This document shows, piece by piece, positions 1 to 64,000 of a DNA stretch of 64,000 bases (position 1 is the first letter of the stretch; each line of letters opens with the position of its first letter). The notes beneath the pieces were generated by a model. That model was not told the origin of the DNA and ran no database searches. It saw nothing but the letters and a program-made list of their open reading frames with translations. Source of the stretch: Ginglymostoma cirratum (Eukaryota); contig JAHRHZ010000002.1 in assembly GCA_024137785.1 (NCBI GenBank), forward strand, positions 23,221,408-23,285,407. The letters are read 5' to 3'. The position numbers and the translations under genes are program-made.

Positions 1-105
1 ATTTTCTCTGCTGGGAGCAAAGTAAACTAGACATAGACAAGGCTGTAGGTGGACTTGGGGAAGGAGAGGATGAACGCAAGGAAAATGGACAACACATATC
101 ATATG

Positions 106-210
106 AGAGATAAAAGGTACTGCAGATGCTGGAGAATCCGAGATAACAAGCATGGGGCTGGATGAACACAGCAGGTCAAGCAGCATCATAGGAGCAGCCC
201 CATGCTTGTT
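106..210 (-). mobile_element. Short Penelope-derived non-autonomous element
   Basis: Reverse complement of the Penelope 3' end near 7150-7210; 15-bp TSD AACACATATCATATG at 91-105 and 211-225. Confidence 0.75.
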
Positions 211-225
211 AACACATATCATATG

Positions 226-770
226 GTTAGGCTCCAAATTGTGTCGCAGAGACTGTAAAGATGGAAAGATGTGTTTGGTGCTGGCATCCCACGGGAGGTG
301 GTGGAATTGGCAGAGGATAATCTTTTGAATATGTACACTAGTCAGTTTGGAAAGTGAGGTCAACAGGAACCCTATTGTTGCTCTGGGAAGCAGGGAAATG
401 GCTGCTTTTTGCTCATGTTCAGAATTCGAAAAATCCATCCATTTTGCCTCCAACTTCAATTCTTCTCTCATCTTCACAAGTCCATCACTGTCCCTTCCCT
501 CTCATTCCTTGACTTCTCTGCTTGTCTTTCAGAGGATAGGCTGTCCAACAATACCAGTTACAAGCCCCCATCCACTCACACAGTTACCTCCATGACTCTT
601 CCTCACACCCTGCATCCTGCAAAGATAGCATTCCATTCTTGCAGTTCCTCCGTCTTTGTCATATCTGTTACAATCTTTTCATCATCCACCAGAATGCCTC
701 CGAAATGATCTCCTTATTCTTCAACTGAGGATTTCCATCACTGTGATTGATAGGGTCCTCATCCATGTCC
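226..770. mobile_element. Degenerate Penelope-like RT fragments (226-400 on -, 410-770 on +)
   Basis: FASNF..F, PFLD, SHP..CK.SIPF.QFLRL relics on +; HIQKIIL.QF.HL..D..TKHIFPS relic on -. Confidence 0.65.
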
Positions 771-1495
771 GAGCAGGTTGAGAAGACATTTGATGGACGT
801 GTTTGAGGTCATGAGGGGTCAAGACTGGTTATATGGACAGCAATGTCCCAAAGATGGAAGTCAAGAGCCAGAGGGCACAGTCTTAACCTTATTGGGAAAA
901 GAGTCAATGCTAGCATGAAGATTTTTATTATGTAGTTAGGTAACAAGTAGTTCGGTTCTAGAATGTATTACAAGTGTGTGGTGGAGACAGGTACAATCAG
1001 GGATTTCAATAGGCCATTTGAGAAGCCCCTAAAATGAAAGAATTGCGGGGCTACAGGGAAAGGGCAGGCCAGTGCAGAGGAGGTGCTCTTCTAGAGAGTT
1101 AGCATGTACACTACAGGATCAAGGACCTCCTTTCTGTTCTGAAATCATTCATGTTTCTATTAATCCAATCTGCTCTATGGTCCCTTTGTTACTTTGATCG
1201 TGTAAGTTATTTGGTATTTTTCCACTCCAGTATCACATACAGCTTGTTATAGTTACATATTGCAGGAAGAACAGTATCAGCAGCACAACTTGAGCTGATA
1301 CTATCAATTTGCTTAGAGAAAGAATTTTATTCACATAATAGCACTGCCAACGTTTGAAAGAAATAAGGATTTGAATTTATACATTTTTTCAACATGACTG
1401 AGTCTGCATGAGCTCAAATTCTCTCAAACCTTGACCTATGATTCATCCTTCGCTCAGTCTTGCTGCAGACTTCACAAACCTCTCGAGATTTCTCT

Positions 1496-1885
1496 ATGTT
1501 AGGTGTAGCTCAGTAGGTAGCACTCTCACCTCTGAGTTAGTTGACTTTGAATTCAATTCCCCTAACCGTCACTTGGTGCATACTCCATTACAGTACGGGG
1601 GAAGTGGTGCACAGTTAGAGATGCCATTTCTCAAATGTAATATTTAACTGAGGCCCCATGTGCCCAGTCATGTGGACATGAAAGTTCATATGGTACAATC
1701 CAAAAAAAGGATGGGAGATTTTTTTCTCAAATGTCCTGGTTAATTTTTATCCCTCAGCCAATGCCGAAAACATTGATCTGTTCATTATCGCCTTGCTGTT
1801 TGTGCGCTATGCTCAAATTAACTGCTGCATTTCCTGTGTTACAACTGTGTCCAATCTTCCAAAAATTGTTGTGAAGCACTTTGAA
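1496..1885 (+). mobile_element. Deu-domain SINE (SacSINE1/AmnSINE-like)
   Basis: tRNA-like head GTAGCTCAGTAGGTAGCAC, then Deu-like core CAGTAC..GGAAGTGGTGCAC..GATGCC..TTAACTGAGGCCCC. Confidence 0.6.
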
Positions 1886-1889
1886 CATC

Positions 1890-2430
1890 CTGGGGTCATG
1901 CAAGAAGTGAGAAAAGTTGTACACGTTAGTGTGCAGGTACAGCAAGTGATTAAGAAAGTGAATGGAATGCTATATTTTATAATGAGAGGAATGGAACATT
2001 CACATAACAATGTAATGCTATACAGGGCATTGGTGAGATCTCATCTCAAAATATGTATGCCATTTAGGCCAACTTATTTGAATGACAATGCTTAGACATT
2101 AGAGGTGGTTCAGAGCAGATTCCTCAAATTGATGTCTGGAATGAGTCGGTTGACTTCTGAGGAAAGATTAGACAGTCTGGGATCATTTTCAGTGGCATTT
2201 AGAAGAGTGACAGTTGATTTAATTAAAGTGTATGAGATCCTGAATGGTCTTGACTAGGTGGACTTGGAAAAGATACTTCCTCTTGTGGGTGAGTCCAGAA
2301 CTAAGGGACATTGTTTCAAAATTAGGAATCATCTTTTAAATCAAGGGTTTTTTTTTGCTTTCCCCCAGGAATTTGTGCAATTTTGGAACTCACTGCCTCA
2401 GAAGATAGCAGAGACAATGTTTTTGAGTAT
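1890..2430 (+). mobile_element. CR1/HER1-type LINE 3' fragment
   Basis: QVIKKVNGML..I.RG, YRALVRSHL, ESRTKGH, FWNSLPQ relics. Confidence 0.75.
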
Positions 2431-2434
2431 CGAA

Positions 2435-3645
2435 ACACTGAATACAGGAGCAGGAACAGACCATTTGGCCCTTCAAGGCCACTCAGTCATTCAATTATAA
2501 TCATGACTGATTTTCTATATCAAAGGCTTTCTCCAGGCTTAAGCACAACAAGCAATAATGATATTCCACTGGACTATCCATTAAGTCATAGCCACATCTG
2601 CTTATTCAGGTGGAAGCAAAGATTCTAAAATTTATCATTGTCTTCTCTGGTAGAGAATTCCACAAGTTGATCAGCCTCCGATTGAAGATGCGTTTCCTCA
2701 TCTCAGTTCTGAATAGACTGTTCTTTATCCTGAGAATATGACCTGTGCTTCTAGACTCCTCAGCCAGGGAAAACATCTTTTCTGCATTTAGTCTGTCTAG
2801 GCCTGTTAGAATTTCAATCAGACACCCTCTCATCTTCTAAACTCTTGTGAATCCAGGCCCAGTTGAATCAATCTCTCCTCATACAACAGTATTGCCATTC
2901 TAGTTCTAGATCATCCTAGTTCTCCTTTGCTGCATTCCCTTATGGAATTATATCCTTACTTAGGCAGGGAGACCAAAATTGCAAACAATATTCAATCCAA
3001 GTCATTTACATCTGTCATGAAAAGCTGGGGCTCAAGCACTGATCCCTGTAGTTCCTCATTAATCATCACTTGCTACTTGGAAAAAACCCATTTATTGCCA
3101 CTCTCAGTTTCTGGCCTGTCAAACAATTCTCAATCATACCAGTTTATTTGTCCCAATCCTCTGTCTTACCAACATTAATAAGACATTGTCATGTCTGACC
3201 TAAAATCCTGTTTCAATGAAGCTGTACATAATATTTGCCTTCCTAATTGTTTGCTGCACCTGCCTGTTTATTTTCATTGACTGTTACACAAAGACACCTA
3301 GATCCTCTTGTACATTCACATTTCCAAACATATCACCAATTCAATAAAACTCTGCCGTTCTGATTTCACACCAAAGCATATGACTTCACATTTTTTCCAC
3401 ATATACTACATCTGCTGTGTGTTTGCCCACACACTCAACTTGTCTAAATCACCCTGAGACTGCCTGGCATACTCCTCACAACTCAGAACGCCACCTAGTT
3501 TTGTGTCATCAGCAAACTTGGAAACATTGCGTTTGGTTCCCCATCCAAGTCATTTATACATATCATGGATAGTTGGAGCCCGAGCACTAATCACTGCGGT
3601 AACCCACTTATCATCATTTGTAACCTGGAAAAATACCCTTTTATT
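2435..3645 (-). mobile_element. CR1-type LINE fragments
   Basis: ORF 2606-2833(-) GLDRLNAEKMF..ESRSTGH..LWNSLPE; KFADDT relic near 3500. Confidence 0.7.
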
Positions 3646-3646
3646 T

Positions 3647-3990
3647 GGGGTGGCACAGTGTCTCAGTGGTTAGCACAGCTGCCTCACAGCGCCAGGTTTG
3701 ATTCCATCCTTGGCCGACTGTTTGTGTAAAGTTTGCATGTTCTCCCTGTGTCTGGGTGGGTTTCCTTCAGGTGCTCTGGTGTCCTCCCACAGATTTGCAG
3801 GTTATTGGCCATGCTAAATTGCCCTTAGTGTCCAGGGATGTGCAGGTTAGGTGGATTGGCCATGGGAAATGCAGGATTGCAGGGTAGGGTAGGGTCGGGG
3901 AGTGGGTCTAGGTGGGATGCTTTTCAGAATGTTGGTGTACACTTGATGGGCTGAAGAGCCTAATTCCACACTGTAGGGATTCTATGATTC
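3647..3990 (+). mobile_element. HE1-type tRNA-derived SINE
   Basis: GGCACAGTG..CAGTGGTTAGCAC..CTGCCTCACAGCGCCAG head; CACACTGTAGGGATTCTATGA tail. Confidence 0.85.
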
Positions 3991-4384
3991 CCACACCCTG
4001 TTTCTGGCCTGTCAACTAATTCTCAATCCATGCCAGTATATCACCCCAATTCCACATAATTTAATTTTGACCACTTGCCTGTTATATGGGACCCTATCAA
4101 AAATCTTCTTGAAATCCAAATGCATTACTCTGGCTCTCCCTTATCTACTTTATTAAATATATATTTAAAAATTGCAGAAGATTAGCTAAGCATGATTTCC
4201 CTTACATAAACCCATGTTGACCTTGTCTAATATTGTTAATGCTTTGCAAGTGCTACTTTAAGGGTATAGATAAATGAATTCTTGATATGCAAGGAAATCA
4301 AAGGTTATGGGTGGGCGGTGGTGGTAGGTGTTCTACTTCTGCTCATATTTTATATGTATGCTTCTGACCATCAGATATAATAAT

Positions 4385-4720
4385 TTACAGCCAATGACAT
4401 ATTTTTTAAAAATGTACTCACTGTTACAATGTAGTAACTCCAATCCTATTGTGGCCAATTTGCACACAGCAAACTCCTACAAACCGAAGTGTGACGATGA
4501 TAATATAATTTGTTGTTGTGAAGTTGTGTGAAGGTTAAATATTGGTTGAGAAGTCCGGGGTAACTTTCCTGCTTTTCTTTATATCCACCTAAATCAGCAG
4601 ATGTGACCATGATATAATGCATTATCCAAATGCATCACTATCAGAGCAGCACTCCCTCAGACCTGTACTGAGTATCGTCCTTGCTTATTATCCTTAAGTC
4701 CTGGAGTAGGCCTTGAGTGA
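4385..4720 (-). mobile_element. Deu-domain SINE, antisense
   Basis: GCAGCACTCCCTCAG..CTGTACTG is the reverse complement of the Deu core; similar copies at 11680-12110 and 33300-33730. Confidence 0.55.
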
Positions 4721-5149
4721 CCAATTACACCCCTGCTACCTACACTTCTACCTCAGCCTATCTGTTGCGGAAATCTCAGTCATCCCTTTGCCATCTCAAG
4801 ACTCAACAACATCAGTGGTCTCCTAGATGGGATTCCATTCTTCAATCTTCACTAACTTCTGCTTATCCAAAATTCTGCTGTGGATCCAGTTTGGCATTAA
4901 TAGGAAAATATGCAATGAAAGCAGGATGTGAAATTAACTGATTAACTCTTTCAAAGTGCCAGCACAGTAATGGTAAACCACTGGCCTTCATGTTTCCAAT
5001 AATTATCCCTCATTCCTCTACCATTGCTGACCTATAGCAGGTCTCCAAAAGCTCTCATCCCTGTACCTTCCTCCAACCTGTAAAGACCGCTACAGCAGAG
5101 TATCCCTCTTACTGCACCTGTTGGTGCAACATGAGCAACTCTGGTTAGA

Positions 5150-6050
5150 CCAGAATTTGTTGTTCATTTCTAGTTTCTCTCAAGAAAATAGAATTAGTAA
5201 TTTTCTAAACCCACTGTGGTCCAGATAGCAACACCTACAGTGTTGTTAGGGGTGGAGTTCCTGTATTTTGAGTGATATTGAAGGAATATCAATATATTTC
5301 CAAGCCAGGATGAAGCATGGCTTGCAAATGGTGGTGTTCCCACAAATCTACATGAACCTTGATGTTGCGGGTTGGCTATAGGAGCCTTGGTGAGATACTA
5401 CAGTCCATCATGTAGATGGTACACACTGCAGATACTGTAGCATCATCGACGATGGAGGGAATGAATGCTGAAGGGGGTGCAGCAGTTGCTGATAGGCCCT
5501 GGATGATGTCTAACTTTGCGTGTTATTGGAACGTCATTGACCCCAGCAAATCACAGAATATTCCACCACAATCCTGACTCCTGCCTTGCAGATGATGGAC
5601 AAACTTTGGGGAGTCAGCTAAGTTACATGTCTCAAGAACTCCCACCTTCTTACTTGCTTTTATAGCCACAGTATTAATATGTTGCATTACATTGCATGAT
5701 CCAATTTAGTTTCTGGTCAATGGTAACTCCCAGGGTGTTGATAGTGGAAGATACAACACTGGTAATGCTAGTAAATGTCAAGTGCAAATGTTATATTCTT
5801 TTTTCTTGGTTAGAGTCATTACTTAGCACTTGTGTGTTGCAAATACTATTTTCTTCTTATCAAACCGAGCCTAAATATCGTCCATTTTTTGCTGCATATT
5901 GACACAAACTGTTTCAGTACCTGAGGAGTTGTGAATGGTGTATGCAATCATCAGTCAATTTTCCCACTTCTGACCTCATGATGGAGAGAAGGTGGTTGAT
6001 GAAGCAGCTGAAGACGGTCAGGCCCATAACATTATTCTGAGGAACTCTCT
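5150..6050 (-). mobile_element. Degenerate CR1/L2-like LINE 3' fragment (second family)
   Basis: Reverse-complement similarity to 19230-20180. Confidence 0.6.
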
Positions 6051-6054
6051 GGAA

Positions 6055-6390
6055 TGCCCCTACCTAACCCTATCACTGAACCAGGGGGCCTGGCTTCAAG
6101 TCCTACGTTTCAGAGCTGTGTAATAACATCTCTGAACAGGTTGGTTAGAAAATATATAGGGCTCTGTGACACAGTGATTGTGTGCCCTACTTCTGAGCCA
6201 GGAGACCTGGGTTCAAGTCGCACAGAGATGTGTAAATAACATATTTGACCAGATTGATTAGAAAGTACATCTCCTGAACAACATATGGCCCTTGTGGCAT
6301 AGTGCTAGCATTTCTACCTTTGAACAGGAAGGCCTGAGTTCAAGCTCCAGTGGTGTGTAATAGTGTCTTTGAACAGGAAAATATCTCTGA
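6055..6390 (+). repeat. Three tandem tRNA-derived SINE-like units (~105-125 bp)
   Basis: Repeated CCCTAC..TGAGCCAGGAG.CCTGGGTTCAAGTC...TGTGTAATAACAT.T.TGAACAG..TG.TTAGAAA. Confidence 0.6.
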
Positions 6391-6458
6391 GTAGTTAATG
6401 CAGTGGTGTCCTGGGACTTAATTGACTAACTTCCAATTACAACTAACTTTCTTTGTGT

Positions 6459-7210
6459 TCCCAGGCCCCAAGAAGACTTTCCACATCAGGCAGATGTTCA
6501 CCTGCACATCTGCCAATGTGGTATACTGCATCCGCTGTACCCGTTGTGGCTTCCTCTACATCGCGGAAACCAAGCGGAGGCTTGGGGACCGCTTTGCAGA
6601 ACACCTGCGCTCAGTTCGCAACAAACAACTGCACCTCCCAGTCGCGAACCATTTCAACTCCCCCTCCCATTCCTCAGATGACATGTCCATCCTGGGCCTC
6701 CTGCAATGCCACAGTGATGCCACCGAAGGCTGCAGGAACAGCAAATCATATTCAGCCTGGGAACCCTGCAGCCCAATGGCATCAATGTGGATTTCACAAG
6801 CTTCAAAATCTCCCCTCCCCCAACTGCATCCCAAAACCAGCCCAGCTCATCTCCACCTCCCTAACCTGTTTTTCCTCTCACCTTATGCCACACCCCCATC
6901 TCCTATCTACTAACATCATCCTGCCCCCTTGAGCTGTCCGTCCTCCCTGGACTGACCTATCTCCTACCTACTCCCCTACACACACCTTTACTGGCTCCAT
7001 CCCCGCCTCTTCGACTTGTCTGCCTCCTCTCCACCTATCCTCTCCTCTATCCATCCTCTATCCGCCTCCCCCTCTCTCCCTATTTATTTCAGAACCCTCT
7101 TCCCCTCCCCCATTTCTGATGAAGGGTTTAGGCCCGAAACGTCAAGTTTTCCTGCTCCTCTGATGCTGCTTGACCTGCTGTGTTCATCCAGCCCCATGCT
7201 TGTTATCTTG
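6459..7210 (+). mobile_element. Penelope-like retroelement 3' part (GIY-YIG endonuclease, 3' UTR with hammerhead motif)
   Basis: NVVYCIRCTRCGFLYIAETKRRLGDRFAEH...VANHFN GIY-YIG signature in ORF 6422-6913. Confidence 0.9.
7116..7143 (+). ncRNA. Minimal type I hammerhead ribozyme motif
   Basis: CTGATGA-A-GGGT-TTAG-GCCC-GAAAC-GTC: conserved core boxes, stem II, palindromic ACGT stem III. Confidence 0.65.
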
Positions 7211-7899
7211 AAAAGCTGAGCAGCCTACTCTTTCTGCTCCTCTCTGTTTTCATTTCTATTTTCTATGTAATTAGCCAGATTGAATTTGTTCTGCTTTTCT
7301 GGACAATACATGACTTGAACAATTGTTCACAGTGTTCCAGTCTTGCGCCCGTATGGGAAGAGCCCCTCCATGGGTGCAGTAGTTTGCCTGCACAAATTTT
7401 CAGGACTGCTGGTGGGTTATTGTTGGGGTTTGTAGCTTTTGCTGTATCCAGAGCTCTTTCTTGATGTTGCATGGAGTGAATCGAATTGGCTGAAGACTGG
7501 CATTTGTAAAACTGGAGGAGACCAGGATGGATCATCCATTTGGCTGGGTTCCCAGTCATGAAAGATGGAAATATGTGTGAAGCCTCACCCTCTGTTTACT
7601 TCTTTAATTGTCAACTCCCATTCATGGCTGAATGAGACAGAGCTGTAGAGCTTTGATCTGATTTATTGATTGTGGGATCACTTGGGTCTCTGTGTAAGGC
7701 AGTTTTGTCTCAAATATCTTATCTAAAGGGAATACACAATTACATTTTGTAAATAAAATAAACAATTTGAAGACAGATGTTGAACTTCAAAAGGAGCATC
7801 TGCGTCAATATTATCGACTAGATGTAAAGTTCCATTCCCTTCTTCACTTTAATCACTCCCAGCTGAGGACTCTTTAATATCTTGGGGGGAAACACTGTT

Positions 7900-9560
7900 C
7901 CAAGAAATATTTAGCGTTGGCCTATTAAGCTTCCACTGCTTCCTGCCAGTGCCACCGTACGTTTAGTGTTTTTTTTCTTTGTTGAACTGTAAACAAACAG
8001 CCGCCTTTCCACTTGTGTCGAGTCTCTTTGTAACGTATGACTTGTTACAGAAAATTCCCTTAGCCTGACCTTGGTCATGTTGTGCTTAGCTGACATTTGA
8101 TATTAAGAGCGCCTCGCATGCCAGACTGTACCATTGCAACAGTGAGGGAAAACCTTTTATACTATGGTATATACAATGATCGGGGGTTATTAAAACTACT
8201 AAATCGCTTTTTACCGTGACCCAATCTATTGCAAACGAAACCAAAATGATAACTTGACCTAAAACACCATTCTGCATTGTTTTAATCACCTCAATCGTTT
8301 TGCGTTGTTCCAAAATAATTTCTCCGCGTAATAACGTAATTATTTATAAATGACATTCCGGGCTGCTGTCTCTCATAATTATCAATACACGAAAATGTTC
8401 AAACGCCTCCATAACCTGGTGATACCCCCGCACGTTCCGATCGTATCCTTTTCAGTTTGTCTGCAGAAAGACACGGGAAGCAGACGGAAGTAAGGCAAGC
8501 TCTGGTGAACTCTAAACTCTTGCCATTTCCTTACGCCTTGGCAGCTGCTGGAACAGCTCGAACCGCGCATTTGTTTTTTTAAAATTCCCTTTTTAAAACT
8601 CAGGCTGGCTCCTACATTGGAGTAAATGCTTCCCAGAGAAGGTTTTTCATGATGCTGACAGCATCGACGCGCCTCTTGGTGAGTTTCCAATTGTCAGTTT
8701 CATTCCGCTCATTACCTGTTACATTGTAACAAAACAAATCGGATTTATTCGGGTAAAGAAGATACAGGAGGAAGTGACGATTTGTACATTGTAACCATTG
8801 CTCTGCTCAGTAGCTTATTTATCATGTAATAGCTGGGAGATGTTTATTGCACACTTGAAATCGCAAGAAGCAGCGAGCATTGCACACGTGCTGAATGTCA
8901 CTCAGTTGTGCCGTGTTGTTGAGCTCCAACATAACTTGCAAATCCCACCATCATCCTGGGCGATTACTGAAAACAGAGCAATTGCACTCCGCGTTGCTGC
9001 ATTCTGTTGGCGAGCCCTCATCTAACCTGCCCATACAAGCAGAAATAGGCTTTAAAATTAAATTAAAAGAGAAAAAAAATTGTATTTATGAACCCGCTAC
9101 TTTTAGAAGGTCTCAAATCACTACAGTCAGTGAAGTATTTTGTAAGTGTTAGAGGGGTGCGGTGTTGCTCCGTGTTCCAAATACTCTATTAAGGCAGAGG
9201 GGTGTGGACATTTTTTTGTGTTTTTTTTAGTGTCAGACTGCTGACAGCAGTTAATTTATGTTTCAGTTCCTGTCCGACGAGATTACGCCTCCAAGGTTGT
9301 GGCCTGCACGTCACTACATAAAATGGCTAGTGGCTTTGACCTGCAGTTTATAGGCGTGAAACACAAGGGCGCAGATATTAGTTTTTGTCATTCAGAACCT
9401 CGCCTGAGAGTTACGATTGCTCCACAGGCAGCTTTGTGTTTTGTTGAAAGTCATTGTAAATGTAGTCTGTGCAGATTGAGATAGGGTAACGGTGTTCCAT
9501 AAATATCTCACCTTGATTGAAAGTACAGGAAATTGGAGACTAACCTACACAGTGACCCGG
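7900..9560. promoter_or_regulatory. CpG-enriched, repeat-poor region; probable promoter/first exon of the CRAT-like gene
   Basis: Visibly more CG dinucleotides than flanks; CCAAT 8221; ETS-like CGGAAGT 8485-8491 and GAGGAAGTG 8768-8776; YY1-like AAAATGGCT 9320-9328. Confidence 0.5.
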
Positions 9561-11679
9561 CTACGTATTTTGTTGAAAAAGACCACAACTTGCATTTATG
9601 TAGCCGCCAAGGCACTTCATAGGGGTGTTCTCAGGCACAATTCGCTCTGAGCCATGTCAATTGATAATAGTATGAGTAAGAAAATGCTTGCTCAAAAAAG
9701 AGATGATGGGCAGTGTCTAGAAGGAAGACTGAAAAGAGGTTGAAGGAAGGAATTCCAGAGCTTGGCGCTGAGGATATGTACAAGCACAACAATGACTGGA
9801 TGAGTGATTAATATCACTGGTGCTGGAGAGGCCAGAATCCGAGGAGTGTGGGGTTGTGAGGATCAGAGGAGATTATGGAGACAGAGCATTTGAGCCAATG
9901 GAGGTATTTAAAAATAATGAGAATTTTAAAACTGAAATTTTCCTGGACTGGAGCTCATGTAGGTGATGGATAAATGGGACCTGGGTTTGAAACTTTATCT
10001 CCGAGTTAGAAAGGATCCCAATTAAGATCAGACTGATGTAATGAAAGCTCATGTCTGGAAGGGTATGGGAGGTACCAGTGTATCCACCGACCAGGGACAA
10101 AGACTCAGGAGGTAGGCAGCTTTCAAGCAAGAACTGGTTAATGAAGAGAGAGGGCAAAAAGGATCTTCCCCGAATCTGGCCTTGACATGATGACTCCACT
10201 ATTCCCTTAATCTTTAGCTCAGATTGGAAGAGAGATCAATGACACACTCTGATCTTTACAGTGAACTACAGCTTTTTTATACATTTTGTACGACGGTAGT
10301 CAAATACTGCATGGACACTGTCCTTCCCCCTTAATCTACACACCTAGTTCCATGAGAGATGTAATCAATGATGGACATTCCTATGGACAGCCTCAGATTC
10401 CCATGATTTCACGGTGTTTACATGACATTGGAGTCTCTAGGCCTTGGGATCTTTCTATGCCTTCTATTCATTTGCATTCTAAAATTATTGGCTATACTCC
10501 TTTGGATCTGTCTCAGGCTTGCTTATCTCCAAGGACAGCATGAATTGTATTTCATGTGTTAATCTTTATCAAATTAAATTATTCATTTTATATTTCCTGC
10601 TGTCACAATTATGTATGTAAAAGTACAAAAGACAGTTTTAACTGATTGCTATAAGGTTAATTTTTGTTATAACGTGTAAAATTATACAGCCACTCGGGCT
10701 GTGAGTCTTTGTTCAGGGCGTAAGAGAAGGTGTTTCCTAAGACTAATTAACTTTCACATCTAGGTTTAAGTGTTTCAGTTCCTAATGCTTGTATTATACT
10801 TGGTTATATGTGTATCTATCCTTTATGTTGAAAACTACTTCTATGATTAACTGAAGAATCTTTAACTAGAACCTATTTCTTAATATTGTGAGTAACTTCA
10901 AAGAAACAACTACTGTTACAAAATAACTTTAGCTGTTGTCTTTGCAGTTGCTTAGGGAATTAATCTGGCTGGTTCATGGGCTGAGGCTCACACCTGGTTT
11001 TGTTCATTTACTGGAACAATCATCCTTTCGTTAATGAAGTTGGAATCCATTGCTTGTCGATCCTTAGGCACCCTCTTATCAGAACTGTCTCAGATGGTTG
11101 CTTGCACGGCCTTTACTGACCTTGGAGTAGTCCAGTTCAAATGTACCATTATGTTTCACAGTGTGAGCAGGCTGTTTAATTTTGCTTTGTTTCTGTCTGC
11201 CATTTTGTAAGCAGGAATGGACCACTTAGTATAAGTAGATATGGGTCACCTTTACATGGGTATACTCCCACACTGTTTCAATAGAATGAGACAGTTGTGC
11301 CAGTTTATTTCTGCCTACCTTATCAGAAGGCGGAATATTATTGCTGTCTCTCATGCTCCTGAGTTCGCAGCCAGACCAGAAACTGTGCTAGGACTGTGTC
11401 AGGGTTGCTGACTTGTAAGAGCAAACTGACAGGCCTAGTCCCTAAAATGACAGTAGATTCATGACATGTGCCATCACTCATTTCTTCTGAAAAAAGCAAT
11501 GCAGCAACTTGTGGCAATAAGAGATACTCAGTCATGTTTAAGTGGACATAGTTGTGAATGTTGATGTCATTGCACCATTTTTCTTAAAAAAAAATTTCCA
11601 GCAATATGCAATGCTATATACCCAATATGAGGAGTGAGGGCAGAATTCAGCTTGGGTTACTCACTACCAGAGGAAAGAC

Positions 11680-12110
11680 CATTCATATGGCACCTTTCAT
11701 TGACTTCATGATGTTTAACAGTGCTCAGCAGCATTGGTCACTTATGATCTCACTATGAAATAGAAAAGCACATTTCTGAGTTTGTGCAGAATAGGTGGCA
11801 TACTAAGCCAACATGGTAATGAGCAGCTGATCGGTTCTCTTTTCAGTGATGCGAGCTGGTGATTGGCCTAGGTAGTTGGGAATAACTCATGACCCTTCTT
11901 TGGAATAGTGCTGCAGGATTTTTTGCATTCCCCTGAAAGAGCAGACGGAGCTTTTGATGTAATTTCTTTTCTTAAAAAAAAAAGACTGTTAGTGCACTTT
12001 TCCCTCCCTGCATTGGTGTGTTAGCCCAGACTTTTGTGTTGATGTCCTTTGAATGGAATGTAAACCCAAATCTTCTGACTTAGAGACACACAGTTCCTGC
12101 TTTTGTCACC
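11680..12110 (-). mobile_element. Degenerate Deu-domain SINE, antisense
   Basis: Similar to 4385-4720 (CCTGAAAGAGCAGACGGAGC, CCCTCCCTGCATTGGTGTG). Confidence 0.45.
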
Positions 12111-12734
12111 GGGGCAGAAGCAGACTGAAGTCAAATGCATTCGAACTTGAAAAATATAGGAATGGAAGAACCAAATGAAATAAAAATCTGGGAAAATGAA
12201 CAGCTAACCTAGTGTTTTCCAGCCTTTGCCATGTATCCACAAGTAAATGTGTACTTGTGAAGAAAATCTTTCAGTCGTTTAAGTGTTGTGTTTGGATATC
12301 ACCACATAGTTCTTTTTCCTCATCGGTCATGTCTTTAACTGCTGAGGATCTAAACCTATCTGCCTCTGTAACCCATTTCTCTCTTTAAGATCCTTGAAAA
12401 TTAATTCTTAGATCAAGCTTTTGGTCACGCAGTCTAATATCTCCATATATTGCTTAATACCATATTCTATTTGTTAGCACTTAGATGAATCAGCTTGGAT
12501 GTTTTATCATGTTAGAGATGTTACATACGTACAAGCTTATTTAGTCTGGGCAGTAACAGGCATATCTTTCCATGCCCTTCCTCCAGGTAGCAGTTGTTCC
12601 TATTTCATAGTTAATTGACTTGGTGTCCAATTATTTTCCATTTGTGTTTCTCTGAAGCACTTTGCAAAGACAAATTGCTTCATTGTAATCTGCTGTCTTC
12701 CAGATTTTGTGTTATGACTTTTTAAAATTCAAAA

Positions 12735-13370
12735 AATGCTTTATTCATTATCTATAAGTAAATACAACAAGTACAAAACAGTTTAGTACAGACTTAGCAG
12801 AATAAACAGTCGAATTCTGACATTCCTCATTAGAGCTTCAATCCAGTTGCAACAATGAAGGCATTTTCTAAACATGAAAGGAAGTTATTTACATTCCCAA
12901 TAAGGCTACGAGGATATCTCAAAACCTAACCGACCTTTGTTATATTTTGGCAGAAAGACCTTAGACAATGGTCTTTCCCCACTGTGCCTTGGCAGCAGCT
13001 GCCTCAAGTTTTAGTACATCCCTCAGCACGTCCTGGATCTACTAGTCTGCAACACTTGTTCAAGGTCAATTTTTTGCACTGGGCTTTGTGTCAAGATGCA
13101 TTGAATAGATGTGGTTTATCTAGGTTTTGAGGATTCAGATCAAGGAGGTAATCACTGCCCAATTCATGTGAACCTTCCTCAGAAATGTTAACTCTGATTT
13201 TTTCTTCACAGATGCTGCCAGACCTCCTGAGCTTTTCCAGCAACTTCTGTTTTTGTTCCTGATTTACAGCTTCCACAGTTCTTTCAGTTTTTAATTCACG
13301 TGAACCTCCTTGAGATCATTGAAGACAGCAAGTTTCTGGCCAGGGAGCCCTGAGAAATAGAGGGAGTTGC
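12735..13370 (-). mobile_element. Tx1/L1-clade LINE 3' end, interrupted by a short element
   Basis: Minus strand reads ..VLRDVLKLEAAAAKAQWGKTIV*, a Tx1-type ORF2 C-terminus; related 3' UTR pieces at 14260-14470 and 50810-51040. Confidence 0.6.
13176..13292 (+). mobile_element. Short Penelope-derived element (subfamily 2)
   Basis: 15-bp TSD AATTCA(T/C)GTGAACCT at 13161-13175 and 13293-13307; CACAGATGCTGCCAGACCT..TGAGCTTTTCCAGCA. Confidence 0.7.
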
Positions 13371-13857
13371 TTTTAAAGTACAGTGCATACCATTTATCTG
13401 TGATAAAAGGTGTACAAAATAATGTCTTCACCCTGGTCTGTTTTTTTGCTACTATATTAATACCATTCCCGTTTATAATACAATGAAGTGTTATCTTTGA
13501 GAATAAACATCAGAGTGCAGTTTGTGTTTTTGGAAAGGCTTTAGATTGTAATCACAATTACTAACTAATAAAAGATTAGTGTAACACAATTACCCTTTCA
13601 TCACTCTATTTACTGTTTGCAGGTCAAATGGAACAAGGGTGACTTATTAACATACATTCATTAAACTAGTAGCTAGATAAAGGACCCATAGCTCCCTACA
13701 GTGAGAGGGCTGTCTTCATCCTCACTCAATAAATAGTTACTGTTTCCTTTGCTGAAACTGTCCTTGTAGAATTCTATGCAAGGACATTTTATTGAAGAGA
13801 AAGTATTTGGCCCCTATTCAAGCCCTGAGTATCTTTACTTTCCTATCTTTAACCTAG

Positions 13858-14133
13858 ATGGTCAGAGTATGGCGGCCTGCATTCTTCATCAAGTCACCAG
13901 GCGTCTGGTGCACTCCAGGAAGGCCTTTCTCAGCCTACTGTCCATTGCCTCAGCTGCCAATTCCTCCACTGAAACACACACTGGAACGCTACCTCCTGGC
14001 ACTGCAGCCTCTCGTGACCCCAGAAGAGCTGGAACAGACAAGGGAGATAGTGAGAGAGTTCAGTAGACCCCATAGTATTGGATCAAAACTACAGGACAGG
14101 CTGGAAAGGCGATCAAGAAGGACTGAAAACTGG
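13858..14133 (+). CDS. CRAT: CRAT-like coding exon A (MVRVW...RTENW)
   Basis: Acceptor cctag|ATG; donor TGG|gtacgt; 276 nt; LPQLPIPPLKHTLERYL. Confidence 0.92.
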
Positions 14134-17100
14134 GTACGTATTCTGATTGCCAGTGGAAACACTACGGGGCAGCTATAATTCCTTGCAGCATTCCCAGAAT
14201 GAACGTGGAGCTGGAGAAGGGAGAGTTTTTGAAACTGGAATGTTTTCTTAATTTCAAAAATATACTTTGTTCATAAAAAATATCTTTATGTATACATACA
14301 GTTACAAACAGAGTTCCATTCTGTACAGAGGCATATCAATGAAGCAAAAACATTGGAATTTGACACTATCCAACAAAGCAAAGACATCTCTTGAACGTGC
14401 ATGACTATGGTATATTTACATGCATCTGAAGCACTAGGAGTGTCCTATGACTGAATGGGCCCCCACAGAACATCCATCCACTCAGGATAGCACTGAGTGG
14501 TCATCCCAGTTGATTAAATATGTAAATGCCATCTGTCTTCATGCACTAATAGGTGTTGGTGGCACCCTGCAATCATTGCCATCCTGGGTTTCCTTCCAAC
14601 CACCCAATGTTCCAGATTCTTGAAGTCCTGCTGTTCCTCAAGCAGCTCATTGGAGTTACTACGAACTCATACAGATAGGTCACATGTGGCCCTTGGAAAT
14701 GATTGGAGCATTTACACCGAATGTTCCAATCATTTCCACTCTCCAAATGGCGACCCAGAACTTCTACCTTGTATATGGAAGTAACCTCCCACCTGAAAAG
14801 GGTCGAGGTGCTTTTAAAATGGTGAAGCCAGCATTGAGTGTTCATTAGGGTAACTGGGCTAATGACCCTATTTAGAGGTCATTATCAATCCTGTTAACAC
14901 AAGTTAAGAATTGCTATAACAATTGACTCTTACTGCATCATTGCTAATACTTAGTGCCACTCATTCTGTCCTTCCTGAATACAGTTATTGTTGTGTGGCC
15001 CTTTCTTATTAGTTCAAACACCTCACACTTCTGGATATCTCAATCTTTGAATCTCTCACTGTTTCTTACCTGTATCCTTTCTTGTCATCTCTGCCATCAT
15101 TCCCTTTTCTTCCATTTCAGCTCATGGACTGGTGGCTCCAGAATGCTTATCTTGAGTGTCGACTTCCGCTGGCTGTTCACTCAAATCCTGCTGTAGTGCT
15201 GCCCAAACAGAACTACAACGATTGGAAAGGACAGCTCAGGTAGGAAAAGGTACCACACAAACCTTGGCCGTTGCCCAATCATTCATTCGCAACTCATTAC
15301 CTGGCAGCCTCATCCATCCCATTTGGTTGAGACAAAGTTCAACGTTATTAGTATTTTACCTTTTTTTCAACATGTCTGTTAAGACTTCCTTATTTGTTTC
15401 TTTGACTTTCCCAAATATCTGTCTCACCATTTAGTGCCAGGTTGGATGGCTTCTCAGCTGCTTGCATTGAACTTCCTTTAAAAACCATAGCTTTCCAATA
15501 ACTCCAGCTGCCTGTATCTCTTTGTAACTTGCTGCTCCAAATGCACCATCTAAGAATTTTAATTTTATGACAGTAGGTGGGATTTGAACTCCGGTCTCGT
15601 GGCTCAGAAATGGGGTACCACTACTGTGCCACAAGAGCCTTCCATTTGCACTTCATACTATTCCTCCTGAATTAGTGTCACGTGCACACTCAGTCATACA
15701 ACTCTGTCTTTTCCTTCATCCCAATAATTGATAAACGTGGCTGAAAAGTTGAAACCCTAGAGCAGATGTATTGACAGGCTTGATTTACAAAGTCAGGGTT
15801 GGATCTGAGATCATGGAGTGCAGTGTCAGTTCAAGGGTAGATAGGTTAGAATGGGTAAAGAGGGGGGTAATAGAAATTGAGGCGACCAATGTCACATCAA
15901 CAATTCTCAATGTACAGGATGAGAGCAGGTAAAAGGCCAGCGGGAGGATCAAGGTAGAGGGAGAGTGTTGGAAGCAGGTGAAGGGATCTATGGGACAGGG
16001 ACAGGACTCCTGTCCAAAGAAATGGGCATAGAGGCGAAGGCAATGGAAGAAGAGTTCAACGTCATGTTGTGCCTGAAATGCTTTAAGGTGGAGGTGCAGA
16101 GGGATAAAACAGATTCCTTTGAGGACAGAACATTCAGCATTAGGAGAGCTAAAGGTCAGAGGGATATAAATACACAACAGGAAATGGGTTGGCAGAGGGG
16201 AAGGAGTCAGAGGGAAAGAGATGGAAGGAATGTTTCAGAGGAGTATGGGTATCTCTAAGTCGTTGCATCTTGTGTTCCTGAATGCCTGAATAAAAACTAA
16301 CACGTTTCTGGCCACCACTAACCACCAAGTCCCACAGTTATCTTGACACTACATCCTCACCACCCTGCTTCCTGTAATGCATTCTCCCAGTTCCCCCATC
16401 TCTGTCGTATCTGTTCTGATGATGCCAACTTCAACAAGGGGGACTCCACAATGTCCACCCTCTTCCTCAACAGAGGATTCCTCACCACTGTATTTGACAG
16501 GGCCCTCAGCCATTTGTTTGCATCTTTTGCTGCCATTTCCACCACCTCCAGCAGGATGCAACCACCCTCCTCTTCCTTGTCAGCCTCCCACAAGGACTGT
16601 TCCCTCTGGAACACCCTGGTCCACTCCTCCTCCACTCTTGACACTTTCCCCCATCCCTCCCGGCACCTTTGTCTGCAATTGCAGAAGGTGTAACACCTCT
16701 TTACTTCCTCCCTCCTCACTATCCAGGACCCCAGGCACACCTTCCAGGTGAAGCAGCTATTTGCCTGCACTTCACTCAATGTAGTCTATACTATTCACTG
16801 CTCACAATGTGGTCTCCTCTACATTGGGGAGATGAAGCACAGACTGGATGACTGTTTTGCAGAACACCCACATGCTGTTTGCAAAAATGACCCTGAATTT
16901 CCACTTGCCTGCCATTTCAACACACTATCCTGTCCCTTGGCCAACATCTCTGTCTCAGGCTTGCTGTAGTGCTCCAGCAAAACTCAACACAAGCTGGAAG
17001 AATAACACCTCACTTACTGCTTGGGAACCCTGCAACCCTCTGGACTCAATATCGAGTTTAACAATTTTAGGGCTGAGCACCTTTTCCCATGTCCTCACCC

Positions 17101-20100
17101 CAGTCCCCACTCACCAGGCCTTCTCATCACATGGGCAGCTACCACAAACAATTCATTATGGTCTCCAATAGTAGCTATTCATTCTCCCAGGCTTACCTTT
17201 AACCATTCCCTTGTCTCTACAACTTTTTTTTCCCTCTTTGGGCTGCATTTCCACCTATCGTTGACCCCTCCCCCTTCACTCTACCCCTTCTTTAGCATCT
17301 ATACCAATATTTTCCCATCTACAATCAGTCCTGAACAAGGGTCACTGGACTTTGAAACATTAATTCAGCTTCCTCTTCACAGATGCTGCCAGACCTGCTG
17401 AGGTTTTTCCAGCTATTTCCATATTTGTTTCTGATTTTCAGCATCCACAGTTCTTTGATTTTTAGATTTAGTTTTGAACTTGATCAAAGACTGGGCATCC
17501 ACAGCCTTCCAGGTCAGAGAATTCTCAAAATTCACAACCTCCTAATGAAGAAATCTCCTCAACTGGCCCTAAAAAAACTACCCTACCATTATGCTAACAT
17601 AATGATTGTCTACAAGTATCGATGTTAATAATTCTTGTTTACTTGGGGAAAACGACAACCAAGATTGCAAACCAGAACAGCAATGATGTTCCTAACTTCA
17701 GCTTGTTCAGTGCAACTTAATGTCACTCCCTTACAACTGCAATTAAACTGTTTATTAAAGCTGATTTTCACCCATTATATTATTGATGTATAAAGTAAAA
17801 TATCCTGACAAGTCTTGCCACTAATTCACCTCCTGCATTTGTTTATATATTTAGATGTACAAGTTGATATTGGTGATGATGATTGAATGTTCCTTTGCTG
17901 TAATTGGGTTGCAATTCTGATTCCTTCCAGTCCCCGATCTCAGAGTAACTTAGCCACTTTGTAATGTTTCCTTTCCTTACTGTGATTCCTTTCCTCCCTC
18001 AGGTTTGCAGCTAAACTAATTGCTGGAGTTCTCGACTTCAAGTCTAAGGTTGACAGGCAAGTTCTCCCAACTAGCTCCATTGGAGTTTCCCAAAAGTCAA
18101 TGGATATCAATACAAGTGTGATTCCTGGAAAATGTGATATATTAAGTGTCTGATCCATGGACAGTGTAAGCAATGACATGTACACAACAGCCATTCGTTA
18201 TTTAAATTCAGGAAAATCTTGTGGAATTTGTCAGGCATTGCGTGGAGTAACATTCGGTCCTGAGCAGTTGCTTTCCTAGAAATATTAATAGATGCAGCAC
18301 AGATACAGGCTGCCATCCCATCAGGTCTGTGCTGGCTTTTTGAAAGAACTGTCTAATTTGTCTTGGTCCACTATTCTTTCCTCATAGCTGTATCAATTTT
18401 TCCGTTTTCACATGGGAAAGTGTGCAAACAAATAATGTTTTCATAGCCCTGACCCTTTTAGGCCACGTATTCTGCTTTTGTCCATCTGACTCTTTTTGTG
18501 TTTACTGATAAAATAACAAGACTCATTTGGTAATAACTGCAACTGGGAATGTAGGTGATTAAGACAAACACACTTTTTAAACAAAAAGGACGTATTGAGC
18601 AATAATGACTAAAATTCCAGAAGGCGAAGTTAAGAGATATTTTGCTGAAGTAAATAAGCAGCAACTATTTCCACTGTTAAGAGATCAGTGATCAAAGGGC
18701 ACAATTGGTAAAAGAACGGAAAGGGAGATAAGGAAAATATTTCTTACACAGTGAGCCAAATGATTAGTTCAGTCAAACTGCACAGCTGATTATAATCCAT
18801 CGAAATAACATTGCATCACATCGGTTGTGATTTTGAGAAATTTTGATCATCGGCGGCACAGTGGCTCAGTGGTTAGCACTGCAGCCTCACAGCGCCAGGG
18901 TCCCGGATTCGATTCCAGCCCCAGGTAACTGTCTGTGCAGAGTTTGCACATTCTCCCCGTGTCTGCGTGGGTTTCCTCCGGGTGCTCCAGTTTCCTCCCA
19001 CAGTCCAAAGATGTGCAGGTTCGGTGGATTGGCCATGCAAAATTGCCCATAGTGTTCAGGGGTGTGTGGGTTATAGGGGGATGGGTCTGGGTGGGATGCT
19101 TTAAGGGTCGGTGTGGACTTGTTGGGCCGAAGGGCCTGTTTCCACACTGTAGGGATTCTAATAATGAAGGCCAAAACAAGGAACAGGCATAAAGCATAAG
19201 CATGTACCTGACACAAAGGAAGAGGGTTGTGGTTGTTGATCATTCAGCTCCAGGACATTATTGCAGCAGTTCCTCAGGATTGTGTCCCAGGCCTCCACCT
19301 TCAGTTGCTTCATTAAGCTGCTCTTTCAATCACAGAGTCAGAAGTGGAGGTGTTTGCTGACAACTGCATAAGGTTCAGCACTGTCCACAACTCCTCAGAT
19401 ACTGAAGTAGTCGATGTGAAACTGCAGCAAAAACTGAACAATAGCCAGGATTAGGCTAACAAGTGGCAAGTAACATTTGTACTGCGCAAATGCAAAGTAA
19501 TGACTTTCTCCAAGAAGAATCTAGCCATAACCATTTGACATTCAATGATCTTACCATCACTGAATACCCCACTAGCAACATTAACCAGAAACTGAACTGG
19601 ACTAGCCATATAAATATGATGACTACAAGAGCTAGATCAGAGGCTAGGAGACCTGCAGTGGGTCACTCGCCTCCTGTCTCCCCAAATCCTGTCCACCATC
19701 TACAAGACAGAAGTTTAGGAGTGTGATGATATACTTTCCACTTGCCTGAATTAGTGCAGCTTCAGTAACCACACAAGAAGCTTGATACTGTCCAGGACAA
19801 AGCAGCTCACTTGATTTCCACCCCATCCACAAACATTGACTCCCTCACCACCAATGCTCAGTAGTTCAATATGTACTAGCTACAAGATGCACTGCAGAAA
19901 TTCACCACGGCAAACTTACCTCCGTTTCCATCAAGGAAGGGTAGCAGAGACATGGGAATGCCACAAGCTGCACATTCCCCTCCATCCTGACTTGGAAATA
20001 TATCATTGTTCCTTCAGAGTCACTGGGTCAAAATTCTGAAACTCCTGTCTGAATGGCATTGTGGGTCTACCGAATGGACTGCAGTGTCATAAGAAATTAG

Positions 20101-23100
20101 GTTACTGTCACCTTCTCCAAGTCAACTAGAGATGGGAAGTGAATGCTGGCTCAGGCAATGAAGCTCACAATTCATTAAATAATTTTTAAAAGATTAAAAT
20201 CATAGCATCGTAGTGCACAGAAGGTGGCCATTCAGCTTATCGTGCCTCTGCTGGTGATTTGAAGAAATGATCTAATTTAACCCCACTCTCCCCGCTCTTC
20301 CCCATGACCTGAGAATTTATTTCCCAATTCAAGTATTTAACCAGTCCTTGTTTCAAAGTTATGATTAGAAATGCCTGTATCACTCTTATGGTCAGCATTT
20401 TCCAGATCATCGCAGTTTACTGCATAAAAAGAAAATCAAACTTCTTGGTTCTTTGCAAATTATTTTAAACCTGCATCCAGATTCTAAATCTTACCTGTAG
20501 GCAGCTTTTTAGCCACATTTAGTACCATCCTATTCCTACAAGTTCCCTTCACATGGGTCTCTGTGTGGTTATGATTGCAGCTGATGGTAATAGTGGACAA
20601 GTCAGAAACCAGAATGAACCCTGGCTTAGTAGATCATATATTTAACTTTGGCAGTTAGTTACAGTGGTAGTTACTCGCTGAAACATACTCATACAATGCT
20701 GCAGATGTTCTTTAACAGAACATAAACTCGTTACACAAAAGGAAAAAACAACAATTCTAAATGTTTATATTTACGACGAATAGAAAAATCTTAAACAGCA
20801 AAACAAAATTTCAACTTGTTTCCCAACGTCATCTTTTACAGATACTCATTTCTATAGAAATTTCACTCTTATCTCTTTAAGTTTTACTTAACTCGTGCTT
20901 TCCTGCTTCTTTGAACTGTTGAGCCAATTTTACAATTTTTTTGAGTCTGTTTGTATGAATCTTTCACAATTCTAATGGTGCAGATTTTCTTTTGGTTGTA
21001 ACAACTTGTTGATTTCTATATGAACTCTCCTGGATTAGAAGCTTCACAAACTAAACACACTTCAGCTAGCATTATAGAGTGATAAAGTCATAGAGTTGTA
21101 CAGCACAGAAACACTCTTCAGTCCAACTCATCCATGCCAATCAGATATCCATATTAATCTAGTCCCATTTGGCCCATATCCCTCTAAACCCTTCCTATTC
21201 ATATACTCATCCAGATGCCTCTTAAATGTTGTAATCTTACCAGTCTCCACCACTTCCTGTGGGTGCTCATTCCATACTCGCACCACCCTCTGTGTGAAAA
21301 CGTTGCCCCTTAGGTCCCTTCTATTAGCTTTCCCCTCTCACCTTAAACCTATGTCCGTAATTAGTTTTGGACTCCCCTGCCCTGATATTCACCCTATCCA
21401 TGCCCCTCATGATTTTATAAACCTCTCTAAGATGTTCCCTCAGCCTCTGACGCTCCAGGGAATGCAGTCCCAGTCTATTCAGCCTCTCCCTGTAGTTAAA
21501 ACACTCCAACCCCAGCAACATCCTTGTAAATTTAAACCAAGAGGGAAAAGATTTAAAAAAAGAACTGAGGGGTGACTTTTTCATGCAGAAGATGGCGAGT
21601 GTATGTAACAAGCTGCCAGAGGAAGTGGTGGAGTTGGGTGAAATTACAATATCTAACAAGTGTTTGGATGGGTATATGATTAGGAAGGGATTAGAGGGAT
21701 ATGGGTCAAATGCTGGAAAATGAGACTAGGTAAGATAGGGGTGTCTGGTCAGCATGGACAAGTTGGACCAAAGGGCCTGTTTCCATGTTGTATGACACTA
21801 TGACTATCTCCAGCATCTGCAATTCCTTGTTTTGTTTTGCTAAGGTGACTGGTTCCATTGAACTGATGTGAAAAAAAAGATTTTCTGCACAGGCAAATTT
21901 GTTATCCCTTCTGACCTGAATTCTTTTGAACTGAACTGAAGTCTAAAGCCAAACTAATGGTCTCCGGTTATTTGTAAATTCAGCAGAATAAGCCCTCATC
22001 CATTCACATCGTTGTTATCTTGGCAAGAACTTGACTGAAGGTACTTGCATTTGTGAAAATTATGTATTTCAGTCAATGTTTCAAATAATTTTCTAACCCC
22101 TTTATTAGAAAAAGTCTTCACAGAACTTGACAAAATCCATCTGTCTCTACTTTAAAGCCTAAATCCCAAGTGAAAATATATGGCTTATCTTTTGTCATAG
22201 TTATCAGTGTAAACTTGTTGGATTCCCTAAGATTGATGGTAGCTAGAGAGTCTAGTGTTTGCTTTTTTTTCTTAAAAATTAAACTATTTTCCACTACTTT
22301 GGAGACAGTCCAAAGACAGTTCACTAGGTTGATCCCCAGAATAGAAGGATTGATTTATGAGCAAAGATTAAATAGGTTGGGACTCGACTCACTGGAGTTA
22401 AAAGGAATGAGAAATTATTTCATTTAAACATAGGATTTTTAAGGGGCTTGACAGGTAAATGCTGAGAGAATGCTTCCTCTCATGGGAGAGTCTCGGACCA
22501 GAGAGTATAGTCTCAAAATAAAGGGGGTGCTGATTTAAGACTGAGATGGTGAGGAATTTCTTCTTTCAATACTGTGAGTCTTGCCACAGAGCGCTGTGGG
22601 GGGCAGGGTCATGATGTATATTTAAGGCTGAGAGAGATAGGTTCCTCTATTCATCCAGAATCTATCAATTCAAAAGGCAGGAAAGAGGATGTGAGGAATG
22701 TCAGATGAGCCCTGATTCTATTGAATGGTGGAACAGGCTTGAGGGGCCAAATAGCCTACTCCTGTTCCTATTTCTTGTGGTCTTTCATCTCATGGTTTGT
22801 TTGGTTATTATTGCAAGCCGTTTCAATTTGCTGCTGTCTCTATGAACTCCCTCTCTGTTTGTTTTTAGAAAAACTCTTCCAACTGAGTACATAAGAGGCA
22901 AACCTCTCTGCATGGATCTGTACCCCAGAATCCTGTCATCTTGCCGCATCCCAGGACCCAAACATGACACTTTGATAAACTATGGATTCACGAGGAGCCC
23001 ACCAACTCATGTCACAGTGGTCCGCAATTTCCAGGTAAAGTCCAAGAATGCCAACACAAATACTAATGTAATACTAATCCTATCTGAAACTTTCCATCCT

Positions 23101-26100
23101 TATTATCGATGCCTTATTTATTGGTGTACAAAGTACATTCTTTTATCACATTTATCCCTCAACTAAAAGCACTAATACAGGCTTCTGCCACAACCACAAT
23201 GATATTTGTGCAATCTTTCCATGTACAGAAATACAAATGTTATTGCACTTCAAAATTGACTTGACCTTCCATGGAGTGGACCCTGGACCAGATGATTATC
23301 ATAGAGGCCCCTGGAACAAAGAACAAGGTTTGCCGGTTCCTCACCTCTTGGAGGTCTGTCTTGATATCAATCCTTATTGTGTGCAGCAGACTATGTTCTG
23401 CAGCTGTATGGGAGTCGGGACAATTCCACCAACTCTCTCTTTCACCTTCTGAAAACTTCTGAGAATGAAGAACTTCTTGATCTTGGCTTTTGCCCCTATG
23501 AACCGGAGGGTCAAAGAGGGGTCTCACCATTTGTCAACCTTTGTAATCCCTTTTGAGTTCCTCAGTGTTTTCTGGGGTCGCCAGTTTGTGCTCGGCTTGT
23601 ACATTTTCCTGCCACTCTTCTAGTCCACCTGTCAGCCAGCAGGAGGCAGTATTCAGAGATGAGCACTGACTTGACGTTAATGGATCTGATGGTCGAAGCT
23701 CAGGACACAAACAGGATGTTTATCCTAAAATGAACAGACTCATGACCAGGTGTATCCACACTGAGCTCCGTCTATAGGGTTGCTGATAAGTATAAATGTT
23801 GTCTCACCTCGCCTGCTCCTCTCAATGATGTATGTTTTTGTTTTCTTTGGGTCTTACAGAAATTAAATATAGTTTTCAAACTGGTTGTGAAGATAAAATT
23901 TAATTTGCTGAACATTAATCAAATATTTCACTTCTCAAGTAGATAACTCCAAGTTAATAATTACAGTAGATTCACTTGGTAATTGTAAAATTAATCATAT
24001 TTCTAATTTGCCATTTTCAGCCAGTGATGGTGGTTTTATGCTATTGCTCATTGAACAGTTTGTTGAGTAAGAATCATAGAATCCCTACAGTGTGGAAACA
24101 GACCCTTCGGCCCAACAAGCCCACACTAAACCTCAGAGCATCCCACCCAGACTCATCCCCCATAACGCACCTGATGTACATATCCCTATGGGCAATTTAA
24201 CATGGCCAATTCATCTAACCTGCACATCTTTGGACTGTGGGAGGAAACCAAAGCACCTGGAGGAAACCCACGTAGACATGGGGAGAATGTGCAAACTTCA
24301 CACAGACAGTCGCCCGAGGCTAGAATTGAACCCAGGTCCCTGGCACTATAAGGCAGCAGTGCTAACCACTGAGCCGCCTAAAGCAATATTGCTTTACAAA
24401 TGTCTTCCGCCTTTTTAAGGAGGAAAAATAACATTTTGGGGCCATCATAAGATGTTTTGAGTACAATGGAATTGATGGGCTTTACATTTTAAATGTCAGT
24501 AATTCTTCCCAAGCTCTACTGTCAATGGGTCTCCTACCTTTAACATTCCTGCCTCTGCAAGAAAAACTTGTCCAGTTGAACTTTGGACTAAAACTTCAAC
24601 TGGGAGAGATTTCAGATCATTAAAGGAACTTATTCAGCAATGCCAGATATAGGCATGGTCTTAGAATAAAATGCCTTTCCTCTCTCTCTCAGGAGTTTAC
24701 AAACTCATAAAATTATATCAGGATAGAATATATTTGCAGGTATGTCCTAGCAGAAACATGCCTAAATTAAGCAACATGATACAAACACATGAACCTAAAA
24801 TTAGGAGCATGAGCACAGGAGTCCTATAATAATCCTAGAATATTGTTATCAGTTTTCAGTTCTTGGGAATTCAGTGTGATCCGAGAATACTCTAGTAAAA
24901 GCAAAATACTGCAGATGTTGGAATCTGTATCTGAATATTTGCATCATTTGTAACAAAATAGATGAAATATGAGCACTGATATAAATAAATATGTATGGCC
25001 TGATAGTCATTTCAGAGACACAGCTGGAAGCTCCAAACCCACTACCACTTCCATCTAGAAGGACAAGGGCAGCAGATATATGGGAACACCACCACCTCCA
25101 AGTTCCCCTCCAAGCCACTCACCATCCTGACTTGGAAATATATTGCCACTCCTTCACGGTCGCTGGGTCAAAATCCTGGGATTCCCTCCCTAATAGCATT
25201 ATGGGTCAACCCACAGCAGGAGCAATGCAGCGGTTCAAGAAGGCAGCTCACCACCACCTTCTCAAAGGCAACTAGAGATGGGCAAGAAATGCTGGCCGAG
25301 CCAGCGATGCCCACATCCCACAAAACGAATAGAAAAAAACATGCTGACCAACGCTGGGACCTGATTGTTGAAGAGCATTTGATAGATCTGAATTGCAGGA
25401 AGCTAGGAAAACATAATAGGTAGTTTTGTCAATTATGAATGGCATTACTTCAGTACTGAGAAAAACTTTAACTTGAAAGATTGACATGTAGGATCTATAT
25501 GGATTCAGGTAAGAAATGGCATGGGGAAGAGGTCACTCATGGCAGTTATTTCTTGGTTGTCTAAAAGTAGCTATAATTTAGGAGAGAACATGCAGGAAGA
25601 AATGAAAGGGACATGAGAAAAAAGTACCACAGTAATTTTAATCGAAGTGTAGGTTGGGAGAAACATATTAGGAAAAAAAAGCCTTATTTACAGAGTGTTT
25701 TTGGATTATTTTTTGCATAGGACGGTCTCGTGCCAACTACAGAGAATCTGTACCAGTCCTGGGAATGTGCAACAAGACAAGATTAATAATTAAACTCATG
25801 GGTTAAAGGAACACCTAGATGACAGTGATCAAAACATGACAGATATTACATGTTCCATTTGAAAGGGAGCAGCGTGTATTCACAATTGGTGTTTTAAACT
25901 TGATTAACAGTAATTATAAGGATGTTAAGGCATAGCTGTCTAAGATGGACTGGGAAATTAGGTTAAAAGCTAGACAGTTTAGTTGCAATGTCAGAGTCTT
26001 ACAGGCATGTTTAGTGATGCTCTGCAAAGGTTTGTCTCACAAAGAAATAACACTCATTGAGGAAGATGCATCATCTGTGGCTAACTAAAGAAGCTAAGGG

Positions 26101-29100
26101 TAGCATTGAATTTAAAGAAACACTGTCCAAACCTTCAAAGATTAGTGGTAGGTCAGAAGGTTAGGCAGACTTTAAGAATAAAATTGTGAATGAACTCCCA
26201 TTTCTTCCCTTTCTTTTAGCTTGTTACATTCTGTTATGATGTCCTCCTGCCCCCACTACCACCAACATTCCAGTGGGACTATCTGTCCTTTCAAGTCCAG
26301 CAAGTAGACACACCATTTGTTCTGCCATTTTCACATTCCAATCACTTAATCTGAACTATCAACATCATGTTCTCCACCAACACCTGATACCCACTACCCC
26401 CACACATCCCCTCCTCACCCCAACTGTAGCATAAATGCTGCTCCCTCCGCACTTCACTTCAGCTCTGATGAAGGGTCATCTAGACTCAACGTTAGCTTGT
26501 TCTCTTTCCATGGATGATGCCTGACCTGCTGTGATCTCCAGCATTTGTTGTTATCTATCATAGAAATGTGCTAGAATCCAAAATTAAGAAGGTTTTATCT
26601 GGTAAAATATCTTAGAAAATCACAATTTGATCAGGCATAACAATCATGGTTTTGTGAAAGGGAAATCATGTTTAACTAATCTGTTTGAGATTTTCTGATG
26701 AGTAAAAAGTGGATAGAAGGGAGCTAGCTCGTTGATATCGTTTACTCCTATTTCCAAAAACCATTTGTTAAAGTGCCACAATAAAGGTGACTGCAAAAGA
26801 GAAGAGCATGTGGCTCAGATATGTAAAGTTAACATATTAACATTGAATAAAGAGTTAATCAGTTAACAGGAAGCAGAGAGTGGGGATAAGTGGGTCATTT
26901 TTTAGATGGGTATGCTATTAATGGAGTATCACAGGGATCAGTGTTAGGTCTTCATTATTTACGATGTATATCAATGATTTGGATGAGGGCATCAAATGTA
27001 TGGAGTTTGATGAACAAGAATGGTAGTATGTTGTCAAGAAGAGGAAGGGAGTCTACAAAGGGATGTAAACACATTAAGCAAGTGGGCAAAAAATGGCAGA
27101 TGGAGTAAAACATGGGTAAATGTGAATATGCCCACTTTGGCAAGAAGAGTAAAAAATCAGTATAATAATTAAACAGAGAGAGGTTGCAGAATTTGATGGT
27201 ACAGAGGGATTTTGATTCTCGTGCTTGAATCACATGAAGTTGGCATGTAAAGTTAATAAGTGATTAGGAAGGCAAATGAAATGTTGTTGTCCAAGGGCAA
27301 GGAGTTGAGCATATAAATGTATGGAAGTTTTATTACAGCTCTGAGGGTCAGTACTACGTGCAGCTGTCTTCCCCAGAAAGTAATGGAGGCCTAGTCTTTA
27401 AATTTATTCAAGTCTGAGTTAGATAGATTTTTGATATACAGAGGTTCAATGGTGCAGACACGAAAGGTGAAAGCACAGCCAGATCATCCATGATCTTCAG
27501 AAATAGTGAAACAAACTCAAGGTGCCAAATGACCTACTCTTGACCCCAAGTCCAAGGTTATTTTGAGGCTCTGTTACACATTGTAAGTCCATGGGCTTTA
27601 TTATTAGTCCTAAGGCAGTGTTGCTGTGTAACTCAGAGGTTTTTTGATTATCCTTGGACTTCGTTACAGTGTAATTCTGTGTAGGTTACTGGTTATCCTG
27701 ATACTGCATTGCAGTGTAATTCTTGGGGGTTCATTGGATTTTCTGAGACTATTACCGTGTAATTCTTTAGGGCTTGGTTGATTCTTCTTTGCCCACAGTG
27801 TCTGTACTTCTGATACCCAGTGGTCCCTAAGTCTAACAGGTGTGACATAAGGTGTGTCATTTAAATGTAAAGGTTGGATTTTTATCTAGTGCCATACGGG
27901 TCTGAGTTTGTGAGGGAGTTTAATGATTAATTTGAAGCCTTTCTGGAGCCATAATTCTTTTACAAACTTTATGAAAGACAGAGAAACAGTGTTTTTCTGG
28001 ACTGATAATGGGAATTTATTTGTACTGTGAGAGATTTAAGATCAAACAGAGAAAACATTAAAAAGCATTAGCTTGCTTTTGATTTTAATCAGTCAGAATT
28101 TATTTTTGCTGAGGACAAAATCCCATTACTTGAAAAGCTTTTGGTTTTCATTCACAAAAGGCTCTGGAGTTAGATATGACAGCAATTTCAGCTGGAGAAA
28201 TGAGTTAGTATTGAACAGTTAAGAAATTGGTCATTTTTGTGTGAGAGTTTTGAAATTCCAGGCCAGTAGTTTTTGATTAATCCTAAAGGGATTATTTGTA
28301 GCTGGGAAAGTCTAAATTTCAATGTGACAATAATCAAGACTGAGAATTGTAAAAATAATTTAATCAACCCTTTGGGTGTAATAGAGATGGGAACACTCCC
28401 TCTAGTGTTTGAATACTGCAAAGAGATGGTGTTTTGGATAGTTGGGATTGTATTTTTATTTTCAAAATATTTCAAATTGCGTTATGTGTAAACAACTTAG
28501 TTTGTTCTATTTTATCTGATTTCTTCTGCATAATGAACTTCTGATTTGTTGTTAAAACTAAATCTGTAGCATTGCATGTTTGTATTTTGTTGACAGACCA
28601 CCTTGTTAACTAAAACAGTAATATGATAGATCAAGTCAGATTTCCATTTGGGATCTAACCTGTCCTGTAGTAACATCAGCTGGGACCATAACAAAGTGTT
28701 GTTGCTGTATTAAAGTGTAATTCTGTGGAGTTTACTGGTTATTCCAGCCTGTGTTACAGTGTATTATGTAAGGTTTATTAGTTTCTCCTAGGCTTTGTAA
28801 CAATACAAGTGTTTGCATTCCACTGTTCTTGTTGATAGTCACTACTCATCTCACTTGCACAAACTCTTTCTCCAGTTCTTTCACTTGGATGTCTATAACA
28901 GCGATGGCTCCCCTCTAACTGTGGATCAGATTCACATGCAGCTGCAGCAAATCAGGAATCTGTCATGGAAAACAGATAAGGAGCCATTGGGCGTGCTAAC
29001 CAGTGACCATAGGAACACTTGGGGACAGGCCTACAATACCCTCATGAAAGGTAGAGTCAAACAATGCGGTGTTGGAGAAGGCATAAACCCATTTGGTTTT

Positions 29101-32100
29101 CAGGCTAAATTCTGAAAAGCTGCTGAATGTTGTTATAATGTCCTGCTTCAATTTTGTTTTCTATAAAACATCCACAACTTATCTCAACCCAGAGTTGTTT
29201 AAGACTGATTCAGTTTTGTCATGTGCACCACTCAGTGAGGAATGTGTTGGCATTAGGTAAGCGTAACAGAAGGTAAAGGCATTAACTAAACATCTTTTAC
29301 TAAAAGACAAAGCAGGGATAGGTCTGACTGTGCCCATGAAGGAGGTTTAGGACATCTAACCCATCGTGTCAGGGAATATTATCCAAATATAGAAAATCCA
29401 GTTTTTGAAGATAGTTTTCTATCCTATGATAAGAAAAATGTGTTGCTGCTCACCTTGTCTGAACATTCACCATTATGCATGGAGCACCGAGTAATTTGAT
29501 TTTGTATTTGATATCTGAATATTGTGTATGAGTGTTGCATTCTAGAATTGTGATTTCTGTCTCTTACAAAAGAATTTGTAAATATACACAGTCATTACTA
29601 ATTCCTGATTGTTCTTGTTCTTCTGCTGGTTGAACCATAGAATGGTAGCAACAAAGGAGGAGGTCATTCTGCTGTCTGAGCCTGTGTCAATTCTCTGAAT
29701 AAGCAAATTAATTTTCCCAGCCTCTTCTGCTCTTCCCCTGTAGCCCTGTAAATGTTTTAACCTTAACTGTCTGTACAATTACTTTGTGAAATTCACAATT
29801 GAATCTGCCAACACTCCTGGGTAGTATGTAAGAGATCCTAATCATGACATGTAATTAAATAAAAAGTATTTATTTTGCCTTTGGTTTGTTTGTCACACTT
29901 GTCAATTTAATTTGATGTCTTCTGGTTCTTGATCCTTCTGACCATGGGAACATTTTCTCACTATCTGCTTTGTCCAAACCATGATCAAATCTGCTCTCAA
30001 CTTTCTCTTCTTGGAAGAGAACAATCCTAGCTTCTCTCATTACTGAGGTCGCACATCTCTGGAACAATTCTTCTAAATTTTTTTCTGCACCCGTTCAAAG
30101 CCTTCACATTTTTCCTAAAACGAGGTGGTCAGAATTTGACACAAATGGCAGTTGTCGCCAAACCAGAGAATTACAAAGGTTCATCATAACTTACTTACTG
30201 TTGGTTGTATTTTATCATGCGTGCATTGAAGACGATATGGCAGGAATGTGTTGCACTGTGCCTCACTTGTAGGAACTAGGGCTGTAGGAAAATTGAACAT
30301 TTCATTTAGAAACAGAATTACTATGTATTGAATACAGTTCCCTTCCATTACAGTACTTTGCATTGGATACTGTTTATTTATATATTATATACAATGTTTT
30401 AAAATGATAAATGAATTGTAAAGAGTAGTCCTAGAGAATTTAATTACCAGTAATGGATGAAGAACAGGGAGGCACAACTTTAAAATGAAGGCTCGGTCAT
30501 TCAGGAAGAAATCAACACACACTTCTTGAAAGGCAAGTGGAAATGGAAAATCTTTCCCTAACATATCCATATTACACCTCCCCTTCCCCCAACAAAGTCA
30601 ATTGAATGTTTCAATGCCTAGAGTAGACTTTTATTTCATAAGGATAGCAGGGAAAGAGAGGTAGGTAAAAGGCATAAAAATGGATTTGCAGTCTACACCA
30701 CCCATGATCTGGTTAAATACAGGAACAGGCTCAGGTGGCTGAATGGTCTCTTCATGTCTCTTTCCTTCCTTTCAGTAAGGTTTATACTCTTTACTATGAT
30801 CTGTAATGCACCAATTGTTATTATCCTCAGACAAACTGAACAGAGAATCTGTACGGGCCATTCAGAAGAGCATTTTCACACTGTGTCTAGATTCTCCAGT
30901 CCTGAAGATCTCGGAGGAGAAGTATACAAGCCGCATGGCAGCTCAAATGTTGCATGGAGGAGGAAGCTACTCAAACAGTGGCAACCGATGGTTTGACAAA
31001 ACTCTGCAGGTAGGAGACACTGAGACAGCATGCTGAACTCATTCCAGCATTTAATGATCTAAGAAGAGGTGCATTTGCACAGTACCATATTAAGAGTGCA
31101 TTGAGCGTTTAGATGTGTCACTGTTCACAGTGTTAAAAGTATCAAATTCCATTTCCAATACAACACTGAAAGATACATGCTGTAGGAACTCAATGTAGTT
31201 TATGCATGAAATGTGCGAAATTTACATGGTTGGTACAGGCCTGAGGGGTACACAAATGAATACTGTCTCTTTGACCTTTCACTGGTGACAGATTTTAGTT
31301 CCTCTGCCATGCACGTGATTTGCACCAGATGCACACATTCGACACAGTGAGTCTGGTGCTGGGGCATGTAGATTCTCTTACCTCAGATACTGGGAAATCT
31401 GTCGTGAGTAACTCACCTCCTGACTGCTCACAGGATAATGTAGGAATAGGATGGTATACACCCCTGCTTGTCCAGATAGGTGCAGTTCCAACAGTGCTCA
31501 AGGAGTTCAAAACCACACAGCGTAACGCAGACCACTGAACTGGCTTCTTATCCACCACCTTTTAAGGTTTCCTATCATCCTCCAATCTTATACAGTCACT
31601 GCAGTGTGCACTATAAATAATATGCATTACAATAAATCACCTACGCTCTTTTAACAGCACATTCCAAGCCTGTGACCTCTACCTTCTTGTGTAACCAGTC
31701 CTCCAAAAGGGAAAACTCCCTTTGTAGCAGCACCACTAGGAATAAGTAAAAAATGCAGTCCTTGCGAGTGATGTTCACATCCTAATCAGTAGCAATAATT
31801 CTTAAAAAGATAGTTCTTCATAGACTGGAGCAGGGGGATATCTTTTTGAGACTAAAATGGACGTTTGGGGGAAATAATTGGCACTTTGTAACAAAGCTTG
31901 TGTAATTTGTGTAACTCTGCCACAATCAGAATGACAATGTGCTCAAATCTACATGAGAATTCCCATGTTGTTAGGATCGCAGTAGATCTTTTCATGATCT
32001 CTGCTAAGAAAAAGCAACTTGGCCTCTTCTCTCCCTGTGATAGCAGATGTAAATTAAATAATCAAGTTTTACTTGCATGTATTAATGCAAAATTCAGTCA

Positions 32101-35100
32101 GCTATGTCTGCAATCGTCCTTGTATCTGGCTACTTAAGCATATCTCTTTGTGTTACAGTTCATTGTTGGGGAGGATGGATCTTGTGGTGTTATATATGAA
32201 CAGTCTTCTGCAGAGGGCCCACCCATTGCCACCATATTGGACCATGTTCTTGATTATTGGTAAGAAAATGCATATAGTACAGAGTGAAGTCCTTTTTTTT
32301 ATTTAAAATGTTGTTTATTTTCTAAATATGTCCTTTTATTTCTCCTCTTTTACCTTTTTGTTTTCTATCTTTTGAGGAAGCATGTGGATGGCTAAGGATC
32401 ATCTCAATGCACAAGACTGACAGTTATTGTTGATACTGGAGACATGAATATTATGTGTTTGTTTCTTCCTGCTACTAAAATAACTTCTGCCAAATAGGGT
32501 TGAGGACTCCATTGGGATAGCAACACAGAAATGTCATGCTTAAAGCTCTGTAAATTAGTCAAACTTTTATTAGGGTTCTGACAGGATAGAATGCTGGCAT
32601 ACTGTAACTATTGTGTAATAAATTAAGAGAATTTATTAAGTAACAAAGCAATACTTAACAACTAGGTGATATTTTACAAGTTACACATGGCCAAGTCTCT
32701 CCCGAGCATCTTGGACACTGACCAACATTTAACTGTGGTCTGATTTGACTTCCTTCTTCTGTTTCTTTCTTCTTCGATCTTTTTTCTGAGAACCTTTGTA
32801 ATTGTACACTAAATCCTTTCAGACAGTACGTTTTATCCCAATCTAACTTCAGTATACAGGAATTCTCTTACCATATTTGGTAAAAGCATCTGACTTACAA
32901 CATTCATAGCAAAATCAATATGATTGATGTTCCGTTGATGCTCCATTCAAAGTTACATCAACAGACCACAATACTTTATCAATAGCTACATCCCAAACTA
33001 CAATAAAGAAAGTTAGCATGCAGACACATTACTGGGTTTATGTTGTTCTTTACACTTCGAGTCTTTAGTTTTCAAACAGAAGTATGCAGACAGAATGACC
33101 ATTTATGTTTAGCCCAATGTATGCAAAGGGTTGGCCATTGTAGTAGCAGTTAACTCCTTGCTTGCCCAAAGACCATACAAACTTGTGCAAAGCATAGTTT
33201 CTAAAATTCAAAGCACTAGGAGTAATACATTAAAAACCCATATTTCAGACAACTTGTAAGTATCCTTGGCATTTTTTCATCGTTTTACCAAGCAGGAAGG
33301 AAAGGTATGTATTTATGTAGCACCATTCATGATCACAAGATAACCCTAAATGTTTTACAGCCGATGAAATAGTTTTGAAGTTAGTCACTGTTACAGTGCA
33401 GAATTTGTAGAAACCAGATTGTCCATAGCAAAATCCTACAAACGGCAGAGAATCTGTTTTTGGTGAAGTTAGTGGAGGGTACGCATCGACGCGAAAACTA
33501 GGCATAATTTACCTGACTGTCTTAAAATAGATCTTCTACATCCACCTAGTAGGTCAGGTGGATTCTTGGTTTAAGTCTCAATAAAAAGATAGTATCCCTA
33601 ACAATGCAGTATTCCCAAAATATGCACTGAAATGGCAGCATTAATCTTCATGCTCGGGCCCTAGAATGGGATTTGAGCTTTCAACCTCCCTACTTAAAAG
33701 TAAGAGTACTAAAAACTGAGCCACAGCCAATACGTCCTAATCCCAGTCCACATGTATTAAAGTACCTCTATTCATCGCTCAGTAGCGTGAGACATGGATA
33801 CTCAATTCTGAATAATTGACATGCAATAATGAGTATAAACTGGATCCAAATTTTCTCCAACTGTTTATAATTTGACACATATAATTCAATTCAATCTGCT
33901 GGTATACTGACCACCCCCAAGTTGTTTTAAGCAGCATTGCCAGTAAACAGTTTTCCCATTTAGTCAGGAGTGATGTAAAGGAAAAACTGTGATTTTTTTT
34001 TTTTTTTCAAATTGTTTTTCAAAGTCAGTTTAATCTGGTAAATATAATTAACTGATTTACAGAAGAAAGGGGTGGAAAACCATATATGTCATATGGTTTT
34101 TTTCACAATTAGTCTCACCAACCTAAATAGGAGAGTGTATGTTTAAGCTCCCGGGTAGAGATAGTGAGAAGGGATGGAACACTGAATCTAAATGTCTGTG
34201 ATTATAGATTTTGATCAGAACTTGTTGTAAGGCAAGTTGCAAAATGAGCTCCATTTCCCACTGAATCTGGTGAAAATAACACATCCACTGACGATGATAA
34301 CAGAAACTGTAACCAGTTCCCAAATGCAGGCTGACTTAGGGAATGAGGTACTTAGTATGACTAATATTCAGCATTAACTTTGTAAATTACATGACTTTCA
34401 GAAGTGATTGACTTTTGTTTTGTAAATCAATGCTCTTGTTTATAAAGGATAAAATGTCTAATTCATGTGTTGCATTTATAGTAAGGACCCGGATACAGTT
34501 CGAGCTCCCATGATTCCACTGCCTTTACCAAAGAAACTTTATTTTTACATCACTCCAGAGATTAAGAGAGATATTGAGCATGCCAAACAGAACCTGGACA
34601 TGTGAGTATTGTACCTGCCAGTTATGTTTATGGGCATTTACAAGATTGGATGAAAGGAACATAAAAATTGTACGTGTCTATTACCTGTGATTCGGCTGTT
34701 GGTTTATATTACTTAATCCAGTATTCATATTCCTTCTCTCAGATAATGGTTTCCTTCCAACTTGGTCAATGGGGTAAAGACAATCCCGAATGCACACATA
34801 CCTTCAAAATGAGGAGATTTATTCTGTGTATCTACAGTCATGAAATTTTAACTGTGTCTATAGAAAACATGTTTACAATTTTGCCATGCTCTGTGGAAAT
34901 CCCATCCTTGGGACATCTGCCCAGAATTGGTTAGGTAGAATTTTAACTTGGTTTCACTTCTCTTTTCAAAGCTATTAGCTTGAAATTGGCCAAACTTGTG
35001 CAGTAAGTTGCAAAGTTTTAAGTGTGAATTCTGTTCGATAAAATTCACCATTGATTCAGGATGAATTGGTCAGCATTGGGAAGTTTGATAAATTACCCCA

Positions 35101-38100
35101 CTTCCTGGCTGTCAAGGAGGCTTTAAGAAAATAAGCGATTTCTTTTGGGTGTAAGGAGAATAGGCACATTTAAAAGCATCTAAATGCATTTTTCCATTTC
35201 ATAATTAGGCTGTGAGTGTCATTGGCAAGGCCTGCATTTGTCACATATCCATATTTGTCCTTGAGAAGTTGACTTTGAATTTCTGTTGTCCATGTGGTGT
35301 TGTTACATTTACAGTGCTATTAGGGAGGGAGTTCAGCTACAGAGAGGAAAATGTCACTGGGTGACTATGGAGGGAAATGTGGAGGTGATGCTGCCCTTAC
35401 ACTTCCCAGTGGTAGAGGTCACAGGTTTGGAAGCTACTGTCAAAGTAGCCTTGGCAAATTGCTGCAGAGCATCTTGTAGATGAGACATAGTGCTGTAACT
35501 GACTGTCAGTTATGAAGGAAGTGCATGTTGGAAGTGGTGGATAGTATGCCATTCAAGGAGGCAGTTTTGCCCTGGATGTTCTTCAGTTTCTTGAGACTAT
35601 ATTGTGCATTCATCCAAGCAAGTGTGAAGTATGCAAGCACAAACCTGACTTATACCCAGCAGATGGTATGCAGGCTTTGGGAACCAATTGTTGAGCTACT
35701 CAGCACAGAATTCCCACCCTTGGACCTGTTCTTGTAGCCACTATATTTGTGTGTTGAGGTTTTGGTCAAGGTAACCCCAGGATGTTGGGAGTGGGTGATT
35801 AAGCAATGGTAATGGTATTGAATGTCAAGGAATGATGGTTAAATTCTGCCGTGTCAATCATGGTCTTGGTCTGGCACTTGTATAACCCAAAGGTTACTTC
35901 TTATTTACTAAGAAATATATAGTTTAACTACCTAATAATTCTGTACATGTTTCTAAAAAAGCTCATTTTCTGATTTATAATTAGATTACTCACAGATGTG
36001 AAACATATACTATGCCTCAAAGTGCTTTTCTTTTGTGATGAACCATTTTCAGCTGTATTAATATAATTTCACCAAGTTACCACTTTAATCTAGTCAGGAA
36101 CATTTTAAAAATAAATTTTGCAAACCAAGGTGTACAGTTGAGTTTGAGCAGAAACTTGAAGATATATGCTTCAAAATTTATTCCTGATCGTGCAGAATGC
36201 AGAAACTTTATGCCGTGTATATCTTTATGACATTTCTGATGTAATAAATTATTTCTGAAAATTTGAGAGTTGCTTTAAGATCAATATTTGCCATCGTGAA
36301 TGGTGACTGACTTGATTGAATTTCTCCAGGTTTTTTATTCAACCCCTTAGTTAGAAGATAAGTACACGCATGCAGGCAGTACTTTAGATGGATAAAGGAC
36401 ATGCCTGGAAAGTTCCAGAAGCGTTTCTCAAAAAAAGTGTTGTATTTCTGCAAATTCAGAAAGTTATGCGAAGATCAATTCCATCAATAAAGCATGGAAG
36501 CTACACAAGGATCTCTTAATGTACTGGTTCTGATGGAAACTTAGGCCTTAATTGTATCCACCTAATCCTATTCTGAGCATTTTGTTCCTAGACAAAGTTA
36601 TTGTGGAACCATAAAATAGGACTCAGCTGAAATTGTACTTTTGTTACAGTTTAGTTAATGACTTGGACATCAGCTGCTTCACCTATAGGAACTTTGGCAA
36701 GAACTTTCCCAAACTACATGGAATAAGTCCAGACTCCTTTGTACAAATGGCACTGCAGTTGGCGTATTTTAGGTACGTACTCCATGATGGAACAAAACAT
36801 TTCAAGCTGTCATTCTCATGATGTTGAATTTAATCATATACAGCTTTTACGAGTTCACTCACTGTTTTGATACACTCAGTAATTAAAGTTAATACAAATG
36901 CTATCGGAATTGGATGACATTTAGGATCTGTACGAATACTCTTCACCCTGACTTGTTCCTGATTAATTGTGCCTTGTATTAGGCTTCTCCAGAGCCTCTT
37001 GTTTCTCTTTACATTTTACATTTGTATGAATTATTTTGGAGGAACTTTTAAGACCTTACTGAAGGTCTTGTTTACTATCTTGTTGTTAAATTCATCTATG
37101 TTGTTTACCTCAACTCCTGTCTTTGATAGAATAGTTAGAAAGTGGATATTGCTATTAGTTAAAAAGTCACTCTGAATTCCCATTGGATTTATTAGTGACT
37201 ATCTTGCTCGTAGTTCTGGTCTTCTGCTCAAACATAATCATCTCCCTTCAATTAACTCTTGTAAATCTTTTTGTAATCTGGACACCCTTTATCAGAACAA
37301 CACTTTGCCTTCTCTAGCACAAACAGCTCTGGTTTGTTCAATTTTTTTTCACCTTTATTCCTCTCGCTCTCATAGCATCAATTTTTCACATTTTCTGAAA
37401 TGGGTGGCCCTCACTGGCCAAAGTTGCACACATTGGAAATGGGGTGCATAAATAATTTGTTTCAACGTGGATGTTTAACTTCTATTTCAAATTATCTTTT
37501 CAATTCAGCAACAAATGCAGCTGCTCGTTCTGTCTGCTTTTGACAATCCATTGCATTGGTTTCTCTGACATTTATGGCTATTCCACAGATACATCCATCC
37601 ATTGTTAGTTTAAAGTATTGATAACGGCATATGCAACAAATGTCATATCAATTGCTATATTCAGATACATGGCTGTGCCTTTGTTGTTGTTTCATTCCCA
37701 TCCAGATAACATACATTTTCTTAACTATGGCAAGAGAAACAGAACTAAAGCATCTAAATAAGTGACCTTTCATGAGACACTAATTTAACCTGAATAGCCG
37801 CAGCACATTATGGGAATTCTCATTTGCCAGTTTAAAATTTTGAGGCTTTATGAACCTGTTGGCAGATTATAAGCACAGTAAGTTCTTCAGGACCACATTT
37901 CCTAGCACTGCCCTTTGAGGGTAGAGTAAGCCTTCCTGTCTGGTAACAATGGCATGCAGCTCCAAACAGCTGAAACATGAAGTCTGCATGTTAACTCCCA
38001 TGTAGAAATGTACCAAGATGTATTTGGAAGTCATGTTTCAGAGCCAGATAGCAATTGTTTTTAACATGGGTTCAGTTTGAAAGAATGTTTTTATTAGTTC

Positions 38101-41100
38101 ATGGAATGTGGGCATCACTGGCTAAGCAGCATTTTTTGCCCATCCCTAATTGCACAGAGAACACTTAGCAGTAAGTCAAATTGGAGTCCCATATTGGCCA
38201 GACCAGGTAAGAATGGCAGATTTCCTTCCCAAAATGACATTAGTGAACAAGATCGATTTTCACAACAATCAACAGTGGTGTCATGGTCTCTGTTAACTGA
38301 GCATTTAGTTACAGCTTTTTATTGAATTCAAATTTCAGCATCTGCCATGGTGATAGAATTTGAACCTTTATCCCCAGAACATTCAGCATGAATAGTCCTG
38401 TGATATCAACTCCCCTCAACATCGAATGCAATTTTAATCTGACGTAAACCCAAAATCATCTTGGTACCAAGTATAAAATAACAGAGATAGTAGGAACTGC
38501 AGATGCTGGAGAATCTGAGATAACAAGGTGTAGAGCTGAATGAACACAGCAGGCCGAGCAGCATCAGAGGAGCAGGAAGGCTGACGTTTCGGGCCTAGAC
38601 CCTTCTTCGGAAAAAGGGTCTGAAGACCTTTCTGAAGAAGCGTCTCGGCCCGAAACGTCAGCCTTCCTGCTCCTCTGATGCTGCTTGGCCGGCTGTGTTC
38701 ATCCAGCTCTACACCTTGTTATCTCTATAAAATAACAGCCTTGCTTTGAGTTAATGTATTCTGTGTTTAACAGAATTAGCTGTTGTTCAACCATGCCTAT
38801 TACTCTTACTTCTATTGCTCTTTGCTGCTACTTACAGGATGTATAAGGAACTCTGTGCCACATGTGAGAGCGTTTCGATGAGAAACTTCCATCTAGGACG
38901 CACTGATGTAATCCGATCATCATCTACAGATTCCTTGGAGTTTGTGATAAGCATGGATGACCCAGAAAAGGAGGTATTTTGTCATTGAAAATGTGTTTAT
39001 CGCTAGCTCTGAAATTAATTTCTCAGCCTGTCGGATAACAACAATAGAAAATTGATGGCTTTTGAAATTTGAATCATTGCAGGAGATTAAATTGAGAGTG
39101 GCCTTGAATTTCTGTGTATGGTATAGAGTTGTGCATTTTCATTCTTTTGGTATCATGCAATCAAGTCTTTCTCATTTAATCTCTTGGCATTAACACTTTA
39201 TTGCCAGGTCAGGTGTATCAAGGTCTCATTAAAGCAAAACTCCTCCAAAAATTTAGCTCCAGCCATACTGTGTATGGATTTGAGATTTCTTATTAAAGCT
39301 GTCTATCTGGTCAATTTGTTTATTTAAAAATGATCTAGACTTGGAGTCTGCTTGAAGCTGGTTTGGGAATAGCTGAACCTATTTTCCACTGGAGCACTAG
39401 TCACTGAGGATTTTCATTCACTGGCCCCGATGATTACGGATTCCAGTGATGACTCTCACTGGGGAATGTCATTCATTAACTCTAATACCAATCCTACTGG
39501 GGACCATCACTCACTGAGCTCAGTACTGACTCTTCCTGGGAACCTCTCTCACTGACACCAGTTACTGACCCTCCCTGGGGAATCTCTCTTACTCACCCTT
39601 GCTGGGAAACATTATTCACTGACCCTACTTGCAGACCCTCACTAGGGAATCTCTCTCACTGACCCAGTCACTGAATCGCACTGAGACATCTCAGTCAGTA
39701 ACCTCCGCACTGACTCTCACTGGGGTCTGCACGCTCTGATTGCAATGAGATTAAGAGAAAATAGTATATTTCAGGTGTAAGATCTGATTAAGTGAAGACA
39801 AATTGATCATACGCAGTTCTGTCTGACATTATGGACATTAATTACACAAGAAATTCCTTTACTCTTAACATGCTACAACATATGTGATCACAAATCAACC
39901 TTTTTTCCAGTAACTTTTTATTTTACTTTGAGTAATTTACCAATATTAACATAATGTAATTTTCTTCACCTTGAATAACAGATAAACCAGAAGAGAGCAG
40001 CACTAGGGAAAGCTGTTGATTGCCACAGTGCTTACACTGACATGGTAAGATGATGTATGGAGAACCTGTACTATTAATCCTCATGAATCAGGCTGCACTG
40101 CTCTTCCATTCATGAGTTTGGCTTTTCTTGTTGCGTTTGTGATCCATTTTTGTTGGTCAGTCCCACAGTCGGTGTGATTTCAGTTAAAGTTATTGGACTT
40201 GAAAAGATTGTTTCTTATACAAATATCTCCAAGTAGAAATGAGTGGGATAATGGTTGATTATAAACTGTGAAAGAAAAGTTAAGATTCGGTGAAAGCAGG
40301 TTCAGAACCTCAAGTTATACACATGAGATTTCTGAAAGAATTACATGAATCTGCAGAAGTGACAGTTAAGACTCATTTGAGGGAATTTGTGAGTAGTGAT
40401 AAGGAAGAATTGAATTTCAGGGAAGGTGGAGAGTACGATTGATAATTTTTATATTTCAGTTCGGAAAATAGCTGTTAATCACTTTTCACATTATCACTGG
40501 GATGTTAGTCTGCTCAGAACCATGAAATTAAGTAAACCTTATTATTGTGATAAGTGAAAGCCACAAGAAGGATTATATAATCAATGCTGTTGGTATACAG
40601 ACAGTGGTAGAAAGTAATAATGCCCAGGATATTTAATGCAATTTATAGCTTAAGTATCTGGTTCTACAATTTTCTATATTATTAAGCCTTGAATTATATG
40701 GATACCTGGTCAGGATCATTAAAGCAGTGAGTACTCATTAGACATCTGTGTAATTTGAATAGAATGTTTAACTTTCAATAATAATCTTTTGTTTTACTCA
40801 CAGGCACTGAAAGGATTGGCAATTGACAGACATTTGCTGGGCTTGAAGCTCCAGGCTATTGAAGAGGGTCTTAGTGTACCAGAGATCTTCATGGATACAT
40901 CTTTTGCAGTGGCAACACACTGGAGACTCTCAACAGGGCAGGTAGGTTCAAGTTGGAACAGGGAATGATTTCCATTTTCATAGCCACCTGAACTGTCAGT
41001 AGCATCATCACATAGCAGTCACTCGCAGATATGCTTCATTGTCTAAGAGTCCTGTTAACATGTTCCAAACAGTAAAATTCGAGTACTTTGTTTCCTAGTT

Positions 41101-44100
41101 TCATGAACTTATAATGACCTATTTTACAGTGTCTCCATCCTTTTCTTTAAATACATGGTTGTGTTCAGTACCTTCCAATCTACTGGGATCATTCGAAATC
41201 TAAAGAATTCCAGAAGATCAAAGCCAAACCATCAGCTATCGCTGTGGCTACTGTCCCACTCTTCTCCCAATGTACACCCTGGAATATTTTCCAAGGGGAA
41301 CAGCAATTTAGGACCTCACAAAGACAACACCTTCAATGAAACTGAACTCCTTCTGTAATGCTACTGAGGAGGACTCCAATAACAAAGCATTTAAGTGTCA
41401 GAGATAATAGGAACTGCAGATGCTGGAGAATCTGAGGTAACAAGGTGTAGAGCTGGATGAACACAGCAGGCCAAGCGGCATCATAGGAGCAGGAAAGCTT
41501 GACGTTTCGGGCCTAGACCCTTCTTCAGAAATGGGCAGAAAAAGTGTCAGCCTGGATTAAAACTTCCAATTAGGATGATAATGGAGCCCATAATTTGTCA
41601 ACTGAAAATGAGACAGTTGAGAAAAATGAAGTTTGGGAATATGTTGGAACTTGCAAAATTGGAGGGCAATGTACAGCATATTAGAGGAGATTGTTTACAA
41701 ATTGCAATGCAATTGCAAGATCAAGCTATTTGATTAAAATGGTTAAAATTGAAATACAATTGAAATTAAACATTATGGGACAACACTTAGTGATGTAAGG
41801 TCTATTGTATGTATAGCTTGATTTTTAAAAGTTTGGCTCACGAATAGCCACAAAATTTAACATGGAATATTCTTGCATATTATTGAACACTAGACTAGGT
41901 TGGATTTGCATTTTTTTTGTTGTACAAAGCAAAACTAGATGACAAGAGGTTGGTTATAATCAATGCATGTTTTTTTTTTAAACGAATGTTTGTTACTGAC
42001 AAAATCAGGATATGTTGCCTATGTCTAATTGTCCTTTAGAAAGTATTGCTGCTTTGTGTACAAGAGCACTTCTGGATTGCTCAGTTGTCTTTTTGAGTCA
42101 CTTCAGTTCATCTGGTGTAAGTACATCAACAGTGCTGTAAGAAAGTGTGTTTCAGGATTCTGACCCAGTGACAATGAAAGATCATTGATATAATTCAAGT
42201 CAGATGTCCATGTGATGTTGATGTCCCCATACACTTGCTGCCCTTGTCCTTCTCGGCATCAGAATCATGGTCGGGAAGGTGCTGAGACTGACCGCATTGG
42301 TGCACTTCTTGTAGTTGCTACAAATTGCTGCCATGGTTAGTGGAGGAAGTAAAGGTTTAACCTGGTAGATTGGGTGCTGATCAAGGGGGTGTCCTGGAAG
42401 ATGGATTTTGAATGTTGTTGGAGCTGTACTCATCCAGCAGACAAGCAGAGTGTATTCCATCTCACTCACTAGGCTGCAGGGATTGTTTAATGAGCAAAAT
42501 TTAAATAGGTTGGGACCTTACTTATCAGAGTTTTGAAGAATGAGAGGTTATCTCATTGAAACATGTAGGATTCTTAACTGTCTCGATAAAGGTAAATGCT
42601 GAGAAGATGTTCCCCCTCAGAGGAGAATCTAGGACGAAAGCACAGTCTCAGAATAAAGGGGTGCCATTTAAGACTGAAATGAGGGGGAATTTCTTATTTC
42701 AGGGTTATGAGCCTTTGGAGCTCCTTGTCAAAGAGAGCTGTGGGGGAAGAATCCTTGTCCATATTTAAGTCTAAGATAGATTCTTGATCAATGGTTACAG
42801 GGAAAATGCAGAAAAGTGTATGTAAGGAATGTCAGATCACCCATGATCCTATTGAATGGCAGAGCAGGCTTGAGGGCCCCTACTCCTGTTCCTATTTCTT
42901 ATGGTCACTTCTGACTTACTTTGCAGATGGCTTAGACTTTGAGGTGATAGCAGATGAGTTTTTTTTTTGCTGCAAAATTCTCAGCCTGTAACCACAGTAA
43001 GTTGGTGGAAGATGGAATATTAGCAAAAGCATTGGGAGGACTATCTAATCCTCAGTAACATAAAAGTAAAATAAGGAATTGTGGACGCTAGTGATCTAAA
43101 CCAAAAATACAAAATGCTGGAGAAACTCAGCCGATATGTCAGCATCTGTACAGCGAGAAATAGAGTTAACATTGAGTCCAGTGAGCCTTCCTCATTTACC
43201 TCTGGGACATGCAGATAAAGATTAGATTTAACATCTCTCACTTTATATATTAATGATCTGGATGAAGGGACTGGGGGCATTCTGGTGAAGTTTGCCGATG
43301 ATACGAAGTTAGGTGGACAGGCAGGTAGTACGGAGGAGGTGGGGAGGCTGCAGAATGATTTAGACAGTTTAGGAGAGTGGTCCAGGAAATGGCTGATGAA
43401 ATTCAACGTGAGCAAATGCGAGGTCTTGCACTTTGGAAAAAAGAATACAGGCATGGACTATTTTCTGAACGGTGAGAAAATTCATAAAGCCGAAGTACAA
43501 AGGGATCTGGGAGGGCTAGTACAGGATTCTCCAAAGGTTAACTTGCAGGTTGAGTCAGTGATTAAGAAAACGAATGGAATGTTGTCGTATATCTCCAGAG
43601 GGTTGGAATATAAAAGCAGCGATGTGCTTCTGAGACTTCATAAAGCTCTAGTTAGGCCCCGTTTAGAATACTGTGTCCAATTTTGGGCCCCACACCTCAG
43701 GAAAGACATACTGGCACTGGAGCGTGTCCAGCGGAGATTCACACGGATGATCCCTGGAATGGTAGGCCTAACATACGATGAACAGCTGAGGATCCTGGGA
43801 TTGTATTCATTAGAGTTTAGAAGGTTGAGAGGAGATCTAATAGCAACTGACAAGATAATGCATGGCTTAGAAAGGGTGGACGCTGGGAAGTTGTTTCCGT
43901 TAGGTGGGGAGACTAGGACCCGTGGGCACAGCCTTAGAATTAGAGGGGGTCAATTTAGAACGGAAATGAGGAGACATTTCTTCAGCCAGAGAGTGGTGGG
44001 CCTGTGGAATTCATTGCCACGGAGCGCAGTGGAGGCCGGGACGTTAAATGTCTTCAAGGCAGAGATTGATAAATTCTTGATCTCGCAAGGAATCAAGGGC

Positions 44101-44843
44101 TACGGGGAGAGTGCGGGTAAGTGGAGTTGAAATACCCATCAGCCATGATTAAATGGCGGAGTGGACTCGATGGGCCAAATGGCCTTACTTCCACTTCTAT
44201 GTCTTATGGTCTCTCCTGCAGAATTGCCTCACAGGCAGACCAGTCAGTGCAATTCAACAAGCAGAAAATGATTATGGTATATCGAGCTGTGCACTTCCAT
44301 TCTTTTGGCATCTTGCAAACTATCAGCCACCCTCGATCCTTACAAGATTTGGATGGTCTGAACTACAGAATCAGCTGCAGTCACACTTTATTCATTTAAC
44401 CAGCTTCAGCAGCCATGAGATCAGATGTATCGATCTAAGATCCACCTTTTGATATACACACGTGGATGGTTTGGTGATAGAAATATGCTTTTTCCTTTTA
44501 CTGAATGTGCAAATTCCAAAATAATGAACCTGGTAGAAGTGGAGATACTTTTAGATGCTACGCGTGTGTTATATATTTTGAAGTTGGAAGATTGGTCTTA
44601 AGTTGGTTTTTTTTCCCTCCTACCTAGGTGGCTGCCCGAGCAGACTGTGTAATGTGCTTTGGTCCCATGGTGCCAGATGGATATGGCGTCTGGTACAATC
44701 CCCTGGAAGATCACATCAATTTCACTGTCTCTGCCTTCAACTGCTGTGAAGAGACTAATGCAGAATCATTTTCAAAATCTCTGGAGATAGCTCTATCAGA
44801 CATGCAGAACTTAGTTTTACAGACATCTGGTCAGGCTGCATAG
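13858..44843 (+). CDS. CRAT: Carnitine O-acetyltransferase-like protein (CRAT paralogue, probable pseudoenzyme), 621 aa; join(13858..14133,15121..15239,18003..18056,22869..23034,28876..29050,30831..31009,32159..32259,34482..34601,36650..36772,38838..38973,39982..40044,40804..40941,44628..44843)
   Basis: Spliced frame is open (1866 nt incl. TAG). Family motifs: LPQLPIPPL, ENWLMDWWLQNAY, SCRIPG, NRWFDKTLQ, SPDSFVQMALQLAY, GRTD, DRHLLGL, PDGYG. Exon sizes 119/54/166/175/179/101/120/123/136/63/138/216 match the vertebrate CRAT structure as I recall it. An upstream exon 1 is likely but not located. Confidence 0.93.
15121..15239 (+). CDS. CRAT: CRAT-like coding exon B (LMDWWLQNAY...GQLR)
   Basis: tttcag|CTC; AG|gtagga; 119 nt. 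Confidence 0.93.
15930..17460. mobile_element. Penelope-like element with inverted 5' part (N-terminal ORF on - at 15930-16260; RT-thumb/GIY-YIG and 3' end on + at 16300-17460)
   Basis: SVLKGICFIP..HDVELFFHCLRLYAHFF on -; NVVYTIHCSQCGLLYIGEMKHRL on +. Confidence 0.8.
18003..18056 (+). CDS. CRAT: CRAT-like coding exon C (FAAKLIAGVLDFKSKVD), GC donor
   Basis: Polypyrimidine tract + cag|G; 54 nt; donor AG|gcaagt; matches CRAT FAAKLIEGVLDFK. Confidence 0.88.
18852..19163 (+). mobile_element. HE1-type SINE (well preserved)
   Basis: GGCGGCACAGTGGCTCAGTGGTTAGCAC (A box), GGATTCGATTCC (B box), V-domain-like body, LINE-like tail. Confidence 0.9.
19230..20180 (+). mobile_element. CR1/L2-like LINE 3' fragment (second family)
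   Basis: VPQ..V.G, VFADNC (FADD relic), QKLNWTSHIN. Confidence 0.7.
21075..21810. mobile_element. Two CR1/HER1 3' ends fused back-to-back (- at 21075-21530; + at 21531-21810)
   Basis: ORF 21324-21659(-) RLNRLGLHSLERQRLR..EVYKIMRGMDRV; CTATGAC-type tails pointing outward at both ends. Confidence 0.7.
22290..22785 (+). mobile_element. CR1-type LINE 3' fragment
   Basis: LETVQRQFTRLIP...RLNRLGLDSLE. Confidence 0.75.
22869..23034 (+). CDS. CRAT: CRAT-like coding exon D (KTLPTEY...VVRNFQ)
   Basis: ttttag|A; CAG|gtaaag; 166 nt; GKPLCM, SCRIPG. Confidence 0.93.
23265..23830 (-). mobile_element. Tx1/L1-clade LINE ORF2 fragment (endonuclease C-terminus/linker)
   Basis: Minus-strand YTWS, SEYCLLLAD, TPENTEELKRDYKG, DLQEVR..Q..FF..ASMIIIWSRVHSME. 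Confidence 0.6.
24071..24378 (-). mobile_element. HE1-type SINE, antisense
   Basis: Reverse complement of 18852-19163. Confidence 0.88.
25020..25335 (+). mobile_element. LINE 3' end fragment (second family)
   Basis: KSWDSLPNSI...RFKKAAHHHLL. Confidence 0.7.
25700..27550 (+). mobile_element. Old CR1-type LINE fragments with a Penelope-derived insertion at ~26190-26560
   Basis: HGFVKGKSCLTNL, GVSQGSVLG relics; CTGATGAAGGGTC motif at 26465. Confidence 0.65.
27600..27790. repeat. Degenerate ~45-bp minisatellite (core TTRCAGTGTAATTCT)
   Basis: Core at ~27620, 27664, 27709, 27752; recurs at 28705-28800. Confidence 0.55.
28876..29050 (+). CDS. CRAT: CRAT-like coding exon E (FFHLDVY...NTLMK)
   Basis: ctccag|TTC; G|gtagag; 175 nt. 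Confidence 0.93.
30831..31009 (+). CDS. CRAT: CRAT-like coding exon F (KLNRES...NRWFDKTLQ)
   Basis: cctcag|AC; CAG|gtagga; 179 nt. Confidence 0.94.
32159..32259 (+). CDS. CRAT: CRAT-like coding exon G, catalytic-site exon (FIVGEDGSCGVIYEQSSAEGPP...)
   Basis: ttacag|TTC; TG|gtaaga; 101 nt; YEQ in place of YEH. Confidence 0.93.
33300..33730 (-). mobile_element. Deu-domain SINE, antisense
   Basis: ACAGCCGATGAAATAGTTTTGAAG...GCAGTATTCCC..TGCACTG..GGGATTTGA..CTGAGCCA. Confidence 0.55.
34482..34601 (+). CDS. CRAT: CRAT-like coding exon H (KDPDTVRAPM...QNLD)
   Basis: ttatag|T; AT|gtgagt; 120 nt. Confidence 0.92.
35200..35900 (-). mobile_element. Degenerate LINE 3' fragment (second family)
   Basis: Reverse-complement similarity to 19500-20180. 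Confidence 0.55.
36650..36772 (+). CDS. CRAT: CRAT-like coding exon I (LVNDLDI...QLAYFR)
   Basis: ttacag|T; AG|gtacgt; 123 nt; FGKNFPK, SPDSFVQMALQLAY. Confidence 0.93.
38485..38725. mobile_element. Palindromic Penelope-derived short element with two hammerhead motifs
   Basis: ~97-bp inverted arms (38517-38613 / 38629-38725); 13-bp TSD TATAAAATAACAG at 38472-38484 and 38726-38738. Confidence 0.85.
38838..38973 (+). CDS. CRAT: CRAT-like coding exon J (MYKELCATCESVS...DPEKE)
   Basis: ttacag|G; GAG|gtattt; 136 nt; GRTDVIRS. Confidence 0.92.
39385..39730. repeat. Degenerate ~40-bp minisatellite (CTGACYCTCACTGGGGAATCTCTCTCACTGAC)
   Basis: About 8 recognisable units. Confidence 0.6.
39982..40044 (+). 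CDS. CRAT: CRAT-like coding exon K (INQKRAALGKAVDCHSAYTDM)
   Basis: taacag|ATA; ATG|gtaaga; 63 nt. Confidence 0.9.
40804..40941 (+). CDS. CRAT: CRAT-like coding exon L (ALKGLAIDRHLL...LSTGQ)
   Basis: tcacag|GCA; CAG|gtaggt; 138 nt. Confidence 0.93.
41402..41541 (-). mobile_element. Short Penelope-derived element with intact hammerhead core
   Basis: 9-bp TSD AAGTGTCAG at 41393-41401 and 41542-41550; minus strand CTGAAGAAGGGTCTAGGCCCGAAACGTC at 41501-41528. Confidence 0.8.
42470..42910 (+). mobile_element. CR1-type LINE 3' fragment
   Basis: VNAEKMFPLRGESRT..FKTEMRGNF; same subfamily as 22290-22785. Confidence 0.7.
43240..44213 (+). mobile_element. Young 5'-truncated CR1-type LINE (RT C-terminal half, open ORF)
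   Basis: Uninterrupted ORF 43285-44130: YINDL..KFADDTKLGG...LEYCVQFW...LWNSLP; CpGs retained. Confidence 0.92.
44628..44843 (+). CDS. CRAT: CRAT-like last coding exon (VAARADCVMCFGP...TSGQAA*)
   Basis: acctag|GTG; PDGYG motif; TAG at 44841-44843. Confidence 0.93.
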   Translation: MAARADCVMCFGPMVPDGYGVWYNPLEDHINFTVSAFNCCEETNAESFSKSLEIALSDMQNLVLQTSGQAA

Positions 44844-45838
44844 GGGAGTCTGGAAGGAAATGTCATTCACCTTAGGAGGAGCACAATACATTCTTTATTG
44901 TGAAGTCATCTTCAAAACTGTACCAAATTGTTTGGTTGAGACAGATGGTCATTTGATCCAAATGCCCAACAAACTGAATTGTTAGTTGGTACCCATCCTA
45001 AAATCTAGTTGCACGATGCTGGAGGCTGTTCAAGCACATGAACACGCTTTTAGTACGTTTTAAAGGGCAAGGTTTAAAGATCTTGTTCTCAAAATGTGTT
45101 TAATGAAACTCAAATTTGTCATTTGTCTAGTATAATATACACCTATGTTGTGTTTACAGTGATGTTACAAATGTGATGTGTTTATGTGGATGTGAGAGAG
45201 GAACTTCATTTATTTTTTCTGAATACCCTCCTGTTACATAATTAGAGATGGCCACTTTCTCTGGTACAATAATTGATTTCCACAGAGGTCAATGTATGCA
45301 GGCAGTGGAAGTCTGGTACAGCTTTCTGTTAAATCCAATTACTTATCTTTTACCATCTTCATGCACGTTTTGCACTGTATGATTGCCTCTAATACCAAAA
45401 TCTAATTATGTGATACAGTGAAGACCTATACAACCTGAACACTAATCTGAGATCTATTCTGTTCAACATACCATATACCCACTAGCCCTAAGGTACATTC
45501 ATATTTCACATTTTGCTTGTGGTAACATTTGTGTTTTTGTATGTGAAACCCCCTGTATGCGATCAGAATTTGTCAGTGCCATTAGTCTAGGGTTTGGTCA
45601 TGCAGCCACAGAGAAGTTCAACCAGAGTTACGTGGGTTAAGTTTGAAGCTCAATCCCAAAGAAGGTGATAAATAGTCACCATCCTTTAAAGTCAAATGCT
45701 TGCTCAGAAACAATGATTGATTTTGAAATATTTCTCATGCAGATACATGGACATATTGCTGTACATATGTTGGTTCTTCCCAGTGTTATGAACACTACTA
45801 CTATTGAAAAAAGGTGATATGGTGCAACAAGCATTTTA

Positions 45839-45844
45839 AATAAA
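45839..45844 (+). terminator. Candidate polyadenylation signal for the CRAT-like gene
   Basis: AATAAA about 1 kb past the stop codon, followed by T-rich sequence. Confidence 0.4.
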
Positions 45845-45943
45845 TAGTTCATGCAATTTTTTGTTTCTCTCAACACATTTATTGGTATCTACTTTTGGTG
45901 TTGTCTATTGCAAATGTGAATTGAGAATAATTAAAGTAACTTG

Positions 45944-46168
45944 TACAAAAACAGGAGCTGCTGGAAAAGCTCAGCAGGTCTGACAGTATCTGTGAAGAAA
46001 AAAATCAGAGTTAATGTTTCGGGTCCGGTTACCCTTTCTCAGAACAGTTGACTGATTTTTTTGTTTTTCCTTCACAGATGCTGCCAGACCTGCTGAGCTT
46101 TTCCAGCAACTCCTGTTTTTTCTCCTCCTCCCCCCAATTTACAGCAATCACAGTTCTTTTGGTTTTTA
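45944..46168. mobile_element. Palindromic Penelope-derived element (subfamily 2)
   Basis: Inverted arms AAAAACAGGAG..GCTGGAAAAGCTCAGCAGGTCTG / CAGACCTGCTGAGCTTTTCCAGCAACTCCTGTTTTT; 12-bp TSD TAAAGTAACTTG at 45932-45943 and 46169-46180. Confidence 0.8.
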
Positions 46169-47254
46169 TAAAGTAACTTGAGTTTGGCATCTATCTATAA
46201 GACTAAGTTTGTCACATCTTGAACAACTAGAGACTCAGCAGGAAGAGGTCTTGGTTTTCAATTGCCGGTAATATTCAACATTTTGCATTGTTGTGGCTCA
46301 TTGTGGAGGACAGCCACATCTTCTTCCCTCTCTACTTTGCTGTTTGCATCAGGTTTTACAGAAACCAATAGCCCAAAAAGAGGTCATTCATCCTATTGTG
46401 CCTCTGCTGGTCGATGAAATAGCAGTTAAGCTGAGTCCAACACCATGCTCCATTTTTCCATAACCCTGTAAATTTGTCACCTTTAAACACGTCAAAGGAA
46501 ACTAGAAATGGGCAATAAATGCTGACCTAGCCAACAATATAATAACCTATCCAACTGCGTTTTAAAAGTATTTGGGTCAGTTTCCACCACCTTTTTTGTT
46601 ATGAGTATTCTAGATCCCAATAGCTCACTGGCATTTCTCAATATCTTGCTTCCAGCTATTTTGCCAGTGATGTTAAATTGATGGCCTCTGCATATTTACT
46701 CACTTAAAGGATAGTTTTCCCACATCTGAAGTTTTAATAGAATTAACAGCCTGTTAACAACTGTACACAATGTATAAAGTAACAGGAAAAAGAGCCCAAG
46801 AACAACTGAAAGCAGATTTGTTTCAGGTGATTGTGGAAGATCATAAGACAAAGTTTGTCCAGCAACAAAGTTGCTTAGTTTTTAGCCAGTGAACAAGGTA
46901 ACTTAAAAGTTTTAGATGAACCAAAGGGTTACAAAAGTTACACAGTACATAGGCACAATCAAATTAAATGAGACCATAGTTAAGGTTGTAAGACTTGATT
47001 GAAATTACCAGAAGGTATTCAGGGGTTAAAGGTTTTTGGGTTTGAACCCTAATGCAGAGACCTGAGCATGAAAACTAGGTGGACACTCAGATGCTGCACT
47101 TATGGAATGCTTTGCTGCCAGAGCTATCATCTTCCAGATGAGTCTTTAAACTATGGCTATAACTGCCTTCTTCAGTGGATGTGAAAGGTCTCAACAATAT
47201 TTTGAAGAGTAGCTGACAGTTGTTTCCTTCAAAAGTAAAATAAATGCTGGGATA

Positions 47255-47394
47255 GAGATAAGAGGTACTGCAGACGCTGGAGAATCCAAGATAACAAGCA
47301 TGGGGCTGGATGAACACAGCAGGTCAAGCAGCATCATAGGAGCCCATGATGCTACTTGACCTGCTGTGTTCATCCAGCCCCATGTTTGTTATCT
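47255..47394. mobile_element. Hairpin Penelope-derived short element
   Basis: 50-bp arms 47288-47337 / 47346-47395 (2 mismatches), 8-nt loop; 14-bp TSD TAAATGCTGGGATA at 47241-47254 and 47395-47408. Confidence 0.85.
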
Positions 47395-48599
47395 TAAATG
47401 CTGGGATACTCTGCAGATCTAGCTGCAACACTGGAAAGAACAGAGCTAAAGTTTAAGGCCAATAACACTTTGACAAGGCTTTGGCTGAAAATATTAGTTC
47501 TGTTTCTCTGCAAGTACTGCTAAAATTGCTGGATATTTACAGCATTTTCTGTGTTTACTTCTTATTTTCCTCCCCATTGCCTGTCTCTCTTTCTTTAAGA
47601 CATTCCTTAAAACTATGTATTTGACAGTTTTTGGTCACTTGCCCACTGACTTAGCATTACCTTGTGGATCTCAATTTTGCTGTTTTATAATGTCCCTGAC
47701 GGTGCCTTAGGACTATGTAAATATATTGTTTAATATTTCAGGACTATATATACCTCAAACATAAAAAAAGTTCATACAATATCATTTTGCTGTGAATTAA
47801 ATTGGTTAATGTGTTTTAACATTTAACATTTCAAGAATACTTAATTTGGTTGTAAAGCAATTTCAGAGATCTTATGGTTGTGAAAGGCACTTTAAATGCA
47901 TGAACTAAATGTGGTTGTCAGAGTTCCTTAGAGTTACAATGGATTCAATGTCAATTTGCTGCTGCCTTCATCAGCCCAGTGATGACAAGAAAGTTGAGAA
48001 AATATAGTGGGACTGAGAAAACATCAGATTTCCACAGTTAAGGAAAGAAATCTCTAATTTTCTCAATTTTTAAACAATGAGTTCTGAAACCAGCTGAGCA
48101 GCAATTACCATAGTTCCACGTGTGTGTATCTCATCATTTGCTAAACCTGCCTTATTTCTACAGAGCTTCCAATTCTCCTATTGTTCCCCACGAAACTAGA
48201 CAGTGCCAATTCCCAACATGGAGGTTGGTGTGGTTAGCTTCTCCAGACAGTTGTACCTTCACCACCATGTCCTTGCAAAATCACTGGACACTAAACTCTT
48301 CCACCCTTTATCCAACAAAGTAGACACTGGCCATCTACCAGCCTCACAACATGGCTGCATTCAGATCAACTCACACCACCTCAGCCATAAGGACTTGACT
48401 TTGGAATTAATGGAGTCCTGTGCCTTGCATGCTTCTTCAAGGTCACTTGGCCACAGACACTCATCACCCACCTTAAAGTCTCCCCAAAAGCAAACACTTT
48501 CAAATAAAAATAAAATAATGAAATGCAAGTTAATTCTGTTTACCTCCAAAAATTCTGTCATTCCCCAGTACTCTCTATTTTTATTTCTGACGCCCAACA

Positions 48600-50320
48600 A
48601 AAGACCACAAGATGCAGAAGCAGAACATTCAGCATGACAAGTCTGCTTTGCCATTCGTTGAGATCAAAGCTGATCTGATAGTCTTCAACTTCCCTGCCTT
48701 TTCCCTATAATTCTTCATTCCTTGACTGATTAAAAATCTGTTTATCTCAGCCTTGAATGTACTTAACAACCCAGCTTGGACAGCTCTCTGCAGTAAAGAA
48801 TTCCACAAATTCAGTACACTTGAGTCACAGAGTTATACAGCACAGAAGACCCTTCAGTCTAACTTGTCCACACTGACCAAGTTTCCCAAACTAGACTAGA
48901 TGCTACTTGCCTGCATTGGCCTAGATCTCTCTAAACCTTTCCTATTAAATGTACCTGTCCAAATGTGCCCCCAAGTTTTAAACTCACCCATCCTGGGGAA
49001 GAGACTTTTTCTATTCTTATCTATGCCCCTCATGATTTTATAAACCTCTAAGGCCACCCTTCAGCCTCTTCTTCTCCAGTGAAAGAAAAAAGGTCCAAGC
49101 CTATCTTTATAATTAAAACCCTCCAATCCTGGTACCATCCTTGTAAGTCTTTTCTGAACCCTCTCCAAAATAATGATATCCTTCCTATAGCAGGGTGACC
49201 AGAACAGTACACAGTACTTTAAAAGTGGCCTCACCAACATCCTGTACAACCTCAATATGATATCCCAACTCCTGTACACAATGGTCTGGGCAATGAAGGC
49301 AAGAGTGCTAAATGCCTTCTTCACCACCCTGTCTACTTGTGGTACAACTTTCAAAAGAACTATGTACCTGAAGCCCTAAGTTTCTCTGTTCGACAACACT
49401 ACGCAAGGTGCTACTAACTATACAAATCCTGGACTTGTTTGTTTTACCAAAATGCAATACCTCATTTATCCAAATTAAACTCCATCTGCCACTCCTCAGG
49501 CCATTGGCCCAATTGATCAAGATCCCTTTGTAAGCTTAAGTATTCTTATTTGCCCCTCATTTGACTGTACCGTCAATTTTGGTGTCATCTGCAAACTTGC
49601 TAACCATGTCTTGTGAATTCTCATCCAAATTGTTTACATAAATGACAAACAATCCAATCCCTGCAGAACAGCACTGGTCACAGCCCTCTAGTCCAAAATA
49701 GAAACCCCTACCAACCTCTGAATCTTACTGTCACGCCAATTTTGTATCCAATTGGCAAATTCACCCTGAATCTCATGTGATCTAATTTACTAATTACTCA
49801 GCAGAAATTCCTCCTCATTTCTGTCTTAAACGGTGATGTCTTAATCTGAGATTATGTCCTCTGGTCTAGACTCTCCCACAAGAGGAAACAATCTTTCCAC
49901 ATCTACCCCATCAAGTTATCTAAAGGTCTCTTGCATTTCAATAATGTGGTGTCTCATTCTTCTAAGTTCTAATGAGTAGACTCATTATTTCAACATTAGA
50001 CAGTCCATCCATACCTTGTTCTAAAACAGAAATTGCTGGTGAAAATTAGCAGGTCTGACAGCATCTGTGGGGAGAAAGCAGAGTTAACATTTTGAGTCCA
50101 GCGACTTTTCATCAGAATTCATACCTGGTATCAGCCTAGTAAATATTCCCCAAACTGCCTCCATTGTTCATATAAGTTTCCACAGATAAGGGGCTGGAAA
50201 CTGTTCAGTATTCCAGCTGTAGTCTGACCAGTGCTTTGTATAGCTTTACTAAAATCTCCCGACTGTATACTCCAATCCCTTTGAATTAAGGGCCAATATT
50301 CCATTTCCTTCCCTAATACA
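48600..50320 (-). mobile_element. Nested CR1-type LINE fragments
   Basis: ORFs 49061-49354(-) VDRVVKKAF..LYRMLVRPLL.YC..FWSP and 49308-49520(-); KFADDTK at ~49580. Confidence 0.8.
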
Positions 50321-50489
50321 AAGTTAGCAGCAAGTTCGGTGGAAATGATTCAAGGATATACAATATCTTGTGCTGATTAAACATGGTGCTGTTGCTGCTT
50401 TGCTCTGATTCTGGATGTCAGCAATAGCTAGTCTTCCTGTTACATTTATATTTATTTCAATGGGTAAAAAATGACACCATCTAGGACAA

Positions 50490-50592
50490 GAGATAACAAG
50501 GTGTAGAGCTGGATGAGCACAGCAGGCCAAGCAGCATCAGAGGAGCAGAAAAGCTGACGTTTCGGGTCTAGACCCTTCTTCAGAAAAAAAAT
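50490..50592 (-). mobile_element. Short Penelope-derived element with intact hammerhead core
   Basis: 12-bp TSD CATCTAGGACAA at 50478-50489 and 50593-50604; minus strand CTGAAGAAGGGTCTAGACCCGAAACGTC at 50556-50583. Confidence 0.82.
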
Positions 50593-51059
50593 CATCTAGG
50601 ACAATGCACCCTTCCTTGATTGGCACCACATCCACAAGCATCCATTCCTTTCACCACTGACGCTCAGTAGTAGCGGTGTGTACTATTTACAAGATGCACT
50701 GCAGAAATTTACCAAGGCTCGTTAGGAAGGACCTTCCAAACTCACAACCACTTTCAAGGCGGCAGGTATACGGAAACACCACCACCTGCAAGTTTCCTCT
50801 TGTTTCAAAAATATTATTTATTCATTAAAAAATCTTTGTGTATATAAACAAAGTCACAAACGTAGTCTTGTTCTGTACAGTATCATATCAAGACAAACAT
50901 TTGCATTTGGAGTATCTAAAGAAACCGAAGACCTCCTTTTCAAATACATGACTATATTTACATACTTTTGATGCACCGAGAGGGTCTGATAACTGACCAA
51001 ACCTCCCCCCATCTAACTTCAGCAGGAATGCCTTAGAATTTAAAGGCTGGCACAACCAG

Positions 51060-51740
51060 CTACGCCCACATCCCGCTAATAAGAAAAAAAATACCCTGTC
51101 ATAAAATGTTATTTTAAGAACGCTTTCATTAGTTTATTTACCAATCCCTTGCACGGTTTCACTCTCTCTGATCCGCCCATTTTTACGAACTTTGAAATCA
51201 TTTCCCTTTTGCTTTCGACAGCGGCTGAAATTTCTCTCCTTCTGTTGAGGGTTAATAACTCCACATTAAAAGATGCTGTTTTTTGTTGCCGTGTAGTGCT
51301 CACAGACCCGCCGAGAATGAACAGGGACAAGGTGTTCGCTGAAACGTCTGAATAATAACCCATTGAGACAGGACCTAGCTGCTCACCAAGTTCGTGGGTT
51401 CCGGAAGCCTTCGCCTCACAGAGATTTGGGTGAGAATCGTGGATTTCAAGCACTTACTTAGGATATAATTACCAGGAATCGTTCAGTACTAAAATACGCT
51501 GCCGTATTCCAGGGGAAGAGGCTGGGGAATTCAGGGTGTGTTCCAGCCAATGTACAACCGGAAAGAAATCCCCACCCTTCCCTATGGCCTTACACCCAGG
51601 CTTCTTAGGCTTGTGTTTATAGAGCGCCGTTCATACCCTCAATACATTTCAAATATTTTGCACTCAGTAAAGTGCAGAACTTCTGAAACCAGATGCTGTT
51701 CGAATATAGGACACAACGCACAGAAATGCGCACAAGATCC
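51060..51740. promoter_or_regulatory. CpG-enriched region; candidate promoter of the butyrophilin-like gene
   Basis: CG-rich unique sequence; ISRE-like GGTTTCACTCTC 51155-51166; CCGGAAG 51401-51407; NF-kB-like 51524-51533 and 51564-51573; CCAAT 51547. Confidence 0.4.
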
Positions 51741-51759
51741 AAAGTCAGTAATTTAATTC

Positions 51760-51882
51760 AGAGATAGTAGGAACTGCAGATGCTGGAGAATCTGAGATAA
51801 TAAGGTGTAGAGTTGGATGAACACAGCAGGCCAAGCAGCATCATAGGAGCAGGAAAGCTTGTCGTTTCGCGCCTAGACCCCT
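51760..51882 (-). mobile_element. Short Penelope-derived element
   Basis: Near-identical to 41402-41520; no clear TSD. Confidence 0.7.
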
Positions 51883-52619
51883 CCGTTTTATTTTAAAGAC
51901 AATATTAATTTGAATTGAGATGTTGTCTGGAACTTGGGGGTGGAGAAAGACCCTCACGCCATTTTGAGAAAGGCATCTATCTTTTATATTTAAACTAGGA
52001 CCAGACTAGGCCATTTATTATGGAGTCTTGCTGTGCTTGTGTGTCAGAAGAATGATCCTTATTTTAACGGTCTTAGGTTTTAGGCTAACGGTCTTAGCCT
52101 TCTCCTTGCCTCTTGGTGATGGGTTGTTGAATGAAAAGAGAATTTTGGACAAGGAGCCAGTTGCATTTGAGTTATTCAGCACTGACCAGGAAATGTACAT
52201 GCTACAGGTGAAAGGAGTAAAGTGGTGTCAAAGTTGTCTCCTTGGTTGCTTGCTGAATGAACACATTTAGCATGTAAAGGCTGGTTTTTTATTGGACAAG
52301 GTTATTGACTGTGGGCAAAGCCACAAACACAAAGCTAGGCTGCTGTCGGGAGGCACTTCTTCCTGCAAAAGATGGCCGAAATCTGAAGTTCCATCCTTCT
52401 AAGAAACCGCTGATGCTGGAAATCAATTGACAATGACAAAAATAGATTCTTGTAAAAGCGAAATACTGTGGATCCTGGAATTCGGAAATGAAAATGGAAA
52501 ATATTGAGTATACCTTTATCGTAGGATAGGTAACATCTGTGAAGAGAGAACCCATTTCAGGTTGATGACTTGCTTGATCTCTTGTTCCACAAGTTTTACA
52601 GAACCTTGTTAGTAATGAT

Positions 52620-53000
52620 TTTAGGGTTAGTTATTAGAGAATTAGCTCACAGGCAGGAAACTGAGTGGGGATAAAGAGTTATTTTCAGATTGGCAATGGG
52701 GAACCAATGGGGTTCCACAAGGAACAGTGCTGGGATCACAACTGCTTACAATATATATTAATGACTTGTAGGAAGGAAGCAAATATACTTCAGCCAAATT
52801 TACAGAGCACACAAAAATAGGTAGAAAGGCAAGTTGTGACAGGGATGGAAACAGTTTAGAGATTGAGTGGGCAAAAAGTTGGCAAATGGAGCATAATTTG
52901 GGAGAATGTGAAGTTGTTCATTTTGGAAGCGAAAGCAAAAGAACAGTATCATTTTAATGGAGAAAATCAGCAGAAAGCTGGACAGGACTTGGGGACACAT
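52620..53000 (+). mobile_element. Old CR1-type LINE fragment
   Basis: GVPQGTVLG, IYINDL relics. Confidence 0.6.
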
Positions 53001-53992
53001 GTGCCATGGCATGCATTTGGACTCCTTGGAGGGCTGGTTGGTCCAGTAGATTGGATGACAAAAGTGGATCACAGTAGTGCTAACAGCATGAGATTCAGTT
53101 CCCTTTCCAGCTGCCAGAGGATTCAATACCTGCTGTCTTGCACTATCTGTGATAGACATTGTGGATGTGAGTCAGACCTGCCCTCGAGAAAAAGAATGAA
53201 ATGTATTTATTTATTTGAGAAACACATAGGTCTATTGAAGTATTAGCTTTTTAGAAACAATAACCAAGATAGCCAGGTATCATGGACATCCGTGCACATG
53301 CAAATGAACTACACAATGGCTCTCGATTCTTGTGCTCTTTGTTGCAGCAAGATGATACGTGCCACTTCTCTAGCTCCAGGCCTGTTTCACACTGCAACTT
53401 TTACCAGACAGTCAGCTTTCAGGTTTAATTGTTTTTCTTGTGATTTTGTTAAGTATTTTGGGTGAAGGCTGGTTCTCCCCTCCTGTAACAGCACAACCAT
53501 GTGACCAAGTTAACAATTAAACTTTTTAAGCAAGTAAGACCTCATTGTTTTGGATCCAAGTTCCAGATTTGATAATGGGAGTAAAAGAATACCAATTGGT
53601 TTCGATAATAGATGTGATATCTTAAAAGATATGTCATGCAAAGATACATTTTATTGATTTTTAACCAGTTGACTTTAACATTATGTATTGAGAGTTACAG
53701 GTTGCTCTTTGCCAGTACCAGCTGCAAGATCGATCAGGATTTGTCCAAGTTTTGTTTGTGATTAGTTTCTCACTTCTTTATTTTTAAATGTAATTTCACT
53801 GCACTCTTATTTTTCCCAAATGTTGCCATATTTAGGGAGCCAATCACCTAATCCAGCCAGGCAGGATGTTGCTGACAATGTTGCAGCTTCATAGATGTGG
53901 GAATTGATTCCCCCCTAGTGTGTAGTATCAAAGGACCAGCCTAGGAAGTGGAAATATTGATGCAAAATTGGATGTGATTGATACAAATAAGA

Positions 53993-54335
53993 AGTGGTTA
54001 GCTCTGCTGCCTCACAGAGACAGGGACCCAGGTTTGGTTCCACCCTCTGGTGCGTGTCTGTGGGGAATTTGCACGTTCTCCCCGTGTCTGTGTGTGTGTT
54101 TCCTCTGGGTGCCCAGGCCTCCTCCCATAGTCCAAAAATGTGCAAGTTAGGTGGATTGGCCATGCTCTTTTACCCATAGTGTCCAGGGATGTTTGCATGA
54201 GTTGGATTAGCCATGAAAAATGCAGGGTTACAGGAATAGGGTAAGGGGGTGGGTCTAGGTGGGAATACTGTTCGGAGGGTGTGTGGACTCGATGTGCCGA
54301 ATGGCCTGCTTTTTGCACTGTAGGAATTCTATGAA
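53993..54335 (+). mobile_element. HE1-type SINE
   Basis: GTGGTTAGC.CTGCTGCCTCACAG head and GGAATTCTATGA tail. Confidence 0.82.
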
Positions 54336-54508
54336 CATGTGACAGGTGAAGAACCAAACGTGGCACCCTTCTGGAGTCTATTATTATGGGATAAAGTAGC
54401 TGAGCCATTACAGATCTTCATGTTGAAATCACATGTTTTCAATTGCAGTGATGTTAGACTAGTATAAGACTGGTAGCTCATTTTAACATTGTTTGACTTC
54501 CCTCTGAC

Positions 54509-55449
54509 TGTGATGGACCTATTCAGTTGAAGGTATGATGGTTGGTGACGTATGTTGTGTATGAGGAACTGGAGGTCGAGACTTGCCAGGTGTAAGGGAG
54601 ATGGGGAATGAACAGTGGGGAATTATTTGTCTTAAGCAAGATTGTAACTCTGCTTTGTAACAATACTGCGGCTTTAAGAGGTGTATCTTGTCCTTTATTT
54701 CTACGAAGAAAGGTTGAGACAGAGGTGTTGAGTAGTCTGCTCTGAAGCCAATAAAGTAAACAGCTTGGGGCCTTGGGCTTTTTCTTGAAAGTTGGAGCAG
54801 TAGAAACAGCATGATGGGGTGGACTCAAGCTCCTGAGGTTCAGTTGCAGTCGCTGGAGTCTTGAAGCTGGATGTAGAAGCTCTTATTCCTCTCTCTGTTA
54901 CAGCTACAACATTGGGTTCGCTTCCTGCTGCTAGAATTGCATGTGAGACAATCTATTTTACTGAATTTGCCTTTGCCAAGGGTGTGTTTATGGTATGTTA
55001 TTATATTGGAATAGTTAGTTAGTAGTGGTCGATATATATATTCATATGTGTATTATTTTGATAAGCATTTTGATAGAGTAAAGGTTAAACTAATTTATTA
55101 TATTTTGTCTGCATTTTAATTAAAATGCAATGAGTAAAATGTTAGAAACAAAAGAACTGTGGATGCTGTAAATCAGAAACAAAAACAGAAGTTGCTGTTC
55201 GAGAAAGGGTCATCAGACCCAAAACATTAACTTTGATTTCTCTTCACAGAAGTTCTCAGACCTGCTGAGTTTTTCCAGCAACTTCTGTTGTTGTTCATAA
55301 AACAAGTGTGTTTTGGTTTCAAGCCTGGTAATTTGATTGAATTGCATCTGGAACACAATGCCTTACACTTGCCTCTAAAATAAGAAAAAGTTAAGGTCTA
55401 GGCTATCTTCCTAACATAATTTGAGGGTGTTTGGTCTGGTCTAATGACA
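54509..55449. mobile_element. Putative solo LTR, containing a Penelope-derived insertion at ~55145-55300
   Basis: TG...CA ends with imperfect terminal inverted repeat TGTGATGGACC / GGTCTAATGACA; no TSD found. Confidence 0.4.
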
Positions 55450-55598
55450 GCTTTATAACAGAAATTTCATAAATTGTTGCAATTGTTCATATTTTAGCAC
55501 CCTTCAGCTTAATTTCAGTGCGATTTGATTATTTTGACGCTCTCTTCAAAAGGTTAACAAGGATTTTCTTTGAGGTAATCAATTAAATCTGCGCAAAG

Positions 55599-55659
55599 AT
55601 GAACAGAAGACGTGTCAGTGTTGTGCTCCTATTCAGTATTCTTCAATTTGCAATGCTAG
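55599..55659 (+). CDS. BTN-like signal peptide exon (MNRRRVSVVLLFSILQFAML)
   Basis: AAGATG context; basic N-region plus hydrophobic core; G|gtaaga phase-1 donor. Confidence 0.75.
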
Positions 55660-58600
55660 GTAAGAAAGAGTTTTTACATGAAATCTTATTTGTCTGGCCC
55701 TATAAGGGTTACTACATTTGAGGTGAACAATTTTGGGCAACAGGAAAATTAATTTGACATAGGACAACCATCCACTTGTGACTAGATTATCATAGTGATT
55801 CTGTTTCTAAACTAATTATGTGAAATCCAAACTAATAATGCAGAGGCATGAAGTCCTATCATAGCAACTGGGAAGTTTATATTCAACAAAATAAATCTGG
55901 AATAAAAAGTTGGTCTCTGTAATGGTGGCCGTGAACATACGGGATTTACTGACAAGGTTCAAATAATGCTAAAGTAGTCCTTGGTCTCTTGTCTGACAAC
56001 CCTTTGCTCAGTCAGTGTTTTATTGCTACTGAGATCACAAGATGGCATGGTGGCTCAAGTGGTTAGCACAGCTGCCTCACAGCACTAGGGACCCATGTTC
56101 AATTCCAGTGTCGGGCAAAAGTCTGTGTGGAGTTTGCACATTCTCCGTGTGTCTGCGTGGGTTTTCTCCGGGTGCTCCGGTTTCCCCTCTCAGTCCAGAG
56201 ATGCACAGGCTAGGTGAGTTGGCTGTGCTAAATTGCCTGTAGTGTTCAGGGATGTGTAGATTTGGTGGGTTATAGGGGGATGGGTCTGGGTGGCATGCTC
56301 TGAGGTTTGATGTGGACTTGTTGGGTCGAAGGGTCTGTTTCCACACTGTAAGGATTCTAAGATTCATTCTATGAAGATAAATACTGATGAGCAAGCCAGT
56401 TTGGTCTGTGTTTGTTCAGTCATCTAGAGATTTCTTCCAAGCCCCATGTCAGCATCCAGGAATTTTTGCCTCCACATCTCTTCCTGAGAATCTATTCCTT
56501 GTCGCTGTCCTGTGTGAAGAATTTCCCAATATAGTCGTACTTTGGAACCCTTGTCGCACCCTGGAAATTTAAATTCATATAGTGCCTCCTACTTATTCTT
56601 CCCATTACCTAAACTGTATTTATAAATATACCCATAAGACTTTCTTTGCATCTTATTGAAAAAGTCCAAGCCTCTTTTCACAACTGACCTTTGGCATCAT
56701 GGTGGATCAGCTTTGTGGCTCCTTCTGTCCAGCAATTTAATCAATTCCAGCATCTCTTTGGCAAAAATGTTTCAATGCTTTGTCAACTTTGGCAGAACAC
56801 AAATTCAGCTAAGTTTCCTAAATGTCTTTCAGAAACATGCTTGGCTAACATGTTGAAATTTGAATATTGACTGAATGAGATCAGAACCTTAACTTTAACA
56901 GCTGCAGCAGCATAATTTGTACAGTTTTCAACCTTTTGGAGATCACTTGACTTCAATGTGAGCTTTTCTTGAGAAATAAAAAAAGTTCAAACTTGAGAGG
57001 GATTTGTTTGGAAGTCGCTCTCTGTCTTTCTCTTTCTCCCTGGAACTGGTAGGAATGTGAAGTGAAGAATCATAGAATCCCTACAGTGTGGAAGTGGGCC
57101 ATTTGGCCTGTCAAGTCCACACAGAACCCCTCCCCCACCCCCGTAACCCTCTATTTCCTATGGCTAACCCACTTAGTCTTCAGCCCTGGACTCTCTGGGC
57201 AATATAGCATGGCCATAGTGTCCAGGAATATGCAAGATAAGTAGGTTAACCATAGGAAATTACTGAATCAAATTGGTTTTTCTGACAAACCGCAATGGAT
57301 TCACAGTCATCATTAGACTCTTAATTCCAGATGTTTATTGTTCAAATTTATGTTTTATGTACATTCAGGATTTAGATGTTCAATTTCACAATCTGCCATG
57401 CCAGGATTTGTAACTGGGTCTCTGGATTAACAGTCCAGCAATAATACCACTAGGCCATTGCTTCCCCTTTTCCATTTTGTGTAATTAACTTATTGTCTTT
57501 AGGTACATCAGTAGCCTCATGAATATGTTCAGTGACTGACCAACACGTATCTGAATTTTAAACAATAGTCTTGTAGCTTATCATGCCTAGTTTCACTCCG
57601 AGATCTTACTTGTTCTGTATTACCATCAGCTAGAATCATGGCACTGATGACATCGTTTAAAATATTATATTCCAGCAGAGACATTTGATGTCATTGGTTC
57701 AAAACATCCCATAATAGTCACTGTGGATGATGATGCTGTATTACCATGCCATGTGGAACCAGGTACATCATTGAAAGATCTGGAGGTTCGATGGTTTAGG
57801 TCAGACTTTACTTCGCCAGTCCATTTATATGCCAATAAACAGGATCGACCCAATTTGCAGGATAAAGCTTACCGAGAAAGAACTGAACTTTTTAACAGTG
57901 AGTTCCCCCATGGAAATGCCTCTCTCAGACTGAAGAAAGTGAAAGCATCAGATGAAGGGACCTACACGTGTTTTATTGACTTCAAATCAAGCTATGAGGA
58001 AGCAGTGATAAATCTCAAAGTTGGAGGTGAGTACACACTGTTACAATTTTCAAGTTGGCAAGAATTTTTTTAAAACGCTGTAACTTCAAAGCTAATATTA
58101 CATGAAAATGAAATGAAAGTGAGCTGAAAATAAAAGCTATTTGTGAATAAACCACACAGTGCTATCATTAGAGTTTCACACTGAAAATCTATGCTAGTAT
58201 TCAATTAAAATTATCCGATTGTATCATCACAGTTTAAATATGTTTGATTTCATTTTCAGAACCGTTCTTTCTCTTTCTTCGCATTAAGAAAATTTATGGA
58301 TGACTGTGTTTTAAATATTTATTCGGAGGCCTCGCATTTGTTGGACATAAGAGTTCATTCGGCTTATTTTTATTTTCAGTTTATTGATTCAAGTGAAGAC
58401 AGTGGGTGGTATTTTGTTCATCACAGCTATTAAACCAGGATGACAGCTCTTTACTTTGGGAACAACAGGTGTCCTAAACCTTTAACACATACTGGGCAGC
58501 ACAGTGGCTCAGTGGTTAGCACCGCAGCCTCAGAGCGCCAGGGACCTGTGTCCGATTCCACTCTCGGCTGACTGTCTGTGTGGAGTTTGCACGTTCTCCT

Positions 58601-61600
58601 CGTGTCTCTGTAGGTTTCCTCTGGCTGCCCTGATTTCTTCCCACAGTCCAAAGATGAGCAGGCTAGGAAATTCAGGGTTTTAGGTGGGTCTGGATGAGAT
58701 ATTCTTAGGAAGGTCGGTGTGGACTTGATGGGCCAAGTACCCTGGTTCCCCGCTACAGGGATTCTGTGATATTTTCGAGAAATGATGAACTGGGTTTTAT
58801 CAAGTGATTCATCAAGCAGGAGAAAGAGGTCAGAGAAAGAAACTCCTCTATGCTGGGAACACAGTTGTGGTGAAGTTAGTTGTAGGAGTGGTGTCTGCTG
58901 AAGAGATGCTTCAGTAATTATTTGACCAACTGAACCTGTGGAAAAAGCCGAGTTCATCCTGAAGTAGAGAAATTTGTTTATTAATTTCAAATTCAGAACA
59001 ATTTGGAAATAATGAATGAATCAAAACAATATTAGATTACACCTGTTTCTCTGTATAGTCACTTGCAACCTATCAGGAAAGTGCCTCATTGATTTATCAC
59101 TGAGCTCGTCTTACTGTTGTCTATTAGTCCACCTTTGGAAAGATTGGAGTAACATGCATTATGCAGACACCGTTTCAATCATAAATGATCTAATTGCCAT
59201 GACTTTGGTTTATGCTGTTGCAAACTGTGAAAAGCAGAAGGATGTGATAAAAGAAAGAGATCTGGGGCTATTTTTAGGAGTGACTAGCTTTGCTGTACCC
59301 AAAAATTGCAGGTCCAAAACCTGTAATAAGATTGTCTTCAGAGAAGTTTAAGGTTCTGTGCTCCAGTTGTTGGCTTCATTGTCACCAGTGTAGAGGGGAT
59401 ATACAAAGAGACACCTGAGAATTGTAACCTGGATTATTGTGAGACTCAGAGATTCAGAAGTAAATCAGTGGAAACAGGGGTTAGAATAACTTGTTCTCCA
59501 CATGAATGGACGCATGTGATAACTGGCAACAGAGGCAAATAATTCTGTTTTTTTTTTAACACCTTGTGAGAGAACTGGATAAAAAGCTAGCTTGACGGAT
59601 AGATATGGATAACAATTACAAAACTGTGTATGGAATGTGTTTTGAATAGTACAGGTAGACATTTAGGCAAGATTCTAGATTTCTATTGTTCATATAAAGG
59701 GATAAGATTATGTTTGAAGAAACATTACTTGCAGAACGTAAAATCAGTGCAACTTGAAATGTCAAGCACTGATAATTCCAGTTTCCATAGTGTGAGAGAA
59801 AAAAGTGAATATGATAAAACTTGCATTTATGCAGCGTTGTTAATATACCATTGAGGAATAAATATGCGTAAGGACGAAGGAGGTACTTAATCTTTAAAAT
59901 TTGTTTGGAAAAGCAGGCAGGACACAGTTTAGCGGTTTTTCCAGAATATTGCACCTTGACCAGCCTTGATTATTTGTTCTAGACTATGCAGTGGAACTTC
60001 CAACACACAACCTCTGGTAGAGAGGTGAGAGTTTGACCAACTATGCCATGGCCGACATGACTATGTAAGGGAATGATTCCTGGTTATAGGAGAAGAGATT
60101 AACTGTTTATAAAGACTGAACGAGAGGGAAGGAACCAAGGACCCAATAAGGAGTAAATAGTAGAGAATTGGGCTGGACACATTGTGAAAATGCAGAGGAA
60201 GCTGTGGGATCTGGAAAGGGATTTAAGACTGAAAAATCCTTCAGATGTGGTTGATAAAAGGCCTTGGTTATTGGAAAGCAATGAAAACGATTCTAAATTT
60301 ACTGCAAGTAGGATTCAGGGATGATGTATGTCAGTGAGGGTGAGTGATTAATTGACAAGTGTGTCTTAGTGCAGGATGGGACATATTTGACACAGATTTG
60401 GGTTATTTAGAGTGTACGTAGAATTGTGGAGGTCAGTAGGGAGAATATCAAGTTTTAAAGATGAGAAAAATGACAGTAAGGATTTCATATATGAAAGAGA
60501 AGTAGTCGTGACAGGTGTGATCCTGTTTTGGAGGTTGAAGTAACTGCTTCGATTTAATTAAAATGTTCCAAACAAGACTCCCACAGCTGTCAAATAAAGT
60601 TACATCATGTCATTAATTGGGACATAAACTTTAAAAAGAATCCATATCCTTCAGCTTTATTCTCATTTTCTTCAAACTTCAGTTTTAAAAAAAAAAACTG
60701 GGAATGCTGTGAAACAAGGACCACAGCATTATTCACTGACACACATCTTTTAATAGAGGATCTCGGTTTGCCATATTAATTGTCTGCCATTAAGTTGCAC
60801 TGTCACAGTAAACATTAGGAAAGTAATTTTCATTGATCATATTAACTTAGAGAATTAACTTCTAATTGTAGGTATTGGACAGCAGCCTTGGATTCACTTG
60901 GAGGAAACCAGTAGCAAAGGAGTTCGTCTTGCATGTAAATCAAATGGGTGGTATCCTGAGCCAACTGTCCACTGGCTGGATGGAAATCGACGAGTTGTGA
61001 ATGCAAAGCCTGAAACAACACATCAAAAAGATTCCAATGGCCTTTTTACTGTTTTAACTCAAATTGATGTCACAAGTGACTCAGTGAACAGATTCTCCTG
61101 TCTAATGCAAAACAGCTTATTACACAAAGAAGAAGAGGCCCGTCTTCAGATACCAGGTATATGAACAACCTTTTATTGTTTAAGATAAAACGTATTGTGC
61201 AAATCGGTTTCCTCCAGTGCTGAAGTGTTTTCCAGCTGGTTAGTCAAGAACCAAGGGAGACCAGCTGAGTACAATCCTTTTCCCTTTCTCAAAACTATTT
61301 ACATGTGCTCATGGTTCAGCAGAGGTCACAGGCTAACAGTTTGCAGTAGAAAGATTGTTTAATGATTGACTGTAATCTGATTATTCAACAAGTGCAAGAA
61401 ATGAAATCTTGGATGTCATGGTTAAGTGCAGTTGCATTAGCTTCAAAGGTTCTGCCTTTTCTGTGCAATTTCATTCCCTTTGGTACTGGTCTGATGACCA
61501 GAACAAACTTAGGACCTTTCCGGGATTGCATATTTCTAATTAGATATTGATTCGATTTCTGTTTTATTTTTCAGCAACATTCTTTCCCAAGATCAATGTG

Positions 61601-63352
61601 TGGCTGATAGTTTTCTGGGTGTTTGTAGCCGTTGTAATTACTGTTATTGTCGTTGAAGTAATGTTGCACAGAAAGAAAAATAAAAGAATCAAAGGTAGGA
61701 GCATAACTTGCAATTCAATATTATACCAGTAAAAGGACTGTGTAAAATACTGTGTAAGCGACAACCTTGTAGTGTTATTGGACGTGGGTACAGATACGAG
61801 GCTAACTACATTGATTTCATGATAATTCTGTTTTCACTTATGGTCTAGTGAATGACGAATGCAGTTCTGTCTGTTTTGCTTCCCCGACGACATTATATTG
61901 CATTCCTCTTGTGTCTGACACACCTTCACATCTCATTATCATACCATATGAATGAAAAGAAGATCAATTGGATTTTTTCTATGGCTCTGATTATCATGGA
62001 ACTCATGTAGCTATTCAAAGTCATCCTATGGGATAAAAGCTGCTCTAATCAGATCATTTCTCACTCTATCATGTGACCTAATGAAAGGCCCTAAGGTGGT
62101 CACTCTTGATCCTGAATTATGCCCAGTCTAACTTGAATTACACCTGACTGGATAAGGTATCTCAAAGGTTAGAGCAACTGATGAAATATACTACAATATG
62201 GGGGAGTCCTTGTAATAACGTCCCTACCTGTGAACCAGAAGCCCCAGGTTCAGGCCTCACCTGCGGCAGAGGTGTGTCATAACATGCCTGAATAGATTGG
62301 TTAGGAAACTAAATACAACAACAGTAGTGCTTGTGATGCAGTGGTAGTGCCCTTGCCTCCTGAGCCAGGAGTCTAACTGCTCCAGAGGTATGCAATAACA
62401 TCTCTGAACAAACTGACATAGAAATTATTTATAACAATGTGGATCTTCAATAATCTGAATTGTAGAGTGGCACACTGTTCAATGCGATTGAAAAGGATGC
62501 TATTAGTTTCACAACTTAATCTTATTTCTTCTTTGAGTGAGACTTAGGAACATTTTTATCAACAAACAGTTCAATTGAAACACTCTGTAACCAATCCTAT
62601 CCCGTCCATTTCAATATTTATCTTGCATTATATATTACTGTACAGTGATCAGAAGAAATACTGGTCAGTTTATCTCCTTACCCAGATTCTAATGAATGGT
62701 GATTGACCTGAAATTTTAACTTTATTATTCCCTCCACTGATGCTGTCTGATCTGTTGAATATTTCCAACACTTTCTGATGGAGCTGTCATTTGTCCTTTA
62801 CTGATTGTAACAGTCCCAGACTTCCCACAATGCACCATTGATCTCGAGCACAGCAGGCCAGGCAGCATCAGAGGAGCAGGAAAGGTGACGTTTCAGGTTG
62901 TGACCCTTCTTCATTTCTGAAGAAAGGTCCCGTCCCGAAACATCACCTTTCCTGCTCCTCTGATGCTGCCTGGCCTGCTGTGTTCCCCACGTCTGTGTGG
63001 GTTTCTGCTGGGTGCTTCAATTTCCTCCCACAGTCCAAAGAAGTGCACAGTAGATGGATTGGCCATTGTATGGGGGTGGGTGGAATGCTTTTCGGAGGGT
63101 TGGTGCAGACTCCATGGGCCAATCAGCCTCCTTTTGGTCTGTAAGAATTCTCTGGATTCTATGGTAGAAGTTTAAAATTTAACCTAGTTGTTTATCTTTG
63201 AAACGAATTCCATATACTTTCATTAGTGCTGGGAAGTGCTTTGAATGTTGAATTTGTGCTCAGTGCCTGTAAAGGTATCTGTGGAACCCCCCTCATTAAT
63301 ACTTCACGATGTTCTTGACTTTCAGAGCTACAACTGTTTTGCATTTTGGAAG
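55599..63352 (+). CDS. Butyrophilin-like (BTN/BTNL) protein, 3' incomplete; join(55599..55659,57676..58026,60872..61156,61575..61694,63326..63352,...)
   Basis: Phase-1 exon series: signal peptide, IgV (LPC...VRWF...NASLRLKKVKASDEGTYTC), IgC (LACKSNGWYPEPTVHW...FSC), TM, 27-nt mini-exon; typical butyrophilin architecture. Confidence 0.88.
56043..56360 (+). mobile_element. HE1-type SINE
   Basis: Similar to 18852-19163. Confidence 0.85.
57068..57250 (-). mobile_element. Partial/rearranged HE1-type SINE
   Basis: AATCATAGAATCCCTACAGTGTGGAA reverse tail. Confidence 0.65.
57676..58026 (+). CDS. BTN-like IgV exon
   Basis: tccagcag acceptor; G|gtgagt donor; canonical Cys/Trp/DxGxYxC. Confidence 0.92.
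58494..58770 (+). mobile_element. HE1-type SINE (internally deleted)
   Basis: GGCAGCACAGTGGCTCAGTGGTTAGCAC head. Confidence 0.82.
60872..61156 (+). CDS. BTN-like IgC exon
   Basis: ttgtag|GT; G|gtatat; CxSxGWYPEP motif. Confidence 0.92.
61575..61694 (+). CDS. BTN-like transmembrane exon
   Basis: tttcag|CA; VWLIVFWVFVAVVITVIVV followed by RKKNKRIK; G|gtagga. Confidence 0.88.
62200..62430 (+). repeat. Two tandem tRNA-derived SINE-like units, same family as 6055-6390
   Basis: CCCTACC..TGAACCAGAAG..CCAGGTTCAGG..AGAGGTGTGTCATAACAT..CTGAA repeated. Confidence 0.55.
62846..63163. mobile_element. Palindromic Penelope-derived element (62846-62985) joined to the 3' part of an HE1 SINE
   Basis: Inverted arms CACAGCAGGCCAGGCAGCATCAGAGGAGCAGGAAAGGTGA / TCACCTTTCCTGCTCCTCTGATGCTGCCTGGCCTGCTGTG. 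Confidence 0.75.
63326..63352 (+). CDS. BTN-like 27-nt cytoplasmic mini-exon (ELQLFCILE)
   Basis: ctttcag|AG...AAG|gtaaga; phase 1-1; size typical of BTN coiled-coil mini-exons. Confidence 0.7.
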
Positions 63353-64000
63353 GTAAGATATATTTCTGAATCATTCCAGAGCTAAGATTTATGATGATTG
63401 AAATCAGAAAGCTTTGGTTTTGTAACTTAGAATTTTACCACTGTAATAATGAATGTTTTTACAAGCATGGACAGCAGTAGAACTCATGGGAGAAGCACTG
63501 CATTCTGATTGTATGCATCTTAGAAATCTAAGAGATGTTGGAAAATAATACTGGCTCAGATTACACTCTTGTGGACACAATGGCCAAGAAAATTTTGCCA
63601 GAGAAATATTGGCTCAAAATGATCAAAAAGAATTAATTAGCTGAGAGTACCGTGTCAGTTTGTAATATTGAATAAAATTTAATGCCACAAAGGTTGTGGA
63701 ACAATTAAGGCACGTTAACATGAATTTCTAAAAGGTGTGTGTCGTCTGGCAAAATTAAGACTTCCTTGAGAAAATCATGGCATGTGCACACAGTAGCACT
63801 GGAGACTAGTGCCTCAACTTGATCACCATGGCATTAAAAGTATCATGCATCAACAGAAAGTGGTTAAATGTAATCGAGACAGGATAAACTTTCCAGGGTG
63901 ACCAGATCAGGGAACATTTCTCGTGACACTGTCGAAGTCAGCGGGCACCTTGCCTTTTTATTTTAGTATCGCTGCTGGGCAGCAAGTTTTATTTTGGGCA

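What the first reader, a model, noticed from the sequence alone, without database searches (positions are those of the whole stretch)
32159..32259. Intact CRAT paralogue lacks the catalytic histidine (YEH->YEQ): candidate pseudoenzyme
Seen: the exon reads FIVGEDGSCGVIYEQSSAEGPP, and codon CAG at 32201-32203 gives Gln338. Known: in choline/carnitine acyltransferases this position is the essentially invariant general-base His (CRAT H343, in YEHAAAEGPP), and losing it abolishes activity. Seen: all 13 exons splice into one open 621-aa frame with good splice sites and no stops, while the intronic repeats are heavily decayed. Inference: the gene is under selection but is not a working acetyltransferase. 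It may be a non-catalytic acyl-CoA binder, sensor or scaffold.
Basis: partly seen in the sequence, partly recalled or inferred. Interest (0 to 1): 0.88.

Follow-up and report, generated by a model that had tools for sequence, protein, structure and literature searches.

The report
Ancient catalytically dead CRAT paralogue
This shark gene is an intact copy of a vertebrate-wide sister gene of carnitine acetyltransferase. It lost the enzyme's key catalytic residues and its peroxisome address tag more than 400 million years ago yet has stayed strongly conserved, so it probably binds the substrates without transferring acetyl groups.

Summary
Window 32159-32259 (+) encodes FIVGEDGSCGVIYEQSSAEGPPIATILDHVLDY, and CAG at 32201-32203 aligns with the catalytic His343 of solved CRAT structures.

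The same gene also replaces Tyr452 with Cys and the oxyanion Ser554 with Gly (STS to STG).

The gene model needs correcting. It has 14 coding exons and 631 codons, not 13 and 621. A 30-nt first exon lies at 8649-8678, and one intron is GC-AG.

This is not a shark oddity. It is the orthologue of the database genes 'carnitine O-acetyltransferase-like' and teleost 'cratb'. The Gln/Cys/Gly state is shared by sharks, rays, coelacanth, caecilian, paddlefish, bichir and most teleosts. Lungfish, squamates, turtles and gar keep Gln and Gly but vary at position 452. Canonical CRAT in the same taxa keeps His/Tyr/Ser.

The clade keeps the CoA-binding lysines, most carnitine-binding residues, an alignment to human CRAT without a single gap, and a basic N-terminus. 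It has lost the C-terminal peroxisomal signal.

Best reading: a selected, mitochondrial pseudoenzyme that binds ligand but does not catalyse. I found no paper reporting this.

The parts
8649..8678 (+). Coding exon 1 (ATG ATG ..., MMLTASTRLL).
   Evidence: Exact match to the first 10 residues of the Rhincodon orthologue P0429. Donor is TTG|GTGAGT.
13858..14133 (+). Coding exon 2. It holds the rest of the basic, acid-free N-terminal region and the start of the acyltransferase domain.
   Evidence: Pfam PF00755 positions 1-61. AG acceptor and GT donor, phase 0.
15121..15239 (+). Coding exon 3
   Evidence: PF00755 positions 62-94. Splice sites.
18003..18056 (+). Coding exon 4, followed by a GC-AG intron (donor CAG|GCAAGT at 18057).
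   Evidence: Sequence. Only this junction restores the CRAT-length FKSKVDRKTLPTEY.
22869..23034 (+). Coding exon 5
   Evidence: PF00755 positions 120-174..
28876..29050 (+). Coding exon 6. It carries the clade-specific SWKTDKEP motif.
   Evidence: PF00755 positions 174-237.. Clade-specific fixed changes at CRAT positions 237-244.
30831..31009 (+). Coding exon 7
   Evidence: PF00755 positions 232-292. This exon was the query.
32159..32259 (+). Coding exon 8, the catalytic-site exon of the finding.
32201..32203 (+). CAG codon. Gln348 of the 631-aa protein, at the place of CRAT His343.
34482..34601 (+). Coding exon 9
   Evidence: PF00755 positions 338-367..
36650..36772 (+). Coding exon 10. It holds the conserved CoA-binding lysines (equivalents of CRAT K419 and K423).
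   Evidence: PF00755 positions 368-410. Site table.
38838..38973 (+). Coding exon 11. The Cys codon at 38863-38865 replaces CRAT Tyr452. The Thr465 equivalent is kept.
39982..40044 (+). Coding exon 12 (63 nt)
   Evidence: Found by local alignment to teleost orthologues. Sequence and splice sites.
40804..40941 (+). Coding exon 13. The Gly codon at 40936-40938 turns the STS motif into STG (CRAT Ser554). The Arg518 equivalent is kept.
44628..44843 (+). Coding exon 14 with the stop codon. The C-terminus is ...SGQAA, with no peroxisomal [AS]KL signal.

Best explanation
The gene at 8.6-44.8 kb (+) is the orthologue, in an orectolobiform shark, of the vertebrate 'carnitine O-acetyltransferase-like' gene, which teleost annotation calls cratb. 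This gene is a sister of canonical CRAT that arose before cartilaginous and bony vertebrates split.

Shown:
- The protein keeps the whole two-domain CRAT architecture.
- It keeps the residues that hold CoA and most of those that hold carnitine, and it keeps the short-acyl gate Met564.
- The three residues that perform or position the chemistry are replaced: the general base His343 by Gln, the oxyanion Ser554 by Gly, and the carboxylate ligand Tyr452 by Cys.
- The C-terminal peroxisomal signal is gone, while a basic N-terminus resembling a mitochondrial presequence remains.

Inferred:
- The protein cannot deprotonate carnitine or CoA, so it is inert or nearly inert as an acetyltransferase.
- It works in mitochondria as a binder, sensor or buffer of acetyl-CoA/CoA and/or (acyl)carnitine.
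- Gln348 probably still forms the hydrogen bond to the ligand that His forms in CRAT.
For: Catalytic changes in the window:
- His343 to Gln, Tyr452 to Cys and Ser554 to Gly are each shown by an alignment to solved CRAT structures. The codons were re-read.

Gene model:
- 14 exons and 631 codons, with no stops and consensus splice sites.

Orthology:
- The window's exons are 99.0% identical to the Rhincodon 'CRAT-like' protein and 90-97% identical to those of ten other shark species.
- They are 69% identical to the coelacanth and caecilian Gln-type proteins, against 59% for shark canonical CRAT.
- In the tree, gnathostome Gln-type proteins form one clade (SH-aLRT 99) that follows the species tree and is separate from canonical CRAT.

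Site states in a 69-row alignment:
- Position 343 is Gln in 31 of 36 gnathostome clade members. The others are Ala (salamanders), His (a cypriniform and a mormyrid) and Pro (a bird).
- Position 554 is Gly in 35 of 36. Position 452 is never Tyr.
- All 21 canonical CRATs and all 5 invertebrate outgroups have His/Tyr/Ser.
- K419, K423, E347, T465, R518, T553, Q555 and M564 are kept.

Where the losses fall:
- The three catalytic residues are among only 32 of 344 canonical-invariant positions with 10% retention or less.
- Sixteen substrate-binding positions are retained at 0.84, against a background of 0.77.

Constraint:
- Shark-shark identity is 90.5% for this gene and 88.8% for CRAT. Shark-coelacanth identity is 71% against 80%.
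- The alignment to human CRAT 1nm8 runs 585 residues without a gap.

Targeting:
- Of 21 canonical CRATs, 20 end in [AS]KL, as do three of the five invertebrate outgroups (a fourth ends PKL). None of the 41 clade and cyclostome proteins does. Their N-termini are basic and nearly acid-free. Zebrafish Cratb was already noted to lack a PTS1 (PMC8919083).

Expression of orthologues:
- Full-length 631-aa skate and 634-aa newt proteins sit on 2.2-4 kb assembled contigs, which looks like mRNA.
- Tilapia cratb was measured by RNA-seq and qPCR in liver (PMC11463132).

Role of the residues in CRAT:
- H343 as general base, K419/K423 on the CoA 3'-phosphate, and the D430-E453 pair are described in PMC11852590.
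- The roles of Ser554, Tyr452, Thr465 and Arg518 come from my knowledge of Jogl & Tong 2003 (Cell 112:113), which I did not read here.
Against: - No activity, binding or localisation measurement exists for any member, as far as I could find.
- Cypriniform and mormyrid orthologues carry His again at 343. The pocket may therefore still be close to catalytic competence, and some members may have activity.
- Retention of binding residues is not significantly above the background of other canonical-invariant positions (P = 0.20).
- Expression in this shark was not shown.
- dN/dS could not be computed because no orthologue coding DNA was at hand.
Confidence: 0.7

Rival explanations
1. The protein is still an enzyme. 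It would use another base, another mechanism or another acceptor, for example an amine or another small quaternary compound. Gln348 would only orient the substrate.
For: - The substrate tunnels are conserved and Gln itself is kept in 31 of 36 clade members, so the pocket is in use.
- Fifteen positions are fixed to a new residue across the clade, including a 237-244 cluster. That fits a new function rather than mere loss.
- His returned twice, in cypriniforms and in a mormyrid.
Against: - No clade-specific gain of a His or another obvious base appears among the fixed changes.
- Position 343 also tolerates Ala (salamanders), and Arg in the cyclostome relatives, which have little chemistry in common.
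- The new Cys at 452 is not universal. It is Ala/Thr in squamates, Ser in gar and turtles, and Asn in lungfish, so it cannot be an essential nucleophile.
- The oxyanion Ser is lost in every gnathostome member.
- From memory, not checked here: His-to-Gln at the homologous histidine of choline acetyltransferase abolishes activity (Carbini & Hersh 1993).
Confidence: 0.17
2. The gene is a decaying or unexpressed duplicate in this shark, and the open frame is there by chance or recent origin.
For: Expression in this species was not demonstrated. The introns are full of decayed repeats.
Against: - A 1,893-nt frame across 14 exons has no stop, and all splice sites are intact.
- It is 99% identical in protein to Rhincodon, 90-97% to ten other shark species, and about 85% in the alignment between shark and skate orthologues.
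- The clade follows the vertebrate species tree, so the gene has been kept for hundreds of millions of years.
Confidence: 0.02
3. The CAG codon is an assembly or sequencing error for CAY (His).
Against: - All 12 listed shark orthologue proteins (11 species, independent assemblies) match this exon at 32-33 of 33 residues, and the nine chondrichthyan rows in the alignment all have Gln.
- So do 127 fetched full-length proteins with the Gln/Cys/Gly combination.
- Two further catalytic-site changes lie in other exons of the same gene.
Confidence: 0.01

Closest known systems
Canonical carnitine O-acetyltransferase (CRAT; solved structures 1NM8 human, 1NDB/1NDF mouse)
   Same: - Same Pfam domain end to end (PF00755 positions 1-573).
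- Alignment over 585 residues without a gap; the window's exons are about 55% identical to a mammalian CRAT and 59% to shark CRAT.
- Same CoA-phosphate lysines (K419, K423), E347, T465, R518 and the Met564 short-acyl gate.
- Same kind of basic N-terminus.
   Different: - His343 to Gln, Ser554 to Gly and Tyr452 to Cys.
- No C-terminal [AS]KL peroxisomal signal.
- Fifteen clade-wide fixed substitutions at positions that do not vary in CRAT.
- A separate clade in the tree.
Database genes 'carnitine O-acetyltransferase-like' (for example Rhincodon XP_020372675.2, Stegostoma XP_048375993.1) and teleost 'carnitine O-acetyltransferase b' (cratb)
   Same: - The window gene is an orthologue of these: 99% identical to Rhincodon, 64-65% to basal teleost cratb and 69% to the coelacanth and caecilian proteins.
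- It shares the Gln/Cys/Gly state and the missing PTS1.
   Different: - Nothing essential differs.
- The records name them as ordinary acetyltransferases. The papers I found treat cratb as a peroxisome or lipid-metabolism gene without remarking on the missing catalytic residues.
- Cypriniform cratb, and so presumably zebrafish cratb, has His at 343, unlike this shark.
CPT1C, the brain paralogue of carnitine palmitoyltransferase 1 with little or no catalytic activity, regarded as a malonyl-CoA sensor (from my own knowledge; not tested here)
   Same: Both are paralogues in the same superfamily that kept the fold and ligand binding while giving up the metabolic reaction. It is the nearest precedent for how this protein might work.
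   Different: - CPT1C keeps the catalytic His and is restricted to mammals and some tetrapods.
- The gene here has lost the His, the oxyanion Ser and a carnitine ligand. It is much older, and no mammalian member turned up.

Membership tests
Choline/carnitine O-acyltransferase superfamily (Pfam PF00755) | Full-length two-domain acyltransferase domain | tested here: met
   Twelve exon pieces hit PF00755 colinearly, covering positions 1-453 and beyond. The 99%-identical Rhincodon orthologue covers profile positions 1-573 of 574 at E = 1e-192. It aligns to 1nm8 without a gap.
Choline/carnitine O-acyltransferase superfamily (as active enzymes) | Catalytic general-base histidine (CRAT His343) | tested here: not met
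   Gln, encoded by CAG at 32201-32203. Gln in 31 of 36 clade members in the alignment.
Choline/carnitine O-acyltransferase superfamily (as active enzymes) | STS motif with the oxyanion-stabilising serine (CRAT Ser554) | tested here: not met
   LSTGQ at 40927-40941. Gly in 35 of 36 clade members.
Carnitine acetyltransferase (CRAT) proper | Carnitine carboxylate ligands Tyr452, Ser454, Thr465 and Arg518 | tested here: inconclusive
   Tyr452 is Cys. Ser454, Thr465 and Arg518 are kept in the shark. Actual binding was not measured.
Carnitine acetyltransferase (CRAT) proper | CoA 3'-phosphate lysines K419 and K423, and the D430-E453 pair | tested here: met
   All four are present in the shark orthologue and in nearly all clade members. 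Their roles are described in PMC11852590.
Carnitine acetyltransferase (CRAT) proper | C-terminal PTS1 ([AS]KL) that gives dual mitochondrial and peroxisomal location | tested here: not met
   The window protein ends ...SGQAA. None of the 36 clade members has a PTS1, against 20 of 21 canonical CRATs.
Carnitine acetyltransferase (CRAT) proper | Groups with canonical CRAT in a tree | tested here: not met
   It falls in the separate CRAT-like clade (SH-aLRT 99). Identity is 59% to shark CRAT against 69% to the coelacanth and caecilian CRAT-like proteins.
Vertebrate 'CRAT-like / cratb' orthogroup | Placement in the clade and near-identity to annotated members | tested here: met
   The Rhincodon protein was used as a stand-in for the window protein in the tree, because the joined exon model was not built.
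Vertebrate 'CRAT-like / cratb' orthogroup | Gln343, non-Tyr452 and Gly554 combination | tested here: met
Pseudoenzyme | Catalytic residues lost while the sequence stays under constraint | tested here: met
   This is constraint at the protein level only.
Pseudoenzyme | No catalytic activity in an assay | not testable with these tools
   Needs recombinant protein and a DTNB or radiometric assay.

The most novel reading that the evidence does not exclude
Vertebrates ancestrally carry a second, mitochondria-only CRAT that was turned into a non-catalytic binder or sensor of acetyl-CoA/CoA or acylcarnitine before cartilaginous and bony fishes split. Its Gln is kept because it still holds the ligand. 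No mammalian or frog copy was found, the one bird copy seen is highly divergent, and His returned in carps and a mormyrid. Zebrafish would then be an atypical model for it, and most fish, reptile and shark annotation of 'cratb / CRAT-like' as an acetyltransferase would be wrong.
Probability: 0.45. Interest if true: 0.78.

Novelty: new variant of a known kind. Interest (0 to 1): 0.62.

Why it matters
- CRAT buffers mitochondrial acetyl-CoA and is central to metabolic flexibility. A second CRAT-shaped protein that has kept its substrate tunnels but lost its chemistry would be a natural 'substrate trap' or sensor in that pathway. It has been conserved from sharks to lizards and most fishes.
- It would also be a new pseudoenzyme in the carnitine acyltransferase family, next to CPT1C.
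- Genome annotation and fish transcriptomics currently count it as an acetyltransferase, in 'peroxisome' pathways, although it lacks both the catalytic His and the peroxisomal signal.
- Natural variation at the site gives ready-made material for experiments: Gln, with Ala in salamanders, His in carps and a mormyrid, and Arg in lampreys and hagfish.
- No mammalian copy turned up, which may explain why it has gone unstudied.

Tried and rejected
Steps that led nowhere:
- Aligning the 13 in-frame exon pieces with one full-length orthologue, to use as a profile query (A1). MAFFT scattered the fragments, so the alignment was dropped and never searched.
The organisms behind the unnamed GC-rich exon fragments P0006 and P0008 (YEQAVVDAQPVAT) stay unknown, and no orthologue DNA could be fetched for dN/dS.
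There is therefore no read-level check of the codon, the splicing or expression.
- A search with the hagfish protein returned mostly canonical CRATs. It was useful as an outgroup set and revealed the coelacanth, bichir and caecilian Gln-type proteins.
- Searches of earlier scan findings by words found nothing.
- Two literature look-ups for the roles of Ser554, Tyr452 and Arg518 found nothing usable.
- The joined spliced protein was not built or sent to any search. Searches were made exon by exon by reference, and the annotated Rhincodon protein P0429 stood in for the window protein in the tree and in the whole-protein searches.

Readings considered and rejected:
- Assembly error (see rivals).
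- A shark-specific decaying duplicate (see rivals).
- Cys452 as a new catalytic nucleophile. It is not conserved in squamates, turtles, gar or lungfish.
- The claim that the loss of His predates the cyclostome split. The free tree puts the cyclostome Arg-type proteins beside the clade (SH-aLRT 97), but an AU test does not reject cyclostomes lying outside both gnathostome clades (p = 0.41). I date the loss only to before the chondrichthyan-osteichthyan split.
Full report
**The observation.** Window 32159-32257 (+) translates to FIVGEDGSCGVIYEQSSAEGPPIATILDHVLDY. The bases at 32195-32209 read TAT GAA CAG TCT TCT, so CAG is at 32201-32203. The exon lies between a ...ttacag acceptor and a gtaaga donor. 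A phmmer search against all PDB chains aligns the 33 residues end to end, without gaps, to human and mouse carnitine acetyltransferase (1nm8, 1ndb and others; E about 1e-10). The Gln lies opposite the His of YEHAAAEGPP.

**More catalytic-site changes.**
- The exon at 38838-38973 reads ATCES where CRAT has ATYES, so Tyr452 is Cys.
- The exon at 40804-40941 reads LSTGQ where CRAT has LSTSQ, so Ser554 is Gly. A first-stage note on this window (s1-879351) had seen the same change, and I confirm it.

**The gene model.**
- Twelve stop-free pieces between 13.9 and 44.8 kb hit Pfam PF00755 in colinear order.
- A 63-nt exon at 39982-40044 was found by local alignment to orthologues.
- A 30-nt first exon at 8649-8678 (MMLTASTRLL) was found because the annotated shark orthologues start with exactly these residues.
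- The donor of exon 4 is GC in a consensus CAG|GCAAGT. Only this junction gives the CRAT-length sequence.
- In all there are 14 coding exons and 1,893 nt, which is 631 codons plus a stop. There are twelve GT-AG introns and one GC-AG intron, every acceptor has a pyrimidine tract, and neither the exons nor the six split codons contain a stop.
Its Gln338 is therefore Gln348.
- All searches with window sequence were exon by exon by reference. The scripts only checked phases, split codons and per-exon translations.

**What the gene is.**
- A whole-library phmmer search with exon 7 brought in partial proteins from sturgeon and trout that also read YEQ.
- A search with the trout protein returned about 120 teleost 'carnitine O-acetyltransferase b' (cratb) proteins. 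Nearly all have YEQ and Cys at 452. Cypriniforms and the mormyrid Paramormyrops read YEH.
- A search with a hagfish relative returned mainly canonical CRATs, 109 of 119 with YEH/STS/Tyr. It also returned Gln-type proteins of coelacanth, bichir and a caecilian.
- A search with the caecilian protein then gave the whole clade:
  - sharks: Stegostoma, Rhincodon, Chiloscyllium, Hemiscyllium, Scyliorhinus, Carcharodon, Cetorhinus, Heterodontus, Heptranchias, Mustelus;
  - rays and skates: Narcine, Mobula, Rhinoraja, Leucoraja, Pristis, Amblyraja;
  - other fishes: lungfish, gar, bowfin, paddlefish;
  - amphibians: salamanders;
  - reptiles: many squamates and turtles.
- The window's 615 in-frame exon residues are 99.0% identical to the Rhincodon protein, 96-97% to other carpet sharks and 90-93% to other sharks. 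The window therefore comes from an orectolobiform shark.
- The exons are 69% identical to the coelacanth and caecilian Gln-type proteins, but only 59% to the canonical CRAT of sharks.

**Phylogeny.**
- I built a maximum-likelihood tree of 69 proteins. Rhincodon P0429 stands in for the window, and the outgroups are a hemichordate, a tunicate, a brachiopod, a cephalopod and a spider.
- The tree separates canonical gnathostome CRAT (SH-aLRT 93) from a gnathostome CRAT-like clade (SH-aLRT 99) whose internal order follows the species tree.
- Five lamprey and hagfish proteins sit beside the CRAT-like clade (SH-aLRT 97). An AU test does not reject placing them outside both clades (p = 0.41).
- The duplication and the loss of His are therefore older than the split of cartilaginous and bony vertebrates. 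Whether they are older than the cyclostome split is open.

**Site states on mammalian CRAT numbering.**

| Position | CRAT-like clade | Canonical CRAT and outgroups |
|---|---|---|
| 343 | Gln in 31 of 36 gnathostome members; Ala in two salamanders; His in a cypriniform and a mormyrid; Pro in a long-branch bird protein; Arg in all five cyclostome proteins | His |
| 554 | Gly in 35 of 36 | Ser |
| 452 | Cys in most; Ala/Thr in squamates; Ser in gar and turtles; Asn in lungfish; never Tyr | Tyr |

- All 21 canonical CRATs and all five outgroups have His/Tyr/Ser.
- W102, E347, K419, K423, S456, T465, R518, T553, Q555 and M564 are kept in nearly all clade members.
- Of the 344 positions that are at least 95% invariant in canonical CRAT, only 32 keep the canonical residue in 10% or fewer of clade members. 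These 32 include all three chemistry residues and the last two residues of the peroxisomal signal.
- Sixteen substrate-binding positions keep the canonical residue at 0.84, against a background of 0.77. That is not significantly higher (P = 0.20).
- Fifteen positions are fixed to a different residue across the clade, with a cluster at 237-244 (the SWKTDKEP motif of exon 6).

**Constraint.**
- Among sharks the protein is as conserved as canonical CRAT. Rhincodon against Heptranchias is 90.5% identical, and the CRAT pair is 88.8%.
- Over deeper splits it has changed about 1.4-1.6 times as much. Shark against coelacanth is 71% versus 80%.
- The Rhincodon orthologue aligns to human CRAT 1nm8 over 585 residues without a single gap, and it covers the Pfam model from position 1 to 573 of 574.
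- This is not a decaying gene.

**Targeting.**
- Of the 21 canonical CRATs in the set, 20 end in AKL or SKL. So do three of the five invertebrate outgroups, and a fourth ends PKL.
- None of the 36 gnathostome clade members or the five cyclostome proteins does. The window protein ends ...SGQAA.
- Their first 35 residues hold 2-7 Lys/Arg and almost no Asp/Glu, as mitochondrial presequences do. This is a composition argument, not a prediction by a dedicated tool.
- A zebrafish peroxisome inventory had already noted that Cratb has no PTS1 (PMC8919083).

**What is known.**
- The review PMC11852590 describes H343 as the general base, K419/K423 as ligands of the CoA 3'-phosphate, and the D430-E453 pair as structural.
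- The roles of Ser554 (oxyanion) and of Tyr452, Thr465 and Arg518 (carnitine carboxylate) are from my memory of Jogl & Tong 2003. So is the report that His-to-Gln at the homologous His of choline acetyltransferase kills activity (Carbini & Hersh 1993). Neither paper was read here.
- Full-text searches for 'cratb', 'carnitine O-acetyltransferase b', 'carnitine O-acetyltransferase-like', and 'carnitine acetyltransferase' together with 'pseudoenzyme' found only expression lists and the peroxisome inventory. None mentions the missing catalytic residues.
- Tilapia cratb is expressed in liver and responds to hypoxia (PMC11463132).
- The gene is therefore annotated, but its dead active site appears to be unreported in the library I could search. 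Subscription journals are largely missing from that library.

**How it most likely works.**
- Shown: the fold, the CoA-binding lysines, most carnitine ligands and the short-acyl gate are kept. The general base, the oxyanion Ser, one carnitine ligand and the peroxisomal signal are lost. The Gln itself is conserved.
- Inferred: the protein enters mitochondria and still binds CoA/acetyl-CoA and/or (acetyl)carnitine, with Gln348 hydrogen-bonding where His did. It cannot start the transfer, so it acts as a binder, buffer or sensor. CPT1C is thought to work this way in the same superfamily.
- My confidences: the gene is functional and selected, about 0.95. It is inert or nearly inert as a carnitine acetyltransferase, about 0.8. 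The ligand-binding non-catalytic role, about 0.55.
- The main rival is a changed chemistry or acceptor. It is kept alive by the conserved pocket, the clade-specific fixed changes and the two returns to His. It is weakened by the tolerance of Ala, and of Arg in the cyclostome relatives, at 343, by the universal loss of the oxyanion Ser, and by the absence of any gained base.

**What could not be done.**
- The look-up of sequencing runs listed DNA-like holders. It also listed several runs guessed to be RNA that hold 8-13% of the words of a stretch that is 10% exon. That is suggestive, not proof.
- Expression of orthologues is supported only indirectly. Full-length skate and newt proteins sit on 2.2-4 kb assembled contigs.

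**Verdict.** This is the shark member of an old, vertebrate-wide, well-conserved CRAT sister gene with a dismantled catalytic centre. It is a new variant within a known kind (a pseudoenzyme paralogue of a metabolic enzyme). The gene is already annotated, but its nature apparently is not. Interest is 0.62.

Noticed in passing
window 57651-58070, 60859-61161 and about 61544-61729 (+): A neighbouring butyrophilin-like gene downstream of the CRAT-like gene. It has an Ig V-set exon (E = 1.6e-13), a butyrophilin-type Ig-C exon (PF22705, E = 1.3e-23), and a following ORF with a hydrophobic stretch plus a basic stop-transfer that looks like a transmembrane exon.
   Followed up: partly
window 18057-18062: The intron after exon 4 has a GC donor in a perfect CAG|GCAAGT context. 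A GT-only exon finder would mis-splice this exon. The Stegostoma isoform X2 record (P0406) differs from the window exactly in this exon (4 of 17 identical) and carries an extra N-terminal insert.
   Followed up: partly
proteins P0275, P0276, P0151, P0277, P0472 (lampreys, hagfishes): All five cyclostome CRAT-family proteins retrieved have Arg at the catalytic His position, lack Tyr452 and lack a PTS1. No His-bearing cyclostome CRAT turned up. Either it was missed, or cyclostomes have no canonical CRAT.
   Followed up: partly
proteins P0223, P0232, P0242, P0243, P0244, P0252, P0255, P0258, P0265, P0416 (cypriniforms) and P0256 (Paramormyrops): In cratb of carps, loaches and a mormyrid the catalytic position is His again, while Cys452 and Gly554 stay. 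On the tree this is two independent returns. Zebrafish is a cypriniform, so it is probably atypical for this gene.
   Followed up: partly
proteins P0395, P0455, P0456 (Ambystoma, Pleurodeles, Lissotriton): Salamander orthologues read YEA, with Ala at the catalytic position. No frog orthologue appeared among the best hits, although frog canonical CRATs did.
   Followed up: no
protein P0078 (Morphnus guianensis, an eagle); fragments P0006 and P0008 (unnamed, GC-rich): A bird 'CRAT-like' protein sits on a very long branch next to turtles. It has Pro at 343 and gaps at K419/K423, so it is either degenerating or badly modelled. Two GC-rich genomic fragments of unknown origin read YEQAVVDAQPVAT.
   Followed up: no
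proteins P0045, P0152, P0054 (Pampus argenteus, neighbouring locus tags PAMA_008209 to 008212): Divergent CRAT-like genes in a pomfret, with neighbouring locus tags that suggest tandem copies. They read NFSH/NASH instead of YEH (Glu to Ser, His kept) and have also lost Tyr452 and the STS motif. One of them sits within the canonical teleost CRAT clade on a long branch. This looks like a separate, younger case of active-site change.
   Followed up: no
window 43219-44127 (+); also 6422-6930 and 16322-17400 (+): Long stop-free stretches inside introns and upstream that look like decayed retroelements. The first has a weak reverse-transcriptase match (RVT_1, E = 0.0014). The other two share a CxxCG..YIGET..RL..R..EH motif but have no Pfam hit.
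   Followed up: partly
Nothing was laid, and the places were left alone afterwards.
   Followed up: no
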